In this document: positions 1 through 64,000 of the stretch, piece after piece
Layout: each line of letters begins with the position of its first letter
How positions within the stretch are numbered: position 1 is the stretch's first letter
Source of the DNA: Patescibacteria group bacterium
GTDB taxonomy: Bacteria; Patescibacteriota; Microgenomatia; UBA1400; UBA1449
Direction: 5' to 3'
Length of the DNA stretch: 64,000 nucleotides
Assembly (NCBI GenBank): GCA_050942955.1
Contig: JBMNOG010000006.1
Location: 932 to 64,931 of the forward strand
Position numbers and translations under genes: made by a program
Notes under the pieces: generated by a model
Told to the model about the DNA's origin: nothing
Databases searched by the model: none
The model's input: only the letters and a program-made list of their open reading frames with translations

Positions 1-766
1 CAAATAGAGCTGTTCTTCCAGTCTTAAGCTGATCCATGGCAATTGACCAACCGCTTGAGAATGGCAAAAACTTAGGATTGGCTGGCTGTCCGGGTAAAAG
101 TTGAGCAATAGCAAACACCAACGCTACAGTTTGAAGACCAACGACCACAAAATAGAATATCTTTTTGGCTGCATCCTTAGTTTTAAGAGCATACATTACT
201 GACATTGGCAGTATAATAGATAAAAAGCTTGCCAAGGCTAGTTGAGAGCCAATGGGTGTAAATGTCTTCTGGGCAAAAATTGGTCCCCGAAGAATATTGG
301 GTAAGATTTCCAGAAAAGTGAATACCTGTATCCAGCTCAAGATAAAACTTGAAAGCAAGAGAGAATAAAAAACCCGGTTGATCTTTTTCCTTACTATAAC
401 CAAAGCACTGAAAAGGATAACTGCAAAACTCAATAGTAATCCTGCCTTTCCGTATAGCAAGGCGATCTTATTGCTTGAGCTAAAAAAAACTGAGGCCAGT
501 ACTGCCACTATAAAAAGACATATCGGAACCAGATACTGTTTTGCCGGCAAAATAACTTTTTTTTCTGTAACCATGTAAACACCGGTCAGAATAAGAAGCA
601 GAACTGCCGTAACAGCGGTTAAGAGCCATTTGGGAAAGTCAAAGACATTGGCCGCTACAAAAGGTAGGAAGAGGACAGGAACAGTAAACGCATAGACAAC
701 CAAAACCCAAAGAGCTACATTTTCTATCAGTTTACTAACGTTTTGGGTTGTGTGTTTTTCTTCCAT
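1..766 (-). CDS. Polytopic membrane protein, N-terminal part only; the gene continues past the window start.
   Basis: Reverse-complement reading from ATG at 764-766 gives MEEKHTTQNVSKLIENVALWVLVVYAFTVPVLFLPFV... with no stop through position 1. It is consistently hydrophobic with multiple TM helices. It is absent from the ORF track only because it has no stop inside the window. Confidence 0.6.
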   Translation of the reverse strand, partial: MEEKHTTQNVSKLIENVALWVLVVYAFTVPVLFLPFVAANVFDFPKWLLTAVTAVLLLILTGVYMVTEKKVILPAKQYLVPICLFIVAVLASVFFSSSNKIALLYGKAGLLLSFAVILFSALVIVRKKINRVFYSLLLSSFILSWIQVFTFLEILPNILRGPIFAQKTFTPIGSQLALASFLSIILPMSVMYALKTKDAAKKIFYFVVVGLQTVALVFAIAQLLPGQPANPKFLPFSSGWSIAMDQLKTGRTALF

Positions 767-905
767 AGTAAATCAGAGAACAAATTTATAACCAGGATAT
801 TCTCCAGTGTAACGAGCAGGCAAATAAAAGTAAAGGGTGAATTTTACTTTTTATAACAACAATATCTGTTGATTTATAAAGTAAAAAATGGGCTGATAAA
901 ACCTC

Positions 906-2375
906 TTACTCTGTTAGCAAGATCTTACCAAAACCACTAGGGTTTCCAGGATCTATCTTTCCTACAGGCTCAACTTTTCTAAGTCTAAACTTAACCACAT
1001 CATGTGGTTGAAGAGATACGGTTTGGGATACAGAACCTGGAGAGGTGGCTACAGCCACCACACGCTCATCCCCTCCGCCCTGGAGAAACTCCCATTGCAG
1101 GCGGTACTGCCCTGGAGAAAGATTAGTGAAGGTAAGAGGAACAGACTCAGGCTTCATTTCTCCTAATGAATAATTGCTGGCTACTACTCTTATCTCGTTA
1201 CCTTCTTTCACTGCCCAAGCAGTTACTGCACTGCCTTCGCCGGTAAGCTGCAAGCGCTGCCCACTCATATCTCGCATAAATATAAAGGCTTTATAGCGTG
1301 GTTTGGGAATATAGTTGCCATACGTAAGGATCCCCCATCCAAAGTTACCCTGATCTGGTCCATCTTTTACCTCAAAAGCAAAGGCTTTATCCACCTGTTT
1401 CAGTATTTGTCTCACTGTTGTTACTGCATGAGCTGCAGAAAAGGACGAAGCGTATGCTTCTGTCTTACCAGGATCAGGTCCCCACTCAGATATGATCAAT
1501 TCATACTCCTGGTTTTCTCCTAACCAGGAATGAACTAGTTCAACGTCTTTTGCAAAAATCGTCGGATCGTAGCTATAGCGGTGCCATGAAATAAAATCCA
1601 AGGGAAGGTTTCGTTCCCGGGTAAACCGGACCAATTCAGTCACCCAATTTTTGTAAAGTGCAGTTATTGCAGGACCCCCAAAACGGAACGGTTTAACATT
1701 GGAGTTACTTTTAGCTTTTACTGTTCCTTGGGCAGCATAGTCGTAAAGGGTTAGGTAGTTTTGATCACCGTAGTACTTCCATTTACCAAACTGCTCCAAA
1801 TCCGGCTCATTCCAGACTTCATAATACACACCAGCAATTCCTTTTTCTCCTGAGTAATGGAGAATGGTCTGTTCAACCAGCCACTGCCACTCCTCCCAGT
1901 TATTTGGTTTACTTATCTTGGTAGGAGCAATAGCTGAGGGCATATAGCTTAAAGAAAGAAATGGCCGTGCTCCCATTTTTATAATGCTTTCGACTGCTTC
2001 ATCCAGTTTCCTCCAGGATACCTTAAGGGTTCCATCTTCTCTTTTCACTACCCCGTAGTAGTCATCATCAAAGATGTGATCAAGCCGAATATGCGTAGGA
2101 GAAATTGCCTGCATTGGCCGTTCAGTGCCTGCTAGCATTTGCTTCCCCGGTTCCTCCCCTCCCTGGGCAAACCCTAACCACCAAGGTTCGATATCTCCTT
2201 GCCCTTTTGCAGCATCGACAACGAGATTAGGAGGAAAATACTCTTCAGCCACAAACGTTTCCAACTGCCGTAAAAATGGAGGTCGCAGCCACAGTAAAAA
2301 TCCAGAGATACCCAGACAAACCAGTATAAGTCTAAGAAGACTGGCTGAAATTGATAGTTTCGTTTCTGTGGTCAT
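906..2375 (-). CDS. Membrane-anchored glycoside hydrolase, clan GH-A (GH39/GH5-like).
   Basis: N-terminal TM helix, a YYEVWNEPD motif (catalytic acid/base NEP) and a (beta/alpha)8-like composition. The start overlaps the upstream gene by 4 nt. Confidence 0.6.
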   Translation of the reverse strand: MTTETKLSISASLLRLILVCLGISGFLLWLRPPFLRQLETFVAEEYFPPNLVVDAAKGQGDIEPWWLGFAQGGEEPGKQMLAGTERPMQAISPTHIRLDHIFDDDYYGVVKREDGTLKVSWRKLDEAVESIIKMGARPFLSLSYMPSAIAPTKISKPNNWEEWQWLVEQTILHYSGEKGIAGVYYEVWNEPDLEQFGKWKYYGDQNYLTLYDYAAQGTVKAKSNSNVKPFRFGGPAITALYKNWVTELVRFTRERNLPLDFISWHRYSYDPTIFAKDVELVHSWLGENQEYELIISEWGPDPGKTEAYASSFSAAHAVTTVRQILKQVDKAFAFEVKDGPDQGNFGWGILTYGNYIPKPRYKAFIFMRDMSGQRLQLTGEGSAVTAWAVKEGNEIRVVASNYSLGEMKPESVPLTFTNLSPGQYRLQWEFLQGGGDERVVAVATSPGSVSQTVSLQPHDVVKFRLRKVEPVGKIDPGNPSGFGKILLTE

Positions 2376-2971
2376 AAAGTAATACCTGGTTTTACTACCA
2401 GTATGTTTTCTTCGTTTTCAGAGCCTTTAGCGTAGCTATCCTGAAAAGAATTTGGGGTAAACCGTATCTGTACTTCTGTTTTTTTGGAGAGAAGTTTACG
2501 AACATGTAATTTGCCCAAAAGCAGTTTCCCACTCTGCTGTTTTTCAAAACGGCCAGCGAGAGTAACTATCCCTTTTTCATTATCAACCTCATTTTCCAGA
2601 TAAATATCTGCCTCACCAAAATTTGCCTGAATTCCGAGCAAATCCGGCTGGGCATCAACTACCAGTAAATTTACTGGGTCAAACGCGACTGTAAGGTCTA
2701 CTAGCTTAATCGGCTGTTGTGCTTCTAACCAAAGTGATATCTCATACTCTTCTGCTTTAATTCTTTTTGTTTCTAGCCAGGAGACTACTCTGCCTGAAGG
2801 GCTAGTTTCTTCAGCCACATATAGTTCAGGTATAGTTTCTGTATAAAAAGAAGGTTTATTGGTAGATATCGGAGAAGTGCTGTAGAGATATTCAAGGATA
2901 GTAATAGATAATAAAATGACAAAAAGACTTAAGAAGTAATTAATACCTTGAAGTTTATGGATTTTTTCCAT
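2372..2971 (-). CDS. Hypothetical membrane-anchored protein.
   Basis: 199-aa ORF with an N-terminal TM segment. It is translationally coupled (4-nt overlap) to the downstream hydrolase gene. Confidence 0.5.
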   Translation of the reverse strand: MEKIHKLQGINYFLSLFVILLSITILEYLYSTSPISTNKPSFYTETIPELYVAEETSPSGRVVSWLETKRIKAEEYEISLWLEAQQPIKLVDLTVAFDPVNLLVVDAQPDLLGIQANFGEADIYLENEVDNEKGIVTLAGRFEKQQSGKLLLGKLHVRKLLSKKTEVQIRFTPNSFQDSYAKGSENEENILVVKPGITL

Positions 2972-3034
2972 ACATTTACTAAAGCGTATCCATAATAAGA
3001 ATGCAAGAGAGAGGAGGAAGCAATAAATAAGCTG

Positions 3035-3244
3035 TTATTTTTTTTCTGAGGTTTTAATTTTCCCTCTAAATTTATCTTCTTTTGCGGTTTTCAAAATACT
3101 GCGGCAGATCATACAGTAAATAGGAGGTTTTAAGCCTTTTGCCTTGTAGAATTCCTGTTCTTGCGCTGTCCAAACAAACTGTTGCTTGCACTGTTTGCAA
3201 GTAATAACAATATCCTTTTTCATAATATCTATCTGTCTTGTCAT
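3035..3244 (-). CDS. Small zinc-ribbon protein (probable zinc-ribbon domain family).
   Basis: 69-aa protein with CKQCKQQF...YCMICRS (CxxC-x20-CxxC) and a lysine-rich tail. Confidence 0.55.
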   Translation of the reverse strand: MTRQIDIMKKDIVITCKQCKQQFVWTAQEQEFYKAKGLKPPIYCMICRSILKTAKEDKFRGKIKTSEKK

Positions 3245-3314
3245 TCTGATTTAATCTCAGAATCTCTTTTTCAAATTCTTAATTTTTCATTGCTAATTGA
3301 TAATTATATCTCTG

Positions 3315-3386
3315 TGGACCTACCGAGAATCGAACTCGGGTCCCAGCAATGCGAATGCTGTGCTCTACCAACTAAGCTATAGGCCC
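3315..3386 (-). tRNA. tRNA-Ala(CGC).
   Basis: The reverse complement GGGCCTATAGCTTAGTTGGTAGAGCACAGCATTCGCATTGCTGGGACCCGAGTTCGATTCTCGGTAGGTCCA folds as a cloverleaf. It has the G3:U70 Ala identity pair, anticodon loop TTCGCAT and a GTTCGATTC T-loop. No CCA is encoded. Confidence 0.85.
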
Positions 3387-3426
3387 AGAATAGATATATT
3401 GTACCACCTGAATGGAGAAGAAAAGA

Positions 3427-4551
3427 TTATTTCAGGTATGCTAAGGGGTCTTGGTTAGCTCCATTGTAGCGGACTTCGAAATGTAGATGAACACCGGTTG
3501 AACGGCCCGTGCTCCCCATTTTTCCTATAGCATCACCGCGGTTAACCCTCTGGCCAGCTTTAACATACAGTGATTGCATGTGCGCATACAGAGTAACAAA
3601 ACCATTGCCATGATCAATAATGACACGATTGGCATACCCTGAGTTGTCAGGCCAACCGGAAACCAGGACTGTTCCGGAGTCAGCTGCCAGAATATCGGGA
3701 GCACTGGAGTTAGCAATATCCAAACCTTTGTGGTACCAAACAAACCGCTGAGTAATACGACCACTTGTGGGCCAAACAAAGTTACCTGTCGCCGATACTG
3801 CTCCAGCATCAGGAGTTTGCCTATTAGCCAAGGTAGCATTCGGTGCCCACAGTGTTTCTCTAGGTTTAACACCATCAGGCACAATAAGGAGCTGTCCTAC
3901 TGCCAAACCGAAGTTTTCATCGTCTGTGTAGGTGTTAAAGGGCCAGTTAACAATCACCTGAGGATCAACACCATACTTTTTAGCAATTGAATAAATAGTA
4001 TCACCACGCTTAACTTTATGAACAATGCCGTCAATAGGAGGGATTTCCAGTGTCTGTCCGACTTTTATATCATCAACTGACTTAAGGTCATTTTGCCAGC
4101 GGATTGTATCTGCTGTTAATCCGAATTTCTTAGCAATAGAAGACAGAGTTTCTCCAGACTGGACTACATACGTCCTAATAGAGCTCTCAGGCTTAATTGA
4201 AATCTGGGTAGTTAAAGCTGCAGCCTGGACATCTATACTCTGACCCAATACTGCACCCCCTACTCCTTCACTTACATCCTGAGGGTCAGTAGGTAAAGCA
4301 TCGCGCACTAGAGGCGCTACCGCCAACCCAACCAAAAACAGCCCTGTCATGGAAGTGTGTAAAAAGGGACGGACATATTTACCCCTTTTTGTAGTTAATC
4401 CTCCAACAACCACATCTTTGGCATCTTCAAAGCGGTAGAAGTAGAAAAAAAGACGGCGGTTAATGTATGACGAAAGTGCCAGGAAGAATTGATACAAACT
4501 TTTGAAATAGTCAGCAACAGGCGCAACAACAGGAACACCAAGCTTTTTCAT
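3427..4551 (-). CDS. Peptidoglycan hydrolase with 2 LysM domains and an M23 (LytM-type) metallopeptidase domain.
   Basis: Two LysM-like repeats (YVVQSGETLSSIAKKFG..., HKVKRGDTIYSIAKKYG...) and C-terminal M23 motifs HKGLDIA ... GSTGRSTGVHLHFEVR. N-terminal TM anchor. Confidence 0.8.
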   Translation of the reverse strand: MKKLGVPVVAPVADYFKSLYQFFLALSSYINRRLFFYFYRFEDAKDVVVGGLTTKRGKYVRPFLHTSMTGLFLVGLAVAPLVRDALPTDPQDVSEGVGGAVLGQSIDVQAAALTTQISIKPESSIRTYVVQSGETLSSIAKKFGLTADTIRWQNDLKSVDDIKVGQTLEIPPIDGIVHKVKRGDTIYSIAKKYGVDPQVIVNWPFNTYTDDENFGLAVGQLLIVPDGVKPRETLWAPNATLANRQTPDAGAVSATGNFVWPTSGRITQRFVWYHKGLDIANSSAPDILAADSGTVLVSGWPDNSGYANRVIIDHGNGFVTLYAHMQSLYVKAGQRVNRGDAIGKMGSTGRSTGVHLHFEVRYNGANQDPLAYLK

Positions 4552-4885
4552 AGTGTAAGCTAGTATAGAAAAGCAAAGCTATTATTTCAAGAGAAGAAAA
4601 GCTAAAAAGTACGAAGTTACAAGAGCGAGGTACCAAGTAGGAAGAACCAGGTGCAAGGTGCGAAGCGCTAATTCGAAGCTTTATAAAAGCGAAGGATGGA
4701 AATTTTGGAAGGATGTTCCTCATCTTTTTGAGTGAAAGGTACAGGCAGGCAGGCTAATAAGGGTGTCCTTTTTTTTCTCTTTCTTTGCGGAAAAGAGAAG
4801 AAAGTTTTAGGACACGCAGGAAAAATAGCATATTTACTTCAGGTAACCAAAGAAAGACGACAATTTTTTTATCAATCCAATTAAA

Positions 4886-4915
4886 AAAGGAGGCAAGGTG
4901 TACACCTTGCCTCCT
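4886..4915. terminator. Bidirectional rho-independent terminator downstream of rho.
   Basis: Perfect palindrome AGGAGGCAAGGTGTACACCTTGCCTCCT flanked by A6 on one side and T-rich sequence on the other, 20-50 nt after the rho stop. Confidence 0.7.
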
Positions 4916-4936
4916 TTAAAAAACTAACAAAATTGT

Positions 4937-6271
4937 TTACTTCCCTAAACTCTCCAGAAATTCCTGGTTGTTATCTGTTTTTGCCAGCCTCTCCATGAGA
5001 ATTTCGGTTCTTTCCTGAGCTCCCAGCATATCAATCATCGTGATCAGGGTTTTAATCTTGTCATATGTCTTTTTATCAAACAGAAGTTGATCCTGACGTG
5101 TCCCTGATTTCTGAACATCAATAGCAGGGTAAATACGGCGTTCAGCCAATTTCCTGTCAAGGTGAAGCTCCATGTTGCCTGTCCCCTTGAACTCTTCGTA
5201 GATAAGGTCATCCATACGGGAACCGGTATCAACTAACGCTGTACCAAGGATGGTCAGTGAGCCGGTTTTCTTACCATCATAGGTATCAAACTCTTCAAAG
5301 TTTCTGGCAGCTCCAAAGAAACGCTTGGGTGGGTACAAAGCAGCCGGGTCAAACCCTCCGGAAAGGGTCCTTCCAGATGTAGGAATAGCCAGGTTGTAGG
5401 CTCTAGCTAAACGGGTAATTGAGTCCAAAAGGATAACTACATGGTTACCAAGTTCAACTAAACGTTTCGCTCTTTCAAGAGCCAATTCTGCCACTTTTAC
5501 CTGTCTCTCAGGCGGTTCATCAAAGTTAGAAGCAGCTACTTCTCCTCTAATTGAACGACTGATATCCGTTACTTCCTCAGGCCGCTCACCCACTAAAACT
5601 GCCATTAAATACGAATCAGGATAGTTGGTAGTTAACCCATTCGCAATTTCTTTTAAGATTGTTGTCTTTCCAGCTTTAGGCGGAGAAACAATTAACCCTC
5701 TCTGACCTCTTCCCACAGGGGCCACCAAGTCAATAAGACGGGTGGAAAGTATTTCTTTTTTCGTTTCAAGGTTATACTGTTTATCAGGGTAAACAGGGAC
5801 AAGTCTATCAAACACTACCCGATTGCTTTCATTAAGTTTATCAACAGCAACACCGTTTACTTCAGTCACTTTAAGAAGTCCCCAGTAGCGCTCAGATTCC
5901 TTCGGACGGCGGGCGGGACCTTTAACCATATCGCCAGGCCTTAGACGAAAGCGGCGGATTTGGCTTGTTGAAATATAGACATCCCTGTCAGATGGAGCAA
6001 ACTCTGGTCGTAAAAGACCATGGCCATTGTGTTCCATATCCAGAACACCATAAACCTCTTCAGTCGGCACTCCAGCATCAGGGATAACTCGATCATCAAC
6101 CACGCCATCAAACCTTCTTCCTCCATTCCTCTTTGGACTTGGAGAGGGGGCAGATTTTCCGGATGGCTTAGAATCCATACCTACTAATTTATCAATATCA
6201 TCTGCATTAACAGAATTATCTGTTGTTTGATTTTTTTCTGAAGAAGAAGTAGAAGTCTTTGTTGGAGACAT
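4937..6271 (-). CDS. rho: Transcription termination factor Rho with a low-complexity N-terminal extension.
   Basis: Rho-specific CSD/RNA-binding region, Walker A GKT (PPKAGKTTIL) and a RecA-like core. 444 aa with an S/T/P-rich N-terminal insertion. Confidence 0.92.
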   Translation of the reverse strand: MSPTKTSTSSSEKNQTTDNSVNADDIDKLVGMDSKPSGKSAPSPSPKRNGGRRFDGVVDDRVIPDAGVPTEEVYGVLDMEHNGHGLLRPEFAPSDRDVYISTSQIRRFRLRPGDMVKGPARRPKESERYWGLLKVTEVNGVAVDKLNESNRVVFDRLVPVYPDKQYNLETKKEILSTRLIDLVAPVGRGQRGLIVSPPKAGKTTILKEIANGLTTNYPDSYLMAVLVGERPEEVTDISRSIRGEVAASNFDEPPERQVKVAELALERAKRLVELGNHVVILLDSITRLARAYNLAIPTSGRTLSGGFDPAALYPPKRFFGAARNFEEFDTYDGKKTGSLTILGTALVDTGSRMDDLIYEEFKGTGNMELHLDRKLAERRIYPAIDVQKSGTRQDQLLFDKKTYDKIKTLITMIDMLGAQERTEILMERLAKTDNNQEFLESLGK

Positions 6272-7048
6272 ACATCATCCTTTCATATATTAAAGTATTG
6301 TTTATAACTGCAAACGCTAATTTATGGTCATGCACCAGGTTTTGTATAAAAACTTAATTTACTAAACTTTGGTAAAGGGAAAGGAAACAGTTTACCAAGT
6401 GCACATGTGTTGTTTTTTATTCTTCTCTTACCATGAAAAAATAGGAATTTGAAAATGCAAATTTCGAGGAAAACGTAACGTTCTTAGCCTAACACAGCCC
6501 TTATCTCTTGTCAATTTTTGCTTTCGATACTCTAATCGGGATTCGAAAGCCTGCCCTACTCTCGAATCCCCATTACAAGCTCGATCTACCAGCTCACAAG
6601 TTGAATGTCACCACGTTAACTTCTTGACACCAGCACTAACTTTTGCTATGTTAGTTTTACAAGGTATTCTTTATTCCTGTCCTTATAAAGAATCCTTAAT
6701 TTAAGAGAGAGCATTGCTATTCGTCCACATTCTGCTGCCTGGTAGAATATAAAGGAGCGATAGTAATGCTTTCTTTTTTTGCTTCGAGCTGTCAATGTAT
6801 GCTTCCCTTTTAACAGGCTAAGCAAACGCCTTATATCTTCTATAATAACACCCAAAACAGCTCCTGTCAATCCTATAACATCGAGCAATTTCGGGTTTCC
6901 TTTTCTCCTGTTTTTAGTGCCTTTTTATGGGATATACAAAGAGCATTTATTGTATTCAAAAATAAGTTCTATAATTTATTTTATAATAAATAATACTTCG
7001 GTCTTTTTGTGGGTAATTTGTAATCTATTTGGAGGTTTTGTTGCGAAA

Positions 7049-8215
7049 TCACTCAAGCCGTTCTTTTAATATAAGGACTCTTTCAACTGAGTCTTCAAGG
7101 CGTTTCCTTAAATGATCTTCCTTGTCGAATGCTGCCTCTAATCTCTCGCAAACCGGCCTGTAGTTATTCAAATCGCTAACAATAAATAGATCTGCTCCGG
7201 CTGTAAAGCTCTGCAGCACAAACTCATCAAGCTTTTGCTGGCTGGTTACTGCCTTCATGGTAACGTCATCTACAACAACCACACCTGAAAATTGCAGTTC
7301 CCCTCTTAGAAGGTCTGCAATAAAGTACGGCGAAGCACTGGTAATAGCGGGATCAATGTGTGGATACATAAGGTGCGTAACCATAACAGCCCCTGCCCCA
7401 CTATCAATAACCTGTTTAAATGCCTTTAAATCCGTCGCTAGCTCTGTTTTATCCAGATTGATCTTGGGTAGTACCTGGTGAGGATCGGAAACTGTATACC
7501 CTAAACCTCCGGGAAAGTGCTTGGCAACAGGAATTATTCCTATCTTCTTATACCCTTCAACCATAGCGGTCGCCAGTTTAGCTGAGTTAGCGGTAAATGC
7601 CCGTCCTTGCCTTTCAATAAACGAGGTTTTAACAGTACTACCTGTCGTTTCAACAACTGGCGCAAAATTTACATTAATTCCCAAATCTTTTAGTTCTTTC
7701 CCTCTTTTTACAGCAACTTGTACAGCTTCCTTGTAAGTTGTAATCTCAGACTGAGCCGTAGTATCTATCCAAGGAATCCGGCTCACCCTCCCCCCTTCCT
7801 GGTCAACAGCTATAAATGGCTTAATGCCCGAGAGAGTTGCCTGTTTGGCAATGGCTGCTGTTAACTCTTTAAGTTGATCAGGGTTTTTTATATTTTTATT
7901 AAGAAGCATGAAACCGCTGATTTCACCATTTTGCAGTAATATTTTTTCCTCTTCTGCAAGGGTTGTGCTTTCAAGCGTAGTGATCAGCAACTGACCTATT
8001 TTTTGCCTGTATGATAGTTTTGACATTTTCATCTTAACTTCCTGAGCTTCTGGGGGTAAGTTTGGTACCAGAGAACTCCGGTAGGACGGCTCTTTAAGAA
8101 ACACGGCTCCAAAAGCACACCAGAGCGCTACTAGCACAACCAAACTAATGGTATTACCTATTAAGATTCTTTTACAATTGAGCCGGTGAAAAACTGAGCG
8201 GGATACTTGTCGCAT
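7049..8215 (-). CDS. nagZ: Beta-N-acetylhexosaminidase, glycoside hydrolase family 3 (NagZ-like).
   Basis: GH3 N-terminal domain with a KHFPGGLG (KHFPGhG) motif; N-terminal TM anchor. Confidence 0.75.
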   Translation of the reverse strand: MRQVSRSVFHRLNCKRILIGNTISLVVLVALWCAFGAVFLKEPSYRSSLVPNLPPEAQEVKMKMSKLSYRQKIGQLLITTLESTTLAEEEKILLQNGEISGFMLLNKNIKNPDQLKELTAAIAKQATLSGIKPFIAVDQEGGRVSRIPWIDTTAQSEITTYKEAVQVAVKRGKELKDLGINVNFAPVVETTGSTVKTSFIERQGRAFTANSAKLATAMVEGYKKIGIIPVAKHFPGGLGYTVSDPHQVLPKINLDKTELATDLKAFKQVIDSGAGAVMVTHLMYPHIDPAITSASPYFIADLLRGELQFSGVVVVDDVTMKAVTSQQKLDEFVLQSFTAGADLFIVSDLNNYRPVCERLEAAFDKEDHLRKRLEDSVERVLILKERLE

Positions 8216-8423
8216 AAGGCTGTAAATGATAGTATACTAAGTCTGTTATTGTGTGTACCAGGGTCTGGAAAATGCCTTGTAATCACTTTAACAACACAGA
8301 GGAGTTGTATATTTTAATCCCTTGAGTCACAAAGTGACGAAAGGGAGAGATCAATTATCCCTTTTGAGGGATAAAGCCTCTCAGTTAAGGACATATTCAA
8401 AGTTTCTGATACTTTAACAACAC

Positions 8424-8509
8424 GGAGGAGTCGCATAGAGGTCAATTGCAGCGGTTTGCTAAACCGCGCCCCGATTTGGGGCCCGTGGGTTCAAATCCCA
8501 CCTCCTCCG
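8424..8509 (+). tRNA. tRNA-Ser(GCU).
   Basis: GGAGGAG acceptor stem pairing with CTCCTCC, anticodon stem-loop GCGGT/TTGCTAA/ACCGC (anticodon GCT), a long variable arm CCCCGATTTGGGG and a GTTCAAATC T-loop. Confidence 0.85.
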
Positions 8510-8575
8510 CAAACTTCATTAAGATTATAGAATACTCTCGTCTCTAATCTCTTCCCTAATCCTCTATTCTAAAAA

Positions 8576-10180
8576 CTATTCCTGAATTAAAGAGTCAAAC
8601 CCTCTATGTGTTTCGGATTCTAAAGTAGGGTTTATGTAAAGTACTAGGTCTTCAGCAAGGTAAGTAGATCTCTTAAGAAGCGGGTTTTTTGAAGAAGAAT
8701 GGAAACGATATTCCTGTTCTTTTATCATGGTGCCCTTGACCTCTTTCAAAAAAGTTAGCTGTCCCGACTCAATTTCGTCACCCATAGTGCTGTTAATTAG
8801 GAGGTAGTCAACCGTATTAGGGTCATTTTGCAACTTACCGTCCCGTATCTCCTGGTCATACTCAGTCTTTGAATACCACTCTACATTAGGAAACAAAACT
8901 TTGTTATTTTTATCTATCCGCAAATCCAGAAAAACAAAATTATCTGCCACAATAACAGCCTGTTTATCTTGAATACTTTGCAAGCTTTCCAGTGCCTGCA
9001 ACTGGTTAGCAGTAGCATTTTCAAGGTAAAGAAACTCACCCTCTTTGAGCCAAAACATCGTTAATACTGCTAAGGGTAAAAACCAGCTCAACGGATGTTT
9101 TTTTATAAAACCATTAACTCGGGCTTCAAAAGTGAGTAAGTGTATCAGAAAACAGATTTGCAAAACTAGAAGGGGTAAAAGTGGAATAATGTAAAAATCA
9201 AGAATTGTTCCTCCTCGAATAAGAAAAAAGGTAAAAAATACACTCATAAGTGCTAACCCAATAACCACTTTATTTTTGTGCTGAAAAAGAAGGTTAAGAA
9301 CTAATGCTCCAAAACCAGCGCCAATCAACCATGGATCTATCTGCAGCCAGAAATCAAGTTTTTGACATAGGTCACTGCCTTCTTTCCAAAATAACAATCC
9401 TGAACCTCGTTTAACCTGAAAAAACAAGGTTTCGACAAAACTCACATGTTCTCCTCCGGGCAAAAACTCGCCTTTAAGAAAAGCAAGTAAAGGAAAAAGA
9501 CTTAATAAAAACCCGGTAGTAACTAAAGCTAGAAGTGTCTGGTAACGTCTGTTAACCTTACTGTTCAGGACATGCACCATATAGAGAAAAGGCGGTACTA
9601 CAAACAAAAGCGATTCCTTCGAAAGAACTGCAGCAGCCAAAAAGACACTACCCAAAAACACGTTTTTACCTTTGCTTGGCTCTCTAAGAAAAACAAAAAG
9701 ACTGACAAGCAGCCAAAAAGAAGCTAGGTTATCTAAAAGTACTTGCCTATGAAATAAAACTGCCAGTGGTGAAAACGCAAAAACCACCACTCCAAACAAA
9801 GCAATAAAAACGGACTTCGTGACATTATGGATAAGTTTGAACAGAAAAACACTGGAAAGACTGCTCACAAGGATCATAAACAGCCTCCCGGAGAACAAGG
9901 AAAAGCCAAAAGCGAAAGGCCCTCCTGTAAGCTTTTGCCACAAACCTATCTGCAACCAACCCAAAGGAAAGTGGTCATACCAATATGTGTAGGGCCCCAT
10001 TTCCTTAAAGTGAGTCCACCACCAAGCCTGGGAAACATAAATACCCTCATCTCCTAAAAACTTAGGAAACCGCCAGAAGCCGACCAGTAAAGGTATGGCT
10101 GTTAAGAGAAATACTAGTACTAAGGGTAGTAAAGAGTTTGGGTTTGCAACAGCTGGTAATTTTACCTGTTTTTGCTTCAC
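8576..10180 (-). CDS. GT-C family glycosyltransferase (GT39/ArnT/PMT-like).
   Basis: 534-aa protein with about 12 TM helices, an N-terminal periplasmic-loop acidic motif region and a C-terminal soluble domain, typical of lipid-linked sugar transferases. Confidence 0.6.
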   Translation of the reverse strand: MKQKQVKLPAVANPNSLLPLVLVFLLTAIPLLVGFWRFPKFLGDEGIYVSQAWWWTHFKEMGPYTYWYDHFPLGWLQIGLWQKLTGGPFAFGFSLFSGRLFMILVSSLSSVFLFKLIHNVTKSVFIALFGVVVFAFSPLAVLFHRQVLLDNLASFWLLVSLFVFLREPSKGKNVFLGSVFLAAAVLSKESLLFVVPPFLYMVHVLNSKVNRRYQTLLALVTTGFLLSLFPLLAFLKGEFLPGGEHVSFVETLFFQVKRGSGLLFWKEGSDLCQKLDFWLQIDPWLIGAGFGALVLNLLFQHKNKVVIGLALMSVFFTFFLIRGGTILDFYIIPLLPLLVLQICFLIHLLTFEARVNGFIKKHPLSWFLPLAVLTMFWLKEGEFLYLENATANQLQALESLQSIQDKQAVIVADNFVFLDLRIDKNNKVLFPNVEWYSKTEYDQEIRDGKLQNDPNTVDYLLINSTMGDEIESGQLTFLKEVKGTMIKEQEYRFHSSSKNPLLKRSTYLAEDLVLYINPTLESETHRGFDSLIQE

Positions 10181-10231
10181 CCTTTTAGTATACCCAAATT
10201 CTCACCTGCTATGCTATCCGGGCATGCAGAC

Positions 10232-11590
10232 TTAGTGTGAAGGAGAATACAAGAGACGGTGGCTGTTTTGGTGGACTGTCTTTTCCCAGGTATATTTACC
10301 TAGAGTAAGACGCACAAGCGCCCTTAGAGATGAAATAAAGAGCATTAGTTGGTACGGGAAAAATGTCAAAACAGTCGTTATAAAAACACCTAAAGGAAAG
10401 CGCAGGTTGTAGTACTTGCGAAGATCATACAATCCCAAGGCGTACATACCCAACTGCATTACTAAAAAGTACGCAGGCAGATATGAAAGTAACGCCAAAC
10501 CAACCGGAACCTGCAAAAATCTAGTCATAAGGGGTAGAAGCACCATAGCTACAAAACTGACATGCCTAAAAAGGGGTTGGGTTAGAATGTACAAACTCAG
10601 GTACTGCTGCTTTAGACTCTTAAACTTCAGCCACTGGCCTTTGAAAAGAATTTGTAAGTACCCGAAATCCCAACGGGAACGCTGCTTAATGAAAGCCAGT
10701 TCATCAACTGGAGTCTCTTCCAGAGTAGACAAATTTTCTTCGTATATAACACCAGTCTTAAAGTTGTGGTTAGATAGTCTGACCCCGATATCAGCATCTT
10801 CTGTTAGACACCCCTCGTCCCACTTCCCTACTGTTAGCAATGCCTCTTTTTTGATAAACACAGAGTTACCACCAAGGAAAGTAGTTTTATTTTTTGCCAT
10901 CATAGGCAGAACTGACTTGTACCAGAAGTAATACTCCAAACAGTTAATAGCTGAAAACCAGGTAGAGCCTACGTTAATAAGCTGGACCCCGGCCTGAACA
11001 ATACTAAGCTCGGTATCAGCAGCAAAAGCTTCAGATACGTGGGTTAAGATATCAGGATGAGGCTCGTCTTCAGCATCAAAGACAGCCACAATCTCGTGTT
11101 TAGCAAAGTGAGCGCCGATGTTTAAGCTGTAGGATTTAGTATTAGCTTCTCCGTCAATAGTAATGAGCCTGAAGTTATCGCGGTTTATTTGCGCTAATGC
11201 TTCTTCAGTTTTTGCAAGTGTTGCAGCATCATCTGCCCTTACTACTACCAAGACTTCATACATAGTTTTAGGGTATGAGATCCGGGACATAGCCTTAAGC
11301 GTGTCGGCAATAACTTTTTCCTCATTTCTGGCAGGAACAATCAGAGAAAACGTATAACTACCTTTTCCTGGCAAAATGTGTTTTTTGGCTTTAAGGCCTA
11401 ATAGTCTGCCGCTTTCTAAAAAGGTATATAACATTGAGTAGGTCGATAATGCTCCCTGACCGGTAAGAAGCAGTGTCAAAGCTAAAAGAATTGTGGATAT
11501 CAAAGGCAACTGAAACCAGACGGCCACGTAAAGGAAAAGGCTTAACGCCCAAAGAGGAAAGAATAGTAGTGCTAGTTTTTGTATATTCAT
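10232..11590 (-). CDS. Processive family-2 glycosyltransferase (polysaccharide synthase, cellulose/chitin-synthase-like).
   Basis: TM helices flank a GT-A domain with DXD (VFDAEDEPHPD), a TED motif (CLTEDAD) and the QxxRW processivity motif (QRSRWDFG). Confidence 0.75.
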   Translation of the reverse strand: MNIQKLALLFFPLWALSLFLYVAVWFQLPLISTILLALTLLLTGQGALSTYSMLYTFLESGRLLGLKAKKHILPGKGSYTFSLIVPARNEEKVIADTLKAMSRISYPKTMYEVLVVVRADDAATLAKTEEALAQINRDNFRLITIDGEANTKSYSLNIGAHFAKHEIVAVFDAEDEPHPDILTHVSEAFAADTELSIVQAGVQLINVGSTWFSAINCLEYYFWYKSVLPMMAKNKTTFLGGNSVFIKKEALLTVGKWDEGCLTEDADIGVRLSNHNFKTGVIYEENLSTLEETPVDELAFIKQRSRWDFGYLQILFKGQWLKFKSLKQQYLSLYILTQPLFRHVSFVAMVLLPLMTRFLQVPVGLALLSYLPAYFLVMQLGMYALGLYDLRKYYNLRFPLGVFITTVLTFFPYQLMLFISSLRALVRLTLGKYTWEKTVHQNSHRLLYSPSH

Positions 11591-11865
11591 TACATTTTGG
11601 GCAGCTATGCAAAAGCTGCCCCTATGGTATTTTTTGCTTCCCTAAATCCTCAAATTTTAAGTTTAAGAACTTAGGAAAACGTGAGAAACCGAACCAAACC
11701 AAAGACATGAACAAATCAATACCCTAAGGTATCAATAGGTTCAAGCTATAGCTTGATCACGTTTGTTTTCCCTCATCTAAAAGATGAGAAGCAGGGCCCC
11801 GTTATTGGGGAGCGCCATTCGGCGGGGCCCTGCTGTTAGACCGGGTGTTTCGCAGGTGACTTACG

Positions 11866-13020
11866 TCACTTGCGAAAAAGATGGATCAATTCCACCCGGT
11901 TGACCTCACGCTCAGTCTCGAGAACGTTCTTGACGTTGAGCCACCAGGGCGCGAACGCGAACGAGTCACGAGCCTGCGACAAGGTCATGTAGTCCGAAAC
12001 TGTGACCGTAGTGCCAGCCGGCTCACCTCTCCAGGGATCATCCCCAGGGAGGTCGTTCTCGTAGAGGACAAGGTTGTCCCCCTCAAGCTTGATCCAGGAT
12101 AGCTTCCAGAAGAAGTTACCGGGGATCTTATAGATCCTCCAGTCGGCTCCCGTCCAGACAGCGACGTATTGCACGCCATCGTTGGCGAGCTCGAACCCGG
12201 ACGGAAGGCTGTACGTGGTCTCGAACTTGGGCGAACGATCGAGCAAGAGCGCATAGGGGAACTGAAGGTTCAGTCCCTTTTTGAGCTCGTCGAGTTCGAC
12301 CGCGATCACGTACTCGATAGTGGCTGGGTAGCCGCTATCTACTTCCTTCTTGGCCTCGTCGACCTGCCTGCCTCCGAGGAGGTAGGCGACTGCGACACTC
12401 TCGGTCGTTTCGGTCTCCTCACCCACAGATGCGGGCTTGGGGGTAGACTGCGCCAGGGGATTGGCTTCGAGTGCAGTGATTCTGCGATCGAGAGAGTTAA
12501 GTCCCTCGTTCACATCCTCACGCATCCCCTGGATCGCTACAAGCACCGGATCAGGCGTAGGCGTACTCCCGTTGGTCCTAAGACCATTGGTTACAGCCTC
12601 GACCGAACCAGCCATCTGCCCCCACGGGACAATCCCGATGAGGACACAGATCAGGATGGCACCGATCACGGATAGAGAGATGGATGAAACCACTCTCCAG
12701 AACCGAGAAGGATACCATCCCCAGGGCCGCGACACAAAGAACAGAGCGATCGCACCACCGATGGCCAAGATGACTGCTAGGATGGTTAGCCATCTTGGCC
12801 ATATCACGAGCGCGGCGAGCGCGGCGAGTCCCCAAGCCAACAAACCGGCAGGGGCCAGACAGATAGTCATGAGCAGCAACCGTTTCCAGTTGCTATGGCT
12901 ACCATTCCCCAACCACGGCCATGGGTGCACACCACTGGCAAGAGTCCGCACGGCAAGATTCTGCCATGCGAATGCGGTTAGACCGAACAGTAGTACCACG
13001 GTGAACAACACGAGTTCCAT
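11866..13020 (-). CDS. Hypothetical membrane protein (4 N-terminal TM helices plus a C-terminal extracytoplasmic domain), encoded in a GC-rich island.
   Basis: 384-aa ORF. Local GC is about 58-60% against about 40% in flanking DNA. The gene has its own upstream palindrome and a GC-rich downstream hairpin. Confidence 0.6.
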   Translation of the reverse strand: MELVLFTVVLLFGLTAFAWQNLAVRTLASGVHPWPWLGNGSHSNWKRLLLMTICLAPAGLLAWGLAALAALVIWPRWLTILAVILAIGGAIALFFVSRPWGWYPSRFWRVVSSISLSVIGAILICVLIGIVPWGQMAGSVEAVTNGLRTNGSTPTPDPVLVAIQGMREDVNEGLNSLDRRITALEANPLAQSTPKPASVGEETETTESVAVAYLLGGRQVDEAKKEVDSGYPATIEYVIAVELDELKKGLNLQFPYALLLDRSPKFETTYSLPSGFELANDGVQYVAVWTGADWRIYKIPGNFFWKLSWIKLEGDNLVLYENDLPGDDPWRGEPAGTTVTVSDYMTLSQARDSFAFAPWWLNVKNVLETEREVNRVELIHLFRK

Positions 13021-13227
13021 GATTTGCCTCCTAAGGCAACTATATGCTCATCCTCTCAGCTCCCCATGAGTGAATGGCAATCGAAAACGGAATGTTTTTT
13101 CTCACTTTTATATGTAGCTTGTTTAGTTGGATAAGCTAATGAGTAAAATAAATACACTTCCGTTTCCCGTTGCCACCCACACGCAGGAAGCATTAAAGGT
13201 TTGGAGGCTTTTTGGAAAACAATTTGT

Positions 13228-13248
13228 TGCATTGCAAATTGCAATGCA
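13228..13248. promoter_or_regulatory. Perfect 10-1-10 palindrome (candidate operator) upstream of the GC-island gene.
   Basis: TGCATTGCAAATTGCAATGCA, about 210 bp upstream of the ATG at 13020 in a 580-bp non-coding region. Confidence 0.4.
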
Positions 13249-13648
13249 CGGTTTCTCACTTGTTAAAGAGCCTCCTGGCTATTGCCAGGAACTCTTAACC
13301 CCGTATTTTTGCGAAAGCGAACACAGCGTATGTGTGAGCGCTTCGAAAAATATATGTGGGTTAAAGAGCGCAGAGTTCTTTATTTCAAGCGCGCGTTGCG
13401 CTTACAAAAAACGCTGCCCATTCTCCCAACGTTTGTCGGGAGAGGCCAAGGGAAAACCCAGCTGGGCTTGCTTTAGTATTCCCCTTGCCTCTTCCAACAA
13501 AAAAAAGGCGGCTGCTTTAGCAGGTGCCTTTACCTTTATTTCAAACGTATTTTTTATTCCTGTCCTACTAAAGCTGCGCGTACTATAGCACATGTTATAG
13601 GACTTGTCAAATTATAGGATAACTGAGAAAGATGTAAGCTATTATGCT

Positions 13649-15124
13649 CTATTTATAGAAGTAAATATCATCAAGATATATAGTCATTATAGGATTATTA
13701 CTATTATTACCCACTAACACCCCTTTTACTTTATGTATACTTTCCAAGCCAAAGTTAGCGAGCGGCACAGCAACTGTAGTCCATGTAGTTTCTGGATTTT
13801 TGTCAGACAGGTAGTCAGAAAGCTGCAATTCACTGGACATAGTGTCAATATCAGTCTTAAGGCGAATATTGAGCATATCTATAGCTTCTTTATTTACTCT
13901 TAAACAAATTCCTGCAAACTGAGTTACATCCGCAGCTTTGTCGGTCTGCAGAAAAACTGCACCCTTTGGTTTCATTTCAGCTTTTATAACCTTATTCTCT
14001 TGCCCGGCTATAAACTGAAGATCAATCTCACTTTCCCAACTGTAATCCAGGAAGCCGTTCTCCAAAAAATCGGAATAAATATATAGTTCTTGGTCACTAC
14101 TAGAAAAACTTTGACCAGCTCCTTTGGGAATTTTCTGTTTGGATAATAAGGCATTTTGTACAATCTTTCCGTACGAGCTAGGGATAAACTGTTTTTCATC
14201 AGCTAAAAGGCAGGGGCATCCCTGGGCAGAAAAGTTCCAGGCAGTCCAGCCAATTCCTTCTTCCTGGGCATAGGCAATGAGGTCAGTAACTGACTCTTCT
14301 GACATAGGTGGATAACCGCCAGCTCCAAATTCTCCTAAAAACACCGGGTACTCCTGGGCAATAAGACCAAACAAGCCTTCAAACTCTCCTGATTTATTGT
14401 AAGGGTTTGACCGGTAGACAATGTTTTTGTATGGAAGAGGGTCTTCCAACCAGGGATTAATGAACCTTCCCCATCCAAGGCCGCTGACAAAAATAAGCGA
14501 ACGGGGGTTTTCTGCCCTCACTACCTCAATAAGCTGAATGTAGGCTTCTCTTAGCTGTTGCATAGTAACTCCCCGCGGCTCTGCCAGTAAGTCATAGAGG
14601 ATTAGGGGGTCATCTTTGTAACGCCTGGCAATCGCCGCCCACATAGCAACTGTCCCTTGGTCCGGCATAGGCTGGTTATCGTGAATCCAAGGGTGGAGAA
14701 TCACATAAACACCTTGCTTCCGGACAGGTTCGATAATTTCCCTTTCCATTTTGTCAAAAAAAGCTTCTGGATCTTCTTCAAATTCATCCTGAAAAACTCG
14801 GGTTCTGATAACATTAGCCTTCCACTGGGTAATAGCATAGGTAACCGCTTTACTGTTCCAATTATCCGTTCCCCAGTTAATGCTACTAACATTTACCCCT
14901 CTAAGCAACACCATATCTCCTGTTTCGTTAGTGATAAAAGGTCCACTGGTAGAGAGCCACTGCACTGGCGGTGGCCCCAGCTTAAGTGCTTTTTCTACAG
15001 GATTGGTAATCTTTTGGTTTACTATTCTTTGCCACACGTGAGAGCTACCGATTTTATAGATAAAAGGAGATACAAGAATTATTAGAGAAATGACAATTAA
15101 TAGATTAGACCGAAAACGGCGCAT
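13649..15124 (-). CDS. GH5 family endoglucanase/cellulase-like hydrolase, membrane anchored, with an extra C-terminal beta-rich domain.
   Basis: GH5 nucleophile motif FLGEFGAGG, an acid/base-region LLAEPRG (unusual AEP where NEP is expected), an N-terminal TM segment and a C-terminal domain of about 150 aa. Confidence 0.65.
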   Translation of the reverse strand: MRRFRSNLLIVISLIILVSPFIYKIGSSHVWQRIVNQKITNPVEKALKLGPPPVQWLSTSGPFITNETGDMVLLRGVNVSSINWGTDNWNSKAVTYAITQWKANVIRTRVFQDEFEEDPEAFFDKMEREIIEPVRKQGVYVILHPWIHDNQPMPDQGTVAMWAAIARRYKDDPLILYDLLAEPRGVTMQQLREAYIQLIEVVRAENPRSLIFVSGLGWGRFINPWLEDPLPYKNIVYRSNPYNKSGEFEGLFGLIAQEYPVFLGEFGAGGYPPMSEESVTDLIAYAQEEGIGWTAWNFSAQGCPCLLADEKQFIPSSYGKIVQNALLSKQKIPKGAGQSFSSSDQELYIYSDFLENGFLDYSWESEIDLQFIAGQENKVIKAEMKPKGAVFLQTDKAADVTQFAGICLRVNKEAIDMLNIRLKTDIDTMSSELQLSDYLSDKNPETTWTTVAVPLANFGLESIHKVKGVLVGNNSNNPIMTIYLDDIYFYK

Positions 15125-15135
15125 ACGTACTCCAA

Positions 15136-16464
15136 CTAATGTTTTCGCCTGAGAAATAAGGCTTTGACTCCATTATAAATTGATTCTCCACTCTTTACTA
15201 ACCCGTAAGCTTCAACTATTCCAATAAGAGGAATGATCGGCAAAAAGTAGCGGTCAAACGCCACTGTTAGGTATAAGGCTAAAAACAGAACAGTCCCCGC
15301 AAACCACCAGAGAAAGTAAAGGCTTTTCTTCTCTCTTTTAAGGACTTGGATTAGCAAAAAGCTACTGCCTAAAATAAACAGTAGCACATCAATACCATCT
15401 GGTAGCCAGGGTAAAAACCTCTGGTTATGGTTAGCAGGAAGCAGAGTTTCCTCGGCTATTCCCAAAATACGGTCAAAGGGTGATGTATAGGCTAGGCTAG
15501 GTACACTTTGCTGCATATTTAAAGCAACCTGGCTACGCCAGGAAAGCATTTTGAGCGTGTTTTGGATTGGATTTTCCCAGACAAAAGGATTTAAAGCTGT
15601 AAAAACAATAAAAGCCGTAAGGTACATCACCAAAATAGGGACAAAAGCCTCCTTTACTATTTTGGAATTCCTTTTTCTTTGAAACCACGGGATAGCAAGC
15701 ATCCAGATAGAGCCTAGTATTGCTGTCATAGCAGCGTTAAGTTTAATACTGGTAGCACAACCAATCCATATGCCTAAAAATGTACTAAAACTGATAGTAA
15801 TCCAGAAATTTTTTCTAGGCTTATTTGCAAAAAAGGCAAAAAGGAGGAAGTTTATCATCATAAAAAAGATAAGCATACTGTCAGCCATAGCTTGCCTTCC
15901 CCCACTCTGAAGCAACCGGTGCTGGGCAAGCAAAAGAAAGCTGGCAAACCCTGTTACATACCCTCCTACATAGTTACCCATAAAAAAAATAGCTACTAAC
16001 AGAGCAAGGGTAAAAACTACCCCAAAGTATCGATTAATAACAATCACCTTATAAGCGTCTTGGTATTTCTCAGGAATAAATTGGTATTGAGGAGTGTGAG
16101 CCTGGTATTTTACCCACCATTGACTGGGAGAGTACTCTGAAAATAAAGAGTATGAGGCTAAATTCTCCTGAAAACCGGTTTCTGCAAAGACTTGTTGAGG
16201 ACTTTTCTGATAATAAAGAGACGTCCAGGCACCGTAAAGATATTCTCCTAGTTTTGGCTGATCATATGAGTGATAGCTTTTCCAAGCAGTATGAGAGAAA
16301 TCTTTCTCGAGGAAATACTTCTGAAAGAAGATGCCCCCTCTTTCAATCCAGGCATACTCGTCTTCATGAAGCGATTGATTAGGAAGATCTTGATAATACA
16401 CAAAAGCAACAACCGTAAAACAGAGAATAAACAGCAGGGTTTTAGCAATAGTAGGCCAACGCAT
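15136..16464 (-). CDS. Polytopic membrane protein, putative GT-C-like glycosyltransferase.
   Basis: 442-aa protein with 10 or more predicted TM helices and aromatic-rich loops, located in the glycan cluster. Confidence 0.45.
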   Translation of the reverse strand: MRWPTIAKTLLFILCFTVVAFVYYQDLPNQSLHEDEYAWIERGGIFFQKYFLEKDFSHTAWKSYHSYDQPKLGEYLYGAWTSLYYQKSPQQVFAETGFQENLASYSLFSEYSPSQWWVKYQAHTPQYQFIPEKYQDAYKVIVINRYFGVVFTLALLVAIFFMGNYVGGYVTGFASFLLLAQHRLLQSGGRQAMADSMLIFFMMINFLLFAFFANKPRKNFWITISFSTFLGIWIGCATSIKLNAAMTAILGSIWMLAIPWFQRKRNSKIVKEAFVPILVMYLTAFIVFTALNPFVWENPIQNTLKMLSWRSQVALNMQQSVPSLAYTSPFDRILGIAEETLLPANHNQRFLPWLPDGIDVLLFILGSSFLLIQVLKREKKSLYFLWWFAGTVLFLALYLTVAFDRYFLPIIPLIGIVEAYGLVKSGESIYNGVKALFLRRKH

Positions 16465-16503
16465 ACTTAAACTATAGCCTATTTTTACCTATAGAGGAAA
16501 GTT

Positions 16504-19500
16504 CTACAAAATTGAAACCTGCTTTCTCTTAAGAAACAACATTACCCCACCCCATCCAAAAAGCAATCCAAACCCAAAATATTCAAGCAGTTGCGGCCAG
16601 AAGAAAAAGTAAGCCTTGGTGGCACCCGTGGGTAACTTCCAGCCATTGGCCCAGTTATTGATCTTAAGATGGGTTAGTGTTCTTGGAAAAAAACTGACTT
16701 TCCCCACCCCTATCCAGCCCGGATTATATGCCTGGTAAAGGACAGCTGTAGTTTCCTTCCTGAGTGTGTTTTCCAGAGCCACTCCATAAAACCAAGGGGT
16801 ATAGTGCTTTACTGAAAAGCCAGTAACTGGTTTAGCTCGGGGTATATCGTTTTTTGTCACCAGTTTCAGGCTTTTTATGAAATTGTAAGGAAACGACCAA
16901 ATTGTCAAATTTCTAAGCCTGTTACGACTCTCTTCCCTCCCATATGAAACAGAATCAAGGTAAACAGTGTATCCTTCCCCTAGGTCGTTAGATGGAAGCA
17001 GAACAAGCCAGTTACTGGCGTAGCGTCTACTACTACCTAGAGTTGTTTCCAGCTCAGTTCTGTCTGTAATTGGGTTTTGCAAGCCGACTTTAAAGGGTAA
17101 ACCTGAAAAGTTGTTAGTTTCCAGCTTTATTAAATAACCCTGATTGTGAGGAGTGTTATCGAGATAGAAATAGTCACAGGCAGAGGCCCTGTTGCTTGCC
17201 CAGTATTCGATAACCTCTCTCCCCTGATCTACCAACAGCTTTCTCTCATATAAACCAGATGAGTTGCGGCAGTTTCTGGGGGGCTGGGTTTTGAAGCTGT
17301 CGATTTCTATAAGATTGGTACCAAACAGAGCAGAAACAACTTTGGGTAAAATAATTGAAACAGAGGTAGAACTAGAACCTCCTCGATTAGAAGACTTCGT
17401 ATACTCAAAATCTTGTCTGATTAGTTGGGGATCTACTTCTATCTTACTAACGTAGCTGCTAGGATCTTCTGAATATAATCCTATAACAGTGGTGGTGTCA
17501 CTAGGAAAAAGAGTGAATATCTCCTCATATCGGTTAATATCTACCCCTTCACCACCGTTAGTGCTCAGGTAACAGAGATTAGAACAGGTTTCTTTTGACA
17601 GAGTAATCCTTTGGGTAGGTTTGGCTTCATATATCTGGTTTCCAACTGTAACTTGGGGCAGAAGATATGTGAGAGTCAGTTCAAGCATCCGGGAAGGCAT
17701 TTTCTGCCAGGAAATTTTTACAGGTACCTGTTTTTCTAGATTAAGAATATTGGGAATATCTACCTCGTATGTTTCTGGTACGTTCTTGATGGAATTTTTG
17801 ATAGCAACAGTGTCTTTTTCCTCTGTAAGGTCGAACTCCTTATCGTTTTGGAGGTGGTTGGTAAATAAAGATGGAAAAAGGTACGTTACCTCACTGTTCT
17901 TACCTGAATCGCTGAACTGATACAGGCCATAATCTCTAAACCCCTGGTCTTCCCAGGAAAAACGGAAGTCATATGCAATATTTGGTACATCTGTATAAAG
18001 GCTAACAAAATTTTGGGTTTCAGGCTGATTTACTCTGTAAAGCCATAAAAATCCAAACTGTCTAGCTAAAACTAAGCCTGGAGCCTCTTCAAGAAACTGG
18101 CGCAACTCCTCATGGCTGCCCTCTTTTGAGGAGTAGCGGTTAGTAACAGAGGTATCAAGGAGCACCCAACCGATGTTGTACTTGGCAAAAATTGCCCCCA
18201 GGGCTTCATGGGAGCCATCGTTAAGTGCAGTTTTCAGTTCCCAGTAGTATTGCTCATTTTCCCTGCTCCAAGGGTCAAAAGTCCTATCTAAGATGGGTTG
18301 CTCAATGCCATACCATAAAAACCCAGACCCCCTGTACCCTCCCCCATAAGACTTAGGCCAGTTATGCCACTGCCACCCCCAGAAAGACGTCTGGGGAAAG
18401 TTGGCAATTCGGGTTTGCTTATCCTGGGTTTTTAGGTAAGCAAACAAGTCAAAGTATTCCTGGGGTACGTGCTGTTTTACTCTTGTATAAATCAGTTGCC
18501 CTTCAAATATGGGTAAAGCTAGAAGCACCAGTCCTCCAATAGCAGCTGCCAGCAGTCCCCAAGCTAGTAGAAGACTTTTTCCTTTGAGGTAAAACCATTC
18601 CATCACCCAGAACACACCAAAACCTACAAAAATTGAGTAGCTGAAACTGGCAGGAACCACCCACTTTGTAAATAGCGACCTGAATATCTGTGAAAAAAGC
18701 GGGATAACCTGAAGAAGTCTAACAATAAACCCTGTAGGCGGGTTTTCTCCTATAAGCATTACAAAGGAAACTATGAGAATGCTTAACAGACTCCATCTCC
18801 AGAGTAAATTGCTTCTAAAACTGTAGATAACTCCCAGAATTACGAAAGTAAAGAAAAGATAACCAAAAGCTAAAGGAATGGGGTTTTGTAAGTGCTGTCT
18901 CCAGGGTTGAACTAGATACACTAACTGGTCTTCTTCATTAAAGTCGGGGTAATCAAACCAGAAACCTCTCAAAAGCGCTACATCCACAAATCTTCCAAAG
19001 GCATTGTTCCGCAGCCTTGTTTCTTCTGTTGAGAGCTGGTTTATCTTAGCTTGCTTAGTAACTGAAGCACTTGTAAACGTAAAAAACACTACCGGAAAGA
19101 GCCAGAAAGCATTAACCGCTAGAAGTGTTACTAGTGCATCAAAAACGATTTTGAGGTGCGTTTGAACTGCCGACTTGTGGCTGCTGATATTTTTCAAGAG
19201 GTAATCGACCAGAAAAACAGTTACTACTACTGCATACACGATAAAAACAGTCTGAACGTAAAAAGAAGGGGTCATGAGAAAGCCAACTAGCCCAAACAAG
19301 GTCAGGTTCTTCAGTTTCCTCCTCTCAAGGTAACGCCTAAGGGAATATATTCCCCAAGGCAAAAATCCAAAGAACGTAGAAAATGGCTCAAAAGGGACGT
19401 AAAAGTTCTGAACTGTCCCCAAGTTAAGAAAGTAGAACAGCGCCCCTACCAAGCCCGCCCACTTTCCAAAAAACTTGTTTTTAAGAAAAGAAGATAGCAG

Positions 19501-19833
19501 GAAAAATATTCCCAGAGAACCAAGAAGGAGCATTCCCAGATGCCAAGCGTAACGCAGAACCGAAACTGGAAACAGTAGGCTCATACCCCAAAGAATAAGC
19601 TGGCGGACAAGGTCAGCCGCGTGCCCCATACCGCCTAAAAGCCCCACACCCTGATACTCCTGCCAGACAGCATGTAAAGAGCGGCTCAGGTTAAGAGGAA
19701 AATTAAACTCAGGATGGAGATTGTCCCAACCAGTAAGGAAAGTTCCCGGAGTGTAATTTGCAACTACAACTATAAACCACACCAGTAAAAGCAGTATCAG
19801 CGGGACATGACTTTTAATTTTAGAGAAAAACAT
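16504..19833 (-). CDS. Large (1109 aa) integral membrane protein with an extracytoplasmic C-terminal half; putative GT-C arabinosyl/mannosyl-transferase-like envelope glycosyltransferase.
   Basis: About 15 N-terminal TM helices followed by a roughly 600-aa soluble region. It lies between the GH5 and GT2 genes. Confidence 0.45.
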   Translation of the reverse strand: MFFSKIKSHVPLILLLLVWFIVVVANYTPGTFLTGWDNLHPEFNFPLNLSRSLHAVWQEYQGVGLLGGMGHAADLVRQLILWGMSLLFPVSVLRYAWHLGMLLLGSLGIFFLLSSFLKNKFFGKWAGLVGALFYFLNLGTVQNFYVPFEPFSTFFGFLPWGIYSLRRYLERRKLKNLTLFGLVGFLMTPSFYVQTVFIVYAVVVTVFLVDYLLKNISSHKSAVQTHLKIVFDALVTLLAVNAFWLFPVVFFTFTSASVTKQAKINQLSTEETRLRNNAFGRFVDVALLRGFWFDYPDFNEEDQLVYLVQPWRQHLQNPIPLAFGYLFFTFVILGVIYSFRSNLLWRWSLLSILIVSFVMLIGENPPTGFIVRLLQVIPLFSQIFRSLFTKWVVPASFSYSIFVGFGVFWVMEWFYLKGKSLLLAWGLLAAAIGGLVLLALPIFEGQLIYTRVKQHVPQEYFDLFAYLKTQDKQTRIANFPQTSFWGWQWHNWPKSYGGGYRGSGFLWYGIEQPILDRTFDPWSRENEQYYWELKTALNDGSHEALGAIFAKYNIGWVLLDTSVTNRYSSKEGSHEELRQFLEEAPGLVLARQFGFLWLYRVNQPETQNFVSLYTDVPNIAYDFRFSWEDQGFRDYGLYQFSDSGKNSEVTYLFPSLFTNHLQNDKEFDLTEEKDTVAIKNSIKNVPETYEVDIPNILNLEKQVPVKISWQKMPSRMLELTLTYLLPQVTVGNQIYEAKPTQRITLSKETCSNLCYLSTNGGEGVDINRYEEIFTLFPSDTTTVIGLYSEDPSSYVSKIEVDPQLIRQDFEYTKSSNRGGSSSTSVSIILPKVVSALFGTNLIEIDSFKTQPPRNCRNSSGLYERKLLVDQGREVIEYWASNRASACDYFYLDNTPHNQGYLIKLETNNFSGLPFKVGLQNPITDRTELETTLGSSRRYASNWLVLLPSNDLGEGYTVYLDSVSYGREESRNRLRNLTIWSFPYNFIKSLKLVTKNDIPRAKPVTGFSVKHYTPWFYGVALENTLRKETTAVLYQAYNPGWIGVGKVSFFPRTLTHLKINNWANGWKLPTGATKAYFFFWPQLLEYFGFGLLFGWGGVMLFLKRKQVSIL

Positions 19834-19846
19834 GTTAAAGCCTAGT

Positions 19847-20713
19847 TTAGGTAAATGTCTGTTTTCCCTTATTTTGTGAAGGTTCTTTCTCCAACTGCCT
19901 TAACCGGTTGTATAAGGGAAATATGAGTTTTTTGGGAAGCAAACTCACTATAAGCATTTGTAGAAGAGTTATACTAATGTCTGCCAAATGCGGACGGTAG
20001 CCGTAACTCATAATCGCTTTCACTCTAGATCTAAGCGTAACAAAAAATGTCTTCTTAGGATCTTTTAAAGAAGTGTTATCGGGGTGGATGCGATAAGACA
20101 GAAGGTAGTCTTTGAGGTTGGCACAACTGCCAAACTGAAATAACCTAAACAGCAGGTCTACCTCCTCTGCAGTCTCTTCCCCTTCCTTGTACCACCTGTA
20201 GTTTTGGGGTAAGAGTTTGCGGTTTACCATAAGTGAGGGCTGCTGCAAAGGAATGGATCTAAAGATCATCCGGTAAATGCTTCTATGGTCTTGAGGGAAC
20301 GTTTTAATACCCAGAATTTTTCCCTTAGTGTCAATGAGCTGGCACTGGGCTCCAACAGCCACTGTTTGCCCATGATGCTGCAAAAATGCCACCTGTTTTG
20401 CTAGCCTCTCAGGATGCATGACATCATCTGCATCCATTCTGGCAACATAATCTCCGCGGATTTTTGATAAAGCTAGGTTGGCAGCACTAGCCACACCCCA
20501 GTGTTTACCGTTGCGGTATGCAGTAATCCGACTGTCTGTACTTTCGTACTTTTTGAGAATTTCCCAGGAATGGTCTTCTGACCAATCATCAACAGCAATT
20601 AGTTCCCAGTTGGGATACGTCTGGTTTTGAATACTTGAAAGCGCCTGAGACAAAAACTTCTCGCCATTAAAAACAGGCATAAAGATGGAAACTGTGGGCC
20701 TTGGTTTACTCAT
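19847..20713 (-). CDS. Family-2 glycosyltransferase (polyprenyl-phosphate sugar synthase-like).
   Basis: N-terminal GT-A fold motifs VSIFMPVFNGEKFL ... AVDDWSEDHS ... MDADD (DXD). Confidence 0.75.
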   Translation of the reverse strand: MSKPRPTVSIFMPVFNGEKFLSQALSSIQNQTYPNWELIAVDDWSEDHSWEILKKYESTDSRITAYRNGKHWGVASAANLALSKIRGDYVARMDADDVMHPERLAKQVAFLQHHGQTVAVGAQCQLIDTKGKILGIKTFPQDHRSIYRMIFRSIPLQQPSLMVNRKLLPQNYRWYKEGEETAEEVDLLFRLFQFGSCANLKDYLLSYRIHPDNTSLKDPKKTFFVTLRSRVKAIMSYGYRPHLADISITLLQMLIVSLLPKKLIFPLYNRLRQLEKEPSQNKGKQTFT

Positions 20714-20888
20714 TGTTGTTTCTCTCCTTTGAGGCTACGAATGTTTCCTAACCTCAAGAGAAAGGGCGGCGCTGTAGAGCTTGGCAAGAAAATGGTTCCT
20801 CCTGGTGGAGAAAACATCTTATGCTCAAGATACAGTGCCGCCGGCAAGGTAGTAGCTGTGCTGCTTTCTCTTCCTTTCCAGGACGGAC

Positions 20889-21650
20889 TCATGGGGTATA
20901 ACGGGTATAGTCAACCGCTCCACAACGCCAGCCTGAAAGAGGGTTGACCACCTCAAGCAGCCACCCCTGTTCAATTGCCTGACCGACCCGGAAGCAGAAC
21001 TCCTGCTCTCCCCACTCCGAGGTTGTTACCAAGGCAAAACCGTCGGTAACGTTAAGGACAACCGGAGTGCCATCACTCCGCCAGGCTCTGTAGTGGCCTT
21101 CGATGCCGTTGACAACAACTCCGCCAGCGATGATAACGCTTCCAGTGGGAGCTTCAATCGTCCACACCTGATGTCCACCAACTCCAGTTGGTAAGTACAG
21201 TGAGGGGTGAGTAATATCCGGTTGGGGGTTAAGTCCAGTCGCAACAGTCCCGTTGATCACAATGAGAGGTGGTTGACCTACCGTACCCCTTCGTCCCGGC
21301 ACAACAGCCATTTCGGATGCGGCCGCTGGTACAACACCTTGTGGTTCCAGAACAGCTACCCCTTCTCTGATGGTTGCAGCCATGATTCTCTGGAGCTCTT
21401 CTTGAGTGAGAACACCCTCTTGGATCTCCTGCCTAATTTCCTGCCTAAACTGCTCGAACTCCCCCTGAGTGACCTGTCCTTCACGGACTGCTACAAGAAC
21501 CCGCTCCTCAAATTCTTCAAGGTCTGCGGCTGTAACTACGTCCACGTCACCCAGATCAGGCTCGATGTCCCCGCCAGTGTAGGCGTCACAGGCCATTAAG
21601 GCCACGATAAACACCACTACCAGAACAGATGTTGCTATTACTCGTCTCAT
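20889..21650 (-). CDS. Putative lipoprotein of unknown function (GC-rich island gene 1).
   Basis: Signal peptide ending in the lipobox-like LMAC, an E/Q-rich helical segment and a Gly/Val-rich beta domain. Local GC is about 52-55%. Confidence 0.5.
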   Translation of the reverse strand: MRRVIATSVLVVVFIVALMACDAYTGGDIEPDLGDVDVVTAADLEEFEERVLVAVREGQVTQGEFEQFRQEIRQEIQEGVLTQEELQRIMAATIREGVAVLEPQGVVPAAASEMAVVPGRRGTVGQPPLIVINGTVATGLNPQPDITHPSLYLPTGVGGHQVWTIEAPTGSVIIAGGVVVNGIEGHYRAWRSDGTPVVLNVTDGFALVTTSEWGEQEFCFRVGQAIEQGWLLEVVNPLSGWRCGAVDYTRYTP

Positions 21651-21666
21651 CTGAAACCTCCTTCTC

Positions 21667-23163
21667 TTAGGGGTTTGTCCGCCTGACTCTCCGCCAGTTG
21701 TTTCCGACCAATCCCATAGCCACTACCAGAGTAATAAATGCCAGGATGTAGAGTATGGGTATCAGCCAACCCATAAAAACGCTGCGATAAGCCCCACCTT
21801 GGTCAAGAATAAACCTAGCCCAGGTTAGAGTACCACCCAGTGCTAGCAGAAAGAGCAAGCCTCCTACCCCACCTAGAATGAGAGCTGTAGTGTTAGTCTC
21901 CCTAAAGGTAGAAATCGCTACAACTTGGGATGTAGGAGGTGCAGGAACAACCGGTACTGGCCGTTCGCTCTGGACCGCCGCTCGGTGTACCTCCAAAAGA
22001 AGATCGTGGTACTGTTGAGAGTCATAGGTCTCAACAGGTTCACCTTCGAGTATATCAGCCCTCTGTCTGAACTCGGCTCGGCGGTCTTCGGGTACTAGGT
22101 CAATCTGTGTCCTTATTACCCGAAGATAGTGTTCTTTCTGATCCTGAAGAACACTGCGTCTGGCATCACGGCGGTGTTCTTCGATCTGGCTCTCGGCTAT
22201 CCTATCTTCCAGATCATTTACCATCTCTTGGATCAACTTAGCCGCATCCTCTACCGGATACATATCCCAGGTTTTCCATTCAAGGTCATCAACCTGCTTC
22301 CGGTACTTCCCAGCTTTGTCAGGGGAAAGATTTTTGTAGACAGTGAGGACAATCTCCTGAAGAGTATCTCGGGTTTCCTGCTTGTAGGTCGATTCCCTCT
22401 TGTCTGCCCTCTGTTGAATAGTCTGGGCAGTATCCTCGTTTATATCTTCGAGAAGTTGGAGTGTCGCTTGGACATCAAAGTCGATGGCAGATTGAGAACG
22501 CTGTTCCTCAATTCTGTGCCGGAACTCTTCACGGTGATCTGGATGGACTTTGTCCAGCTTGTTCTCTGCCTTGGAAAGAAGCCCGTCTTTCACCCTGGCC
22601 TTACTCAGCACCTCCTCTTCTGTGAGAACCACCACTTTGTCAGCCACTTCCTCTCTCCTCTTCTCTGCTTCACTGGGTTCAGGGATTTCGTCACTTACTT
22701 TTGGGTGAGAAGGTGTAATTGGTGGAGCTTCTAGAATCGGTTCTCTAAGCCCAACCTCCGCCTTTATCCTATCTAGTTCTTCTTCAAGTTTGGTGTCTCT
22801 CCGGTTCAACTCCTCACGCACACTAGTCAGGATCCTCTGCTCAGAGCTTTTCAGTAGTTCTGCCAATAATCCCTCTGTTTCCTGAGCTGCTTCTTCAGCT
22901 ATTTCAGGGATAGATTCCACACTCTCATCAACTTCCGGTTCCGTGGTAACCACTTGTGGTGAGGGTGAAACGGAACTTCTTTGAGCCTCCCATTCCCCTG
23001 TTTTTTGAAGAAGTTCATCTTCAAAGGCTTGACCGCTTAGACCAGTCCGGTTCTTGATCCTCTGCTCAAGAACTTCGATACCCCCTGTCCTCCATTCCTC
23101 TCTCAATTCTCTCGCCCAGTAGCGAAGCACGTAGTAGCGTTCCCGACCCGTTAGTCGCTCCAT
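21667..23163 (-). CDS. Coiled-coil protein with two C-terminal TM helices, unknown function (GC-rich island gene 2).
   Basis: 498-aa protein, highly charged with E/R/K-rich heptad-like segments. The C-terminal ALILGGVGGLLFLLALGG ... LIPILYILAFITLVVAMGLV forms a TM hairpin. Confidence 0.5.
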   Translation of the reverse strand: MERLTGRERYYVLRYWARELREEWRTGGIEVLEQRIKNRTGLSGQAFEDELLQKTGEWEAQRSSVSPSPQVVTTEPEVDESVESIPEIAEEAAQETEGLLAELLKSSEQRILTSVREELNRRDTKLEEELDRIKAEVGLREPILEAPPITPSHPKVSDEIPEPSEAEKRREEVADKVVVLTEEEVLSKARVKDGLLSKAENKLDKVHPDHREEFRHRIEEQRSQSAIDFDVQATLQLLEDINEDTAQTIQQRADKRESTYKQETRDTLQEIVLTVYKNLSPDKAGKYRKQVDDLEWKTWDMYPVEDAAKLIQEMVNDLEDRIAESQIEEHRRDARRSVLQDQKEHYLRVIRTQIDLVPEDRRAEFRQRADILEGEPVETYDSQQYHDLLLEVHRAAVQSERPVPVVPAPPTSQVVAISTFRETNTTALILGGVGGLLFLLALGGTLTWARFILDQGGAYRSVFMGWLIPILYILAFITLVVAMGLVGNNWRRVRRTNP

Positions 23164-23396
23164 CTTCTCCCTCCAGTTACAAAGTTTAGAGACAACTCAT
23201 CTACAACCAGACTTACTCGCCTACCCATTTAAAGAGTCAGAGAGAAAGCTGGTTTACAGCTTACTACCTTGTTAAAGTGCTTCTTGCAAAAAGTTAGGTA
23301 AACGCATATGTTCGCCGCTTTGTGCAAGACTCGTTCTGCCAAGTAGGCAGAGAAGAAACCCGATATCTCTTCCCTGCCTGCTTTAGAAATGAGGGC

Positions 23397-23428
23397 AAAA
23401 AAACCCGCTTTTGTGCGGGTTTTAGGGT
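23397..23428. terminator. Rho-independent terminator after the LPXTG gene.
   Basis: AAAAAAACCCGCTTTTGTGCGGGTTTTAGGGTTT: a GC stem flanked by an A-run and a T-run. Confidence 0.65.
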
Positions 23429-23460
23429 TTAAAACATAGTCTTTATTAATTTCTCAATAC

Positions 23461-24153
23461 TTATTTCTTTGCTAACATTAGTAACACACTACCTAAAGCG
23501 AAAAAACCAACAGGGCCCGCCAGCAAAACCAGAGGAAAATTAGTACCAGTAGGAGGCAACTCTTCAACCCCCAAAACTTTCTCCTTAACCACAATCTCTT
23601 CCTTTTCAACTACTGCCTCTCTGGCAATACAGAAATTAGCTGTATCTATGTCCTCTTCGCTGTCGAACATAGCTACAACCTTATTTGTGACACACATAGC
23701 CATCTCAGAAAGAGCACTGGTGTCTTTTATCCGTGCCTGGAACGATCTTGTTTCAGTTTCTCCGGGATCAAGATCAAATACTTCAAATTGCACCACTCCA
23801 CTACCACCTGACGTATCTCCTCCTGATTGCCACTCCAACCAGTTAGGCAAAAAATCTTTAAGAGTAACTTGGTGCACTACTATATTGCCGGTGTTTGTCA
23901 CACGCAGTTCAAATGTAACTGTTTCACCTGAACTGAATACAAGCTCATCCCTGGGAATGTTGTCTACAAATGTATTTTTATGAGGGCTAAAAACAACTTT
24001 GTCGACGTCAATCTCTTTCTCTTCACAGACCAATCCACCCCCATAAACTTCGCGGCAAATACGGGAAGCATACGCAGACTCCGCTGTCGTAAGAAAATAT
24101 ATAAGAAACCCTGTGGCAACAAAAAACAACGCAAAAAGTAGTTTCTTCATCAA
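23461..24153 (-). CDS. Sortase-anchored surface protein (LPXTG-type, DUF11-like repeat domain).
   Basis: Signal peptide, a DUF11-like segment (VTFELRVTNTGNIVVHQVTLKDFLP) and a C-terminal LPPTG sorting motif followed by a hydrophobic stretch and a KK tail. Confidence 0.75.
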   Translation of the reverse strand: MMKKLLFALFFVATGFLIYFLTTAESAYASRICREVYGGGLVCEEKEIDVDKVVFSPHKNTFVDNIPRDELVFSSGETVTFELRVTNTGNIVVHQVTLKDFLPNWLEWQSGGDTSGGSGVVQFEVFDLDPGETETRSFQARIKDTSALSEMAMCVTNKVVAMFDSEEDIDTANFCIAREAVVEKEEIVVKEKVLGVEELPPTGTNFPLVLLAGPVGFFALGSVLLMLAKK

Positions 24154-24243
24154 AAAGAATTATACGAAATGTAAATTAAGAAACTATGAAAATAAATTGA
24201 TATCTTCGTTATTTTTAATAATATTGGAGACAAAATATTGTTA

Positions 24244-24996
24244 TTAGGTATTAATAGGTTCGGCTATTACTAAGAGCCGCTGCCAGGTGGTTCCAGGAGG
24301 GTAACATGTTTGCAAAATAAGGACATCCTGATCTTTTAGTTGGTCAACTAGGCTCAGGTCTTTTGGAGCCACTACCCTTTTTTCTCTAACAGTATAAGAA
24401 AATATCTGGTCTCCCAGTCTGAGAAAAACAGCATCACCTTTATTGAGCTCTTTTATTTCAATAAAGAGCGCATTGTAAGTGGCAATGTTCCAGGGATAAT
24501 CTGTTGAGTGCCCGAAGATAAAAACCATCTTTCCCTGTCCTGGAAAGGCTGAATTCAAGGCATGAGCTACTCCTTTTTTCAAAGCTTCTGTGTAAATTTT
24601 TGAGTCCCCAGCATCAACGTTTGGCACTACTGAAGCCTGAAGACCGATTGCAGGAATTTCCAGCGAGAACGGAAGTGAAGCAGGATCTGGGGTAGGTACA
24701 GGACTAACATTAGGCAAAGCGCTTTCTGCATGGGAATCAAAAGAGTAAGTTGGTAAAACTGTCCCAATTCTTTGCATTACTACAGAAACTTGCGTCAGTG
24801 AAAACAAGGTAAAAAGCACTCCTACCGCAACAACTGCAGCCCCCAAGCTAACCTTACCTACAAACCGAAAGACCGTATTTTTTGGAAGCGGTTCTTTTTC
24901 GGAAGATGCCTGGTAAATAACTCCACTTTTTTTGGAAGCCATACTGTACAACTTTTTTAGTGGTAACCAGTGTACCAGAGAAGAATGAAACGGCAA
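24244..24996 (-). CDS. Sortase (transpeptidase) family protein.
   Basis: N-terminal TM anchor and catalytic His (FIFGHS), Cys (ILQTCYPPG, TLxTC-like) and Arg residues. It lies adjacent to the LPPTG substrate gene. Confidence 0.75.
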   Translation of the reverse strand: MPFHSSLVHWLPLKKLYSMASKKSGVIYQASSEKEPLPKNTVFRFVGKVSLGAAVVAVGVLFTLFSLTQVSVVMQRIGTVLPTYSFDSHAESALPNVSPVPTPDPASLPFSLEIPAIGLQASVVPNVDAGDSKIYTEALKKGVAHALNSAFPGQGKMVFIFGHSTDYPWNIATYNALFIEIKELNKGDAVFLRLGDQIFSYTVREKRVVAPKDLSLVDQLKDQDVLILQTCYPPGTTWQRLLVIAEPINT

Positions 24997-25002
24997 TGAA
25001 AC

Positions 25003-26310
25003 TTACGCTAACGCTTTAGTCACAGCTTCGCGTATCTTTGAAACTTCTGAAGCAGTAAGAGCAACAGTATACCCCTGGGATTTGGCTTCTTTTAAGCGTT
25101 TATCCAAAAAAGAGACTTTACGAATTTCCCCAAGCAATCCCACTTCCCCAACAGCCACAGTCTTACTGCTAATAGGTTTGTTTTTGTAAGACGAAGCAAT
25201 GGCGAGACATACCCCTAGATCTACCGCAGGCTCCCTTAAATTAAGCCCTCCGGCCACATTAACAAAGACATCTTTATCCCCCAAGCGCAAACCCGCATGC
25301 CTTTCTAAAATAGCACAGATAATTTGTAATCTCCTCTGGTCAATACCTGTACCTACATGTCGGGGAATAGCCAAATTGGTCGGATTAACCAAAGCCTGGA
25401 TCTCAACCAGAACTGGCCTCACTCCCTGCATAGAACAAACCACCACACTTCCAGGTGCATTGAAAGAGTCTTTGCCGTTTTGTAAAAAGAGCTCTGATGG
25501 ATTATTTATTTCAGTAAGCCCACTATCCTGCATAGCAAATACCCCTACTTCATCTGTCGGCCCGAACCGGTTTTTAACCGCCCGAAGGAGTCTGAACTCA
25601 TGCCTGCCATCCCCTTCAAACTGCAAAACCGTATCCACCAGGTGTTCTAAAATTTTTGGCCCTGCGACTACCCCTTCTTTTGTCACATGCCCAACCAAAA
25701 TGACAGGCACATCTGTTTCTTTTGCTCTGTGGAGCAGGATTTGCGCTGACTCCCTGATTTGACCCACTGAGCCGGCTACACCGGTTAGCTTTTCTGTCCA
25801 GATAGTTTGAATTGAGTCAATAATCACCACCGACTGGTCGGTAATAGATGCCACTATAGTCTCAGCATTTGTTTCAGGCAAAACAGTGAAGTCAGTGGGT
25901 AAACCCAATCGTTCTACTCTGAGCCGTACTTGCTGGGGAGATTCCTCTCCTAAAACGTAGAGGCCTTTACATTTGGCAACTACTGCAGTTAGAAGGCTTG
26001 ATTTTCCTACTCCGGGAGGTCCGGCAACCAGTGTAAGCGACCCTGGCACAATTCCCCCACCAAGAACCCTATCTAGTTCTCCAAAAGTCGTCGGCATACG
26101 GGCAATTTTTTTTGAAGCTACTTCTGAAAGTTTTGTCGTAGGAACAGCAATTTTTTTAGAGGGTTTTCGGCCGCCAAAACCGGCCGGAGTGGTAGGTACA
26201 AGACTTTCCACAAGTGTATTCCATGCCTGGCATTCAGGGCACTGTCCTAACCATTTTGAGTTTTGGAAACCACAAGACTGACAGACAAAAACTGAGGTAG
26301 ACTTTGCCAT
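25003..26310 (-). CDS. radA: DNA repair protein RadA/Sms.
   Basis: N-terminal C4 zinc finger (CQSCGF...CPECQAW), a RecA-like domain with Walker A GPPGVGKSS, a KNRFG motif and a C-terminal Lon-protease-like domain. Confidence 0.92.
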   Translation of the reverse strand: MAKSTSVFVCQSCGFQNSKWLGQCPECQAWNTLVESLVPTTPAGFGGRKPSKKIAVPTTKLSEVASKKIARMPTTFGELDRVLGGGIVPGSLTLVAGPPGVGKSSLLTAVVAKCKGLYVLGEESPQQVRLRVERLGLPTDFTVLPETNAETIVASITDQSVVIIDSIQTIWTEKLTGVAGSVGQIRESAQILLHRAKETDVPVILVGHVTKEGVVAGPKILEHLVDTVLQFEGDGRHEFRLLRAVKNRFGPTDEVGVFAMQDSGLTEINNPSELFLQNGKDSFNAPGSVVVCSMQGVRPVLVEIQALVNPTNLAIPRHVGTGIDQRRLQIICAILERHAGLRLGDKDVFVNVAGGLNLREPAVDLGVCLAIASSYKNKPISSKTVAVGEVGLLGEIRKVSFLDKRLKEAKSQGYTVALTASEVSKIREAVTKALA

Positions 26311-26391
26311 AGTAAGGGTTAGTGTATCACACCCAGTTAATCGGAACAGGTAAGAAAACTCTAAGCCTGTAACAAGTTACCTGTTTTTGTT

Positions 26392-26856
26392 TTACCGTCT
26401 AACAGTAATAACGTCTGTCAACTCCCCACTGGCTGAAGCAATGATACGGTTATTTTCATCCCGGGAAATGAAGTAACCGGTTTCTCCAGGCTGGTTCTCT
26501 GAAGGATCGGTCGGAATCTCAGGAATGTAGGTAGGTACAATAGTATCTCCCCCATCGCCAGCATTAGCCAGATCAAAACAGCCAACTGCTGAACCAATAC
26601 AGACTGCCTCTTCCGGAAAACTGTCAGTTAACGGATCACCATCAGTATCGGGTAAGTTTCCCTGATGCTCAGCCACGTACTGGTAAATAGCATTGGTAAT
26701 AGCATACAGATCAGACTGCCTTTGAGTGTCCCGGGCATTGGCAAATTGTCTTCCTGGGTTAACGGCAACTAACACAATGGCTGCCAAAATTGCAATAACA
26801 CCGATAACTACCAGCAATTCAACAAGAGTAAATCCTGAATGCTTATGAAGAAACAT
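26392..26856 (-). CDS. Type IV pilin (prepilin-type N-terminal cleavage/methylation domain).
   Basis: MFLHKHSG|FTLVELLVVIGVIAILAAIVLV class III signal peptide; SD AAAGGAGG upstream. Confidence 0.85.
   Translation of the reverse strand: MFLHKHSGFTLVELLVVIGVIAILAAIVLVAVNPGRQFANARDTQRQSDLYAITNAIYQYVAEHQGNLPDTDGDPLTDSFPEEAVCIGSAVGCFDLANAGDGGDTIVPTYIPEIPTDPSENQPGETGYFISRDENNRIIASASGELTDVITVRR
26665..26811. repeat. 147-bp exact direct repeat, copy 1, covering the conserved 5' coding region of pilin gene 1.
   Basis: Nucleotide-identical to 27280-27426 (atgctcagccacgtactggtaaatagcattggtaatagcatacagatcagactgcctttgagtgtcccgggcattggc...gataactac). Confidence 0.85.
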
Positions 26857-26976
26857 AAAACCTCCTTTTAAGAATAAGAGTATGTATCTACATCAAGTAT
26901 ATCTTACTTGTAGACAAACAAAAACACTCAGAAACAGGGCAGGCCCACGGATTTCTGAGTGTTTAAGAAGTACTTC

Positions 26977-27465
26977 TTATCTGCGCACAGTAATGGTACC
27001 ACCAGTCAGTTCTCCACTAGCTGTAGCGGTAACTCTCTGATTAGCATCAGCAAAGACGCTGTAGCCAGTATACGCATCAAAGTTAACAGTAAGATTTGGA
27101 TCATGCGGAATTTCAGCAATATAGGTAGGCACAATTGGCTCCTCTCCACCGGCTATAGCCAGATCAAAACAAGCAGCACCAGTTGTTGGGTGAGTTCCAC
27201 TACCAATACATGTTGGCGTAGTCGGAAATGCAGTTATTACTGCTCCACTAGCATCTAAAATATCCGGTAAATTACCGTTATGCTCAGCCACGTACTGGTA
27301 AATAGCATTGGTAATAGCATACAGATCAGACTGCCTTTGAGTGTCCCGGGCATTGGCAAATTGTCTTCCTGGGTTAACGGCAACTAACACAATGGCTGCC
27401 AAAATTGCAATAACACCGATAACTACTAACAGTTCGATTAAGGTAAAACCTCGATTTTTCTTCAT
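26977..27465 (-). CDS. Type IV pilin paralog. The true start is probably at 27465 (MKKNRGFTLIELL...) rather than the ORF-track start at 27519.
   Basis: G|FTLIELLVVIGVIAILAAIVLV prepilin motif. A strong SD GGAGGAGGTG lies 8 nt upstream of the ATG at 27463-27465. Residues about 15-64 are identical to the upstream pilin. Confidence 0.85.
   Translation of the reverse strand: MKKNRGFTLIELLVVIGVIAILAAIVLVAVNPGRQFANARDTQRQSDLYAITNAIYQYVAEHNGNLPDILDASGAVITAFPTTPTCIGSGTHPTTGAACFDLAIAGGEEPIVPTYIAEIPHDPNLTVNFDAYTGYSVFADANQRVTATASGELTGGTITVRR
27280..27426. repeat. 147-bp exact direct repeat, copy 2, in pilin gene 2.
   Basis: Nucleotide-identical to 26665-26811. Confidence 0.85.
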
Positions 27466-27521
27466 AAATACACTCACCTCCTCCCAACAGCAAAATACGA
27501 TTATTTCGCTAACACACAATA

Positions 27522-28091
27522 TTACTCGCCTTCCACCCCTAAAATAACTCTAATATCAAACTTATCTTCTGTCTGTAATATCTCCTCTTTAATCTCTCCC
27601 CAACCTAATTCCAAAAGACGATCCTTCAGTGGTTTTTCCCACTGTCTATATTCATTTTTATAGAATATGGTAGTCTCGTCAAGTAGCGATTGACTGGTTA
27701 CCAATTCCACTTCCGTATCTCCGGAAAAAAGAGAGCTGACCTGCTTAGCTCCTCCAGTCTTGCCAGAAGCATTAACTATCTCGACTTTTTTAGGAATAGA
27801 CAGCTTAGCTGCAGAGGAAGTAGCTTGCTCTTCATAATTCTCTTTAGGAACGTTTTCTACTACAGCTTGTTCCGGTACGCGTTTATTAATCAGTGAAAGA
27901 GCTTTACCTAAACTCTGGCGGTTTAGCTGGGTAGCTGTTGAAATAGCCATGTTTTTATCTACCCCTATAGCGGTCTGAATTGTCTCTGCTGCTACTCTGA
28001 AAGAAATCAATAACAAAGCTAGGCCAACTAAAGCAAAGACAAATACAATGATATGGTTAAGAGTTAGTTTTAGTGAACTCATCAGAAACAA
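27522..28091 (-). CDS. Membrane-anchored protein with a LytR_C-like (cell-envelope-related attenuator C-terminal) domain.
   Basis: N-terminal TM helix and a C-terminal segment VEIVNASGKTGGAKQVSSLF...DIRVILG resembling LytR_C. Confidence 0.45.
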   Translation of the reverse strand: MFLMSSLKLTLNHIIVFVFALVGLALLLISFRVAAETIQTAIGVDKNMAISTATQLNRQSLGKALSLINKRVPEQAVVENVPKENYEEQATSSAAKLSIPKKVEIVNASGKTGGAKQVSSLFSGDTEVELVTSQSLLDETTIFYKNEYRQWEKPLKDRLLELGWGEIKEEILQTEDKFDIRVILGVEGE

Positions 28092-28689
28092 ATAAATGGA
28101 ACTGAGTTTGAACTATTACCTCACCTGAACTAGGATCAAAGTCTTTAGTAAACGTAACGGCCTTAATAAAATAAGGGCTGTTAACAATTTTGTTAAGAGC
28201 AGCATTTACTGCAGCTTCTGAACCTCGGATTCTTAACGTCATGGGCAAAAAACTCGGAGTCTTACCTATTTTTGTAGGCACATCGCTATCAACTGAAAAG
28301 CGCATCACTTCAACTGAAGAACGCAGACTATCCACAATCGCAATAAACTCAAGTAGGCTCGACTCTGTCGGAAAAGCAGATAGTACCTTTTCTCTCTCTT
28401 CTTCCGTTTCCTTAAGCGCTTGAGTCAGAAGCATCTCATCCTGTTCACTTATCTGAAATGCCAGAGACTGGGTTCTCAGTTTCTGTACAGTTAGACCTTT
28501 TTGGGGTAGTAAAGACAGCAACACACCGCTTCCAATTACAAACAGAGTCGAAAAGCTTATCAGGATAATAAATAGGCTATTGTTATTTGTTTTCTTGGGC
28601 TTTTTAGCCACTTTCTTTACTTCACTCTCTTTGCTTTGAGTTTTCGTGGTTTCAGTTGGTTGTTTTGGTTGTGACTTTGTATCGCTCAT
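28057..28689 (-). CDS. Type IV pilus assembly protein PilO-like (bitopic, coiled-coil plus periplasmic domain).
   Basis: K/T-rich cytoplasmic N-terminus, a single TM segment and a periplasmic coiled coil. Its position is between the pilin genes and pilM-N. Confidence 0.5.
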   Translation of the reverse strand: MSDTKSQPKQPTETTKTQSKESEVKKVAKKPKKTNNNSLFIILISFSTLFVIGSGVLLSLLPQKGLTVQKLRTQSLAFQISEQDEMLLTQALKETEEEREKVLSAFPTESSLLEFIAIVDSLRSSVEVMRFSVDSDVPTKIGKTPSFLPMTLRIRGSEAAVNAALNKIVNSPYFIKAVTFTKDFDPSSGEVIVQTQFHLFVSDEFTKTNS

Positions 28690-30080
28690 AAATCACCTAC
28701 TTCAGTTTTACCGATCTCACTACTTAGAGTGAAAAACAGTTGAAACGGAATGTTTTCACCTTCAGCAAAACTGGACACAGGCAGCTGCACCTCATTGATC
28801 TCTGGCAAGTCTTCTAATGCCTGCTTAAAGGTTACCATAGCCTGGCGATCAGAAGCCATCCCCATAACTGTCCCCTTCTTTTCTGGTAGTGATAGCTGAA
28901 TCTTGCCTAAAGTAATTTCGCTATTGGTTAAACTCTTAATCTTTTCAGAGGTGATGGTTGGGAAGTAATCAGTAGCAGATAGAACCTGGACACGCTGTGA
29001 AGCTTGATTAGCTGCTCCGGCAGCGGCTAAAGCTTCTTTCCGAATACTGGAAGGAGAGTTAAGGTTCTGGGTAAACTCCCGTTCTTTCTGCAGAAGCCAG
29101 AGGTAGACTCCACCTAGCGAGATAAAAAGAATGGCTGTAAACAGTGTCCAAACAATAAGGAGTTTAGTCCAAAACCTACGGTTTTGCTTTGATGTATAGG
29201 AAGAAACGTACCATTGAGGTAAAAGGTTAATAGTTTTTTGATCAGAAGGTAAAGCCACATTTTTAAGAGCTCCGGAAATAGCAAGCAGGTAGTTGTTGGC
29301 TACCTCCGGCTTAACAGTTATGGACATGGCGTAGCCTGATATCGGCAACTTCAGCTCTGAAAGTGACTCTACTAGCTGCGTAGTTACCCCCATTCCTCCT
29401 ATCTGAATCCATTCCACCGGAAAATTACGGTAGTACTTACACATATGCAGGATTGTTTGCTTTAGGTGGTCAGAGAGTTGAGTAGTCACCGGAATAAGAG
29501 AAGTAGCCACTACTTCCTGATTTTTTGTTAGAGTCAGAATGGCTTCTGTTTGAGAAACATGGACCAGAAGTCTAATTCCTGGTTTGGCTTCAGCCAGACG
29601 TACCAGCGCAAGCGCCGGAGTTTCAACAGCCGCTACTCTTATACTCTGAGACTCAATCACTTTAATATAGGCATCAACTACTTCTTGGGGAACAGCTAGA
29701 AAGAGAATGTGGTGTTTTCCGTTGGTGCTAACTACTTGCCAGTCTAAGACTACAGATTCTAAGGGATATGGTAAAACATTTTCTGCTTCCCACCTAACTG
29801 CTTCATCCGCTTCTTTATCAGGCAACTTTGGGATTTCCAAAGACTTGGAAATGGCAGTATCTTCAGGGATAATAAGTGTAATTTCGCTTAGTGAAGTTTT
29901 TGCTGCCTTAACTACTTGAGTAACAGCTTGGGTAACTGCAACTTTGTCTTCAATCTTACCACGTTTAATACTTCCCTGTGCCAGTGGCTGAGTTACTGCT
30001 GCAACTATCTGTTTTTTGTGGGCATCCAGTTGCAGGAACTGTATTTGACTAGAAGAAAACACTAAAACACTGCTTACCAT
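28686..30080 (-). CDS. pilM: Type IV pilus assembly PilM (actin-like ATPase fold) fused to a PilN-like TM/periplasmic region.
   Basis: About 300 aa of PilM-like N-terminal domain, then a TM helix (FWTKLLIVWTLFTAILFISLGGVYLWLL) and about 140 aa of periplasmic region. Confidence 0.65.
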   Translation of the reverse strand: MVSSVLVFSSSQIQFLQLDAHKKQIVAAVTQPLAQGSIKRGKIEDKVAVTQAVTQVVKAAKTSLSEITLIIPEDTAISKSLEIPKLPDKEADEAVRWEAENVLPYPLESVVLDWQVVSTNGKHHILFLAVPQEVVDAYIKVIESQSIRVAAVETPALALVRLAEAKPGIRLLVHVSQTEAILTLTKNQEVVATSLIPVTTQLSDHLKQTILHMCKYYRNFPVEWIQIGGMGVTTQLVESLSELKLPISGYAMSITVKPEVANNYLLAISGALKNVALPSDQKTINLLPQWYVSSYTSKQNRRFWTKLLIVWTLFTAILFISLGGVYLWLLQKEREFTQNLNSPSSIRKEALAAAGAANQASQRVQVLSATDYFPTITSEKIKSLTNSEITLGKIQLSLPEKKGTVMGMASDRQAMVTFKQALEDLPEINEVQLPVSSFAEGENIPFQLFFTLSSEIGKTEVGDL

Positions 30081-30223
30081 ATGGGCAGTTTCAAAAATTG
30101 GTTTAAACCTCTGATACTAGCCTATCAGAAATAGAAAACAATGTCTATGAAGCTCAATATGGTTTCTTCTACGATACCAGAAGGGTAAAATTCTCCTGCG
30201 CTATAATAACCTAAACAACCACT

Positions 30224-31213
30224 ATGAATAAAAAACGGATAGTTGTTATCGGCGGCGGGACTGGCACTTCAGTAGTTTTGTCGGGACTGAAGCAAACTGG
30301 AAAATGTGAACTGAGTGCTATTGTGGTCGTCTCTGATTCTGGCGGCTCAACTGGGAGATTAAGAGACGAGTTTGGCTTTTTACCAGTCGGTGATTTAAGG
30401 CAGTGCTTAGCCGCTCTAGCTACTGGAGAACATCAGGAGGAAGTCCGCGAGGTTCTATTGTATCGTTTTAGCAAAGGCAATGGGTTAGCAGGTCACAACT
30501 TGGGAAATCTTATCCTTACCGCCCTAGAAGACCTCAAACTAACTCCCGGAAAAGCCATTGAAACAGCCGGTCAGATTTTTCGCATAGACGGTAATGTCTA
30601 CCCAATTACAGAGGAAAATGTCAACTTGGTAATTGAATACGGGAATGGTCTTATTAAAATAGGAGAAAGCAACCTAGATGATCCTAAACTCGGTGGGCAA
30701 AAGATTGCCTCAATCAAACTCTCCCCTCGTGCTTCTATCTATAACAAAGCCGCTCAGGCAATCCGTCAGGCAGACTTAGTCATTTTAGGTCCGGGAGATC
30801 TGTATGGCAGTTTACTGCCTAATACCCTAGTAAGAGGTTTTAAGACAACTCTAAGGCAAAGCCGGGCTCAATTTGTCTACATTGTTAATCTCATGACACA
30901 TTTTTCCCAAACCCATGGCATGACAGCCTCCAGCCATGTAGATGAGGTAGTCCGTTATACCGGCCGCAAGCCGGACATTATCATCATCAACTCTTCCCCT
31001 ATCTCTCAAAGTGTTCTCAAGCGTTACGCTAGCCAAAAAGAGTATCCGGTTAAAGATGATCTTCTCGCAAAAAATGGATACTGCATTGTCCGCAGTGATT
31101 GTCTCTCGCAAATTATGGCCAAGCCGGTCGAGGGCGATACAATCCCCAGAAATCTACTACGCCATGATGGACAAAAGCTAGCTAAAATTCTTCTTCACTG
31201 CTTACCTCGCTAA
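30224..31213 (+). CDS. YvcK/CofD-family protein (UPF0052, gluconeogenesis factor-like).
   Basis: IVVIGGGTGTSVVLSGLK...VVSDSGGSTGRLRDEFGFLPVGDLRQCLAAL motifs characteristic of the YvcK/2-phospho-L-lactate transferase fold. Confidence 0.8.
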   Translation: MNKKRIVVIGGGTGTSVVLSGLKQTGKCELSAIVVVSDSGGSTGRLRDEFGFLPVGDLRQCLAALATGEHQEEVREVLLYRFSKGNGLAGHNLGNLILTALEDLKLTPGKAIETAGQIFRIDGNVYPITEENVNLVIEYGNGLIKIGESNLDDPKLGGQKIASIKLSPRASIYNKAAQAIRQADLVILGPGDLYGSLLPNTLVRGFKTTLRQSRAQFVYIVNLMTHFSQTHGMTASSHVDEVVRYTGRKPDIIIINSSPISQSVLKRYASQKEYPVKDDLLAKNGYCIVRSDCLSQIMAKPVEGDTIPRNLLRHDGQKLAKILLHCLPR

Positions 31214-31271
31214 GTAACCAACAAGAGAGCTTGCACCATCAATTCAATGGCAATTTATAACTCCTTGAAGT

Positions 31272-32645
31272 ATGATAGGTGTAATGCCCGCTTTTCTTCT
31301 GTCTTACCAGAGATGTCGAAACCGTGGTCAAGTATTAATTGATATCATCGTGGCTACCGGAGTTTTTCTTATTCTGGTTCACTCGGTTTTTTCGCTCATA
31401 GTAGCTATTTATGAAACCATTAACTATTCTAGGGTGCGAATGATTGCCAGACACTTGGCCAATGAAAAAATGGAGCTTTTGCTTAATGTCCCATATAGCG
31501 ATCTGGGAACTACCACAGGAATCCCTAATGGTATTATTCCGGAATTTGAAACCGTTTCCAGAAACGATGTCAACTTTATAGTGCACACCACAATTACTTA
31601 TGTAGATGACCCATTTGATGGAAATGCTCCTGTTGACCTTTTACCCACAGACTACAAACAGGTACGGTTAGAAGTTGCTCAGCAAGAAAGTTCAACACAA
31701 GTTGATATTGAACCAATTGTCATTGTTAGCCAGGTAGCCCCCCAAGGCATTGAAACTGTTACCGGCGGCGGCACACTCTCAATTTTAGTCATTGATGCCC
31801 AAAGCCAACCTGTTTCTCAAGCGCAAGTACATGTAGTCAGCAGTGATGTTGTCCCGGTAATTGATATGACCTTACAAACAAACATTGATGGTCGGCTTAT
31901 TATTCCGGGGGCCCCTCCCTGTGCTAATTGTTACAATGTAACAGTCTCAAAAGATGGCTATTCTACTGACAAAACATATACAACAGATGAGGTAGCTAAC
32001 CCCCAACGCCGCCCAATAACTGTAGAGGTAGAACGTCTCTCTGAAGCAACGTTTATTATAGACAGAACCAGTAATGTTACAGTCTATTCTCACCATGGAA
32101 GATTGAGTAACTTTTCCGTTTTCCCAAATCAGCTTTTCCGACTAACCGGCTCAAAGATAATCGGAACTGATCCTGATGGTGATCCTGTTTACAAGTTTGA
32201 TGAAACCTTTACTACCAGTAGTAGTGGACTATTGGAAATTGAAGACCTGGAGTGGGATAACTACATGCTCACCATTCCTCCTTCTGAAACCTTGGTAGTA
32301 TCAGGTGTCAATCCCTTCCAGCCTATGACAGTTAATCCAAATACAAACTATACTGTTCACTTTGCCTTGTCTCCTAAAACACTTAACAGTCTGCTTTTAT
32401 CCACCAAAGACGCCAGTGGTAGCGCCATAGCTTCTGCCAGTGCAACGTTATCTCTTGGGCCTGATGTTATCGCTACCCAGTCCGGCGGCCTTATGGATGA
32501 TCCTGATTTTGGGCAGGTATTTTTCTCTGATTTGGATGTTAATGCTTACGATTTTACGATTAACCATAGTAACTACCAACCTGCTACTGGGACAGTTACA
32601 GTTGATGGAACCACAGTCAATGAAGTTATCTTAACTGTGCAATAG
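31272..32645 (+). CDS. Pseudopilin-like protein with a degenerate prepilin N-terminus and carboxypeptidase-regulatory-like (beta-sandwich) domains.
   Basis: N-terminal RG|QVLIDIIVATGVFLIL (acidic residue at +5) and repeated beta-sandwich segments (GRLIIPGAPPCANCYNVTVSKDGYST). Confidence 0.5.
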   Translation: MIGVMPAFLLSYQRCRNRGQVLIDIIVATGVFLILVHSVFSLIVAIYETINYSRVRMIARHLANEKMELLLNVPYSDLGTTTGIPNGIIPEFETVSRNDVNFIVHTTITYVDDPFDGNAPVDLLPTDYKQVRLEVAQQESSTQVDIEPIVIVSQVAPQGIETVTGGGTLSILVIDAQSQPVSQAQVHVVSSDVVPVIDMTLQTNIDGRLIIPGAPPCANCYNVTVSKDGYSTDKTYTTDEVANPQRRPITVEVERLSEATFIIDRTSNVTVYSHHGRLSNFSVFPNQLFRLTGSKIIGTDPDGDPVYKFDETFTTSSSGLLEIEDLEWDNYMLTIPPSETLVVSGVNPFQPMTVNPNTNYTVHFALSPKTLNSLLLSTKDASGSAIASASATLSLGPDVIATQSGGLMDDPDFGQVFFSDLDVNAYDFTINHSNYQPATGTVTVDGTTVNEVILTVQ

Positions 32646-32654
32646 AAAACTGAT

Positions 32655-33287
32655 ATGAAAAGATCTATCTACCAACACAAACACTCCCAATCTGGTTTCA
32701 CACTTGTTGAGGTTCTTATTGCTTTAGTTCTCGTAATTTTTATTCTGGGAGCTATGCTGGCCCTGCAAGATATGATCTTCAACCAGCAGCAAACTACCAT
32801 CAACTCTTATGTGACCATTGATACCGCTAACCGCGCAGTTGAACGCATGGCACGAGAAATCCGTAACAGCCGTATCGCCGACAACGGAGCCTATACCTTG
32901 GAAATATTAGATGATCAAAACTTGGCATTTTACGGCGATGCTGACGGAGATAGTTCCATTGAAAGAATCCGCTACTTTCTGGATGGAGCTGTACTAAAAA
33001 AGGGAGTAATTGAGCCCACCTCACATCCCGTAACATACCCTTTGGCAAACGAAGTGGTAACTGAAGTAGCTGAGGGGATAGTTAACGGAACTGAACCAAT
33101 TTTCTACTACTACAATGGTGAATGGCCAAAAGATGAGACCAACAATCCTCTTCCAATAACTAGTCGACAGATTCATACCAGACTTATCGGCATACGATTA
33201 GTAGTTAACACTGATGAATTAAATCTTCATACAAATTATGAAATAGCCTCGTACACCCATGTACGAACTTTAAAAGATAATCTATGA
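32655..33287 (+). CDS. Minor pilin (PilV/PilW-like) with a prepilin N-terminal methylation motif.
   Basis: SG|FTLVEVLIALVLVIFILGAML. Confidence 0.75.
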   Translation: MKRSIYQHKHSQSGFTLVEVLIALVLVIFILGAMLALQDMIFNQQQTTINSYVTIDTANRAVERMAREIRNSRIADNGAYTLEILDDQNLAFYGDADGDSSIERIRYFLDGAVLKKGVIEPTSHPVTYPLANEVVTEVAEGIVNGTEPIFYYYNGEWPKDETNNPLPITSRQIHTRLIGIRLVVNTDELNLHTNYEIASYTHVRTLKDNL

Positions 33288-34840
33288 AAAATTTTCAATC
33301 TGGTTCCATTACCGCCCCTCTCCTTGTTATCTCTGCAGCGTTCATTGTCGTTATCTACGGATTAGTTTTCCTCCTGACCAACCAGTTTGATACTACGTTC
33401 AGGCAAACAGCCTTTGATCAGGCTCTTTATATCGCTGAAGCCGGCATTCAATACTACCGCTGGCATTTGGCTCACGCTCCGGAAGATTTTACTGATGGCA
33501 TGGGACAACCAGGACCTTACGAACATCCATACTACGATCCTCAAGGTGAGGAAATTGGAAGATTTTCTCTGGAGATTACGCCGCCCACTGCCGGTTCGAC
33601 GTTAGTTACTATTACTTCAACTGGCTGGGTCACAGGCTATGAAGCGGCTAAACGAACTGTTACTGTTAGTTACGGCATTCCTTCACTTGCCCGCTACTCA
33701 GGAGCCTCAGAGGCAAGTATGTACTATGGCTCAGGCATCACAGTTAACGGACTAATTCATTCAAATAATGGCATCAGGATGGATGGGACAAACACATCTC
33801 TTGTCACCAGTGCCCGAGAAAACTATATCTGTGGGAGTGAGACAGGTTGTGCCAGCAATCCTACATCTTCTACTGTTTGCAACTACTATCTTCCCTATGC
33901 AAGTAGTTGCCATTGGGAAAATTTCAGGTGCGAATGCCCTCAAAACTGGTCTGGTTGCCAAAGTCCTTGTCAATGGATAAATGGTAGCGGTTGTCAGTGT
34001 CCAGCTATTTGGGGTGAGGGTCCTAACTCCAACCTCTGGGACTATCCTGAACCGCCTATTGATTTTGAAGCTATTAACTTTGATTTTCGGGAGATGAGCG
34101 AGGCTGCAGACACACATAACTCTCATCTTGGTCCAGCTACTGATTTTGGCAGTAATAACAGAGGTTACCATGTAGTCTTTAACAGCAGCGGCACTGCCGA
34201 TGTTTACCTTATAACCGAGCTCAGTAGCCTTAAAGCCTCGACTGCTGAGACTGGCTGCGAAAACTGGAGTCAGGTAATTACTTCTCAAAATCCTACCCCA
34301 ATTAGAACTTTTGATCTAGATACTACCCCAATTATCTTTTTAGAAGATCATATCTGGGTGGAAGGTGTAGTTAATGGTAAAACCAGCTTGGTCGCTGCCC
34401 GCTTTCCTACAGGCACTAACAATATGGATATCTGGATTAGAGGTAATATAACTTATCTTGAAAAAAATGGCCAACATAAGTTGGGGCTCATTGCCCAGCA
34501 TGATATCTACTTTACCCGGGATGTTCCCAATGACTTTGAGGTGGACGCGGCACTGCTAGCTCAAAACGGAAAAGTTATCCGCCATATCTATACTTGCCTG
34601 TGTCCAGTCTGGTACAACCCCTTTAGAGCTTGTGACACCTCATCTCAGCGTGTAAAAAATTCACTTACTATTTACGGCACCCTTATTTCCAGGTACAAGT
34701 CTTACTGGAATTCGGGTGATCCTCCATCCTCAGGTTTTATTACCAGAACTATGACATACGATGGCACTCTTCTTTACAATCCCCCTCCTTACTTCCCAAC
34801 GCAAGGAGAATATGAGTTCATTAGCTGGAAAGAAGAGTAG
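33284..34840 (+). CDS. Pilus-associated protein (PilX/PilY1-like candidate tip adhesin) with an N-terminal hydrophobic segment and a Cys-rich module.
   Basis: MKNFQSGSITAPLLVISAAFIVVIYGLVFLL N-terminus. A Cys cluster CGSETGC...CNYY...CHWENFRCECPQNWSGCQSPCQWINGSGCQCP. The start overlaps the upstream minor pilin by 4 nt. Confidence 0.5.
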   Translation: MKNFQSGSITAPLLVISAAFIVVIYGLVFLLTNQFDTTFRQTAFDQALYIAEAGIQYYRWHLAHAPEDFTDGMGQPGPYEHPYYDPQGEEIGRFSLEITPPTAGSTLVTITSTGWVTGYEAAKRTVTVSYGIPSLARYSGASEASMYYGSGITVNGLIHSNNGIRMDGTNTSLVTSARENYICGSETGCASNPTSSTVCNYYLPYASSCHWENFRCECPQNWSGCQSPCQWINGSGCQCPAIWGEGPNSNLWDYPEPPIDFEAINFDFREMSEAADTHNSHLGPATDFGSNNRGYHVVFNSSGTADVYLITELSSLKASTAETGCENWSQVITSQNPTPIRTFDLDTTPIIFLEDHIWVEGVVNGKTSLVAARFPTGTNNMDIWIRGNITYLEKNGQHKLGLIAQHDIYFTRDVPNDFEVDAALLAQNGKVIRHIYTCLCPVWYNPFRACDTSSQRVKNSLTIYGTLISRYKSYWNSGDPPSSGFITRTMTYDGTLLYNPPPYFPTQGEYEFISWKEE

Positions 34841-34963
34841 ATTATAAAGAACAGCGCACCAAGCTAAAAAGCTATGTATGGAGTGCGAAGAACTTGGCAC
34901 CTAACACCTTGTGCCCGAAACTCCTTACCTCACATTTAGTGGCTGATATTTGCACTCAGTGCT

Positions 34964-35623
34964 CTATTCGCCACAGATAGTATTAGAGATAATTATTTTC
35001 CTACCCTCAGGGATTTCTACTTCATCACAGACATATGAATCTTCCTCCTGGGGGCCGCCGCCGCCGTGCCAAGGGTTACTACCATCTTCCGAACTTTCAG
35101 AGGTAGGAGTTGGTGAAGGAACAGAGGAGGGCTGAGGAGAACTAGGGTTTAGTGTCGGCTCAGGACGGAGAGTGGGTAACACTCCTTCATTTTCGTAGAT
35201 TTCATCTAAAGTCTCTTGGATCATGTCTCCTACCTCCTGCGTTTTCTCATCAACAACTACCGTTATCTTCTCTCCGTCTGCCATAGTAAGTTCAATAGCC
35301 AGTCCTGTTCCCACAAACTGCGTTAATTGGTCAAAATCTAAACTGTCTAGAGACTCAAAAAAACGCCGGACTTTTTCCGGATCCCAGGTTTGAGTAAACG
35401 TACCAAAAGGCGTTTTAATAGTGACATTTCCATTCCTTTCAACTGTTACTGTGTTCTGTCCATCACCAAAGGTAACAGTTGTAACCTGGGTAGGCTTGGC
35501 CGGCTTAAGGATAAGTTCATAGGCTTTCCAGCCAGCTACCGACACCAAAACTACTATTACTAGTAACATCACTAACGTAAGTAAGGGATTTTTTTGAATA
35601 AGCGAGTTAAGATCTTGGTTCAT
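34964..35623 (-). CDS. Hypothetical membrane-anchored protein with a P/S-rich C-terminal linker.
   Basis: N-terminal TM helix, a soluble domain and a PSSPQPSSVPSPTPTSESS low-complexity tail. It lies immediately downstream of pilC. Confidence 0.45.
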   Translation of the reverse strand: MNQDLNSLIQKNPLLTLVMLLVIVVLVSVAGWKAYELILKPAKPTQVTTVTFGDGQNTVTVERNGNVTIKTPFGTFTQTWDPEKVRRFFESLDSLDFDQLTQFVGTGLAIELTMADGEKITVVVDEKTQEVGDMIQETLDEIYENEGVLPTLRPEPTLNPSSPQPSSVPSPTPTSESSEDGSNPWHGGGGPQEEDSYVCDEVEIPEGRKIIISNTICGE

Positions 35624-35629
35624 GGTGTC

Positions 35630-36862
35630 TTAGCGCCCACCCTGCGCAGTCTGCATATTGCCCACCACACTGTAAATAGGAGCAATAATCATAATAACCA
35701 TAGCTCCAACCGCTACCCCGATTACCAGCATAATAATCGGCTCAAGAATTGTGGTAAACTCTTTCAGGCCATCTTCCAGCTCTTCTTCGTAGTAGTCAGC
35801 CAGTTCAAGCAAAACTGAATCAAGTGCTCCTGTTTTTTCTCCGGTTTTAATAGTTTGAATCATGAGAGAGGGAAAGACCTTTTTATTTGTTGTTAAAAGG
35901 CTGGCAACAGTCTTACCTTCCTCAATTCCTTTTTCAAAGTTCTTAGCTACTTTCTGCATATCAAACTGTGTTAGGGTCTCTGAAGCAATGTTTAAAGCAG
36001 TAATAATGGAAACTCCGGATTGGAGCAAGGTTGCTAGCGTTCGGGAAAAACGGGCAAGATCAATTTGCCGACACAGTTTCTTTATAATGGGAAAGTTTGA
36101 TAGGTATTTAAAAATGACTGACTTGGTCTTATGGTAAGTAAGGAGAAAAACAAAGAAAGCGGCAAGGGTAAGAATGGTGAGAATTGCCAAAGCAGCATTT
36201 TTTCCCATAAAATCCCCAAACTGCAACAGTAGCTTCGTAGGCAGGGGTAAAGGGATTTTCATCTTAAGAAACACGGTGCTCAGTTTTGGCAACACAAAGG
36301 TTATCATTAAAACCCCTACTCCCAGCATAGCAGTGATGATGACTGCCGGATACATCAACGCTCCCATGATTTTTTTGTTCAAGCGGTGAACAGCATAAAG
36401 CTGCTTAGAAAGGTAGGCGAATGTTTTTTCTAAAGACCCTGACTGCTCCCCTGCATGCACCAGAGCTAAGAAAACACTATCAAAAACTTCTGGGTATTTG
36501 CGCAGGACAGTTGATATTTCCCCTCCTTCCTGCATAGTAAAGATCATGTCTTGGAGAATGACTTTCATTTTAGTATTTTCCGTTTCTGAGTAGATAAGCT
36601 CAACTGCTTCAGAGGCTGACAACCCAGAACGGATCATAACCGCCATGTAGCGGCAGAAATTAGCTTTTTCCAAAGCAGAAACTTTTCCCCGGAAGAACTG
36701 GATATTCCCTCTAATCTCCCGAATAGAGAGTATTTTCATTTTCTTAGCTCTTAGGGAAGCTGCAAGTTCATTCCTACTTCTGGCTTGCAGAGTCTGCTCT
36801 ACCATCTTCCCGTTTTCCAATAAGGCTTTGTAGCAAAATTGAGGCAGAGGGCAAATGTTCAA
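35630..36862 (-). CDS. pilC: Type IV pilus inner-membrane platform protein PilC (GspF family).
   Basis: Two T2SS-F domains, 3 or more TM helices and a C-terminal PIYSVVGNM-like region. Confidence 0.88.
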   Translation of the reverse strand: MNICPLPQFCYKALLENGKMVEQTLQARSRNELAASLRAKKMKILSIREIRGNIQFFRGKVSALEKANFCRYMAVMIRSGLSASEAVELIYSETENTKMKVILQDMIFTMQEGGEISTVLRKYPEVFDSVFLALVHAGEQSGSLEKTFAYLSKQLYAVHRLNKKIMGALMYPAVIITAMLGVGVLMITFVLPKLSTVFLKMKIPLPLPTKLLLQFGDFMGKNAALAILTILTLAAFFVFLLTYHKTKSVIFKYLSNFPIIKKLCRQIDLARFSRTLATLLQSGVSIITALNIASETLTQFDMQKVAKNFEKGIEEGKTVASLLTTNKKVFPSLMIQTIKTGEKTGALDSVLLELADYYEEELEDGLKEFTTILEPIIMLVIGVAVGAMVIMIIAPIYSVVGNMQTAQGGR

Positions 36863-36966
36863 TTACCAATAATCAATTTTCATTTATTGGTTTTTGGCAA
36901 TAGAACACATCATAACTAGTAATTGCTCATAACTGGTACCTGATTATTGAACATTTTTATTTTCTC

Positions 36967-38646
36967 TTACTCTCTTACTGCTCTTAAAACTTCTTCTAAG
37001 GTAGTCAAGCCTGAAGCCACTTTATCGATACCATCCTCGAGCATGGTAACCATCCCCTCTTTTTGAGCTTGATCTTTTAACTCATCCCCTGATCCTCGCT
37101 TGATTATAAGCTTGCGAATCGCCTCACTCACCTCAAAAAGTTCGTAAATACCAATACGGCCTTTATAACCCGTACCTCCACACTCAGCACAACCTTCACC
37201 TTTGTAAAATTTCTGCTTGGAAAGGTCTTTGCCGAGCATTTTTTGGAAGTACTCCAAAGTCTCCTTATCTGGCTTTTTCTCTACCAAGCAGTTTTGACAG
37301 ATCTTACGCACCAGACGCTGGGCAATAACTACATTAACAGTTGAAGCCAGTAAGTATCCTTCTACCCCCATATCAAGCATCCTTGGAAGAGCTCCAGGGG
37401 CATCGTTAGTGTGTAGAGTAGTTAAAACAAGGTGACCTGTCAAGGCAGCATGGACTGCAATCTCAGCCGTTTCGGTATCACGAATTTCTCCAACCATCAT
37501 GATGTCCGGATCATGCCTCAGAAGAGACCGGAGCCCGGCAGCAAACGTTAGGCCCGATTTAGTATTCACCTGAATTTGCGTCAGTCTGTTTAAGCCGTAC
37601 TCAATCGGATCCTCAATTGTGCAGATCTTAACGCCAACGTTATTGAGCATGTTAAGTACAGAATACAACGTGGTAGTTTTTCCTGATCCGGTAGGCCCTG
37701 TCACTAATATCATGCCGTGAGGCCGTTTTATTTGGTCTTTAATAGTTTTTAGGTTTTTCCCTGAAAAACCTAGTTCTTCAAGAGAATGAGGCCTGGTAGT
37801 TTCAGGCAGCAGACGCAGCACCACGTTTTCTCCGTAGTAACCTGGGATAATGGAAACGCGAAATGCCACCACCTCCCCAGCCATATCGTATTTATAGCGC
37901 CCATCCTGAGGTACACGGTGTTCATCAATCTTAAGATTTGCCAAAATTTTAATTCTTGCCACCAGTGCCTGTTCTACCTTTTTAGGTAAAGCCACAATGT
38001 CGCGCAACACCCCATCCACCCTAAAACGAACCATAACCTCATTAACCAGTGTCTCCAGATGAATATCGGAAGTACTCTCAGCAATAGCGTATTCAAGGAT
38101 AGTATTCAGGATTTTGACAATCGGAATGTCTTCAGCAATTTTTAGAAGATCTTCACTTTTGCCACCAGCTTTTTCAACGTTTTCAGAAATAATTTTTTCA
38201 AAGTCTTCGCGGATGTTACGTTTGTACTGTCCTAAAGCCCTTCGAATGTCTGCAGTGGTGGCATAGTAAGCTTCAACAGTCAAGCCTGTGTGTCTGCGCA
38301 CAAACTCAAGCGCCTCAAAGTTAGAAGGGTCTGACATAGCCAGCTTTAGCGTCTCTTTCTCTAAGGCAAAAGGAACAACCAAGTGAGTTCTGGCAGTTTT
38401 TTCCGGCACAAGCTCCAGAACTTCAAGGGGAATAATTTGTTGGCCGATAGTAACAAAGGGAACCTTAAGATGTTCAGCTATGATCTGGCCTAAAGCTTTT
38501 TCAGAGATAATTCCCCTGAAAATTAGAATGTCAGTGATATCACTATTAAGTTCCTCAGCAGATTTAGCAGCTAGTTGAAAATCCTGCTCTGTAACAAAAC
38601 CAGAGGCAACAAGAATCTTTTTAAGTTGGGCAGATGAAAACTTCAT
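36967..38646 (-). CDS. pilB: Type IV pilus assembly ATPase PilB (GspE family) with an N-terminal MshEN/GspE_N domain.
   Basis: Walker A GPTGSGKTTTL, Asp/His boxes and a tetracysteine motif (CQNC...CAECGGTG). Confidence 0.9.
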   Translation of the reverse strand: MKFSSAQLKKILVASGFVTEQDFQLAAKSAEELNSDITDILIFRGIISEKALGQIIAEHLKVPFVTIGQQIIPLEVLELVPEKTARTHLVVPFALEKETLKLAMSDPSNFEALEFVRRHTGLTVEAYYATTADIRRALGQYKRNIREDFEKIISENVEKAGGKSEDLLKIAEDIPIVKILNTILEYAIAESTSDIHLETLVNEVMVRFRVDGVLRDIVALPKKVEQALVARIKILANLKIDEHRVPQDGRYKYDMAGEVVAFRVSIIPGYYGENVVLRLLPETTRPHSLEELGFSGKNLKTIKDQIKRPHGMILVTGPTGSGKTTTLYSVLNMLNNVGVKICTIEDPIEYGLNRLTQIQVNTKSGLTFAAGLRSLLRHDPDIMMVGEIRDTETAEIAVHAALTGHLVLTTLHTNDAPGALPRMLDMGVEGYLLASTVNVVIAQRLVRKICQNCLVEKKPDKETLEYFQKMLGKDLSKQKFYKGEGCAECGGTGYKGRIGIYELFEVSEAIRKLIIKRGSGDELKDQAQKEGMVTMLEDGIDKVASGLTTLEEVLRAVRE

Positions 38647-38775
38647 AGACAGTAACTCCTTGATGCTACCTTAATTCTAGCTAAATACCACTGAACAAGC
38701 AAATTAGAAAAACACAGATAAGTAGAACAGGATTAGAGGAAATTTGGAACGAAGCGTAGTAACAGTATTTCAACG

Positions 38776-39144
38776 TTATCCTAAATACTGTCTTACTTTT
38801 TCAGCGATTTGGCTGGGGGTATAGTTAGCTTTAAGAAGAAATTCTTTAACCCCAAGCTGAAGGGCTTTTTCTCTCTGCTCAGGCTGACTCAAGTTACTAA
38901 GCATAATAACTGGCAGGTTTTTAGTTTCAGTATTTTTGCGCAACTCTTCAAGTAGCTCCAGTCCTGAAAGTCTTGGCATCATTACGTCCATTATGACAAA
39001 GTCAGGCTTCTGGTTTTGAGCAATATCTAGTCCCTGCATACCATCTCCGGCTGTTAGAACCTCATAGCCTTCTTTTATAAACTTAGTTTGGTACATTCGC
39101 ACCAATAGCGGATCGTCTTCGACAATTAAGATCTTTTTAGCCAT
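38776..39144 (-). CDS. Single-domain response regulator (CheY-like receiver).
   Basis: ILIVEDDPLLV ... FVIMDVMMP (phospho-acceptor Asp) ... conserved Lys; 122 aa with no output domain. Confidence 0.85.
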   Translation of the reverse strand: MAKKILIVEDDPLLVRMYQTKFIKEGYEVLTAGDGMQGLDIAQNQKPDFVIMDVMMPRLSGLELLEELRKNTETKNLPVIMLSNLSQPEQREKALQLGVKEFLLKANYTPSQIAEKVRQYLG

Positions 39145-39194
39145 ATTTACCTTTGTTAAGCCATACTCTACTAACTTGTTAGTAGAATGTCAAT

Positions 39195-41351
39195 TTACTG
39201 GTGCTCTGAAGAGACTACAGGCAGTTCAAACCAAAATGTGCTCCCTTTTCCTTTTTCTGAAACTACTCCGAGCTTACCATCAAATTTTTCAATTAAAAGC
39301 TTTGTAATGTATAGTCCTAAACCTGTTCCTAAAACCTTGCCAGCGCTTGATTCTGCTCTGAAAAATTTCTGGAAAAGTTTGTTCTGTTCATCCTGAGTCA
39401 TGCCGTACCCTGTATCCTTAACTTCAAAGCGAACAGTCTGTTCATCAGGTTGAGAAAGGGTAACAGCAATGCTTCCCTTATCAGTGTACTTAATAGCATT
39501 ACTAATGAAATTTGCCACCACTTCATAAATTCGATCTTGATCAACAAATACTTTGTCCTCAATATTCTTTGAAATATTTAAACTGAAATCTAATTCTTTA
39601 TTTCTTGCCTCAATTTTGAATTCTTCAAAAGCAGTTTTTACAATTGTGGCTAAATTGCACTTCCCCATCTGATAAACTAGTCTCCCTTCTTCAATTCTGG
39701 AGACATTGAGCATGTTATTCACCAAACGAATCTCTCTTTCCGCCCCCTCCAAAGCTCCTTCTAAATACTCCCTTACTTCCTTGGAGACTTTACCGGCATC
39801 ACCTTCATTAATCATTGAAAGGTAACCCTTAACCGCAGTTAGTGGAGCTCTTAACTCGTGAGCTGCAACTGAGATAAACTCATCCTTCCTTTTGTCAAGC
39901 TCTTTGAGCTTGCTATTAGCTTCTCGTAGTTGCTCTGTTGCCTCCTTGATCTTAATTTTCAATCTTTCGCTAAATTGCTGGATTTCGGTATACTGCAAAG
40001 CGTTTTGAATAGCTACAGCCAACTGGGGGCCAAGTATTTCCAGGGTTTTAATGTCTTTGCCTGTGTAAATACTTCCCGTCTTCTTATTCCCCAGTGCCAT
40101 TAGCCCCACAATCTCACCCTTGGACTTTAGCTGCACAAAACAACCAAAATCTCCTTTACGCATCACTTTCTTCAGACCTCCTTCTGGAATGTCATCAAAA
40201 ACAATTAAACTGCTTTTGTGGGCAATCAAATCCCGGTATTGTTTTAGAGAAATATTGTGTTCTTTTTCTCCGTTACCAACCTCTGCACAAAGATCAACTT
40301 TACGTTTTGTTACGACATAAAGTCTGCCAAAGTCTACATGAAACGTTCTACTAAGCTGCTGTAACACTCTTTTTGATAATTGCTTTAGTTCTAGTGTTGA
40401 ACCGAGAATAACTGAGATTCTTGAAAGCAGCTCTTGAGGATCATAGTTTTCCTGGAAAAATATCCTGTCTGTACTTTTCTCTAAAAATCTCCTTAAAGGT
40501 TGGAATGTATACGCAACAATCAGGGTCAGTAACACTGAGATCACCAACTGATTTCCATTCAAGGTACTCGGAAGAAGTAACTGCCCTACCCCATAAAGAG
40601 CTACAGTGTAAAAAGTGATAATAATAAGAGAGAGCAAGATGTATGACACCGTCCATGCCACTACCAAGCGGATGTCCATCAGGTGATGAGCTACGATAGC
40701 GTACACTGTGGCAATAACCATGAAAAAGGTAAAGTTAGGACCAAGTGCTACAAAGGTGTAGTTCTTAAACAGAAGAGGTATTGCCAAATTGAATATCAGC
40801 CCAAAGATAATACTGGTTACAGTACCCAGCAGGATGTACTTAATCTGCTGCTTAGAAACACCGGAAACCGCAAAATATTTCTTAACTAAAGTAATTGCCG
40901 CCCACCAAAAAAACGCAATCAGATACGCTGCGTATACATATATTCCTACCCCAGTAACAAGCGGCCGGCTCTCTCCAACAAATTCTATTCTTTCTAAAAC
41001 AAAACCAGGAATTGCAACCAGTGTAGTCAAAATAACAGTGGAGGCTAAAATAAATAGCTTAAGCCATTTCTTAATTTTCCCACTTGGGAAAACGTGTGTG
41101 AAATAGAGTTGGCCCGAAGCAATAGGAATTATACTGGCATATGATAAGATTGCCCAAAAATAAATCCATGTATATGTGTTTGAAAGTCTAAAAGCAAAAT
41201 TAGTAAATGCCCATAGGGCAATTCCAAGCAGAACTACAAAGAACGACCTGTTTATTTTGCTTTGGGGGTTATTAAGGAGAACAATTAAACCAAGTACAAA
41301 GTTAATTAACGTTGTAACAAGAAGCAAAGTTATTTGCCAGTCTACACCCAT
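39195..41351 (-). CDS. Sensor histidine kinase with an N-terminal 7TM receptor module, a GAF domain, HisKA and HATPase_c.
   Basis: Seven N-terminal TM helices, a central GAF-like region, an H-box VAAHELRAPLTAV and a G2 box GTGLGLYITKLL. Confidence 0.85.
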   Translation of the reverse strand: MGVDWQITLLLVTTLINFVLGLIVLLNNPQSKINRSFFVVLLGIALWAFTNFAFRLSNTYTWIYFWAILSYASIIPIASGQLYFTHVFPSGKIKKWLKLFILASTVILTTLVAIPGFVLERIEFVGESRPLVTGVGIYVYAAYLIAFFWWAAITLVKKYFAVSGVSKQQIKYILLGTVTSIIFGLIFNLAIPLLFKNYTFVALGPNFTFFMVIATVYAIVAHHLMDIRLVVAWTVSYILLSLIIITFYTVALYGVGQLLLPSTLNGNQLVISVLLTLIVAYTFQPLRRFLEKSTDRIFFQENYDPQELLSRISVILGSTLELKQLSKRVLQQLSRTFHVDFGRLYVVTKRKVDLCAEVGNGEKEHNISLKQYRDLIAHKSSLIVFDDIPEGGLKKVMRKGDFGCFVQLKSKGEIVGLMALGNKKTGSIYTGKDIKTLEILGPQLAVAIQNALQYTEIQQFSERLKIKIKEATEQLREANSKLKELDKRKDEFISVAAHELRAPLTAVKGYLSMINEGDAGKVSKEVREYLEGALEGAEREIRLVNNMLNVSRIEEGRLVYQMGKCNLATIVKTAFEEFKIEARNKELDFSLNISKNIEDKVFVDQDRIYEVVANFISNAIKYTDKGSIAVTLSQPDEQTVRFEVKDTGYGMTQDEQNKLFQKFFRAESSAGKVLGTGLGLYITKLLIEKFDGKLGVVSEKGKGSTFWFELPVVSSEHQ

Positions 41352-41398
41352 ATATCACTAATTGTAGCAGCTATATTTCTGTTTAAGTAGGTATAGTC

Positions 41399-42193
41399 TT
41401 ACTTTTCGGAAGATTTTAAAGGAGGTTGAGGACATCCCTCCAGAAACCATGCCAGTAGTTTTGGGTTTTTATCTGTCATATTAGTTTTTGCTTCTTCGCT
41501 ACTCATAGTTGAAGCAACGTTAATTTTATCTTTAGCATGGAACTTGTGCTCTACTCCAATTTGCTTAAAAGGGAAACCATATCTTTGAAGAAGCTTCAGT
41601 AAACCTCTGGTCGTTACGATGTACCACTCATCTCTTCCTGTAGCAATAGAGAAATGGTAAGCTGCTTTGTAAAGACACATAGCAGCTTTGTTTCCCTCAG
41701 AAGATTGCCTGAGGTCTTTTTCTACTGCAATCCGAGTTACTTCAAAAGAGTTGTTAGGGTCGTCGTGCCACTCACACTCTGCTTCATTGGGAACCATTTC
41801 TTTAAACGGGCCATCTAACATAAATCCTTTGCCATTAGCAGTGGGGGTTATGAGTCTTACGTACCCAGCCAGCTCCCCTAGCCTATCTTTGTGAAATAAA
41901 CCAATATGAATAGCTGTTTCATCATAATCGTCACTTTTCATCTCTTGTTCTGGGGTTACCCAACCAAGCTCATCAGCAAATACAGCAGTCCGTAGTTGGT
42001 GAATTTTCCTTTTCATTTCTGAATTTGAGTAATCAAGCTGGGAAACCTCAAATGGTCCATCAGTAAATTCAATCCTCTCAGGCAAAGCCTGTCTATTTTC
42101 AAGGATTAATCGAAGATCGCTACTAACATCACTTTCTACAGTAGCCTCTTCTGTTTCAGGAAGAATAACATCCGTTTCCATACGCAGAGTCAT
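41399..42193 (-). CDS. LuxI-family (autoinducer synthase-like GNAT-fold N-acyltransferase) protein with N- and C-terminal extensions.
   Basis: Matches the LuxI-family signature blocks: LRTAVFADELGWVT (RxxxFxxxLGW), SDDYDE (acidic D-x-x-D), YVRLITPTANGKGFML (RLLPT block), FEVTRIAV (E-x-x-R) and the C-terminal YIVTTRGLLKLLQRYGF block. Confidence 0.6.
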   Translation of the reverse strand: MTLRMETDVILPETEEATVESDVSSDLRLILENRQALPERIEFTDGPFEVSQLDYSNSEMKRKIHQLRTAVFADELGWVTPEQEMKSDDYDETAIHIGLFHKDRLGELAGYVRLITPTANGKGFMLDGPFKEMVPNEAECEWHDDPNNSFEVTRIAVEKDLRQSSEGNKAAMCLYKAAYHFSIATGRDEWYIVTTRGLLKLLQRYGFPFKQIGVEHKFHAKDKINVASTMSSEEAKTNMTDKNPKLLAWFLEGCPQPPLKSSEK

Positions 42194-42282
42194 TTAGTAG
42201 TGCTATTTATTAACAGTAAAGACTTATAGTAATCTTTATACCAGAATACTCACTGAAAGCTTTGTTTGCAACACCTTATTAA

Positions 42283-42315
42283 AAAGCCCTGCAGATTGCA
42301 GGGCTTTTTAATAAC
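42283..42315. terminator. Bidirectional rho-independent terminator.
   Basis: AAAAAGCCCTGCAGATTGCAGGGCTTTTTAATAA: a perfect 9-bp GC stem with flanking A- and T-runs. It separates the rpsA unit from the luxI-like/HK/RR unit. Confidence 0.75.
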
Positions 42316-42335
42316 TATGTAATTATCTTTAGGGC

Positions 42336-42484
42336 TTACTCCTCTTCATCCTTCATACTCTCAAAATACTCTGAGAGTTCTTGTTCGACTTTTTCCCAAT
42401 CCCCCTTTTCTTCCCTGATCGCCTTAAAAACAAGCCTGAAGTCAATGAGAATGGTTTTGTCTGTTACAATCATTTTTTGACTCA
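42336..42484 (-). CDS. Small acidic hypothetical protein (49 aa), below the ORF-track length cutoff.
   Basis: ATG at 42482-42484 to TAA gives MSQKMIVTDKTILIDFRLVFKAIREEKGDWEKVEQELSEYFESMKDEEE. It lies between rpsA and the terminator. Support is weak. Confidence 0.3.
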
Positions 42485-42496
42485 TATATTCTCCTA

Positions 42497-43966
42497 TTAC
42501 TTGTACCCTACTGGCTTAGCTGAAAGCACCATTCCTAAGCTAATCCGGTGATTGTCAGCATCCAGAGATTCAATGTAGACATCTACTACCTCTCCGACTT
42601 TAACATCAGCATCAGATGGGATCTTGGAAATATGAATTAAGCCCTCAATACCCTTTTCAATCTCAACAAAAGCCCCAAATGGAGCCAAGCGGGTAATAGT
42701 ACCTTTTGTCTTGGTATCGGTAGGATACTTCTTGGCAATTTCTTTCCAGGGATCTTCCTGCAACCGCTTGATGGAGAGGTTGAGCTTACCACTATCTTCA
42801 TCGACATCAATCAACTGGACATCAACCATGTCACCGACTTTAAAGAGTTTGGCAACATCGTTAACTTTTTCCCAGGAAATCTCTGAAATGTGGACCAAGC
42901 CATCCAAGAAGGGACTGTCTGCCTTTTCCGGCTCGAGCATAACTCTGACAAAAATACCAAATGGCATAACTCCGGAAACCTGGCCTTTGTATGTTTCTCC
43001 GACTTTAACTTCAGACAAAAGCTCACCCTGCCGGTCTAAAATATCAGACTCAGATACTGCTTTTTCAGAAAAAATAAGGCGGTTCTTTTCCCGATCCACC
43101 TCGATAACTTTTACCGGGAAAACCTTGTTGTAGAGCTGGTCAAGCTTACCTACCCACTGTCTTCCAAACTGGGAAACAGGGATAAAACCGCGGACATTCA
43201 TAAGTCTGGCAATCATGCCACCTTTGTTAATATCCAGCCCTCTTACCTCTACTTCTTCACCTGTTTCAAGGTATTTATCAAACAATTTCCACTTCCAGTC
43301 ATTAGCGGCCCTGGAAAGAGAAAGGAGAATCTGGCCTTTCTCATTTTCCGGAGAAACAACGGTGGTTAAAACCGTATCACCGACATTAAGAAAGTTAATA
43401 TAGTCTTCAACATACTCCATCTCTTTCTCAATAAGAATACCTTCGGTTTTTGCTCCAATATCAAAAAAGACAGTTCTCTTGCCTTTGTCTGTAATAGTGG
43501 CTTTGACTTCCTGACCTTTTTTAAGACCACGAAGCTCATACCCTGTCATTTCAATAAGCTCATCCATGGAATTGGGCTGGGTTTTTAAGCCTTTACCCTC
43601 AAATGGATCTATCCTCTCTTTCAGGGTTTCTTCAATTACCGAGCGGGCCAAGGTCTCATTGGCTTTATTCTCTGTTGGAGGTTGTGCAGTTTTTTTATCA
43701 TCTGCAGCTTTAGCTTCAACTTCTTTAGCAACTTCTTCCTTTTTAGAAGTCTTGCTTTCTTTTTTAACAGTCTTTTTAGCAGACTTTTTCTCTTTGTCTT
43801 TAGGGGTAGTTTCTTTAATGGGCTTTGTAACCTTGACGGTCTTAGCAGTTTTCGTTTTAGCGGTTTCTGCTTTTTTTGTTTTCGCAGCTGCCGTAACTTC
43901 TTTCTCCTCCTTTTTTATTTGCGTTTTTTTTGCAGTTTCTTCTGCTTTTGTGGTTTTTTTAGCCAT
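42497..43966 (-). CDS. rpsA: 30S ribosomal protein S1 with a lysine/alanine-rich (histone-H1-like) N-terminal extension of about 110 aa.
   Basis: Four S1 RNA-binding domains with repeated GxxVxGxV...G..GFV motifs. The N-terminal KKTTKAEETAKKTQIKK... segment is low-complexity and basic. Confidence 0.85.
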   Translation of the reverse strand: MAKKTTKAEETAKKTQIKKEEKEVTAAAKTKKAETAKTKTAKTVKVTKPIKETTPKDKEKKSAKKTVKKESKTSKKEEVAKEVEAKAADDKKTAQPPTENKANETLARSVIEETLKERIDPFEGKGLKTQPNSMDELIEMTGYELRGLKKGQEVKATITDKGKRTVFFDIGAKTEGILIEKEMEYVEDYINFLNVGDTVLTTVVSPENEKGQILLSLSRAANDWKWKLFDKYLETGEEVEVRGLDINKGGMIARLMNVRGFIPVSQFGRQWVGKLDQLYNKVFPVKVIEVDREKNRLIFSEKAVSESDILDRQGELLSEVKVGETYKGQVSGVMPFGIFVRVMLEPEKADSPFLDGLVHISEISWEKVNDVAKLFKVGDMVDVQLIDVDEDSGKLNLSIKRLQEDPWKEIAKKYPTDTKTKGTITRLAPFGAFVEIEKGIEGLIHISKIPSDADVKVGEVVDVYIESLDADNHRISLGMVLSAKPVGYK

Positions 43967-44136
43967 ATTTCAATAACCTTTCTTTAGGATAGTCTTTAAA
44001 GCCTGATTTTCTCCGCCTTAAAGAAAAACAAACATCACGATCAGTTTCACTAGTAACATTACTGATAGGTGTGACGTTACGCTGGTATTATACCAAATTG
44101 GAGTCGACCTTTCGTTTGAAATTGCACTTTGAACAG

Positions 44137-44433
44137 TTACTGTAATAAGTACTGCAAGAAGGTTACAAGGCCGCTAAAAATACTTCTCAGAAGCGGGATT
44201 GAAGCAGGAATTAGGATAATTAGCAGTAGCAACCAAATAAAATTTTTCTTAACCAGATCTACTACCGCAATCACAATAGCAACAAAAATTGCCAAGGAAA
44301 TAAGCCATTGAATCTGGGACGGGAAAATACCTATAAACTGACTGTAAATTGATATTAGCTGGTCAATTAAAGACATGGTTTCATTATAGCTAACAGTGGT
44401 GAAGATTTTAAGAATAACTATGCCTTGCTTCAC
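44137..44433 (-). CDS. Small membrane protein (2 TM helices), hypothetical. The start is uncertain (possibly the internal Met at residue 20).
   Basis: 98-aa hydrophobic ORF. Its 5' end overlaps the divergent gene by 9 nt if the longest start is used. Confidence 0.35.
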   Translation of the reverse strand: MKQGIVILKIFTTVSYNETMSLIDQLISIYSQFIGIFPSQIQWLISLAIFVAIVIAVVDLVKKNFIWLLLLIILIPASIPLLRSIFSGLVTFLQYLLQ

Positions 44434-45024
44434 CCCCCTTTCACAGAAGATTTGCTAAAACTTGAGATTGAAATGGACCAGTATTTTCCTTTAATTATTA
44501 TTACTTCTCTAAGGCTGTTAATCCCTTTAATAATTCTGAGGAAACCGTTTTTAGGAGGTTTAGCTTCTTTTTTGTTGGATTTTGCCGATCTCGGTTTCCT
44601 TAATCTTTTTGGTATTGAGTACTATGATTTTCCTCCATACCAGCTTTGGGACAAAATTCTGGACATGTACTACCTGTTTCTCGCCTTTTACGTGTCTTTA
44701 AGTTGGCACAATCCCGTTACTAGGAAGACTAGCATTATTCTGTTTCTACACAGACTCTTAGGTTTTATTCTGTTTTTGGTCACAAGAAGAGACTTATTTT
44801 TGTTTCTGCTTCCCAATGTCTTTGAGTATTTTTACCTCTACTATTTGGGGTATCTTTTTCTTTTTAAGAATGATCCCTTTACTTCATTTAGGAAACTGGC
44901 AGTACCTGTCTTCATAATAATTGGGGCAAAAATTATTCAGGAATATGTTCTTCACATTGGAAGACAGCCAGTATGGCAGTGGGTAAAAACATTGGGACAA
45001 TCTCTGGTAAATGCAATAAGATAG
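44425..45024 (+). CDS. Integral membrane protein, hypothetical. An alternative start is at Met17 (position 44473).
   Basis: 199-aa protein with 5-6 TM helices and a Phe/Tyr-rich composition. It ends just before the rRNA-operon terminator hairpin. Confidence 0.45.
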   Translation: MLHPPFTEDLLKLEIEMDQYFPLIIITSLRLLIPLIILRKPFLGGLASFLLDFADLGFLNLFGIEYYDFPPYQLWDKILDMYYLFLAFYVSLSWHNPVTRKTSIILFLHRLLGFILFLVTRRDLFLFLLPNVFEYFYLYYLGYLFLFKNDPFTSFRKLAVPVFIIIGAKIIQEYVLHIGRQPVWQWVKTLGQSLVNAIR

Positions 45025-45030
45025 TTTGGG

Positions 45031-45062
45031 CATAAAAAACCCTGACACTGTCATTGTCAGGG
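45031..45062 (-). terminator. Rho-independent terminator at the end of the 23S-5S rRNA unit.
   Basis: On the minus strand, CCCTGACAATGACAGTGTCAGGG (8-bp stem) is followed by TTTTTTATG. It is also positioned to stop the convergent plus-strand membrane-protein gene. Confidence 0.7.
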
Positions 45063-45069
45063 TAAAATA

Positions 45070-45210
45070 CTTGACTTCCCTGTTCCGGCTTCGACCTATT
45101 TTCACAATGGGTTGCCCCACTACTATCGTCGGCGCTGAGGCGTTTAACGACTCTGTTCGGAATGGGAAGAGGTGGTGCCACCTCGCTCCAGAAACCGGAA
45201 CACGAAAGTC
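45070..45210 (-). rRNA. rrf: 5S ribosomal RNA (boundaries approximate, +/-10 nt).
   Basis: The reverse complement contains GTGTTCCGGTTTCTGGAGCGAGGTGGCACCACCTCTTCCCATTCCGAACAGAG...GCGCCGACGATAGTAGTGGGG, a 5S-typical helix I/loop C/loop E signature. It lies directly downstream of 23S. Confidence 0.8.
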
Positions 45211-45344
45211 AAGCTGAGTAATTTTCAATGTTCAGTGAATAACCTAATACCCAATTATTTGAAAATTGATAATTGTTAATTAATCATTAGCCCAAAGGGC
45301 TTTTTGCTCCTTTAAAAGTGAATAGAAGTTTACAGTAGGAAATG

Positions 45345-48310
<2,966 letters not shown>

Positions 48311-48504
48311 ACAAATAGCAAATGACAATCAAGATTACATTTGCCTACATCTTCTATTCACTTTTAAAAGAGCCAAAATCTCGCCAGCTAAATTGCAAAA
48401 ACACCAGTTTTTCTCAATCTGCCAGTCTGATTTCCTAACTCTTCAGTAGTTAGTCATTGCCGGCTAATAGTGCTTACTAACCTCCAATAACTAACAACCA
48501 AATG

Positions 48505-48577
48505 TGGACCGTGGGAGGATCGAACTCCCGACCTCTACATTGCAAATGTAGCGCTCTCCCAGCTGAGCTAACGGCCC
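48505..48577 (-). tRNA. tRNA-Ala(UGC) in the rRNA spacer.
   Basis: Reverse complement GGGCCGTTAGCTCAGCTGGGAGAGCGCTACATTTGCAATGTAGAGGTCGGGAGTTCGATCCTCCCACGGTCCA. It has the G3:U70 pair and anticodon TGC. Confidence 0.9.
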
Positions 48578-49099
48578 AGATAAGTTCCTATCATCTAAAC
48601 CCTAGATTGCCAGTTTTACCTAAAAGATACTTCTGGCTCAGCTGCCAGCTGATCCCATTTTAGCGGGACAAGGCTAACGGCCCAGAGTCTGTCCTCTTTG
48701 TATATCCACGTATATTAAAAGTGCTCTTGTGGCCCTAACTCTTTCTGAGACATGGCCAAAACTAAAAAAGTCTCCGTTAGGAGACTTGTAAAACCATGCA
48801 CTAAGCCAAAATCACCACCGCCAGCGACAAAATTGTTCAAATTTTGAATGAGACGATGTTGTTGTGATTAATGTTTTAGGCATGCAGAGTAAATCTCCTA
48901 ACATCTATACCGTATTCTATCAGACAAGTTGCCACCAAGTCAACGGATATTATTGATCAATTTAAAGATCTGTCAGATCTTAAATGGCTTATTCAGCTTC
49001 ATCCATTCATCAACTAAAAGATCAGGTGAGCTTGCCCATCGAAGGATCGGGCATGGAACACGGCTGAATAAGCTAACGTGGAGTAGCCTGATCCATAGG

Positions 49100-49173
49100 T
49101 GGGTGATCTTGGAGTCGAACCAAGGACCTCAGTCTTATCAGGACTGCGCTCTAACCAACTGAGCTAATCACCC
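49100..49173 (-). tRNA. tRNA-Ile(GAU) in the rRNA spacer.
   Basis: Reverse complement GGGTGATTAGCTCAGTTGGTTAGAGCGCAGTCCTGATAAGACTGAGGTCCTTGGTTCGACTCCAAGATCACCCA. The anticodon loop is CTGATAA (GAT). Confidence 0.9.
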
Positions 49174-49467
49174 AGGGATTCTTCTGTCTAGATATATACC
49201 TCAACAAAGAACTCTCTATTTTACCATGTTTTAAAAACCTTGGGCAGTCATTATATCATTCAAACTCAAAAAACTTCTCCACCATTGAAGCACCAGGATA
49301 CCAAAGATGTATATTGTGTTAGGCAAATAAATTGAGTACATTTTTTCTTGAGTAAAATTCAGAAACTTGCACTTGATACTTATAGTAGAATTATAAGGAT
49401 AGTTCACTCCTTCTTCATATACTTTAACTATAATTATTGAAAACATTACTAAATTAATGGAGATACC

Positions 49468-50085
49468 ATGGCTTTTACCCTTCCTCCACTTCCCTATGAT
49501 TACAATGCGCTTGAGCCTTCAATTGATGAAGAAACAATGCATTTTCATCATGATAAACATCACCAAGGGTATTTAAATAAGTTTAATGATGCCTTAAAGA
49601 AATATCCGGAGTGGCAAGAAAAATCTCTTGAAGAGATTATGGCTAACTTGGAAAAGCTGCCAGAAGAAGTAAAGACAACTGTCCGAAACAATGGTGGCGG
49701 CTACTACAACCATAATCTGTTTTGGGAAGTGATGAAGCCCGACGGCAGTGAGCCATCAAAAGAGATGCTCGCTATTTTAGAAAGCCGTTTTGGCGGCTTA
49801 AAAGAGTTTCAGGATGAGTTCAGTGCTATTGCCGCCAATCACTTTGCCAGCGGCTGGGCGTGGCTGGCTATGAAACCTAACGGCACCCTTACCCTCTATT
49901 CTACTGCCGGACACGATAACCCTCTCATGGTGGGTGAAAAACCTTTGTTAGTTTTAGATGTCTGGGAACATGCCTACTACCTTAAGTATAAAAATGACAG
50001 GGCTGAGTTTATTCGTAATTGGTGGAAGGTGGTTAACTGGGGGAAAGTTGAAGAGAATTATAATAAAGCAAAGGAGACCTTGTGA
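49468..50085 (+). CDS. sodA: Fe/Mn-type superoxide dismutase.
   Basis: Metal ligands and motifs FHHDKHHQGY and DVWEHAYY. 205 aa. SD-like GGAGATACC lies upstream. The gene sits inside the 16S-23S spacer on the strand opposite the rRNA genes. Confidence 0.9.
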   Translation: MAFTLPPLPYDYNALEPSIDEETMHFHHDKHHQGYLNKFNDALKKYPEWQEKSLEEIMANLEKLPEEVKTTVRNNGGGYYNHNLFWEVMKPDGSEPSKEMLAILESRFGGLKEFQDEFSAIAANHFASGWAWLAMKPNGTLTLYSTAGHDNPLMVGEKPLLVLDVWEHAYYLKYKNDRAEFIRNWWKVVNWGKVEENYNKAKETL

Positions 50086-50151
50086 TAACTAGGTAACTCT
50101 CTCCTCTCTATTCATATCTATTTATACATTTTATTAATAAAATGTATAAAC

Positions 50152-50179
50152 AAAAAAACCACCCGCTTGGGTGGTTTTT
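50152..50179. terminator. Bidirectional rho-independent terminator between sodA (+) and 16S (-).
   Basis: AAAAAAACCACCCGCTTGGGTGGTTTTTAAG: a GC stem with an A7 run on one side and a T5 run on the other. It is preceded by an AT-rich perfect palindrome TTTATACATTTTATTAATAAAATGTATAAA (50123-50151). Confidence 0.75.
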
Positions 50180-50310
50180 AAGAGAATGCAAGATGTGGAA
50201 GAAAAGCCTGTTAATCCTGGAGTTTGATCGGGAAAGAATCTTCCCTTATTGTTTCTTCTGATATTACTACCAGAATGGAAAATCCCGCGTGAGAGGGATT
50301 TACCAAAACT

Positions 50311-51828
<1,518 letters not shown>

Positions 51829-52032
51829 AAAAAAGTTCCCGCAATAGGCGGGACTATTTCTGAGTAAAGGAATTAACAGGTAAATTCAGATCCGCCAACT
51901 GGCAGATCGAATGATTTCTTCCACATCTTGCACTCCCGTTAGGGTCGTCTAAGCTTGCTAGCTTGAAAGTGAAGACAGGTTTAAAGTACAGATGTGATCG
52001 TAGTATTAACTTGTTAATGTACTCAAACAGTC

Positions 52033-52060
52033 AAAAAACCCACCAGTTGGTGGGTTTTCA
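52033..52060. other. GC-stem hairpin (terminator-like) about 200 nt upstream of the 16S 5' end.
   Basis: AAAAAACCCACCAGTTGGTGGGTTTTC, near-identical in sequence to the hairpin at 50152-50179 on the other side of the 16S gene. Confidence 0.5.
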
Positions 52061-52689
52061 AAACGTCACAAACTGGTAGTTTACTTCAGTTAATCATAAT
52101 TGATTTTAACTGCATATATCTTACCAAGCCCATTTTACAAAGTCAACAGACATATTGGGCTTGCATAAAAGCAGCTGCAATGATCTTTTCAACCGATTAT
52201 GTCGTCTTTTTTAAATCCATCTTTTTGGGAATATGCAAAAAGAATAGGAAATATTTCCAGAAATACACTCTTCTAGTAAAATATATATCAAGAAATCACA
52301 GACAAACTTCCCCGCATTATAAGAGATAGCACTCCCTTCATCAGCTTTAATCTTTAAATTAGAAATTAGTAAATAAACAATCGGATCCAGTTTCTACAAT
52401 CTTCTTTTCTTATAGATTTTCTTGTTCACTCCCAAAACTGTTCACTGCCTTTTTCTCAATTCGTATCTTTTCGCCTCTAGAACATTGCCTCAATCAAAAG
52501 ATAATGTCAGGCTCGTAGAATTCCATTAAGTTTAAAAATACTTGCTTATTAAATTCGGTTTGTAAAAGTATCCGAAATACGCCTTCTCTCTAATGTTCTT
52601 TATACTTCTTCACTGATATTCGTATTGTCTCTCTTAAACGGTCTAAAGGCGTAAATTAGTATTTTCTTCATAACAAAGAGGTTATGTTC

Positions 52690-53784
52690 TCATCTAATAA
52701 CTCCACCCCCCAATACTACATACAAAGGAATTTCTGCTTGCTCTTTACTTTTTTTATAGAGAACACACGATTGTCCTGGAGAAATGCCAAACTCAGGTTT
52801 TTTCAACTGCATACTATATCCTCCTCCAGTAGTTTTCGAAAGTGTTGCCGACAGAAAATCTCCCGTATTTCTGACTTTGACAAAAACCTGGCTATCTTCA
52901 CCGTTTACTTTCTCAATCCAATGCACGTTACTGATCTCAAACTCCGTTTTCATCGCCTCTTCTCTTTCTCCAACCACAACCACATTCTCCTCTTTTTTGA
53001 TGTCAGTGACATACAGCTTGGGCAATTCATCATTCTTAAATCGGCCTGTAGGAAGTCTTCCCTTTCTTCTCCAACCTCCACGAAAACCTATAGTGAAAAG
53101 CCAATAACCGCCATGCTCTCCTACAACTGTTCCGTCAGAGAGTTGGACTTCACCTTTTTTAATGCCATACTTTTGCCGCAACATCTCCCGGACATTTACA
53201 TCCCCCACAAAGCAAATCCCCATTGAATCATCTTTATCCGCCACCACCAGTTTATGTTTGCGGGCAAGCTCTCTAACTTCTGTCTTCAAGTAGTTTCCTA
53301 AAGGGAAAAGAATATGCAAAAGCTGGTCTTTTCTGAGCCTATATAAAAAGTAGGTTTGGTCCTTAGTTCTGTCTTTTGGTGTTACTAAATGCTCATCAAA
53401 AATCTTTGCATAATGGCCTGAAGCTATAAGCTTGTAACCTTCCTTAAGTGCCCAGTTGTAAAACAAACCAAATTTAATAATTGAGTTACATAAAACATCA
53501 GGGTTAGGAGTTCTTCCTTCTTTGTATTCGCGGTAAAAATAGTCCATCACTTGCTCCTTGTACTCTTTGCGAAAATCAAGAACCTGAAAAGGAAGGTTGA
53601 GCTGCAGAGCCACTTTCATTGCGTCCGCTCTATCCAGATCTGCCCTACACCCCGGCTGCTTCCAGCAAGTTAGATACACAGCATGAACGTCATACCCCTG
53701 CCCTTTTAAAAGAACTGCCGAAACAGCAGAGTCGACTCCGCCTGATAAACCAAGAATTACTTTTTTATTTGAATTCATAGTCAC
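52690..53784 (-). CDS. mnmA: tRNA-specific 2-thiouridylase MnmA.
   Basis: PP-loop SGGVDSAV, catalytic Cys residues and a C-terminal beta-barrel. 364 aa. Confidence 0.9.
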   Translation of the reverse strand: MTMNSNKKVILGLSGGVDSAVSAVLLKGQGYDVHAVYLTCWKQPGCRADLDRADAMKVALQLNLPFQVLDFRKEYKEQVMDYFYREYKEGRTPNPDVLCNSIIKFGLFYNWALKEGYKLIASGHYAKIFDEHLVTPKDRTKDQTYFLYRLRKDQLLHILFPLGNYLKTEVRELARKHKLVVADKDDSMGICFVGDVNVREMLRQKYGIKKGEVQLSDGTVVGEHGGYWLFTIGFRGGWRRKGRLPTGRFKNDELPKLYVTDIKKEENVVVVGEREEAMKTEFEISNVHWIEKVNGEDSQVFVKVRNTGDFLSATLSKTTGGGYSMQLKKPEFGISPGQSCVLYKKSKEQAEIPLYVVLGGGVIR

Positions 53785-54108
53785 GTTTCTTTCTACGTTA
53801 ATTATACCTCTATAAAAGATTAAAACTGAATCGTGGTAAATAGGTATATTTTTAGTCTAACCTATTATCCCTACTTATATATTATAGGAAATACTTTTTC
53901 TTACTATAGGGTATATGTACATCTTATTACTGATATTGCTGTATTTTTTACTTTGAGGAATCTATGTGGAAAACTTTGAGAAAAACTTCTGACAGATGTC
54001 TTATAAGAGCTATTTTTGCAATATCTACCATCAATCCCTATCATCATATTCATCAATTCCTTAGTTTCTGGTATAGTTGAAGTAGTTATCTAACAGCTTC
54101 ACTGCCCT

Positions 54109-55164
54109 ATGAACTACGACGATATTGTCCACATCCTTGGCGACCGAGCTGAGTATCTTCTTAACCACCAGTGTCAGAAAATCAGCAAAGAGTCTCTTCA
54201 CCTTCCTGGAGGGGATTTTGTTGACAGAGTATTCTCTCATTCTGACCGCAATCACAGAGTGCTGCGCAATCTTCAGTGGCTTTTTAGCAGCGGCCGCCTG
54301 GATGGTACCGGTTATCTCTCTATCCTGCCAGTAGATCAGGATATTGAACATACTGCCGGTTTTTCATTTGCACCTAACCCCATCTACCTTGATCCGGAAA
54401 ATATTGTAAAACTTGCCTGGGAAGCAGGCTGCAGTGCGGTTGCTTCAACCTTGGGAATTCTGGGAATTGTTTCCCAAAAGTATGCCCACAAAATTCCTTT
54501 TATTGTTAAAATTAACCATAATGAACTGGTAACATACCCCAACAAGCATGACCAGATCTTATTTGCTAGCGTCAAGCAAGCCTGGAACATGGGGGCGGTT
54601 GGTGTTGGTGCTACGATTTATTTTGGCTCAAAAGAATCTAACCGGCAGCTAGTTGAAGTCAGCCAAGCTTTTCAGGAAGCACATCAACTAGGGATGTTTA
54701 CCGTCCTCTGGTGCTATGTGTGCAATAGTGCTTTTGAAAAAGGCAACACTAACTATGAAGAAGCTGCTGATATCACCTCCCAAGCCAACCACTTAGGTGC
54801 CACCATTGAGGCTGATATTGTGAAGCAAAAACTTCCGACTTCAAACAAGGGCTTTGAAGTTATTAAGTTCGGCAAGTATTCACAAGAAATGTACGACAAA
54901 CTCGTTACCGATCACCCTATCGACTTGGTTAGATACCAAGTTGCTAACGGCTACATGGGTAGAATCGGGCTTATTAGTTCTGGTGGAGCTTCCGGAGATA
55001 ATGATTTTTACGAATCAATTAAAACAGCTGTTATTAATAAACGCGGTGGTGGCATGGGGCTTATTTTAGGTAGAAAAGCTTTTCAAAAACCTATGAATGA
55101 AGGGGTTCAGCTGCTTAACGCTGTTCAGGATGTATACAGGGAACCAAGGATTACTATTGCTTAG
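54109..55164 (+). CDS. Class I fructose-bisphosphate aldolase (DhnA/FbaB-type, DeoC/LacD aldolase superfamily).
   Basis: 351-aa TIM-barrel protein with conserved Schiff-base region ...[11 protein letters not shown]... and overall similarity to archaeal-type class I FBA. Confidence 0.75.
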
Positions 55165-56033
55165 GGTTTAAGCAGACAGTGTTTTGACGAGTATGCAACT
55201 ACTGCCTCTGCTGTTCCTGGCTTAAACTCCGGAGCTGAGTTTACTTCCAGAATGTATGGTTTATTGTTATCCTTATTAATAACAATATCTACTCCTCCAA
55301 GTGAATATCCCACAGCATTCTTTGCCTTTATTGCAAGTTGCAAAATTTCACTATCAACCCCACTTACTTTTAGCATCTCACGCCTTGCCCCCAGTGAAGT
55401 GTTATTTCGCCACTCCCGTTTCTGAATCCTGGTTCTTTTGATAACAGCTCCTATTATTTCTCCAACAACTGTAATTCTTAAATCATAATCATTTGGAACA
55501 AAACCTTGAAACAGGAATTCGATACTTCCATCGTGTTTAGTGATAAATCCCCCCAGTTCTTTCTCATCTTTAAAGAGAAAACAATCTGCTCCGTGGTCAC
55601 CAAAAATATGTTTAGCCACAACAGGAAAGCCTAGTTCTTTTTTAAGGAGAGAAACTGCTTGACTGCTCTTTGCGGCATTAAGTGGGAAAAGAATGCTTTT
55701 AGCAAAAGCTAGACCTTCCCGGGCAAAACAACAGTATTGGAATAGTTTATTGGTAGTGTTTCCAGTTTTAATCGTTTGCAGTAAGGGTAAGTCAGGATAA
55801 AGCCCTAGAACTGCCTGGTAAAGGGGGATGTTACTCCTCAATCCTCGAAAATATACTAGGTCAAAGCTCTTAACATTTAGTGCATTAAACAAAACAAATG
55901 ACTTCGTCTTACTAAGAATGAAACAAACATCTCTGAAACTAGCAAAGGATACCGACTTTCCTAAAGTACTTTGGAAGTACCCGGATACTTTTTCATCAAT
56001 TTCTTTAGGGAAAACAACTAATAGTTTTCTCAT
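55161..56033 (-). CDS. RimK-like ATP-grasp ligase (alpha-L-glutamate ligase family).
   Basis: ATP-grasp motifs [20 protein letters not shown] ... [17 protein letters not shown] ... [25 protein letters not shown]. The start overlaps the upstream gene by 4 nt. Confidence 0.75.
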
Positions 56034-56947
56034 AATTGCAGTTTTCTGAAGTTAAATAACAGTAGTGTCACAGCGTTTGTATGTTCAGCAAATTCAAATG
56101 AGTTATTTTCCTCTCTGAGGATATATCCTTTACTAAGACTGAAGTTATCTTCCACTCGCTTATTTACAGATTCAATATAGGCTCGGTTTTCCATCCCTAA
56201 CATCTTCATACACAATGCAACTTCTACATTTATATCCAACGACAACCTTGTAAAGATATCATCAGTCAATCTGTTAAAAGCTTCTCCTACCCACCTATAC
56301 TTAGCTCTTTGTACTTGTTGCTGGTAAAAGTTTGAGTCTCCGATAATTATATGAGTAAGTCCATAAACATAGTTATTAAAGATTTCATCATCTGCCAATA
56401 ACTTATTATTAAAGATCTCGGTAAAAAGGTTAAGGTAATCGTCAATAATATCAGCTATATTAAACTGCTTACTAAGATACGCTGTATTGGTAGCCGAAAC
56501 GGTAGCATAAAGCACGAACCTACTATCTGTCAGCACTTTTTCCGGATAAGCACTGAATAACTCCTGGCGCATTTGCTTCTTTAGCACCCCAAAAACATTC
56601 ATATAGTACATATACCAGATAAGACAGTGATAAGAGTAAAGATCTATTCTTCTTAACCATTGTTGTCTTTTTTGTGTATCATTTATTTTTCTGGACTTAT
56701 ATCTTTCAACTTCTCCTTGTTTCTTCTGAAAATAGTTTTTAGGATCTTCAAGGAATGAATTTATTTCTTTAATCCCCTTTTCTTTAGTATAGTCATACGC
56801 CAATTCAAAAAGCTGCTTTTTAAGATCTTCTTTTCCTGTAGCCAGCCATGCCCTATATAAAAAATGCCTCCCCTTGTCTTTGGGGAGTTCATTAATTTTA
56901 GTAGTGTATGTTTTAATAATTGATTCACTGATATATCTGATATCCAT
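56030..56947 (-). CDS. Hypothetical protein (305 aa, soluble, Y/F/N-rich) in the ATP-grasp cassette.
   Basis: No recognisable motif. It is translationally coupled to the downstream ATP-grasp gene. Confidence 0.5.
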   Translation of the reverse strand: MDIRYISESIIKTYTTKINELPKDKGRHFLYRAWLATGKEDLKKQLFELAYDYTKEKGIKEINSFLEDPKNYFQKKQGEVERYKSRKINDTQKRQQWLRRIDLYSYHCLIWYMYYMNVFGVLKKQMRQELFSAYPEKVLTDSRFVLYATVSATNTAYLSKQFNIADIIDDYLNLFTEIFNNKLLADDEIFNNYVYGLTHIIIGDSNFYQQQVQRAKYRWVGEAFNRLTDDIFTRLSLDINVEVALCMKMLGMENRAYIESVNKRVEDNFSLSKGYILREENNSFEFAEHTNAVTLLLFNFRKLQL

Positions 56948-56970
56948 ACATATACCCGTATTTCATTTCT

Positions 56971-58275
56971 TTACAGTTCATATTCCTCAACCTCTCCCGG
57001 GTCAATAACAAAGCCTTTAAGATATCTTCTCCCCACCAAAATTTTAGCTTTTAAGTGAGCTCGGTTAGCAACGTGAGCAAGCGCACGAATTTTCCTTCCC
57101 CTGAGCCAAAACTCAACCTCAATAACCGGCCTTTTTTCTTTTCCTAAAGATGATTCCACCTGCGTTTCATATAGTATATTTGACTTATTAAGTAACCCTA
57201 GCTCTGTAGCTAGTTTTTTATCTATACTAACGTTAAAAGCTCCTGTGTCCATTTTGGCCACCAGATCCATCTTCTTCCCTCCATCATATTCAAGTTGAAT
57301 ATTTTCGAATATTCCCAGAATTGGCCTTCCCTTCTCAATTTTTACTTTATCGGAAAATTGTTCAGCAAACAGAATTTCAGCAACCTCGATTCCTTTATAC
57401 GGCTGGGTTATGTCAAGATCATCTACTCTTCGCAGACGGCGCAACAATCCCTTTTGGTTAGCCAGTTGTATCTGAAGTCCAGGTTGATCGTTAAGCTCCA
57501 GAACCAAAGGACCTTTCTCTTCATCCAGGACAATATCTACACCCAAGTAACCGAGTCCAGATACTCGCTGAGTATCCACCGCTACTTTAAGAAGCTCTCT
57601 CCAGAACGGAATTCTCAAACCATTAACCTTCTTATTTGTTCCGGGAATATGAGTAATAACCTGATCGTAGTGCACACCATGAGTTGTAATTCCCGTTGCC
57701 ATATCAACCCCTAATCCAACCGCTCCCTGATGTAGGTTGGCTTTACCATCGCTCTCTTTGGTTGGTAGGCGCAGCATAGCCATAACAGGAATCTTATTAA
57801 AGACGATAACTCGAATATCGGGGGTTCCCCCTTTCGCATATCGGGAAAATTTGGGGTGAATTTTTACTCTTTCCTCGATAAAAGCCTTGTCAGGAGCTCT
57901 ATTTCTAGAGTATCTTCCTTCGATGATATCAGCAGCATGGAGTTTCAGATCATTAACCCTCACTTTTTGGCCATTCATAAGCACCCATTCTCCTGCATAT
58001 TCCAAAGGCTTCTTTACTACTAAAATCCCTTCTCCCCCATATCCTTCGCTGGGTTTTATAACAAAACCATTCCGCAAACTCAACCAATCAAATTCCTGAA
58101 TATCAGTGCTTGAGTTTAAAATCGTAATCAGTTTTGGATGAGGGATTTTATTTTTGCGAAGGACTTTTTTGGTCAATAGCTTTGAATCTGCTACTTTTCG
58201 ACCAAATTTTTTATTCAATCTTAGATAGCGTCGATTACGGGCATTCATACCAAGTATGTCGCTGAGCTTTGCCAT
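56971..58275 (-). CDS. RimK-related alpha-L-glutamate-ligase-like ATP-grasp enzyme fused to a C-terminal retropepsin-like (putative zinc-protease family) aspartyl-protease domain.
   Basis: N-terminal LGMNARNRRYL... region and an ATP-grasp core (PSEGYGGEGILVV, DIVLDEEKGPLVLELNDQPGL). The C-terminal domain contains the aspartic-protease signature KMDTGAFNVSI (DTGA). Confidence 0.65.
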   Translation of the reverse strand: MAKLSDILGMNARNRRYLRLNKKFGRKVADSKLLTKKVLRKNKIPHPKLITILNSSTDIQEFDWLSLRNGFVIKPSEGYGGEGILVVKKPLEYAGEWVLMNGQKVRVNDLKLHAADIIEGRYSRNRAPDKAFIEERVKIHPKFSRYAKGGTPDIRVIVFNKIPVMAMLRLPTKESDGKANLHQGAVGLGVDMATGITTHGVHYDQVITHIPGTNKKVNGLRIPFWRELLKVAVDTQRVSGLGYLGVDIVLDEEKGPLVLELNDQPGLQIQLANQKGLLRRLRRVDDLDITQPYKGIEVAEILFAEQFSDKVKIEKGRPILGIFENIQLEYDGGKKMDLVAKMDTGAFNVSIDKKLATELGLLNKSNILYETQVESSLGKEKRPVIEVEFWLRGRKIRALAHVANRAHLKAKILVGRRYLKGFVIDPGEVEEYEL

Positions 58276-58337
58276 AGTGTAAATAAGTCAGTATTTGTAA
58301 AGATTAGAGAAACAAATCGAGGTAAAGTCTATCTAAA

Positions 58338-59294
58338 CTATGATTGGACTAATTTTCTAAAGCGCCAGATCTCCAAGAGACGCAAGCCTGAGTACTGCTC
58401 TACCAGAGCTATGACAGTTACTAAGCTTATAACAAATAGTTCTGGATTAACCAAAGCAAACTTTTGTAGAATTTCCCAGTTCATAAGATAGAAACACATA
58501 ACAGCAACTATTAAAGTCTCTACTGTAATTATTAGTGCTTGGGAAAAACTGCGAGTGATCTGTAAGTCAAGAAAGTCTTCAACTAGTAAAATAAGAATTA
58601 AAATCGGGAAAATACCAATAGTAATTAATGCTTCAGCCCTTAACGCTGGAGATATTAGTAAAATACCAAGTACGGTTAATGATACAAACAGAATGAATAA
58701 AGCCATTCTCGGCAAGTACTGAATACGGGCTCGTTTAAGAAGCATTCTAAGCAGTGTAGCCACAAAAAGAATCGCAATAAAAAGAAAAATACCAACCGTT
58801 AACCCTGTAGCCAAAAACGCTACTGCCAAAAGTGCCGGAGTAAAGATACCAAAACTCTTTAATCCAACCACATGCCGAGCAATAACAACAACTGTAGCCA
58901 CTAATGGAAAAAGTAGTATTAGTACTATAGTATTAGCAGGCACTCCCTGTGCTATGGCTGATCTGATAGCATGGCGCCCAACATTAAGCGGATTCAGTTC
59001 CCCTACTGGATTTTCTTCAAGATATTTCTCTAATTTTCCTTTTACTTCAGGTTTTGGCTCAGTAAGGTCTGGTTCTTTTTCAACCACTTTTTTGACAATT
59101 GAAGAAGCAGAGGCCTCTTTTTTCTCTCCAGACAGTGATGCCTCTGCCGAGACACTCGCATCGAGAGAAATCTCAGGAGTAGGACTTGGTGAAGTTCGCG
59201 TCTGGGCTACAACAGGATCTGCAAAAAGGGAGAAACCTAGAAAGAGACAAGATAGAAAAAAAATACTATTCGTTATAAAAGCTAGCTTATTCAT
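58338..59294 (-). CDS. 7TM integral membrane protein (7TM module of the kind usually partnered with RimK-like ligases), with a signal peptide and an S/E/P-rich N-terminal linker.
   Basis: Signal peptide MNKLAFITNSIFFLSCLFLGFSLFADPVVAQ, a low-complexity linker of about 80 aa and 7 predicted TM helices. Confidence 0.6.
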   Translation of the reverse strand: MNKLAFITNSIFFLSCLFLGFSLFADPVVAQTRTSPSPTPEISLDASVSAEASLSGEKKEASASSIVKKVVEKEPDLTEPKPEVKGKLEKYLEENPVGELNPLNVGRHAIRSAIAQGVPANTIVLILLFPLVATVVVIARHVVGLKSFGIFTPALLAVAFLATGLTVGIFLFIAILFVATLLRMLLKRARIQYLPRMALFILFVSLTVLGILLISPALRAEALITIGIFPILILILLVEDFLDLQITRSFSQALIITVETLIVAVMCFYLMNWEILQKFALVNPELFVISLVTVIALVEQYSGLRLLEIWRFRKLVQS

Positions 59295-62200
59295 ATGGTA
59301 ATTATTATACCATCGCAGACAAATGCATGTTTCCCTCTAAGAAAATAAGGAAAGCATAAAGTTCACAATTACAGAAAGTACACCATCTATAAAACAAGAA
59401 ATGTGTTTTTATAGCATAGTTAAATGTTCAAAAGTAAAATACATGGCTCAAAAAGCATGAGAAAACAAGTAATGGGGAAAATACATATGGAAAATCTCAG
59501 TTACAGAACTAACTTCTGTTCTGTTTAAAGCAAATATATTGATTTAACAGTTAATTAAATAATGTATAAACAATTATTGTTTTATAAATCAATAAAATTT
59601 AATTTCTAAAATTTTGAAATCTTCATTTAAGCTTAATATTTTGAGTCACCATCAAATAAAAAATATTTAATTAAACGTGCCAAAATCTCGAAAACTGGTG
59701 TAACAAGAAAAATGGCCCAAAAAAACCATTAAAAATAAATAAATAAAGCAATGTAATAGAAAATGTAATACCTTCACCAGCAGCAATTTGTATTTAATAT
59801 AAGCACCACCACTTCAAAGCATAAGTAAATAGCTAAGAGGTATAATTTAGTATCAAGCAAAAACGGTAAAAAGGTATTGTCACTAGCAACTAAATGAAAA
59901 AATACATTTGTCAGCACACATTTGTAAGTTTTCCACATATAGCCACTGTTTGCTAGACTACTAGTACTATGTGTCTATGTTTGCTAGCTATTCGTTATAC
60001 TGTTTGATAGCACAAAATAAAAACATAAATAATTTTCACTACTTAAAAAATATACATTGACATTTTTCATCACAGAGTGCTTAAACACACACCATCACTA
60101 TAACATATTTAGTGGTGTCAATAATTACTAGATACAAATAATAACATCACTACTAATATAGTGATACTTTTTGCTGACATAAATTTGGAAGATTAAAATA
60201 ATATGTAATTATTTCGGTTATGCTTTTGTATTGCGACTCCAGCTCTGTTCGCTGTAACTTATGTCACCTGCCTTATGTTTTAATTGTAGTTGGATAAGAA
60301 AACAGTTAAGTATATTTCGGAAAATATTTTACTCATTTGATGGCGTAAACTAAATTTATATGCCATCACAATAATTACTACTTCAGCAAATATTATAGGA
60401 AGATCGAACAAATACCACCACTTTCAGTTTAGCGCAATATCTATCTCTAATTAACATTAAACTTACTTCTAAAAATGGCATCAGCACTGATTTTAACAGA
60501 GGTAGATTAATTCTAAGCCTGTTCTAGCTATTCTTGTAAAACTCACCTAGATTCCAGTCATCAGGGCTATTAGAAAAATACTGGTTTTTTATCAAGTTAA
60601 ACATTTTTTTAGTGTTTTGTAAGTTTTACTGCCACTGTCTGGCACAACAATAAGAGTAAATTCCTACCAAAACAGAATGCGGAAATTTTATTCTTTGTAA
60701 GGTTCTCATTTATATCTGAAAAGGAAAAAGTAATCTTACTCGTCTTTGCAAATTAATATACTCTATGTACTCAATTTATGCTGTAAAATAAGCTTATATT
60801 TAATGATTGAATGTCTAGCACTTACTTCCTGAGATTGACAGATTTAAGACGTGTTGAAGGAAAGTTCTTTGTTTACATATCCTAGTTTATATCCGCAAGC
60901 AGAAAATTTAGAATTACAGAGGAACACATTGTACTAAACACCGTCATTTTACCGATTTTTAAACACTTACACAAATTTACCTCTAGAACTTTGATCTTCC
61001 GATTGTCTAATTTAAGTTCCCCAGTTTAATAGGGGAACTTAAATTTAAGTAGAGATTGGTTGATAGGTAATATATATCAAAACAATATCTTCTATATCAA
61101 TTAGAATAAACTCTTTGTTTATGCCTTCTCATCCTTCATTTATACCAAAATCGACAGTTTCTAATAGATATATGTTTTTGTTTTGTTCGTACTATAGATT
61201 AACCGAAGTTTACGTTCTTATTATATAACCTATCTATTTAAGCATGTTCTCCTCTTCCTGAATAAAATAGCACTTTCCTTTAGTTAATGCTAGCTAATTT
61301 TTGAGCCCTTTTTTCTTGAAACAATAGTAATTACACAAACTGTAAATATTTTTTCATTTAAGCCATTCTTAAAAATTCCCAACCACTCTCTTATTGAATG
61401 TTTCACTTTTTTGTTTAAGTATCTTATTATTGGTGCACTGTCCTACTAGCACCTTATGTTTAAGCCATATTGGTAGTTATTATCTTAAAATTGTAAAGCT
61501 TGAATTATCTTAGTAGTTATCGTAATAACTTCGGTTGTACTTCTATTCTCCAAGTTAATGCTTATTCGTCATAGGTCAAGTTATAGGGATTTATTTATTT
61601 TAAAAAACTATACTTTCGTTCTTATTAATATATCTTATTATATCTAATTAAGTCAGTGCATTTAATTTACATAGATAGATGTGATCCTACTCTGTTGCGT
61701 ACAACCGTTTAAATTCTTTTGTTGGAATTCTTATATTTTTTCTTATATAAACTGTCGCATGATACTGTTAGAATTGGTTTGCTTCCCCACCAATCAGCTC
61801 ATCTTCTCTTTATTGATTAGAAGTTTACTTTTTTAACTGAGGTAAATCTTATAAAAGACATTCTAAACATAAACAATAAAGTAAAAGAGGTGAATCAAAG
61901 TAGTTTATTACATAGTATTTCAAAGACGAGACTTGGGGTTTCCAATTTTACTCTTTTTTCTAAAACTATAAGACATAAAACAAATATCATTTCAACACGT
62001 TATCCACAATTTAATACTCATTATTATAAGATAGTAACAATAGATATAAATTATTCCTTTATAATCAATAAAAATATGCTAATAACCATAATTTTATTAC
62101 AACTTAGGAAAAAATGAAATTGTTCACAATTTGTTGCCGTGCCTCTCTTCTCAAACCTAAGCCATCCAGATATTAAATATATGCAACCTTAGGTTTTTAT

Positions 62201-62424
62201 ATCTTTTTATATCATTGAATTGTTCCAGCTACTGATCACCTATCAAGATAATCAATTTATCTAGTATAAATTATAGGATTTAATTGACACTAATTTTTCA
62301 GGTCAAAGCTGCTAGTTTTATACATGCTCCCCTTTTTCCTATTTGACAGCGTGTGAAAATCTTTTTTATTATAGTAATAGGAAGAAATAAAAGTTATGCA
62401 AACTTATGCACTAACAGGCTAAAG

Positions 62425-64000
62425 GATGTCTGCCCAAAACAAGCTACTGTCCATCTCTCAAGCTTCTAAATACCTAGGTGTTTCAAACGACACCCTAAGG
62501 CGATGGGAAAAAAGGGGTAAAATCACTCCATTAAGAACCCTTGGCAATGTCAGACGTTATAGGATAGAAGATCTTCAACAATTAAAAACAAGAAAGGGCA
62601 CTCCTACAACGAAGGAGCTGATCCAGAAAACACACCAGGAGATAGCACAAATAAAGCAGACAATTAGTGAAAACCAAAAAGACAAGAGTCCTACTCCTAC
62701 TCCTACTCCTACTTCTACTCCAATTCAAACCTCCCCTAAGGTTGCAGCAGCTCAATCCCCTAGAGCGAACCAGGACATTGCAGAAGACTTAAGTGTTATT
62801 AAGCGTTTCCTCTATGGAATTGCATCCCAATTAAATGATGTAAAGCGCAGCCTACTCCAACAACAAGGGTCCCTTTCTCTCTCTCCTTCTAACTCCGATC
62901 TGTTAAATAACACTCAAAAGCGTCGACAAAGATTAATTCAGTACTCAACTATAGGTGGAAGTACATTAGTAATACTTCTGTTTCTTTTACTTATTCTCTC
63001 AAAACTATTTCCTCTTAATAATAAGATAAATAATATTGAAAAACTGGTAAGGACCTTGGATATTAATTATCAGTCCCCTCCCGATAGTGATGTTAGTATT
63101 GAGCCGGAAAACATAGAATCATTTCGAGTCGGAGAAGATAAAATTGTATTTGATGAAGCAGGTAATATCTATTTTTCCGGTGGCCTTACTGGGGGATACA
63201 TTGATACAGATACCAGAAACCTGATCATCAATTCCGGATTTGAACAGAACTCTTCAGGGAGACCTGATTACTACACGTATGCTGATGAGACTAACGAGCA
63301 GAATACCTTCATTTCTCAGGACATATCATTTGAAGGCAAAAACACCCTAAAACTTGAACCCAAAAGCGGTCAAATACTAACTGTAAAACCTCACCATCTC
63401 CCCCTTGATCCCCACAAACATTACACATTTACCGCATATGTACGAGCTCTTGGTCTGCGTAAAACCTACGTTTCCATCGGTTATGGGGATAGAGAAGGTG
63501 AAGATAAAGAAGTAATTCAGCTTGAAGGGAGTAGTTCGTGGAAACAAATTCGTTTTACTAAGACATTTAGTGAGAGTGATACGCCAAAAAGTGATGCTTT
63601 TTACATTTCAGCTCTTTCGCAAGATGGTGGAGGTGCTTTATACATTGATGGACTTCAGTTGGAAACTGGAACATTAGCTTCCGCATACAAACCTCAGGCT
63701 CTGCGAAGCGACGGCGTGGCAGTTTTTGATGAGGATGCACTTGTTCCGGTGATTACTAATACAGGATCGTTGGGAACGGGAACTCAACCCTTCAAAGAAG
63801 CATTTATAACAACTCAAAACGTATTTGGGGATCTGCAAGTTGGACAAGACGCTAGTATCTCCGGAAACCTTACTGTTACAGGCATAGTCGACTTAAACGC
63901 TATTACTGTTAGGAACAAGATTCTTTCACAGAATGACGGTATTTATACTGGTACTGGAGCTGGAGTTAAGCGTTTAGATCATCTGGGAAACCTGCTAAAT
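62425..64000 (+). CDS. MerR-type HTH domain fused to a TM helix and a large extracytoplasmic CBM4/9-like (galactose-binding-like) domain. The gene runs past the window end.
   Basis: ATG at 62425 is preceded by AAAGG. N-terminal LSISQASKYLGVSNDTLRRWEKRGKI (MerR/excisionase-type HTH). A P/T-rich linker and a TM helix (STIGGSTLVILLFLLLILSKLF). Then YYTYADETNEQNTFISQDISFEGKNTLKLEPKSG ... FTAYVRALG (CBM-like beta-sandwich). No stop occurs before position 64000. Confidence 0.6.

Follow-up and report, generated by a model that had tools for sequence, protein, structure and literature searches.

Does a single gene of markedly GC-rich DNA in an AT-rich bacterial genome come from elsewhere, and, if it is resident, what keeps its composition apart from that of its neighbours? 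The question is raised by a locus in the genome of a Microgenomates-type CPR bacterium (Patescibacteria), of which a 64-kb stretch of DNA (the window) was analysed. The initial annotation had described a GC-rich region with abrupt edges and had interpreted it as a horizontally acquired cassette. The edges were borne out by sliding 300-nt windows, in which GC is 0.54-0.60 across ~11750-13100 and 0.35-0.47 on either side; no other non-rRNA kilobase of the window exceeds 0.53 GC. The region holds the gene of protein X, which occupies a slot between a GH5 and a GT2 gene (Table 1).

Table 1. Coordinates of the gene of protein X, its predicted transcript elements and the flanking genes
Feature	Position	Strand	Details and basis
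PMT-like enzymes	15136-16464 and 8576-10180		Pfam
GH5 glycoside hydrolase, membrane-anchored	13649..15124	(-)	Upstream flank, conserved left slot border; Pfam PF00150, 6.6e-26
Predicted promoter	13582..13618	(-)	CCTATAA element, -35 TTGACA 13610-13605, 17-nt spacer, TG-extended -10 TATAGT 13587-13582
Structured 5' leader RNA, ~558 nt	13021..13578	(-)	Between promoter and start codon
Hairpin P1	13499..13577	(-)	Motif M GCTTTAGTAGG 13574-13564 and M'1 CCTGCTAAAGC 13524-13514, then T8 13506-13499
Hairpin H	13439..13495	(-)	Loop 13478-13470 TACTAAAGC = M'2, second complement of M
Conserved box GCTCTTTAACAAGTGAGAAAC, consensus (G)CACTTTAACAAGnCGAGA	13251..13271	(-)	Leaders of slot families A, B and C
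Perfect 10-1-10 palindrome TGCATTGCAA-A-TTGCAATGCA	13228..13248	(-)	Directly 3' of box
Shine-Dalgarno AGGAGG	13027..13032	(-)	6 nt before ATG at 13020; read from sequence
CDS of protein X, 384 aa	11866..13020	(-)	ORF, codon bias, AF2 model, homology
3' stem-loops	11771..11834	(-)	12-bp GC clamp 11834-11790; second hairpin CTCATCT/AGATGAG 11789-11771
GT2 glycosyltransferase, multi-TM, synthase type	10232..11590	(-)	Downstream flank, conserved right slot border; Pfam PF13641, 4e-35
GH3	7049-8215		Pfam

Composition, product and setting of the slot gene

The ORF of X has 57.5% GC (GC1 0.58, GC2 0.45, GC3 0.69) against a background GC of 0.42 and a GC3 of 0.29-0.50 in the 38 further ORFs of at least 150 aa in the window. 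Codons ending in G and in C are both enriched, without GC skew or a G-run signature, and composition and codon usage both deviate from those of the host genome, as in a genomic island. Five more ORFs, each 60 aa or longer, overlap the island in other frames, so the spurious ORFs reported there are real. Averaged over loci, the GC step starts at the ATG and ends 60-120 nt past the stop codon. Expression-linked codon bias was rejected because ribosomal protein S1 and the pilins stay at ordinary GC3, and because A-ending Lys, Glu and Gln codons are avoided in X rather than favoured. The window's other GC-elevated genes (21667-23163 and 20889-21650) rise mainly at GC1 and have no structure excess; no paralogy was found between them and X or P0003, a relative of X.

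The NCBI record starts the protein further downstream, giving 334 aa. The 384-aa start is favoured because of the Shine-Dalgarno sequence and the homology to P0003, which runs from residue 5. The first part of the protein (aa 1-127) holds four TM helices; a disordered linker rich in Pro, Thr and Glu (~128-208) then leads to a family-A extracytoplasmic domain (~209-384). The AF2 model shows four helices at the N-terminus, then a disordered linker, then an alpha/beta domain at the C-terminus, in agreement with the annotated 384-aa membrane protein. It was also said to lack a recognisable family, and X indeed has no match in Pfam, NCBIfam or PHROG. Moreover, Pfam gave no family match for any slot protein, a PDB profile search with X returned only chance matches to antibody domains, and a Foldseek comparison of the AF2 model with the PDB gave nothing below E = 0.05. 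A beta-gamma-crystallin-type domain, to which the motifs ND..Q and VLYE(H/N)D..G.W had pointed, was rejected, as neither a Pfam crystallin nor a Greek-key match was found.

X matches P0003 with 40% identity in its N-terminal module, and P0005 and P0007-P0011 with 26-31% identity in its C-terminal domain. A search of 1.84 billion representative proteins found just 10 relatives, each on an AT-rich or CPR-like contig, and a word-indexed search with the X-domain alignment added no further members. For family B, 18 matches were found among 5.8 billion proteins; the three with a source name are all from Patescibacteria or Shapirobacteria. Slot proteins fall into three families, so far seen only in CPR-type or source-unnamed metagenomic sequences, and all share conserved motifs and a plan of membrane anchor, linker and small Trp-rich domain. 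The dN/dS of the slot gene is 0.14-0.34, compared with 0.03-0.15 for GT2 (0.16 in one deeply diverged pair), which indicates a protein-coding gene that, judged from the alignments, is under purifying selection yet evolves faster than its neighbours.

The glycan-biosynthesis surroundings were correctly recognised: GT2, GH5, two PMT-like enzymes and GH3 flank X, and the GT2 is weakly similar to PgaC and CelA models. The arrangement recalls cellulose and exopolysaccharide synthase operons (BcsA GT2, BcsB and the endoglucanase BcsZ), in that a GT2 and an endoglucanase-type hydrolase flank a membrane-anchored extracytoplasmic protein. However, X has no sequence or fold similarity to BcsB, the hydrolase is GH5 rather than GH8, and the cluster also has GT-C (PMT-like) enzymes. 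A BcsB-like synthase partner was rejected on the lack of Pfam, NCBIfam or PDB similarity, the likeness being one of operon context alone. X is probably an extracytoplasmic protein with a membrane anchor, acting together with the GT2/GH5/GT-C glycan machinery of the cell surface; its role, by analogy of context, would probably be one such as glycan binding or host contact.

Loci were compared with GT2 orthologues as the anchor, in JGI, ENA, NCBI and Logan assemblies. The GC island fills the slot at all 19 GH5-slot-GT2 loci, where it lies 0.12-0.31 above the flanking genes; these represent different genomes and assemblies, with a few duplicate records of one locus. No empty slot occurs among them, and the presence is thus not patchy as in an island. 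In every syntenic locus the slot is preceded by a GH5 orthologue of 39-51% identity, and the positional orthologues in L006, L008 and L009 belong to the family of X. Loci with more distant GT2 homologues and without an adjacent GH5 have no island, and L014, a close GT2 relative, has no clear island in 1.27 kb upstream, with GH5 undetected there. GC3 of the slot genes is 0.43-0.77, mostly 0.54-0.77 (0.60-0.76 in the family-A relatives), with 0.24-0.57 in the neighbours, and it stays high across lineages whose flanking orthologues are just 43-62% identical. Over such divergence AT-biased mutation would be expected to erase the high GC, from which we infer that it is actively maintained. Literature searches found no prior description of GC-rich slot genes in CPR.

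A predicted structured transcript

The region upstream of the CDS had been put at 580 bp; it is present and measures 628 bp (13021-13648). A predicted promoter with 11 of 12 consensus matches lies directly after the GH5 stop codon, and its pattern, CC(C/T)ATAA-TTGAC(A/T)-17-TAnnnT, occupies the equivalent site in L004-L009, L011-L019 and L053 and also precedes P0003 in L002. We infer promoter activity from these sequence matches. The leader that would follow has a minimum free energy of -212.3 kcal/mol, against -148.7 +/- 6.1 kcal/mol in dinucleotide shuffles (z = -10.5), and is homologous to the leaders of other family-A loci. In Rfam, nothing but rRNA and tRNA passes the gathering score in the whole window, and a search of 11400-13800 with E up to 5 returned chance-level miRNA models only.

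In MFE folds of the six family-A leaders, M pairs with M'1 in five, and a U-run follows in four. Hairpin P1 therefore looks like an intrinsic terminator or attenuator, as predicted from sequence, and it could serve as the GH5 terminator too. At the position of hairpin H, each of the six leaders has a perfect 9-12-nt complement of M, which comes in three sequence variants. Of the M/M'2 cells in alignment A4, 93% pair, compared with 40-53% when the partners are slid, and 10 pairs are changed on both sides against 3.9 +/- 1.3 in shuffles, a number reached by none of 500. At the level of these six aligned sequences, the leader is both conserved and covarying. Attenuation leaders and riboswitches likewise have a promoter-proximal hairpin followed by a U-run and a 5' arm with a second, covarying complement in a downstream loop. 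Unlike them, the leader of X has no Rfam family, and M'2 lies after the terminator, which leaves it without a classical co-transcriptional antiterminator role.

A box common to all slot families, CTTTAACAAG, lies further down the leader; further occurrences precede the window's 498-aa ORF (23268-23278) and, in L002, P0003. Across AT-rich loci, DNA more than 0.10 above background GC follows 6 of 23 box occurrences (8 of 23 with two borderline cases at +0.07 and +0.09), compared with 1.7% of random positions. The box was rejected as a sigma-70 -35 element, since inspection of the loci by eye showed no consistent -10 at a distance of 17 nt downstream. The perfect palindrome was found where it had been placed and has no match in shuffles of the window. 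Nevertheless, its proposed use as a regulon marker fails, as the 64-kb window holds a single copy and the corresponding site in related loci lacks it; apart from L001, from the same organism, no related locus has it. Half-site patterns related to it were rejected as a regulon marker as well. The palindrome may be a candidate lineage-specific operator or an RNA hairpin.

At the 3' end, the annotated GC-clamp hairpin AGCAGGGCCCCG/CGGGGCCCTGCT was confirmed, with 12 of 12 pairs, a 21-nt loop and a position 31 nt past the stop codon. The 3' stem-loops have z = -3.6 and a poor U-tract; the tail of the clamp is TTCTCATCTTTT, and a terminator consensus scan picks up only a 5-bp sub-stem. The clamp may be a stabilising 3' stem-loop rather than an intrinsic terminator. 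Strong GC-rich 3' hairpins also follow P0003 and the slot genes of L006, L008 and L013 (z -3.4 to -8.2).

The CDS itself also folds unusually well in silico. Its full MFE is -518 kcal/mol, against -447 +/- 10 kcal/mol in synonymous shuffles (z = -7.1), and three other slot genes gave z of -6.9, -6.7 and -5.0. Slot genes as a whole span -0.8 to -7.1, with some ordinary genes at ~-3 to -3.7, and differ from 16 control genes (Mann-Whitney p = 0.002). The excess takes the form of many local hairpins along the whole CDS. It is nearly as strong on the antisense strand, which implies that it is mostly due to Watson-Crick inverted repeats and does not require action at the RNA level; in three of four genes tested, the sense strand shows the larger energy gain. 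For the family B CDS, the RNAalifold covariation term is unfavourable (+4.9).

Long structured 5' UTRs are known from the long-lived mRNAs of abundant envelope proteins, S-layer slpA and ompA among them. The transcript of X would resemble them in its consensus promoter, long structured leader, strong Shine-Dalgarno, 3' stem-loops and predicted envelope product. However, its leader is much longer, with a terminator-like hairpin and competing complements, and its whole CDS is GC-shifted and hairpin-rich.

Forces that could hold GC high

The account that we favour, with about even confidence, is that 11771-13618 on the (-) strand is one resident CPR transcription unit in the conserved GH5/GT2 slot, kept GC- and structure-rich, probably by selection on the transcript. 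Such a unit would consist of the near-consensus promoter, the ~558-nt structured leader, the 384-aa CDS and the GC-rich 3' stem-loops, and the leader would combine a promoter-proximal terminator-like hairpin with the competing complementary segments M, M'1 and M'2. Selection would most likely act on the transcript as a heavily base-paired mRNA that is long-lived or controlled by attenuation. In a more tentative extension, this CPR lineage would keep a set of 'armoured' envelope-protein units, whose entire transcript is under selection for high GC and dense pairing and which share the promoter type, the box and an undescribed attenuator-type leader (M/M'1/M'2 and hairpin H).

Biased gene conversion is the main rival to transcript selection, and we regard it as possible, if rather doubtful. 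The slot would be a recombination hot spot in which alleles of a diversifying surface protein are exchanged between strains or lineages and mismatch-rich heteroduplexes are repaired towards G/C, while the conserved flanks, with few mismatches, stay AT-rich. GC-enriched variable surface-protein loci are found in AT-rich host-dependent bacteria, as in the P1/RepMP genes of Mycoplasma pneumoniae and the vlsE locus of Borrelia. The slot gene resembles these as a fast-evolving gene for a predicted surface-exposed protein, well above genome GC, in a small, AT-rich, host-dependent organism with hints of recombinational exchange. It differs from them in that the 64-kb window holds no silent cassettes or repeats of X, in the lack of GC skew or G-runs, and in that its variation is seen between lineages. 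An antigenic-variation locus with silent cassettes was rejected, as X, searched by blastn and tblastn against the remainder of the window, gave no silent cassettes, repeats or partial copies. A diversity-generating retroelement target was rejected too, with no RT domain in window ORFs of at least 150 aa and no repeat of the X region in the window.

Gene conversion agrees with the rise of GC3 above that of GC1 and GC2, with the increase in G- and C-ending codons whatever their translational optimality, and with a slot protein that outpaces its neighbours in evolution. Lassalle et al. (2015, PMC4450053) report the same GC3-centred, optimality-independent pattern in recombining bacterial genes, and signs of exchange are a further likeness. 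In the pair L019/L053, slot dS is 0.42 against at least 1.6 in the flanks, and a block of 82-97% identity runs from the 3' end of the leader through the CDS and 3' UTR. Lateral exchange, and with it biased gene conversion, accounts for the low slot dS no worse than synonymous constraint does, and this one pair suggests, from its sequences, that the segment is exchangeable between related lineages. Moreover, the N-terminal module of X recurs in P0003 at a different locus in L002, which implies that modules are shuffled.

Other observations fit gene conversion less well. Slot dS is not below flank dS in L018/L099 and L015/L094, pairs of short divergence, and the leader just upstream of the CDS is not GC-rich although it lies in the L019/L053 identity block. 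Recombining and non-recombining bacterial genes reportedly differ by only a few GC3 points, and the difference here, 0.15-0.5, is many times as large. The extra base-pairing over synonymous shuffles is not predicted, the structured leader and the 3' hairpins are left unexplained, and the effect in X is bounded by the CDS.

It is unlikely that the structure is a mutational by-product, in which template-switching at quasi-palindromes perfects inverted repeats in a weakly constrained, fast-evolving gene and the hairpins are a footprint of mutation. The near symmetry of the excess between sense and antisense, its spread over the whole CDS as local hairpins and the lack of clear conservation of CDS structure in family B would agree with this. 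Nevertheless, the dN/dS of 0.14-0.34 means substantial constraint, the energy gain favours the sense strand in three of the four genes tested, and the high GC, its limits at the CDS and 3' hairpin and its persistence in all relatives would be unexplained.

Less likely again is the cassette of the initial annotation, taken up once or repeatedly from a GC-rich donor into a slot that acts as an integration hot spot, with the donor composition kept. The annotation was right that the unit is self-contained and compositionally distinct; the promoter, leader and 3' hairpin are its own. That it is an inserted foreign cassette is for the most part unsupported. In its sharp single-gene discontinuity, atypical codon usage and lack of a recognisable protein family, the slot resembles composition-detected genomic islands. 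The GC1, GC2 and GC3 of X resemble those of a native gene of a ~58% GC genome, three unrelated-looking protein families share one slot, and additional GC-rich ORFs lie beside it in L011 and L092. However, the slot is conserved and GC-rich in 19 of 19 syntenic loci, and homologues occur only in AT-rich CPR-type contexts: none was found in any GC-rich genome context, and phage and plasmid searches found no relatives. No integrase, transposase or reverse transcriptase was found among window ORFs of at least 150 aa, the island flanks have no direct repeats beyond short ones of chance size, and the nearest tRNA is 3.3 kb off. P0011, with a raised GC3 (0.65) and ordinary GC1 (0.47) and GC2 (0.37), carries no donor-genome signature. 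The promoter type and box common to the slot families point to continuity in place, and the failure of GC3 to ameliorate over deep divergence counts against a cassette, since GC3 should ameliorate fastest.

That the island is mainly a large structured non-coding or dual-function RNA, with an incidental or secondary ORF, is very improbable. A highly structured, GC-rich tract in an AT-rich genome is the classic mark of a large ncRNA, and the leader (z = -10.5), the CDS (about -7) and the 3' end (-3.6) would fit. However, by our estimate from base frequencies, 384 open codons would arise by chance at 58% GC with a probability of ~1e-6; the ORF has a consensus Shine-Dalgarno, TM helices placed as a membrane anchor should be and homologues at the protein level that share conserved motifs; related slot families have a dN/dS below 1, and there is no Rfam match. 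An assembly chimera, in which a GC-rich fragment of another organism was spliced into the contig, would explain the abrupt change at both ends but has a negligible probability: the independent ENA contig L001 is collinear with window positions 15069-11801 (GH5, leader, whole CDS and hairpin), which effectively refutes it for the upstream junction, and ~19 loci from separate assemblies have the same gene order and GC-rich slot.

Atypical composition is routinely read as horizontal transfer, and the single-gene GC island described here is resident and conserved in an orthologous slot across many CPR genomes, so composition-based calls of transfer would be wrong for the gene of X. Some force must hold the GC of slot genes up against AT-biased mutation, and the locus is a small, well-bounded test case under either transcript selection or biased gene conversion. 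If transcript selection is true, gene-specific composition would be an adaptive trait in organisms with very few ribosomes; if biased gene conversion is true, the slot would be an unusually strong bacterial example. Should the tentative extension to 'armoured' units hold, composition would be a selected, gene-specific trait and the leader a new class of cis-regulatory RNA. New in these uncultivated bacteria are a leader RNA that is conserved, shows covariation and has no counterpart in Rfam, a box element that flags a group of envelope-protein genes, and candidate fast-evolving surface proteins encoded beside a glycan synthase, which may bear on the contact between epibiont and host.

A GC-rich gene between GH5 and GT2

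The initial annotation described an abrupt single-gene GC-rich island, and 300-nt windows bear this out: GC is 0.54–0.60 from about 11750 to 13100 and 0.35–0.47 on both sides, and, the rRNA operon aside, every other kilobase of the window stays at or below 0.53. The island holds the gene for X, a 384-aa protein, which has 57.5% GC and a GC3 of 0.69 (0.29–0.50 in the other 38 window ORFs of at least 150 aa) and is overlapped in other frames by several spurious ORFs, as had been noted. X occupies a slot within a run of glycan enzyme genes; the remaining window genes include type IV pilus, sortase, RadA, Rho and ribosomal protein S1 genes and the rRNA operon, and the window's ORFs of at least 150 aa include no integrase, transposase or reverse transcriptase.

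Coordinates of features in the window
Feature	Position	Strand	Remark
GH3	7049-8215	-	glycan enzyme
20-mer, two copies	8285-8295; 8411-8421	+	126 nt apart
tRNA-Ser(GCT), 5' end	8424		
PMT_2-like	8576-10180	-	glycan enzyme
GT2, multi-TM	10232-11590	-	glycan enzyme
GC-clamp hairpin	11790-11834		12/12 pairs
X ORF	11866-13020	-	384 aa
Part of X left out of NCBI record	12871-13020	-	
Shine-Dalgarno	13027-13032		AGGAGG
10-1-10 palindrome	13228-13248		
Box	13271-13251	-	consensus (G)CACTTTAACAAGnCGAGA; common to leaders of families A, B, C
Predicted promoter	13618-13582	-	CCTATAA-TTGACA-17-TGcTATAGT; 11/12 match, directly after GH5 stop
GH5	13649-15124	-	glycan enzyme
PMT-like GT-C	15136-16464	-	glycan enzyme
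Second box-preceded unit	20889-23278	-	ORFs of 498 aa and 253 aa
Box of second unit	23268-23278		ACTTTAACAAG
7TM-GAF histidine kinase	39195-41351	-	
LuxI-type autoinducer synthase	41399-42193	-	PF00765
AT-rich region	59000-62500		27-30% GC vs 42% background

The sole database entry for X is a 334-aa hypothetical protein from a 'Patescibacteria group bacterium' MAG, which starts at Met51; the 384-aa start adds the first TM helix. Since the Shine-Dalgarno sequence lies six bases 5' of the 384-aa start, and homology to the relative P0003 begins at residue 5, the longer form is more likely correct. X has no recognisable family, as first reported (no Pfam, NCBIfam or PHROG match), and the four TM helices and extracytoplasmic domain proposed for it agree with an AlphaFold model (pLDDT 62.8), in which four helices at the N-terminus are joined through a disordered linker to a C-terminal alpha/beta domain.

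An exhaustive HMMER search returned ten relatives: three frameshifted pieces of the same gene, P0003 (40% identity, N-terminal four-helix module) and six small proteins (26–31% identity to the C-terminal domain). P0003 is carried by an AT-rich contig (L002; 34% GC) syntenic with window 24–27 kb, where it forms a single-gene island of 62.6% GC with a GC3 of 0.75 against 0.17–0.34 in its neighbours. A homologue of the C-terminal domain directly follows the GH5 orthologue in loci L006, L008 and L009 (GC3 0.60–0.67, neighbours 0.37–0.50), and in L006 the order then continues with GT2, PMT-like and GH3, exactly as in the window. Anchoring on the better conserved GT2 gave 160 loci, drawn both from metagenomes and from reference genomes, of which 19 (including a few duplicates) had GH5 at most 4 kb upstream of GT2; in all 19, peak GC in the slot was 0.12–0.31 above the mean of both flanking genes, the extreme being L011 (0.64 in a 33% GC genome), and every slot contained a same-strand ORF of 190–400 aa with an N-terminal membrane anchor. 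The named loci among the 19 belong to Beckwith-, Shapirobacteria or Patescibacteria, and no island was found where the GT2 homologue is more distant and GH5 is not adjacent. The unit is thus shown to be a resident, conserved, self-contained and consistently GC-rich gene, rather than a recent insertion of the horizontally acquired cassette first proposed. Recurrent horizontal transfer is a less likely source of the composition: no phage or plasmid relatives of X were found, and the relative P0011, with a GC3 of 0.65 and ordinary GC1 and GC2, does not resemble one transferred in from a GC-rich genome. An assembly chimera, raised as a possible artefact, is very unlikely: an indel-rich ENA contig from another assembly (L001) is collinear with window 15069–11801 at 94% identity and therefore takes in GH5, all of the upstream region, the AT-to-GC transition and the full CDS.

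Extra GC-rich ORFs were seen directly upstream of the slot gene in L011 (5489-5962; 157-aa charged, coiled-coil-like protein, GC3 0.77) and upstream of GH5 in L092 (192-875; 227-aa membrane protein, GC3 0.66). Elsewhere in the window, the adjoining LuxI-type synthase and 7TM-GAF kinase are an unexpected pair in a CPR genome, and the AT-rich region departs from background in the direction opposite to the island.

Composition and base-pairing of the transcription unit

Over 14 loci, mean GC is 0.36–0.45 before the start codon and 0.50–0.59 after it, and drops 60–120 nt past the stop; the adjoining leader is not GC-rich, and the island therefore consists of the CDS plus a 3' element. The shift lies mainly at third positions, with G- and C-ending codons raised alike; in X, GAG (0.74 vs 0.38), AAG (0.83 vs 0.34) and ATC (0.90 vs 0.22) are enriched and TTA is absent. 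Expression-linked codon preference was rejected as its source, because GC3 is ordinary in S1 (0.39) and the pilins (0.31–0.36), which are usually highly expressed. We infer that the high GC3 of the slot gene is actively maintained, since the orthologues on either side have diverged deeply and bacterial mutation is established to be AT-biased (a discussion appears in PMC4450053).

Folding was compared with synonymous-codon shuffles preserving protein, codon usage and GC3. X is in excess both as a mean over 120-nt windows (z = -7.1) and over the full CDS (z = -6.9; -518 vs -447 ± 10 kcal/mol), the excess being distributed along the whole gene. Other slot genes gave z of -6.9, -6.7, -5.0, -3.6, -3.3, -3.0, -2.8, -1.9, -1.4 and -0.8, against +1.3 to -3.7 for 16 controls comprising neighbours, S1, Rho, pilin and GT2 genes of natively 49–61% GC genomes (Mann-Whitney p = 0.002). 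The antisense strand shows almost as strong an excess, so the pairing is mainly Watson-Crick inverted repeats, for which strand comparison does not distinguish RNA-level selection from a DNA-level origin; a by-product of mutational template switching is one such origin, and a less likely one. For CDS structure in slot-protein family B, the RNAalifold covariation term came out unfavourable (+4.9), giving no clear sign of conserved hairpins.

At the 3' end, the GC clamp reported initially, together with a second small hairpin, gives z = -3.6, and GC-rich stem-loops of similar or greater strength (z -3.4 to -8.2) lie 3' of P0003 and of the slot genes in L006, L008 and L013, those of family B being weaker. 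Being poor in a U-tract, the hairpin of X may be a stabilising stem-loop instead of a clean terminator.

Predicted promoter, leader RNA and box

The arrangement of the predicted promoter recurs unchanged at further family-A loci, in both other families (B and C) and ahead of P0003. A family-A transcript would start with motif M, GCTTTAACAGG, which forms a hairpin with its complement M'1; this is terminator-like, as a U-run follows in four of six leaders. A long hairpin, H, comes next, and its loop presents the complement once more (M'2). The motif departs from this form in the window (GCTTTAGTAGG with TACTAAAGC) and in L005 (CTTGAGCAA with TTGCTCAAG), each time with a matching change in its partner; in the leader alignment A4, 93% of cells pair, falling to 40–53% when the partners are slid, and the ten two-sided pair changes (3.9 ± 1.3 in shuffles) were reached by none of 500 shuffles. 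The 558-nt window leader folds at -212 vs -149 ± 6 kcal/mol in dinucleotide shuffles (z = -10.5) and has no Rfam match.

The box, a short conserved leader sequence, also precedes the 498-aa ORF of the window and P0003. GC-rich DNA follows 6 of 23 box occurrences in AT-rich loci (8 with two borderline cases) and 1.7% of random positions. The palindrome noted initially abuts the box; its proposed use as a regulon marker fails, as the window holds no second copy and it was found in this organism only.

Several further elements were observed. Leaders of L004, L008 and L009 share, some 40–70 nt past the box, a segment CTGGAGAG(C/T)(T/G)CC-N-CAACTA(G/A)(T/G)GG, which is missing from the window, where the palindrome occupies that position. 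In L006 (4460-5160), about 650 nt with a 99-aa ORF split the leader between H and the box, and the contig carries a YafQ/PhdYeFM toxin-antitoxin pair downstream. Family B (L018, L019, L053; e.g. L019:3900-3986 and 4575-4600) has GGGGCCGAAAGAA beside the Shine-Dalgarno sequence, an exact complement of UUCUUUCGGCCC just past the stop codon in the 3' UTR, and with another partner within the leader, a pattern suggestive of alternative or 5'-3' pairing like that of M and M' in family A. The second box-preceded unit of the window sits between a DUF11/sortase pair and a GT2, the place of the GC-rich P0003 in L002; its raised GC (50–54%) reflects mostly GC1, without excess structure (z -1.8 and -1.0). 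The first half of the 20-mer ACTTTAACAACAC(A/G)GAGGAGT resembles the box (in L005, CTTTAACAACACGAG), and its second copy runs into the tRNA gene.

Slot proteins and the probable force keeping GC high

BLAST separates the slot proteins into families A (window and L004–L010), B (L015–L019, L053, L067 and others) and C (L011, L012, L092), none with a Pfam family, which share a plan of membrane anchor, Pro/Thr- or Val/Glu-rich linker and small Trp-rich domain. A set of 5.8 billion proteins contains only 18 of family B, and those with a source name, three in all, come from Patescibacteria or Shapirobacteria. Pairwise dN/dS is 0.14–0.34 for slot genes and 0.03–0.15 for GT2 (one deeply diverged pair reaches 0.16), and family-A orthologues are 26–29% identical where GH5 and GT2 are 43–62% identical. 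By these measures the slot genes are real protein genes under purifying selection, evolving faster than their neighbours; a non-coding RNA is a less likely reading of the unit. A likeness to beta-gamma-crystallins in short motifs found no support in family and fold searches. The genes around X, for a synthase-type GT2, a hydrolase of family GH5 and GT-C enzymes, suggest a membrane-anchored extracytoplasmic partner of a surface-glycan machine, possibly with a role in glycan binding or host contact.

For the force keeping GC high we favour, at roughly even confidence, selection on the transcript, which alone would cover the CDS-bounded GC shift, the excess pairing, the hyper-structured leader and the 3' stem-loops in combination; the unit would then be an extreme case of what is seen in long-lived mRNAs that encode abundant envelope proteins. 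A plausible but less probable force is GC-biased gene conversion, acting on a slot gene that diversifies and is exchanged: it would cover the GC3-centred shift independent of codon optimality and the L019/L053 tract, where slot-gene dS is 0.42 against at least 1.6 in the flanks and a block of 82–97% identity takes in the leader 3' end, CDS and 3' UTR, but it leaves the structure and effect size unexplained. Other pairs compared lack the pattern of that tract, so the lateral exchange of which it is a sign looks episodic.

Literature searches turned up no earlier account of a GC-rich gene slot of this kind in CPR. Each ingredient by itself is known, from compositional islands and biased gene conversion to attenuator leaders and structured stable mRNAs; what is new is their combination, together with the leader motif and the box.

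Follow-up and report, generated by a model that had tools for sequence, protein, structure and literature searches.

A candidate two-gene envelope operon in a GC-rich slot of a variable Patescibacteria envelope-glycan cassette

Two adjacent genes of a Patescibacteria genome, here termed A and B, encode a helical protein with a membrane hairpin and a predicted lipoprotein. They were analyzed within a contiguous stretch of 64,000 nucleotides (the window). Both are real genes, and their nucleotide composition is atypical. The preferred interpretation, with a probability of roughly 40%, is that A and B form a lineage-restricted two-gene envelope operon, located in a hypervariable envelope-glycan cassette of Patescibacteria, in a slot that recurrently holds exoprotein genes. 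No description of such a locus type was found in the literature.

Organization of the locus

The features of the locus are as follows.

23397..23420, minus strand: intrinsic terminator of the LPXTG/DUF11 gene upstream of A (ACCCGC-ACAAAA-GCGGGT plus a T-run, read in the sequence)
23164..23396, minus strand: leader/promoter region of gene A, 233 nt
21667..23163, minus strand: gene A, 498 aa (NCBI tag ACOX6V_02710, hypothetical protein)
21934..22611, minus strand: three helical repeats of gene A (shuffle tests, AlphaFold helix pattern)
21697..21894, minus strand: C-terminal membrane hairpin of gene A, aa 424-489 (hydropathy; topology from the positive-inside rule)
20889..21650, minus strand: gene B, predicted lipoprotein, 253 aa (lipobox, ribosome-binding site)
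20714..20888, minus strand: spacer between B and the GT2 gene, 49.7% GC, with a weak hairpin at 20796-20813
19847..20713, minus strand: GT2 glycosyltransferase gene directly downstream of B (Pfam PF00535, E = 5e-34)
16504..19833, minus strand: polytopic membrane protein, 1109 aa, no family match
11866..13020, minus strand: sister unit, a 384-aa multi-pass membrane-anchored protein, 57.5% GC, GC3 0.69

Open reading frames A and B lie where a preliminary description of this DNA had placed them, and the 16-nt gap on which it based a tight two-gene unit is confirmed. The terminator hairpin at 23397..23420 is the upstream edge of this unit; because of the terminator and the short A-to-B distance, the pair is considered a separate transcription unit. 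Weak leader-type Rfam matches coincide with the hairpin, which is absent from the pattern-scan list, probably because flanking A/T pairs lengthen the stem. The entire spacer 23164-23460 has 41% GC and includes the ribosome-binding site of gene A, GGAGGGAG, at 23167-23174. A pattern scan of 23164..23396 revealed no sigma-70-like promoter, and this leader has no open reading frame. Gene B has the ribosome-binding site AAGGAGG, 7 nt before the start codon.

The setting of A and B is envelope-related. Neighboring products identified by Pfam are GT2, PMT-type GT-C, GH5, GH3, sortase, LPXTG and pilin proteins, and the cassette order is sortase, LPXTG protein, the slot, GT2 and GT-C-type membrane proteins. 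The products of A and B are themselves envelope-associated, as had been proposed.

The proteins encoded by A and B

Protein A is acidic (95 Asp plus Glu vs 69 Lys plus Arg; 33% charged), is predicted to be all-helical and has no signal peptide. By hydropathy, residues 424-449 and 461-489 are hydrophobic and the N-terminus has no such segment, in agreement with the transmembrane hairpin that the initial view placed at the end of this 498-aa, highly charged protein. The hairpin has a putative outside loop of ∼16 aa and is followed by a basic tail, NNWRRVRRTNP. By the positive-inside rule, from which the topology is deduced, a cytoplasmic location is predicted for the first ∼410 aa. Hairpin positions W-A and RS..GWL.P are kept in the homologue described below.

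Three repeats of ∼75 aa are found in register at residues 185-258, 259-336 and 337-410, each with the motif L-x-P-[DE]-x4-[FY]-R. In shuffle tests, the similarity of repeats 1 and 3 has z = 5.6 (reached by 0 of 500 shuffles) and that of repeats 2 and 3 z = 3.5 (2 of 500); similarity of repeats 1 and 2 is not significant. The helix pattern of the AlphaFold model (pLDDT 63.7) fits a threefold repeat, and repeat 3 is the best-conserved block in the homologue (P0003). A match of A to an MLLE/PABC-type protein (P0004; E = 2.9e-7, 30% identity) is summed over five repeated stretches and was judged a repeat-inflated chance similarity; MLLE/PABC domain repeats were rejected, A being without any Pfam match.

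Protein B consists of a signal peptide with lipobox (aa 1-21), three short helices rich in Glu and Gln (aa 41-95), a linker and a beta-rich C-terminal domain (aa ∼125-253). The N-terminus, MRRVIATSVLVVVFIVALMAC, with Cys21, displays a lipoprotein signal. The lipobox, VVVFIVALMAC, matches an expression built from the PROSITE PS51257-type rule (Lys or Arg near the N-terminus; a hydrophobic stretch free of charged residues; [LIVMFWSTAG]2-[LIVMFYSTAGCQ]-[AGS]-C; Cys between about residues 15 and 35), and the earlier prediction of a lipoprotein with an LMAC lipobox is thereby upheld. This longer start is favored over the 235-aa NCBI call because the B-like gene of a related contig, L150, has a canonical LVGC lipobox (LLLAVLMLVGC). 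Protein B contains 7.5% Thr and 2.8% Ser and has no Pro/Thr linker. Its structure model (pLDDT 42.8) is too poor for a structural search, and neither this nor the low-confidence model of A suggested a function by fold. An 18-residue match to DUF1737 is below threshold (22.2 bits, cut-off 24) and was treated as noise.

Neither protein matches a known family, as first surmised. Pfam (E <= 0.1), NCBIfam, PHROGs and PADLOC (protein models, E <= 0.1) provide no family for A, B or the 384-aa protein, and PHROGs yields matches at noise level only. PDB sequence searches are negative for both proteins (for A, nothing at E <= 1), and a Foldseek search of PDB with the model of A has nothing at E <= 0.001. 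Word-indexed protein searches return only A itself, among the matches listed, and only B itself; an alignment query adds nothing.

Conservation of the pair and reality of the genes

One relative of A was detected in an exhaustive HMMER search of 1.84 billion cluster-representative proteins. Its gene lies on a 1-kb metagenome contig (L150), where a lipoprotein gene comes next after a gap of 27 nt; over 36 residues, the product of the latter shares 78% identity with B. Thus the pair travels together, a point on which the preliminary description had called for a check. In the alignment of A with its relative, 87 of 192 residues are identical and 47 of the 87 are specified by different codons; for B, these numbers are 28 of 36 and 15 of the 28. 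The B spacer, helical here, is rich in Pro, Thr and Gln in the relative, and the beta-rich C-terminal domain is conserved.

A and B are considered real genes because of their ribosome-binding sites, the rule-fitting lipobox, the repeats of A and the identical residues with different codons. Where an AT-rich genome has a GC-rich patch, it is often an RNA gene, and the other GC-rich region of the window is an rRNA operon, which might suggest that the open reading frames are spurious and the GC-rich stretch is a structured RNA. This has virtually no chance of being correct. It is refuted by amino-acid conservation through synonymous codon changes, Rfam has no match inside the island and is silent beyond the terminator hairpin, and A and B display a codon-position GC pattern typical of coding sequence, as well as ribosome-binding sites, a signal peptide and membrane segments.

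Nucleotide composition

The GC content is 54.2% in B and 49.6% in A, compared with 43.1% in the adjacent GT2 gene and 42.0% in the LPXTG gene. The original estimate of 52-55% vs ∼40% thus holds in that both genes are enriched and B is at 54.2%, but A is at only 49.6% and the neighbors are at 42.0-43.1%. GC3 is 0.50 in B and 0.47 in A (background 0.37 +/- 0.04), with residuals of +3.1 sd and +2.4 sd, respectively, and the synonymous-usage z-scores of the two genes are -3.6 and -3.8. A check of GC3 and codon usage had been proposed, and it reveals a composition that is atypical at synonymous sites too. Non-coding DNA is also affected: the spacer 20714-20888 (49.7% GC) ranks first among 18 intergenic regions of the window, where values range from 0.18 to 0.44 and are mostly near 0.35.

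Both synonymous and non-coding sites are therefore atypical, as in an acquired island, though 55-64% of the excess is amino-acid composition (64% in B, 55% in A). One explanation is that there is no island, and that the excess is a by-product of amino acids skewed toward Glu, Asp, Val, Ala, Gly and Arg in two ordinary native genes. In line with this, GC1 is 0.68 in B and 0.635 in A, against about 0.52 in other genes; with amino acids and background codon usage as the basis, a GC of 0.498 would be expected in B and of 0.461 in A, compared with a background of 0.419; and fourfold-site GC is 0.42, only about +1.6 sd from the background of 0.34 +/- 0.05. The explanation is nevertheless improbable, given that 36-45% of the excess is synonymous, that the GC3 residuals are high where GC12 and GC3 are uncoupled in background genes (r = -0.01), and that the most GC-rich intergenic region of the window is at this site.

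A second explanation, that A and B are a recent horizontal insert from a donor of higher GC whose composition has not yet ameliorated, corresponds to the foreign module of the preliminary description. The shifts at synonymous sites, the GC-rich flanking spacer, the near-orphan status of A and B and their position in a cassette exchanged among close relatives are all consistent with it. On the other side, mobility genes, a tRNA or attachment site and flanking direct repeats were looked for and not found: no integrase or transposase is among the Pfam-annotated neighbors, the closest tRNA genes lie at 8424 and 48504, and repeats around the island are short and at chance level. Searches of billions of proteins and of phage, plasmid and viral collections revealed no donor. 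Amino-acid composition is responsible for over half of the GC excess, and the only homologue shares the composition. The island is also present without change in two more assemblies of the species: one is fully identical, the other identical across the island. Since the strain comparison shows zero differences within the island, no dN/dS is computable for it. In addition, many lineages have GC-rich genes at this slot, and one pair of orthologues stays GC-rich despite deep divergence (see below). The foreign module is not sustained by these results, and a recent insert appears doubtful, at about one chance in a few.

The slot in related loci

Related envelope cassettes were located with the 1109-aa protein (16504..19833) as anchor gene. 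The nearest relatives are very distant (at most 36% identity for the 1109-aa protein and at most 72% for RadA), and a RadA search of genome contigs found no usefully close genome. In 12 of 18 relatives' loci, counted as non-redundant loci with at least 5 kb of upstream sequence, a GC island precedes the gene for the 1109-aa homologue by no more than ∼5 kb. In control Patescibacteria loci (116 kb), GC islands are without a long open reading frame.

In relatives, the slot contains a different GC-rich gene, which encodes a membrane-anchored, family-less protein and in most cases lies shortly before a GT2 gene. Of 27 GC-rich unlabelled open reading frames, 13 have a GT2 gene as one of the two following genes on the same strand, vs 4 of 255 other open reading frames; by these adjacency statistics, the GT2 gene at 19847..20713 is in the conserved partner position of the slot. 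The GC excess of A is just below the cut-off used for calling GC-rich open reading frames. Most slot proteins have a lipobox or signal anchor. Comparison of A and B with the open reading frames of all fetched loci and with a slot-protein alignment (tblastn, phmmer, hhalign) reveals no homology, and a feature-based search of related loci found no A-like protein; the same slot is thus a positional argument only, because no slot protein of relatives is detectably homologous to A or B.

The GC excess of the slot genes divides between amino-acid and synonymous contributions much as in A and B. Two orthologous slot proteins (L140 and L137) are 53% identical and their genes are both 55-58% GC; the GC-richness of the slot persists through divergence. 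These observations argue for a recurrent property, and a one-off insertion is not supported. As the relatives' slot is filled by GC-rich genes for anchored exoproteins, GC enrichment is better viewed as a property of the gene class, combining amino-acid bias with a synonymous shift, than as the mark of a single foreign insert.

The envelope-glycan cassette is hypervariable. Between loci L143 and L086, flanks are 81-96% identical, but the 1109-aa homologues are 38% identical, the GT2 genes 26%, and the slot proteins are unrelated. Within the species, one otherwise identical strain differs by 11% in a patch at 9850-11600.

Comparison with known systems

In actinobacterial Ppm/Pmt O-mannosylation, a GT2 polyprenol-phosphate-sugar synthase and a GT-C protein mannosyltransferase act on secreted lipoproteins (PMC3460810, PMC5673659, PMC6593405). 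The locus resembles this system in that lipoprotein gene B lies beside GT2 and PMT-family GT-C genes. The window co-encodes PMT-family GT-C matches (PF02366/PF13231) at 15136-16464 and 8576-10180 and the GT2 match (PF00535) at 19847-20713. Linkers rich in Pro, Thr and Ala, typical of O-glycosylated regions, are found in many of the relatives' slot proteins and in the L150 B-like protein. Unlike these, the B spacer is helical and rich in Glu and Gln. A further difference is the 1109-aa membrane protein, which has no family match. In Actinobacteria, acceptor genes are generally scattered and are not known to adjoin those of the enzymes.

A second parallel is provided by variable loci for surface glycans (O-antigen, capsule, S-layer glycan). 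Shared features are a cassette that differs sharply between close relatives within conserved flanks, as in L143 vs L086, a divergent patch within the species and an atypical composition. Such loci as a whole usually have a lower GC content than the genome. Here, in contrast, the atypical composition is confined to the small anchored-protein gene, which is GC-rich, and the GC content of the glycosyltransferase genes is normal or low.

An envelope-stress or phage-exclusion module had also been suggested by the preliminary description, which named PspA; a PspA/IM30-like, an anti-phage and a prophage-lysis (spanin-like) module were considered together. The resemblance is a general one, a long helical membrane-associated protein together with a lipoprotein, and such a module is very improbable. 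Protein A has no match to PspA_IM30 (PF04012) or any other Pfam family down to E = 0.1, and the PDB sequence and Foldseek searches likewise reveal no PspA/IM30/Vipp1 relationship at their respective thresholds. No PADLOC family was matched, and searches of viral contigs, phage genomes and plasmids found no relative of A or B.

Like Rz/Rz1 spanins, A and B are adjacent genes for a long helical membrane protein and a lipoprotein. An i-spanin is anchored at its N-terminus and has its coiled coil in the periplasm. Protein A has the opposite arrangement, in that its hydrophobic segments are confined to 424-489, in the C-terminal hairpin, and its helical part is predicted to be cytoplasmic; it is also about three times longer. 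No holin, endolysin or other phage genes are nearby. An outer membrane is generally considered to be absent in Patescibacteria.

In plan, protein A also resembles scaffolds such as EzrA, and PspA/IM30, with a large acidic helical-repeat domain, predicted to be cytoplasmic, that is tethered to the membrane. It has no sequence match to either family and, in the Foldseek-PDB search, no structural match at the above threshold, and its anchor is a C-terminal hairpin; EzrA has an N-terminal helix and PspA binds peripherally.

Proposed function and significance

With A and B as a lineage-restricted envelope operon, the two genes would be co-transcribed and co-inherited. Protein B would be exported and lipid-anchored via Cys21, and would present its conserved beta-rich C-terminal domain on a variable spacer. 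The acidic three-repeat bulk of A would stay in the cytoplasm, held to the membrane by the C-terminal two-helix hairpin with its conserved short outside loop. The conserved pairing suggests that A and B may contact each other in a trans-membrane complex, with A as the cytoplasmic tether or organizer of B. The most probable role of B would be that of a surface-exposed determinant that cooperates with, or is modified by, the adjacent glycosyltransferases. Adhesion, which the preliminary description had raised, or surface display may be involved. In relatives, the corresponding slot would be filled by unrelated GC-rich, membrane-anchored, family-less exoproteins just upstream of GT2. A and B thus provide a concrete two-protein candidate for a membrane-spanning complex.

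A broader proposal, speculative and with the odds clearly against it, is that a GC-rich, fast-evolving gene for an anchored exoprotein directly before a GT2 gene is a conserved design unit of the envelope-glycan cassettes of Patescibacteria. Its product would be a dedicated acceptor or specificity partner of cassette glycosylation, i.e., a cell-surface/host-contact determinant. The GC-richness would not stem from a donor but would be actively maintained, through selection on mRNA or expression or through biased gene conversion at a hot spot of recombination. A and B would be such a unit plus a cytoplasmic tail-anchored partner. The proposal raises the question of how a small gene of an AT-rich, reduced genome keeps its high GC content over deep divergence.

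A life in attachment to other cells is generally assumed for Patescibacteria, yet almost none of their surface proteins have been characterized. If the pattern is genome-wide, the combination of a GC-rich gene, an N-terminal anchor and a GT2 neighbor would flag candidate surface determinants, possibly glycoprotein acceptors, in thousands of uncultured genomes. The other protein-coding GC island of the window, at 11866..13020, follows the pattern too: the gene for the 384-aa protein is also directly upstream of a GT2 gene (10232-11590).

Gene layout and base composition

Genes A and B are real and are inherited together as an operon. A encodes an acidic, tail-anchored protein with helical repeats and B a lipoprotein, neither of a known family. 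The hypervariable envelope cassette in which they lie has a recurrent slot for GC-rich exoprotein genes, upstream of a GT2 glycosyltransferase gene, and the pair fills this slot. Its surroundings constitute an envelope cluster, and all genes under discussion are on the minus strand.

Envelope cluster around A-B, in window order
GH3 protein (Pfam)
8576-10180, minus, PMT_2-type GT-C
10232-11590, minus, GT2 glycosyltransferase GT2_452
11866-13020, minus, first GC island, 384-aa protein (57.5% GC, GC3 0.69, codon-usage z = -12.8)
GH5 protein
PMT-type GT-C
16504-19833, minus, 1109-aa polytopic membrane protein, no family
19847-20713, minus, GT2 glycosyltransferase GT2_288
20889-21650, minus, gene B, 253 aa
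21667-23163, minus, gene A, 498 aa
23397-23420, minus, intrinsic terminator at the end of the upstream LPXTG gene
DUF11/LPXTG protein
Sortase, RadA and pilins

A and B are separated by 16 nt, and a GGAGG-type ribosome-binding site is found ahead of each. As the terminator closes the LPXTG gene, A-B begin a unit of their own. The GC content is 54.2% in B and 49.6% in A, compared with 43.1% in the GT2 gene, 42.0% in the LPXTG gene and 41.9% in coding sequence overall. The GC enrichment of the preliminary description is thus real for both genes, but in A it is milder than was claimed.

At window codon usage, amino-acid composition alone would give B a GC content of 49.8% and A one of 46.1%; it contributes 64% (B) and 55% (A) of the excess, the remainder being synonymous. 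The suggested check of codon usage shows a deviation: GC3 is 0.50 in B and 0.47 in A against 0.37 +/- 0.04, with usage z values of -3.6 and -3.8. The GC3 residuals (B +3.1 sd, A +2.4 sd) stand, since GC12 and GC3 are not coupled in background genes. A pure amino-acid effect, despite its large share of the excess, is therefore unlikely: it leaves unaccounted for both GC3 and the GC-rich spacer (20714-20888) that separates B from the GT2 gene and, at 49.7% GC, ranks first among 18 intergenic regions. The compositional anomaly is real yet moderate, and far below that of the first GC island, where GC3 lies at +7.8 sd.

Both protein-coding GC islands of the window precede a GT2 gene, B being followed by GT2_288 and the 384-aa gene by GT2_452. 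The 384-aa gene departs from the usual codon choice much more than A and B do. Its product has about four membrane segments at the N-terminus; a Pro/Thr linker, a short coiled stretch and a C-terminal domain come after them. Pfam, NCBIfam, PHROGs and PADLOC gave no match to this protein.

The encoded proteins

Protein A has no hydrophobic segment at the N-terminus; 33% of its residues are charged and it is net acidic. Structure models of both proteins were built without alignments; the model of A predicts an all-helical protein (pLDDT 63.7, ~90 at aa 340-400). Hydrophobic helices at aa 424-449 and 461-489 are followed by a basic tail. The positive-inside rule would place the first ~410 aa, like the tail, in the cytoplasm and leave only a ~16-aa loop outside. 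Three in-register repeats of ~75 aa share an L-x-P-[DE]-x4-[FY]-R motif; the pairs R1/R3 (z = 5.6) and R2/R3 (z = 3.5) are significant and R1/R2 is not.

The N-terminus of B is MRRVIATSVLVVVFIVALMAC, in which Cys21 conforms to a PROSITE-type lipoprotein rule. In the NCBI annotation of the 65.8-kb contig, A and B are hypothetical proteins (ACOX6V_02710 and ACOX6V_02705), and B is called as 235 aa from Met19, whereby the signal peptide would be lost. The ribosome-binding site and a homologue on metagenome contig L150 support the long form. The low-confidence model of B predicts three short Glu/Gln-rich helices (aa 41-95), then a beta-rich C-terminal half. B would be displayed at the surface.

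Relatives of the pair

Nothing was found in curated libraries (Pfam, NCBIfam, PHROGs, PADLOC, PDB sequences, and Foldseek against the PDB). In a word-indexed search of 5.8 billion protein clusters, A and B matched only themselves among the matches listed. When A was run as query in an exhaustive HMMER scan over 1.84 billion representatives, one true relative was detected: P0003, a 209-aa fragment with 48% identity to A residues 316-486 (E = 2e-34). It is encoded on two metagenome contigs of ~1 kb, L150 and L151. A lipoprotein gene lies 27 nt downstream, behind an AAGGAG site; its product begins MKKVGLVLLLAVLMLVGC... and continues with a Pro/Thr/Gln-rich linker, after which a 36-residue stretch shares 78% identity with B 130-165. 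The pair, whose joint occurrence had been put forward as a check, thus travels together in a second organism. Differing codons encode 47 of 87 identical residues in A, and 15 of the 36 aligned in B, which demonstrates selection on the proteins. On these ~1-kb contigs, the related pair has ~52% GC and GC3 of 0.43-0.45. B was searched by word index, which overlooked the B-like fragment of L150, so further B relatives may exist.

A second match to A, P0004 (E = 3e-7, five stretches), is a tandem-repeat protein with repeats that are MLLE-like by eye only; the match is judged repeat-inflated and is not counted as a relative.

No relative of A-B was found in phage, plasmid and viral-contig collections. 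With neither phage relatives nor a curated-library match, the envelope-stress or phage-exclusion module suggested earlier finds no support, and a stress, defence or spanin role is very improbable. Rfam gave no match to an RNA gene inside the island.

A recurrent GC-rich slot in relatives

Scanning metagenomes with the 1109-aa protein as query gave 65 loci (best-segment identity 25-52%, full-length 27-36%), and the order LPXTG, GT2, 1109-aa homologue is preserved in ~23 of them. Repeatedly, one GC-rich open reading frame is present between these genes (48-63% GC against 30-44% for the locus), nearly always with elevated GC3. The slot statistics come from ~40 loci, all ascertained via this one anchor gene: of 18 non-redundant loci with enough upstream sequence, 12 have a GC island in the ~5 kb ahead of the homologue, and a GT2 gene follows, as one of the next two on the same strand, in 13/27 GC-rich frames versus only 4/255 others. 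In control Patescibacteria loci totalling 116 kb, the GC islands are rRNA-like and contain no long open reading frame.

Slot proteins begin with a lipobox or signal anchor and have a C-terminal domain that contains Cys, in most cases together with a Pro/Thr/Ala-rich linker; a Pfam search assigned none to a family. Their GC excess resembles that of A and B: in 12 of 13 tested, amino-acid composition contributes 42-70% and synonymous choice 30-58%; that of L101 is wholly amino-acid-driven. The slot proteins of L091, L101 and L125 are weakly related to one another (E ~1e-4). Those of the fetched loci have no detectable homology to A or B, and no A-like protein was found in these loci.

The envelope cassette is hypervariable and is swapped as a block between closely related Patescibacteria. 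Between L143 and L086, flanking genes are 81-96% identical, while the 1109-aa proteins share 38%, the GT2 proteins 26%, and the slot proteins are unrelated. L140 and L137, with flanking genes 48-80% identical, have an orthologous slot gene (53% identity) that is GC-rich in both. GC-richness can therefore outlast deep divergence, unlike the expected drift of an acquired gene towards host composition. This persistence makes it doubtful that A-B were recently transferred from elsewhere, although their composition is anomalous. No tRNA was detected near A-B, nor convincing flanking direct or inverted repeats, nor mobility genes among Pfam-annotated neighbours.

Across the two locus pairs, 1109-aa protein identity is 38-48%, against 80-96% in flanking genes; the GT2 and slot genes too are much more diverged than the flanks, or unrelated. 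Several relatives have a small single-pass membrane protein (87-100 aa) with a C-terminal C-x3-KGY motif between the GC-rich gene and GT2; the window has no counterpart.

C-x3-KGY proteins
L085, 2412-2675
L101, 7809-8111
L094, 4423-4704

The largest slot island, L090 5450-9100 (3.6 kb, up to 64% GC), encodes on the cluster strand signal-peptide proteins of 438 and 131 aa, along with two small charged helical frames; its long antisense frames are probably artefacts of high GC. In control locus L061 (WS6/Dojkabacteria), a frame at 1405-1917, LAGLIDADG-type homing-endonuclease-like by eye, adjoins a GC-rich stretch free of open reading frames. The arrangement fits an rRNA intron and accounts for the GC island there.

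As to function, A may touch B via the conserved hairpin loop and might organise something on the cytoplasmic face. Slot proteins could cooperate with, or be modified by, the adjacent glycosyltransferases, by analogy with Ppm/Pmt lipoprotein glycosylation in Actinobacteria (PMC3460810, PMC5673659, PMC6593405).

Strain comparison and additional observations

The A-B locus is present in two further public assemblies, one 100% identical. ERR10905741, listed in a methods paper as anaerobic-digester sludge (PMC10541625), has 98.8% identity to the window locus across 17 kb and zero differences across 11.6-26.4 kb. A patch at ~9850-11600, comprising the 3′ end of the PMT_2 gene and GT2_452, is about 11% divergent, and the next 15 kb are near-identical. 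Within it, 149 differences fall in GT2_452, where 28 amino acids are changed. The patch looks like a within-species recombined glycosyltransferase allele.

Elsewhere in the window, an Fe/Mn superoxide dismutase gene (PF00081 + PF02777; 49468-50085, plus strand) is within the rRNA operon, between the 16S gene (50317-51831) and tRNA-Ile (49098-49173) and on the opposite strand. A ~3.1-kb region at 59300-62400 has 28-31% GC, with no open reading frame of at least 100 aa and no tandem or direct repeats. A frame from ~62420 runs past the window end; by eye it starts with a MerR/excisionase-like helix-turn-helix, then a Pro/Thr linker. The closest RadA (72% identity) is on L001 (CAYXFC010000149.1). 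This contig of 2.8 kb belongs to a MAG that bears the label 'uncultured Pseudomonadales', but it is probably a mis-binned piece of a Patescibacteria genome.

Follow-up and report, generated by a model that had tools for sequence, protein, structure and literature searches.

The window (the whole stretch of 64,000 nucleotides analysed here) contains a run of five genes on the minus strand, in which a putative signal synthase is followed by a sensor histidine kinase, a stand-alone receiver, pilB and pilC (Table 1). All five open reading frames are present as given in a preliminary description of this DNA, as are the co-orientation and the tight spacing of the first three, with 47 nt between synthase and kinase and 50 nt between kinase and receiver. 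The strong terminator said to precede the synthase is also found: the minus-strand fold of positions 42270-42325 has a stability of -28.1 kcal/mol (z = -7.49), equalled by 0 of 200 shuffles. It closes an upstream unit of an S1 protein and a small ORF, and sets the cassette apart. The receiver is separated from pilB by 129 nt, a spacer that has no terminator and no stable structure or hairpin (z = +1.6), and in which AAGGAG precedes the pilB ATG. We describe pilB as a co-oriented neighbour, whose belonging to the signalling unit is not established.

Table 1. Features of the synthase-kinase locus and of the adjoining pilus genes, in positions of the window.
Feature	Position	Strand	Remarks
Intrinsic terminator (A-tract, GC hairpin, U-tract)	42281-42309 (about)	minus	folding of 42270-42325
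Putative signal synthase (LuxI-superfamily N-acyltransferase, kinase-linked clade)	41399-42193	minus	264 aa; Pfam Autoind_synth
Sensor histidine kinase	39195-41351	minus	718 aa; 7TM, GAF (residues 320-449), HisKA (phospho-acceptor His498), HATPase_c; Pfam
HisKA_7TM membrane sensor domain (kinase residues 9-227), proposed ligand-binding part	40671-41327	minus	Pfam
Stand-alone CheY-like receiver, probable phosphoacceptor of the kinase	38776-39144	minus	122 aa; Pfam Response_reg
pilB (MshEN + T2SSE ATPase)	36967-38646	minus	T2SSE 435 bits, MshEN 68.6 bits (Pfam)
pilC (T2SSF platform protein)	35630-36862	minus	T2SSF 171.5 bits (Pfam)
pilM	28686-30080		PilM_2 match; continues type IV pilus cluster beyond pilC
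Pilins	26392-27519		N_methyl matches; continue type IV pilus cluster beyond pilC

The absence of a LuxR-type receptor, also claimed before, agrees with our search: no ORF of the 64-kb window has a GerE/LuxR-type HTH, the top match to a profile of four sequences being 6.8 bits (E 0.09). Where a LuxI/LuxR circuit usually has an adjoining LuxR-type receptor, the neighbours here are a kinase and a receiver. The GC content of the synthase gene resembles that of the remainder of the window.

In terms of family, the synthase matches Pfam Autoind_synth (PF00765) with E 7.4e-14 and 52.2 bits, over model positions 6-179 of 183 and above the gathering cutoff of 24 bits, and Acetyltransf_5 with 35.5 bits. 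Autoind_synth is also matched by 55 of the 60 nearest relatives. The FeeM Pfam (PF21926) gives 19.1 bits, under its gathering cutoff of 27. The two NCBIfam models of AHL synthases are missed by far, with 42.6 bits against a cutoff of 292 for NF010408 (TraI subfamily) and 39.2 against 250 for the equivalog NF052393. The top curated HMM is TIGR03694, with 79.1 bits in two stretches, again short of its cutoff of 111.95. Since no curated NCBIfam cutoff is reached on either side, the family does not fix the product. The assignment to the LuxI family stands as far as the Pfam model goes; a place among the AHL synthases proper is not established, both NCBIfam AHL models being missed and TIGR03694 scoring higher. 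NCBI and IMG already annotate the protein as an acyl-homoserine-lactone synthase.

A PDB sequence search with the synthase finds LasI (E 2e-6), then TofI and EsaI. A profile of the clade finds LasI at 4.8e-23, then EsaI, BjaI, TofI, RpaI and MesI; FeeM is not among its PDB matches up to E 1. In direct comparison the synthase scores 65 bits to P0029, a true TIGR03694 member (157 bits on that model), and 31 bits to LasI. On TIGR03694 the kinase-linked relatives have 53-85 bits and the true members 125-201, the latter in a separate cluster. The closest relative among 1.8 billion representatives searched is 41% identical, and only 2 matches reach E 1e-30.

The LuxI signature blocks reported earlier align with LasI residue for residue. 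Among ten residues conserved in AHL synthases (LasI R23, F27, W33, E42, D44, D47, R70, F84, E101 and R104), nine are kept, as R68, F72, W78, D88, D91, R113, F130, E151 and R154 in the alignment. The sole change is K86 at the position of LasI E42, where 10 of the 11 aligned linked proteins have E or D. Within this catalytic-residue set, six core residues (R, D, D, R, E, R) do not vary among true N-acyl amino acid synthases of TIGR03694 either, and are thus not diagnostic for the LuxI family. Four other positions separate the groups: the linked clade has F72, W78, M125 and F130, like AHL synthases, and most true members of TIGR03694 have Y, F, P and C instead. Of these, F72, W78 and F130 speak for the LuxI side. 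The synthase is part of a clade without a family name, which lies between the canonical AHL synthases and the N-acyl amino acid synthases of TIGR03694.

The AF2 model of the synthase (pLDDT 87) has a predicted LuxI-type GNAT-like fold. Compared with known synthases, as the preliminary description had proposed, it superposes best on LasI, RpaI and TofI, and FeeM is a close fold match as well. Relative to LasI and the family there is an N-terminal extension, earlier put at 65 residues; it does exist, and measures about 40 residues that are acidic and disordered (pLDDT < 60). In the NCBI record the protein begins at Met5 and has 260 aa. Most of the 50-residue C-terminal extension described as atypical is taken up by two conserved helices (residues 232-251, pLDDT 85-96, with an NPxLxxW motif), common to the whole clade and to TIGR03694. 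The extensions are for the most part family-typical, or possibly an artefact of the start codon.

The kinase is a HisKA_7TM sensor histidine kinase, with Pfam matches to HisKA_7TM (PF16927, 41.6 bits against a cutoff of 28.6), GAF_2 (30.5), HisKA (57.5) and HATPase_c (98.1), and its phospho-acceptor His498 lies in the H-box 'SVAAHELRAPLT'. The N-terminal 459 residues match no NCBIfam model. When compared by phmmer with 7TM domains encoded after other LuxI-like genes, its 7TM domain scores 97-163 bits. The kinases of L009 and L015 likewise carry a GAF domain, and those of L002, L003, L025 and L027 lack it. According to PMC5847659, HisKA_7TM domains have no known ligand. The receiver matches Response_reg with 96.2 bits, has no output domain and keeps D10, D11, D53, S83 and K105, as expected of a CheY-like stand-alone protein. 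The motifs of both kinase and receiver are intact.

The synthase and the 7TM domain are strictly co-inherited. In 12 of 12 distinct loci (that of the window and 11 further ones, among them Saccharibacteria and Nealsonbacteria MAGs) the synthase is directly followed by a HisKA_7TM sensor kinase, across synthase identities of 27-67% and GC of 0.26-0.60. Seen from the synthase side, a HisKA_7TM protein comes next in all 7 homologs with readable downstream DNA. In the reverse direction, LuxI-like genes immediately precede all 7TM domains that reach at least 183 bits on the profile of linked domains, and none of those at the 32 loci with 172 bits or less. The 12 linked 7TM domains are monophyletic in an NJ tree. 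The co-occurrence suggested for the three genes together thus holds for synthase and kinase, and breaks down at the receiver, which is the next gene after the kinase in 3 of the 6 loci that can be read. As the kinase accompanies the synthase in every related locus examined, the two are probably a make-and-sense signalling pair. This pairing is the strongest finding of the analysis. It supports a functional tie between synthase and kinase, and a cassette of a signal synthase with its cognate receptor.

The reading we favour, with moderate confidence, is a two-gene cassette. The LuxI-superfamily N-acyltransferase would make a lipophilic N-acyl signal, the dedicated 7TM domain of the histidine kinase would sense it in the membrane, and the kinase would, in this genome, phosphorylate the adjoining stand-alone CheY-like receiver. 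Binding of the enzyme's product by the 7TM domain is what we infer from the pairing. Gene adjacency gives a functional link and not a direction, so the kinase could regulate the synthase instead; it could also sense a membrane property altered by the product, rather than bind the product. As for the product, an acyl-homoserine lactone made from SAM is a tentative first choice, an N-acyl amino acid or another N-acyl amine is a serious contender, and the small remainder falls to something else; an AHL-like product is slightly favoured. Counted against the cassette are K86 in place of the conserved Glu, the missed curated cutoffs of both named families, a score closer to a true TIGR03694 member than to LasI, and the inconstant receiver. 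CPR bacteria usually have no fatty-acid synthesis, which weighs against a signal in terms of the acyl donor. In the literature consulted, we found no experimental work on any member of the kinase-linked clade.

The enzyme might instead make a lipoamino acid, serving as surfactant or as membrane or surface lipid, with the 7TM kinase monitoring or regulating the state of the envelope rather than acting as an autoinducer receptor. We regard this as somewhat unlikely. In its favour, TIGR03694 is the best NCBIfam match and is matched by all 60 nearest relatives, the synthase is closer in score to P0029 than to LasI, the C-terminal helices are common to the clade and TIGR03694, and some relatives have weak OlsB matches. 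A link of NAS enzymes to PEP-CTERM systems is also stated in PMC7293339 and in PMC4897644, each with reference to Craig et al. 2011. Against it, the synthase and all linked relatives tested stay below the TIGR03694 cutoff of 112, the linked clade has the LuxI-type residues at the four separating positions, the FeeM Pfam is below cutoff, the clade profile misses FeeM in the PDB, and strict coupling to a sensor kinase is the pattern of signal synthases. No exosortase or PEP-CTERM context is seen among the Pfam-annotated genes at about 4-31 kb and 33-44 kb of the window (the plus-strand ORFs 31272-32645 and 32655-33287 lie between the two scanned stretches), which counts against a lipoamino acid too. 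A sortase is present among the scanned genes.

Regarding the output of the cassette, the position of the type IV pilus genes downstream makes it possible that these genes, or the pilus motor, are under its control here. A specific form of this, in which the acyl signal acts through kinase and receiver on the PilB/PilC motor encoded immediately downstream, is unlikely in our view. It would explain the co-oriented genes, the open spacer before pilB and the continuation of the window into a pilus cluster, and in a Saccharibacteria locus (L009) a pilB-like gene lies 4.3 kb upstream of the cassette and shares its strand. It would also suit this form that pilus motors of other bacteria are regulated by single-domain receivers. 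Pili are central to the episymbiotic lifestyle of CPR bacteria (PMC12206443). The wider set of loci argues otherwise: for 5 of 7 cassettes the flanks that can be read contain no pilB, and the Nealsonbacteria locus has just the two genes of the cassette, bordered by genes of opposite orientation. Given how common pilus genes are in CPR genomes, the proximity may plausibly be due to chance. Just one further contig (L060) shows this layout, and being 99.94% identical to the window it belongs to the same population. With pilB near the cassette in 2 of 7 loci and the receiver in 3 of 6, neither is a conserved neighbour, which makes pilus control speculative; the comparison of loci does not support the circuit controlling pili that had been proposed.

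A more far-reaching version, which we consider quite improbable, is that the signal of the clade lies outside both the classical AHLs and the known N-acyl amino acids, that the dedicated 7TM domain is its first receptor family, and that the pair makes up an autoinducer system complete in itself, which CPR and some other uncultured lineages have in common and which here would gate type IV pilus activity, and hence host attachment or DNA uptake, via the CheY-like receiver. Highly improbable is a horizontally acquired LuxI/LuxR synthase of the conventional proteobacterial type, next to an irrelevant kinase: the database names and the passed Autoind_synth cutoff would agree with it, but the two NCBIfam AHL scores, the distance of even the nearest relatives, the lack of a LuxR-type HTH in the 64 kb, a synthase GC like that of its surroundings and the kinase kept in every one of the 12 loci all speak against it.

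CPR/Patescibacteria are ultrasmall and mostly episymbiotic, and the regulation of their contact with hosts is little understood. If the make-and-sense reading is true, the cassette would be among the few identifiable CPR devices for cell-cell or cell-host signalling, and would offer a candidate ligand class for HisKA_7TM sensor domains. As it consists of two genes only, it is directly testable by heterologous expression. Its value is tempered by the computational cataloguing of the pattern in 2020, by the existing automatic annotation as AHL synthase and by a pilus link that is not conserved.

Compared with known enzymes, the synthase is about 20% identical to LasI, EsaI, TofI, BjaI and RpaI and far under the NCBIfam equivalog cutoffs. 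It differs from canonical LuxI-family AHL synthases by K86 for Glu, by the extra acidic disordered N-terminus of ~40 residues and by its pairing with a kinase instead of LuxR. Like TIGR03694 it has the two C-terminal helices and a core of R, D, D, R, E, R, and it differs from that family in its sub-cutoff score, separate cluster, residues 72, 78, 125 and 130 and lack of exosortase context. It is close to FeeM in fold, while remaining below the FeeM Pfam cutoff.

In the Vibrio systems LuxM/LuxN, AinS/AinR and CqsA/CqsS, the synthase gene adjoins a polytopic membrane kinase that binds a lipophilic autoinducer, and a LuxR-type receptor is absent, as it is here. Neither LuxM nor AinS belongs to the LuxI family, CqsA resembles aminotransferases, and LuxN and CqsS are hybrid kinases feeding the LuxU/LuxO relay. 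By analogy, the logic of the present cassette would be like that of these systems and unlike that of LuxI/LuxR. Its kinase differs from LuxN and CqsS in being non-hybrid and carrying a GAF domain, with a stand-alone receiver after it.

The reference proteins of the three Vibrio systems are listed in Table S1 of Bernard et al. 2020 (mSystems, PMC7567580), whose Table S4 holds 18 syntenic pairs of a LuxI homolog and a kinase from 11 CPR phyla, including Saccharibacteria. In that purely computational work the pairs were proposed as complete quorum-sensing systems. The kinases were labelled by a generic ATPase-domain HMM or a CqsS-sensory HMM, and several match the latter, down to 2.8e-18. The arrangement as such is not new, given these 18 pairs and the AHL-synthase name in NCBI and IMG. 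The window has the same order, with the LuxI homolog directly upstream of a co-oriented kinase, and its NCBI source is 'Patescibacteria group bacterium', a genome absent from the published list. Going by its genes, the cassette is a further member of a predicted kind known from computation. To that list we add that the sensors form one monophyletic HisKA_7TM subfamily, that the pairing is found in 12 of 12 loci within it and 0 of 32 beyond it, and that the synthases fall outside both curated families.

The link between the LuxI-like synthase and a sensor kinase is the strongest result of our analysis. We located ten synthase homologs on their contigs, and in all seven with readable downstream DNA the synthase gene is followed by a co-oriented gene for a HisKA_7TM protein, with a gap of at most about 100 nt. 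Three homolog contigs end 85-160 nt past the synthase gene and were left out of this count. The closest homolog, P0002 (41% identity, GC 0.64), was considered as an exception to the pairing; having only 160 nt downstream, it is uninformative. Over its N-terminal 300 residues, the window kinase matches the downstream 7TM proteins at 99-163 bits, far above its 41.6 bits on the generic Pfam HisKA_7TM model, and an NCBIfam search of the kinase 7TM region gave zero matches.

An alignment of the 7TM sensor domains of the linked kinases (A3) was scanned against GTDB representative genomes and JGI metagenomes, and the loci were then scored with our own profiles. Every locus with a 7TM domain of at least 183 bits has a LuxI-like gene directly upstream. 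Among 32 loci at 172 bits or below, all with 700 nt or more of sequence upstream, none has such a gene. De-duplication leaves 12 distinct synthase-kinase pairs, including MAGs titled Saccharibacteria and Nealsonbacteria, with synthase identity of 27-67% and GC of 0.26-0.60. When 44 sensor domains are compared by neighbour joining, the 12 linked ones fall into a single clade. Enzyme and 7TM kinase are strictly co-inherited, in line with the preliminary description, which had the synthase wired to a sensor kinase. The minimal unit is the synthase with its kinase, since in the Nealsonbacteria locus the pair is on its own, flanked by genes that point the other way.

Some further observations concern individual loci. 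The stand-alone 246-aa 7TM protein that appears to follow the synthase in two related loci, L010 and L011, was rejected, being a frameshift after which the kinase resumes in another frame. This frameshift lies after the 7TM domain (L010 3060-4046, L011 1846-2941) and is the same in Logan SRR13124528 and JGI 3300032192; it reflects either a genuine pseudogene or split gene, or an assembly error common to both. At L023 (318-1015), the LuxI-like gene before a high-scoring 7TM kinase is broken up into a pair of ORFs that overlap, which suggests frameshift or decay. The neighbours of the pair in L002/L013 (GCA_030603885.1, MAG CSMAG_1200) carry the archaeal-named Pfam families MJ0043_C, AF_1845, Endonuc_Holl and DUF763. 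The cassette may also occur outside Bacteria, or this MAG may be unusual.

A second HisKA_7TM-GAF subfamily of about 735 aa, unlinked to LuxI, is present in Syntrophaceae and Thermodesulfobacteriota-type contigs (L017, L018, L028, L033, L045, L046 and L049). Two genes with receiver domains (about 470 and 400 aa) consistently come after these kinases, at distances of about 1.5 kb and 3.4 kb. The subfamily represents another conserved module of the HisKA_7TM sensor family, distinct from the LuxI-linked one.

Features of the window and their coordinates
Feature	Coordinates	Strand	Remarks
LuxI-like synthase, 264 aa	41399-42193	-	ORF
K86 codon of synthase	41936-41938		
Histidine kinase, 718 aa	39195-41351	-	ORF
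Receiver, 122 aa	38776-39144	-	ORF
pilB	36967-38646	-	
pilC	35630-36862	-	
A-tract/GC-hairpin/U-tract element	~42281-42309		upstream of synthase; fold -28.1 kcal/mol, z = -7.5
49-codon ORF (MSQKMIVTDKTILIDFRLVFKAIREEKGDWEKVEQELSEYFESMKDEEE)	42335-42484	-	between S1-domain gene and strong terminator; start 13 nt past S1 stop
S1-domain protein	42497-43966		upstream of synthase
Complete rRNA operon	45083-51831	-	
23S rRNA	45371-48302	-	
16S rRNA	50317-51831	-	
205-aa ORF	49468-50085		strand opposite to rRNA operon
High-GC stretches	11866-13020 and 20889-23163	-	local GC 0.49-0.50
1109-aa ORF	16504-19833	-	no Pfam family on record

The synthase, kinase, receiver, pilB and pilC genes are co-oriented in the window, and the spacers in this run measure 47, 50 and 129 nt. 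Between kinase and receiver, the spacer contains a promoter-like TTGACA-17-TAGAGT and a hairpin that is only weak (-9.7 kcal/mol). The spacer before pilB, the longest, is unstructured (z = +1.6), with AAGGAG at its end. Transcription read-through into pilB is physically plausible.

Neither the receiver nor the pilus genes are constant companions of the pair. The gene right after the kinase encodes a receiver in three of six loci (the window, L003 and L027, not L002, L015 and L025). A PilB homolog was found in the readable flanks of two of seven loci, the window and L009 (4.3 kb upstream, same strand), and was absent from those of L002, L015, L024, L025 and L027. L060, a candidate for an independent case of the five-gene layout, is 99.94% identical to the window and therefore provides no independent evidence. 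The comparative data give no support to a dedicated pilus-control circuit. The earlier interpretation, an acyl-signal to two-component circuit controlling pili, is thus partly supported: its kinase link is seen in 12 pairs, and its control of pili is unsupported.

Residues 61-143 of the window PilB are an MshEN N-terminal domain (68.6 bits). This domain binds c-di-GMP in other systems and, by analogy, would give the pilus motor another input that does not depend on the two-component genes next to it.

Elsewhere, the window contains pilM, two prepilins, RadA, a sortase, glycosyltransferases and glycosidases, together with a 16S-tRNAIle-tRNAAla-23S-5S operon. The 16S-23S gap of this operon is about 2 kb and includes tRNA-Ile(GAT) and tRNA-Ala(TGC), with an unassigned spacer of more than 1.1 kb between 16S and tRNA-Ile. 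Leaving the rRNA genes aside, GC is about 0.42 in the rest of the window; the high-GC stretches coincide with ORFs of 384, 253 and 498 aa with no Pfam match on record. The 1109-aa ORF is flanked by PMT-family and GT2 glycosyltransferases, in a block that also includes a cellulase and a GH3 glycosidase; this region may be a locus for a large protein of the surface or the cell wall.

In terms of signalling parts, the motifs of kinase and receiver are intact. The kinase H-box includes His498, and the receiver keeps D10, D11, D53, S83 and K105. The GAF domain varies among the linked kinases, with some having it and others not. A profile built from four sequences found no GerE-type HTH in the ORFs of the 64-kb window, in line with the reported lack of a LuxR-type receptor.

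The synthase matches Pfam Autoind_synth with E 7.4e-14 and 52.2 bits, against a cutoff of 24, and covers model positions 6-179 of 183. There is a match to Acetyltransf_5 as well, and FeeM is below its cutoff. Among PDB sequences, the significant matches are AHL synthases only, with LasI first (2e-6), then TofI and EsaI. An AlphaFold model from a 60-sequence alignment reached pLDDT 87.1, with residues 41-251 mostly above 89 (a single-sequence run gave an unusable 33), and Foldseek placed LasI and FeeM nearly equal. Residues R68, F72, W78, D88, D91, R113, F130, E151 and R154 correspond to LasI R23, F27, W33, D44, D47, R70, F84, E101 and R104. The protein therefore has the LuxI signature blocks, which align, and its best match is not a generic GNAT family, so the observation of a LuxI homolog stands confirmed.

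Of the ten residues conserved in the family, the remaining one, LasI E42, is K86 in the synthase and E or D in 10 of 11 linked relatives aligned; a lysine at this site is seen in the window synthase only. This substitution may alter substrate handling or reduce activity.

The extensions called atypical are partly so. The alignment of homologs and LasI begins at about query residue 40-58, the NCBI start is Met5 and codon 37 is an in-frame TTG, which reduces the N-terminal tail to about 40 residues, a length that may in part be due to the choice of start codon. In the model, residues 1-40 have low confidence; they are also acidic and lack conservation. The C-terminal part consists of two confident helices (232-251) with a conserved NPxLxxW motif, common to the linked clade and TIGR03694 proteins, which leaves just the final 13 residues unique.

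As for the family, an exhaustive HMMER scan of 1.8 billion representatives gave 411 relatives at E ≤1e-3; word-indexed searches returned the protein itself or 11 proteins. Apart from the synthase itself, one relative reaches 1e-30, at 41% identity, and a search of GTDB representatives with the single protein found nothing. The best NCBIfam match is TIGR03694 (PEP-CTERM/exosortase-associated acyltransferase), at 79 bits, short of the cutoff (112). Scores on the AHL-synthase models are 42.6 and 39.2 bits, versus cutoffs of 292 and 250. PMC7293339 and PMC4897644, which cite Craig et al. 2011, link N-acyl amino acid synthases to PEP-CTERM systems.

On the TIGR03694 model, the nearest relatives tested (the linked clade) score 53-85 bits and the true members, a separate cluster, 125-201 bits. 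With a query-based score, a true member reaches 65 bits versus 31 for LasI. The clade profile matches seven AHL-synthase structures (4.8e-23 to 6e-18) and does not match FeeM among PDB structures. At positions 72, 78, 125 and 130, the query and the linked clade have F, W, M and F, as does LasI (F27, W33, M79, F84); the true TIGR03694 members have Y (21/25), F (19/25), P (24/25) and C (16/25). In the LasI and EsaI papers, LasI F27 and W33 are reported to line the SAM site. The active-site pattern leans to AHL synthases and the overall sequence to the N-acyl amino acid synthase group. From these sequence comparisons, we conclude that the synthase belongs to an unnamed clade of the LuxI superfamily; its product may be an AHL or an N-acyl amino acid.

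A 2020 study by Bernard et al. (PMC7567580) described 36 LuxI homologs from CPR, 18 of them adjoining a putative sensory kinase, and proposed these pairs as complete quorum-sensing systems. Their Table S4 covers Giovannonibacteria, WWE3, Kerfeldbacteria, Nomurabacteria, Portnoybacteria, Ryanbacteria, Saccharibacteria, Taylorbacteria, Uhrbacteria, Vogelbacteria and Yonathbacteria; the LuxI homolog is directly upstream of the kinase in most pairs, and several kinases match the CqsS sensory-domain HMM. NCBI (MGI5827930.1) and IMG also annotate the window synthase as AHL synthase, so the cassette is of a predicted kind already on record. In the literature, we found no paper with experimental characterisation of a LuxI-homolog/kinase pair, nor a HisKA_7TM ligand. 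New here are the definition of a dedicated 7TM subfamily, the all-or-none linkage statistics and the finding that the synthases fall outside both curated families. The result is a signalling cassette of two genes from microbial dark matter that is clean and lends itself to testing, its value tempered by a pattern already in the literature, an unsupported pilus connection and putative chemistry.

In the mechanism that we propose, the LuxI-like enzyme would make a lipophilic N-acyl signal, which the co-inherited 7TM domain would sense in the membrane; in the window genome, the kinase would then phosphorylate the stand-alone receiver. The analysis shows the fold and residues of the enzyme, intact signalling motifs and strict co-inheritance; from these we infer the ligand-receptor identity, the product chemistry and the output. 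The kinase could instead regulate the synthase. The K86 substitution, off the family pattern, is a weakness of this mechanism. CPR usually lack fatty-acid synthesis, and the acyl donor is thus another weak point. The Methanosaeta kinase FilI, which reportedly makes carboxy-AHLs, was considered as an analogue; we know of no LuxI-like domain in it. The circuit logic of the proposed cassette would be unlike that of LuxI/LuxR and the same as that of LuxM/LuxN, AinS/AinR and CqsA/CqsS.

Follow-up and report, generated by a model that had tools for sequence, protein, structure and literature searches.

In 2009, Iyer, Abhiman, Burroughs and Aravind reportedly predicted a group of systems in which an ATP-grasp ligase is encoded together with a retropepsin-like peptidase and a 7TM protein bearing an inactive transglutaminase, and this work is said to be the source of the families PF14397 and PF14402. 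The locus described here, which lies in a 64,000-nucleotide stretch of Patescibacterial DNA (the whole of this stretch is referred to below as the window), belongs to the same neighbourhood class, comprising a RimK-related ligase, a peptidase and a 7TM protein and predicted to make or modify peptides. To our knowledge, the fused Patescibacterial form, the runs of multiple ligases, the 800-aa variants containing MATCAP and the DUF3541 module apparently lie outside the system as described in 2009. Tubulin offers an analogy only: TTL/TTLL ATP-grasp ligases add glutamate or tyrosine to its C-terminal tail and MATCAP carboxypeptidases remove them. ATP-grasp writers are thus paired with dedicated peptidases in both cases, but the window protein is without MATCAP, there is no tubulin-like substrate and no system-level homology is claimed.

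The closest known system is the rloABC operon of Pseudomonas aeruginosa, investigated genetically and structurally by Lormand et al. (mBio 2025; PMC12239564), so that the description of this class as functionally uncharacterised, given in the original prediction for the locus, no longer holds in full. RloA cuts runs of at least eight glutamates; polyglutamate is coordinated by K46, R114 and R137, the two arginines being needed for cleavage and complementation (PMC12239564). Pseudomonas rloA1-3 mutants are characterized by cell-shape defects, beta-lactam sensitivity and hypo-osmotic lysis, and the authors suggest a link with peptidoglycan (PMC12239564). Deletion of either rloB or rloC suppresses the phenotypes of the rloA1-3 triple mutant (PMC12239564), a result that puts ligase and 7TM protein upstream of the protease in a common pathway. 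Osmotic tolerance, beta-lactam resistance and biofilm formation in Pseudomonas were connected with the Rlo system only in 2025, and 96% of RloB hits are proteobacterial (PMC12239564). The cytoplasmic analogue is the RimK–RimB pair of the RimABK system, which carries out polyglutamylation of ribosomal protein S6 in Pseudomonas (PMC11957791; PDB 7qyr/7qys, 5zct): RimB binds and stimulates RimK and trims its poly-Glu products (PMC11957791).

The locus in the window is a compact Patescibacterial form, from the candidate phyla radiation, of this Rlo/Rim family of peptide-ligase-plus-protease systems. Like rloABC, it unites an RloC-type ATP-grasp ligase (PF14397/TIGR02291), an RloB 7TM core (PF14402) and a retropepsin (PF05618) in one operon. 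It differs in its Patescibacterial host and in the addition of two genes, which encode a DUF3541 protein and a RimK-like ligase.

The membrane protein and the ligase–protease fusion

Four minus-strand ORFs were confirmed at 59294..58338, 58275..56971, 56947..56030 and 56033..55161, encoding, in gene order, proteins of 318, 434, 305 and 290 aa: the predicted four-gene cassette is real. Translational coupling, proposed for the whole unit, holds for the DUF3541 and second-ligase genes alone, which share a 4-nt ATGA overlap, and does not extend to the other genes, which are separated by spacers of 62 nt (7TM to fusion) and 23 nt (fusion to DUF3541). The 3' end of the second-ligase gene overlaps a convergent aldolase gene by 4 nt; the neighbours of the cassette in the window are this aldolase, MnmA and an rRNA operon. 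Profile searches returned PF14402, PF14397, PF08443 and, on the isolated domain, PF05618, all above cut-off, and these domain matches bear out the anticipated class of RimK-related ATP-grasp ligase, retropepsin-like protease and 7TM protein.

The first gene (58338..59294, minus strand) encodes an RloB-core membrane protein of 318 aa. PF14402 (7TM_transglut) matches aa 124-315 with 108 bits against a cut-off of 25, whereas the NCBIfam RloB model NF052267 is aligned at model positions 312-507 only, where it scores 81 bits (cut-off 900). Hydropathy indicates a signal-like hydrophobic N-terminus at aa 6-29 and seven transmembrane segments at aa 120-298; between them, at aa 32-115, lies an 84-aa linker rich in E, S, K and P by composition, in agreement with the predicted signal peptide and S/E/P-rich linker. 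No transglutaminase domain was matched in this protein by the profile searches, as had also been anticipated. RloB, in contrast, carries a periplasmic inactive transglutaminase of ∼300 aa where the window protein has the signal-like segment and an acidic, low-complexity linker. Directly after TM7 follows a cytoplasmic C-terminal motif, GLRLLEIWRF (aa 303-312; 58359..58388, minus strand), which is shared with rloABC. Of 87 7TM homologues, which range from Patescibacteria to Methylococcales, 86 have the underlying pattern G-h-R-h-x-[ED]-x-x-[RK]-F, and the tail is a candidate docking site for the ligase.

The second gene (56971-58275, minus strand) encodes the 434-aa fusion protein. Its sequence contains an RloC-type ATP-grasp domain at aa 5-288 (57412..58263, minus strand) in which the general ATP-grasp motifs are kept: K74, the ATP-binding lysine, and D247, E260 and N262, the Mg-binding aspartate and E-x-N residues, are invariant in 50 homologues. 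PF14397 (ATPgrasp_ST) scores 227 bits (cut-off 31.4; E 3e-67) and TIGR02291 scores 293.7 bits (E 1e-87, 285 of 317 positions), just below the hypothetical-equivalog cut-off of 314.2. A Foldseek search of the ligase domain against the PDB gave ArgX/LysX and RimK as best matches, at ∼1e-10.

The ligase domain is followed by a RimB/RloA-type retropepsin domain at aa 323-427 (56995..57309, minus strand), with the DTGA active site at aa 343-346 (57238-57249, minus strand) and an LVGRR motif at aa 413-417, near the C-terminus; both motifs are conserved in the 50-sequence alignment, where K341, D343, T344, G345, A346, R382, R405 and G415 are invariant. The predicted fusion of a protease to the ligase C-terminus is upheld by the invariant DTGA, the PF05618 match, a PDB profile search and the fold. 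The isolated DTGA domain aligns to PF05618, where it scores 27.8 bits (cut-off 27); the 22 homologous protease domains tested all match this family too, and the profile search with this domain recovered 9g59/9g58 (6e-7), 2pma and ApRick. The AlphaFold model of the domain (pLDDT 83.8) has a phage acid protease as its top match in BFVD (TM 0.76, rmsd 2.4), with retroviral aspartic proteases next and DDI1 proteases likewise among the fold matches. By sequence and model the domain is an intact DTGA retropepsin, and it is predicted to be capable of forming a homodimer.

K341, D343, R382 and R405 align with K24, D26, R94 and R117 of PDB 9g59, and K341, R382 and R405 are counterparts of RloA K46, R114 and R137 by motif and spacing rather than by direct alignment to RloA; the basic residues of the Rlo protease are thus kept. 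The stretch from DTGA to R382 is ∼27 residues shorter than in RloA or 9g59, which may alter the flap and perhaps also the specificity relative to RloA. Whereas RloA is a separate, secreted protein, the window retropepsin has no signal peptide and sits at the C-terminus of a cytoplasmic ligase. This covalent arrangement mimics the RimK–RimB complex, in which a cytoplasmic ATP-grasp ligase is likewise served by a cytoplasmic, trimming retropepsin. It differs from that pair in that the fused ligase is of RloC rather than RimK type, RimA is absent and there is an obligatory membrane partner.

Linkage was surveyed in 80 loci of species-representative genomes, the relatives being mostly labelled Patescibacteria. 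The 7TM gene lies immediately upstream of the ligase gene in 74 of 78 loci, with a median gap of 6 nt; the ligase carries the protease domain in 65 of 80, and one to three further RimK-like ligases follow the fusion or ligase gene in 46 of 80. The fusion, the 7TM protein devoid of a transglutaminase and the extra RimK-like ligase, which had been singled out as distinctive of this locus, are therefore the usual form among the retrieved relatives. Some relatives of the fusion protein reach ∼800 aa (for example in L045) and have a MATCAP-family domain after the retropepsin, and the canonical three-gene rlo form was recovered in a Methylococcales genome (L083). Proteobacteria, and an actinobacterial variant (L089) as well, have the protease outside the membrane; if the substrate there is extracellular, the cytoplasmic protease of the window implies a different logic.

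DUF3541, the second ligase and module exchange

The truly unusual element of the cassette is the 305-aa protein (56030..56947, minus strand). It had been considered unannotatable, but PF12060 (DUF3541) matches it with 97.1 bits against a gathering cut-off of 28.2, over model positions 6-307 of 330, and an identical protein in NCBI is already named DUF3541 domain-containing protein. The family is small, with 677 representatives among 1.84 billion, and its conserved motifs are RHFLYR, YGLTHIIIG, LDINxE and FAEHTNA. About half of the DUF3541 proteins elsewhere look exported; the window protein is without a signal peptide. Its AlphaFold model is all-helical (pLDDT 94.9, pTM 0.93). A PDB fold search with this model yielded no significant neighbour, the best matches being weak and toroid-like (E of at least 0.1): complement C5 chains, one entry being the C5 TE domain, and terpene cyclases.

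The last gene (55161..56033, minus strand), the start of which overlaps the DUF3541 stop, encodes the second, stand-alone RimK-like ligase foreseen by the original prediction, a divergent ATP-grasp protein of 290 aa. PF08443 (RimK) is passed with 69 bits against a cut-off of 21, and the closest PDB relative is P. aeruginosa RimK, 7qyr (2e-8), RimK being the most similar enzyme among solved structures. A 23-residue stretch and GVDIV...ILEVNSAPE were aligned to 7qyr, and PVVAK, GVDIV and ILEVNS are the corresponding ATP-grasp motifs. Membership of the RimK equivalog family was considered and rejected: the protein scores 97.9 against 143.4 for TIGR00768 and 35.7 against 331 for PRK10446, a further difference from the RimK–RimB system.

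The DUF3541 and RimK-like pair is the rare part of the cassette, found in 2 of the 80 loci, yet it recurs in other lineages. The two genes are adjacent, overlapping or nearly abutting in the window and in six further loci (L005, L006, L008, L009, L091 and L093), and DUF3541 is fused to a RimK-like ligase in L015 (521 aa) and P0265 (803 aa); in L007 it adjoins a canonical RimK, with its Rimk_N domain, and RimB. Ten of the 12 DUF3541 loci examined combine the DUF3541–ligase pair with the 7TM–fusion pair, in three different orientations. The sister locus L005 encodes a fusion protein 93.8% identical to that of the window, whereas identity falls to 38% for DUF3541 and 28% for the second ligase, and nucleotide similarity drops out exactly across these two genes. 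A close relative, L001, has neither of them. The pair has been swapped wholesale in the sister genome and is a separate, horizontally exchangeable module.

Proposed function and its alternatives

The explanation preferred here, and given somewhat better than an even chance, is that acidic, poly-Glu-like chains are built on an acceptor and trimmed in association with the membrane, with an accessory ligation module attached to the system. The domain classes, the conserved K/R/R residues and the Rlo/Rim relatives make poly-Glu-type ligation and proteolysis, as originally proposed, the best available reading. The RloB-type 7TM protein would be the fixed partner of the RloC-type ligase and would hold it at the inner membrane face via the GLRLxExxRF tail helix. 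Spending ATP, the ligase would extend a carboxylate acceptor by one alpha-linked acidic residue at a time, with glutamate the most likely residue; free peptides, protein C-termini and envelope precursors are conceivable acceptors. The fused retropepsin may pair with a second copy in a ligase oligomer to create a two-aspartate active site, and this dimer would cut the acidic chain back, setting its length and turnover as RimB does for RimK. Fusion to a cytoplasmic ligase puts the trimming step within the cell, where RimB acts as well, in contrast to secreted RloA; the membrane export or signalling originally suggested has no direct support. DUF3541 and the second ligase could ligate or otherwise tailor the same product a second time, with DUF3541 probably acting as a substrate-holding or hydrolytic partner of the ligase, a role that is a guess given that its model has no significant structural neighbour. 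The physiological output is likely to be cell-envelope or osmotic homeostasis, by analogy with the Pseudomonas rlo mutants.

Cell-wall tailoring overlaps with this explanation and names a specific acceptor: the ligases would act on peptidoglycan stem peptides or lipid-linked precursors, the 7TM protein would present or flip the precursor, and the protease and DUF3541 would edit it. The envelope phenotypes of the Pseudomonas rloA1-3 mutants (PMC12239564) speak for it, as do the company of Ddl, a Mur ligase and alanine racemase beside the pair in L003, that of a class A PBP and an M23 peptidase in L009, and the joining of DUF3541 to a serine beta-lactamase/DD-peptidase-like domain in P0149. Flanks vary by locus, however, and the cassette of the window has an aldolase, MnmA and an rRNA operon as neighbours; acidic runs, to which the protease's conserved basic residues point, are no known feature of stem peptides; and neither ligase gave a Mur/Fem-type match in the profile searches. 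This proposal is considered unlikely.

It is improbable that the second ligase is a true RimK polyglutamylating ribosomal protein S6, with DUF3541 as its RimA-like regulator and the fusion and 7TM genes as unrelated neighbours. The resemblance to solved RimK proteins and the juxtaposition of DUF3541 with canonical RimK and RimB in L007 would fit, but the scores lie far under the RimK equivalogs, the association with the 7TM–fusion pair in most DUF3541 loci speaks against an unrelated neighbourhood, and absence in L001 and replacement in L005 are unexpected for a ribosome modification.

More doubtful still is a RiPP- or graspetide-like pathway, with a small precursor, ATP-grasp maturases, the retropepsin as leader peptidase and the 7TM protein as exporter. 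Up to four ATP-grasp genes occur in a row in loci labelled Saccharibacteria and Dojkabacteria, a 65-aa ORF adjoins two RimK-like genes in L003, and the second ligase matches the MvdD and MvdC maturase models weakly (E 2e-5 and 5e-3). These scores are negligible, at 23.8 against a cut-off of 475, and both ligases are far closer to RimK/RloC; the cassette's gaps leave no room for a precursor gene, and the loci examined share no conserved small ORF next to the pair. Glutamylation of a cofactor (MptN/CofF-like) or a LysW-type amino-group carrier (LysX/ArgX-like) is very improbable: the second ligase does match LysX_arch (80 bits) and MptN (71 bits), and ArgX/LysX lead the fold matches of the fusion ligase, but all scores are far under the equivalog cut-offs (275.6 and 350), no LysW-like carrier or lysine, arginine, F420 or methanopterin pathway gene was found in the loci examined, and the obligatory 7TM partner and protease domain would be left unexplained.

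Implications for Patescibacteria and for DUF3541

The streamlined two-gene form, with ligase and protease in one polypeptide, is widespread in the ultra-small, monoderm-like Patescibacteria. It should be easier to study biochemically, since a single polypeptide is expected to synthesize its product and to cleave it, and it argues that the 7TM core with its cytoplasmic tail, rather than the transglutaminase, is the indispensable partner of the ligase. A bolder and decidedly speculative extension is that the 7TM protein and fused ligase–protease are a widespread, possibly near-universal Patescibacterial machine that builds and trims lineage-specific acidic peptide chains at the membrane, its product being diversified by a swappable downstream cassette (one to three RimK-like ligases, DUF3541 or MATCAP), like capsule or O-antigen loci and perhaps for host-cell interaction. 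With a core that is strongly conserved and ligase cassettes that vary behind it, these loci are a natural experiment on what the ligases add. DUF3541 is tied to RimK-like ligases by its repeated adjacency to them, by two independent fusion proteins and by the swap of the module, which gives this orphan family its first testable functional context; if the bolder extension is true, DUF3541 would represent a new class of enzyme or adaptor dedicated to ATP-grasp peptide ligases.

Organization of the cassette and domains of its proteins

The cassette is composed of four head-to-tail open reading frames (ORFs) on the minus strand, which ORF calling places where the original prediction had them: a 7TM gene (59294–58338, 318 aa), a fusion gene encoding a ligase and a retropepsin (58275–56971, 434 aa), a DUF3541 gene (56947–56030, 305 aa) and a second ligase gene (56033–55161, 290 aa). 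In gene order, spacers of 62 nt and 23 nt are followed by a 4-nt ATGA overlap between the DUF3541 and second ligase genes, and the 3′ end of the latter shares 4 nt with a convergent class-I aldolase gene. Scans for promoter- and terminator-like sites at the cassette gave no excess over shuffled controls. Upstream of the 7TM gene, an AT-rich, ORF-poor stretch of ∼3.2 kb (59295–62480) harbours no ORF longer than 75 aa, which is unusual for a compact genome; GC content is ∼29% at 60–62 kb and 34% at 58–60 kb, and searches of this stretch for tandem, direct and inverted repeats and for Rfam families revealed nothing noteworthy. On its far side a divergent large gene starts near 62480 and extends beyond the window edge. 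It is a homologue of a 2131-aa protein with LVIVD and MerR hits in the closely related locus L001, where a comparable gene-free gap of ∼2.4 kb is present. The window also contains a minus-strand rRNA operon (45083–51831) consisting of 16S (50317–51831), tRNA-Ile, tRNA-Ala, 23S and 5S genes, with a plus-strand Fe/Mn superoxide dismutase gene (49468–50085) between 16S and tRNA-Ile; SodA lies close to the cassette in L001 too.

Residues 5–288 of the fusion protein match PF14397 (E 3e-67) and score 293.7 bits against TIGR02291 (‘alpha-L-glutamate ligase-like’), below the cut-off of 314.2. The AlphaFold model (pLDDT 83.8) has ArgX/LysX and RimK as nearest folds, and the nearest named relatives of the protein belong to Candidatus Beckwithbacteria. 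As the top 50 matches of the whole model in a PDB fold search are all ATP-grasp proteins, the protease domain was resolved instead by a domain-only profile and a library of viral structures (BFVD). Residues 337–427 give only sub-threshold protease matches within the full-length protein; scanned alone, the domain reaches 27.8 bits against PF05618 (cut-off 27), and the 22 homologous domains tested all give matches to PF05618, Asp_protease_2 and gag-asp_proteas. The DTGA region thus aligns to the retropepsin-like family, as had been proposed. The domain profile finds 9g59/9g58 (6e-7), 2pma and the Rickettsia retropepsin ApRick in the PDB. In BFVD the model aligns best with a phage ‘acid protease’ of 127 aa (TM 0.76, rmsd 2.4), followed by PF05618-type phage proteins and then by retroviral, caulimoviral and DDI1 proteases. 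Across 50 aligned homologues (52–94% identity) there is no variation at K341, D343, T344, G345, A346, R382, R405 and G415; the counterparts of K341, R382 and R405 in 9g59 are K24, R94 and R117. The retropepsin domain is real and, judged by its sequence, looks catalytically intact.

The 318-aa protein scores 108 bits against PF14402 (7TM_transglut). Its match to the NCBIfam RloB model is confined to the last 196 positions of the model and, therefore, the inactive transglutaminase domain is absent, as anticipated. Also borne out are a signal-like N-terminus and a low-complexity linker: a hydrophobic signal-like segment (aa 6–29) precedes an 84-aa linker enriched in E, S, K and P, and the remainder of the protein contains seven hydrophobic segments (aa 120–298). 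The motif G-h-R-h-x-[ED]-x-x-[RK]-F stands directly after TM7 in 86 of 87 7TM homologues. Acidic C-terminal tails are found in 11 of the 87, for instance in the related loci L015, L044, L061 and L062, and some homologues end in Glu runs (EEEE, EEEEE, EEDEEE) just past the conserved tail helix. This could point to glutamylation of the tail itself; such a role is not claimed here, given that acidic tails are limited to these 11 homologues and that the window protein ends in ...RFRKLVQS.

The 290-aa protein is, from its profile matches, a divergent RimK-like ATP-grasp: it scores 69 bits against PF08443 and 97.9 bits against TIGR00768 (cut-off 143.4). Among solved structures Pseudomonas aeruginosa RimK is its closest relative, and the motifs for nucleotide and Mg binding align between the two.

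The 305-aa protein had been described as unannotatable, a view overturned by a 97-bit match to PF12060 (DUF3541). An NCBI entry from a ‘Patescibacteria group bacterium’ MAG matches it with 100% identity, which, along with the Beckwithbacteria relatives of the fusion protein, places the window in a Patescibacterial (candidate phyla radiation) genome. The cassette proteins are individually already in public databases under generic names. The predicted structure is all-helical (pLDDT 94.9, pTM 0.93), and none of its PDB neighbours in Foldseek falls below E 0.1. Complement C5 chains (one entry being the C5 TE domain) and class-II terpene cyclases head these weak matches, hinting at an alpha/alpha toroid. 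The conserved motifs RHFLYR, YGLTHIIIG, LDINxE, GYIxRE and FAEHTNA suggest a putative binding or active site. Only 677 representatives among 1.84 billion belong to this small family, about half of whose members look exported because they carry a hydrophobic N-terminal extension, which none of the Patescibacterial ones has. DUF3541 is unlikely to be a protein substrate, as its C-termini are neither conserved nor acidic and its conserved polar residues resemble a binding or active site. Fusions of DUF3541 to ATP-grasp sequences have arisen independently in P0265, an 803-aa protein, and in L015 (7305–8867), where a 521-aa protein joins a RimK fragment to DUF3541. In P0149 the domain is joined to a serine beta-lactamase-like domain.

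The core pair in other genomes

A scan of species-representative genomes for relatives of the fusion protein disclosed at least 595 loci, the best 80 of which were tallied with our own ORF calls (simple longest-ORF calls) and HMM calls. These 80 are mostly labelled as Patescibacterial lineages: Woese-, Shapiro-, Levy-, Moran-, Pacei-, Dojka-, Kerfeld-, Falkow-, Peregrini-, Peri- and Saccharibacteria. TPA MAG titles reading ‘uncultured Gammaproteobacteria/Pseudomonadales/Bdellovibrionales bacterium’ (L011–L015, L017, L022, L024–L026, L030–L032, L036, L050 and others) are attached to loci of Patescibacterial appearance and are probably mislabelled. Upstream sequence is available for 78 of the 80 loci, and in 74 of these the ligase is immediately preceded by a same-strand 7TM gene, at a median distance of 6 nt. 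Among the same best 80 of at least 595 loci, a retropepsin domain is present in 65 ligases, a series of between one and three more RimK-like ligase genes comes next in 46 loci, and only two loci contain DUF3541. From these counts, the fusion, the short 7TM protein and the extra ligase, which the original prediction had regarded as peculiarities of the window, are the common form among these relatives.

Other arrangements are also found. A Methylococcales genome (L083) has a canonical three-gene rloABC with a secreted protease, a 521-aa RloB and a 320-aa RloC. In a Rubrobacteraceae MAG (L089, 4799–5953) the 7TM protein has the retropepsin fused to its N-terminal end, presumably facing outwards, and further downstream come a separate ligase and another retropepsin that stands alone; the same three domains are thus joined otherwise, presumably on the opposite side of the membrane. 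An 800-aa relative in L045 (3474–5873) combines ATPgrasp_ST, a retropepsin and a MATCAP-family (PF08014) carboxypeptidase domain; ligase-gene ORFs of ∼785–825 aa occur in L074, L075, L076, L085, L087 and L088 as well, the Pfam scan covering L045. The L045 protein places two different ‘erasers’ in one chain with a ligase and is reminiscent of tubulin-tail enzymes. In seven loci labelled Saccharibacteria, Dojkabacteria or Patescibacteria group (L064–L067, L070, L078, L079) the 7TM gene is followed by four consecutive ATP-grasp genes (∼490, 326, 565 and 315 aa), and the C-terminal region of the first has no retropepsin-profile match at 1e-4. In L003, a 65-aa ORF with no Pfam match (11092–11289), possibly a small carrier or substrate protein, immediately follows two RimK-like ligase genes of the opposite strand, beside the core pair.

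Recurrence and exchange of the DUF3541–ligase module

The full four-gene order recurs in the sister locus L005 and in L006, L008 and L009, in at least three different flanking contexts, so that the predicted co-occurrence in related genomes is observed. Variants exist: DUF3541 and a ligase are convergent with the core pair in L091, a ligase–DUF3541–ligase array is convergent with it in L093, and L092 has the 7TM, fusion and DUF3541 genes without the second ligase. In L007, from a genome not Patescibacterial in appearance, DUF3541 stands beside a canonical RimK–RimB (ligase–protease) pair. Between the window and L005, identity falls from 93.8% for the fusion protein and 72.8% for the 7TM protein to 38.4% for DUF3541 and 28.4% for the second ligase; nucleotide similarity spans 59117–56816, is then lost and returns at 55178, within the aldolase gene. 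Synteny extends to L001 (7TM, fusion, aldolase, MnmA, SodA), where both DUF3541 and the second ligase are missing. The second ligase of the window is most similar to those following DUF3541 in the distant loci L006, L008 and L009. Taken together, the divergence from L005, the absence from L001 and these distant likenesses indicate that, behind a conserved core, the pair behaves as an accessory module that can be exchanged. L005 additionally has a 559-aa gene after its RimK-like ligase (4809–6485) that matches nothing in Pfam and is missing from the window.

A candidate role in acidic-chain ligation and trimming

RimK extends ribosomal protein S6 with alpha-linked glutamates and also makes free poly-alpha-glutamate; RimB, a cytoplasmic retropepsin, binds and stimulates RimK and trims the tails (PMC11957791). 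In P. aeruginosa, secreted RloA proteases cut runs of at least eight Glu via K46, R114 and R137 (PMC12239564). The severe phenotypes of rloA1-3 mutants, namely hypo-osmotic death, cell-shape defects, beta-lactam sensitivity and biofilm loss, are suppressed by deletion of rloB or rloC (PMC12239564), implying that the ligase and 7TM protein make something that the protease has to remove. The spacing of K341, R382 and R405 from the catalytic Asp is within two residues of that of the RloA triad, a mapping based on motif and spacing rather than on direct alignment to RloA.

Functional statements on the cassette that go past domain identity and linkage are inferred, and our reading is that the locus works like an Rlo/Rim system. 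The 7TM protein would anchor the RloC-type ligase at the membrane, where the ligase would build an acidic, probably poly-alpha-Glu, chain on some acceptor. The fused retropepsin would dimerise within the ligase oligomer and trim the chain in the cytoplasm, and the DUF3541–ligase module may add a second, lineage-variable ligation or tailoring step. This general scheme is somewhat favoured; any specific acceptor, or any role for DUF3541, commands much less confidence. The locus differs from the Pseudomonas Rlo system in lacking a transglutaminase-bearing RloB and a separate secreted RloA.

A peptidoglycan precursor as the acceptor, a reading that overlaps with the general scheme, appears unlikely. 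Fainter still is the prospect that the second ligase is a genuine S6-modifying RimK: RimK is its best solved relative, whereas the protein falls below the RimK family cut-offs. A RiPP pathway is more doubtful again, and glutamylation of a cofactor or carrier protein is the most improbable of these alternatives.

The papers covered by a literature search included none naming DUF3541, PF14397 or PF14402, or tying RimK-type ligases to Patescibacteria, no description of the Patescibacterial architecture and multi-ligase cassettes, and no function or context for DUF3541. With ligase and protease in one polypeptide, the fusion protein is a useful object for biochemistry. The conserved tail motif of the 7TM protein is offered as a candidate docking site, and DUF3541 gains its first functional context.
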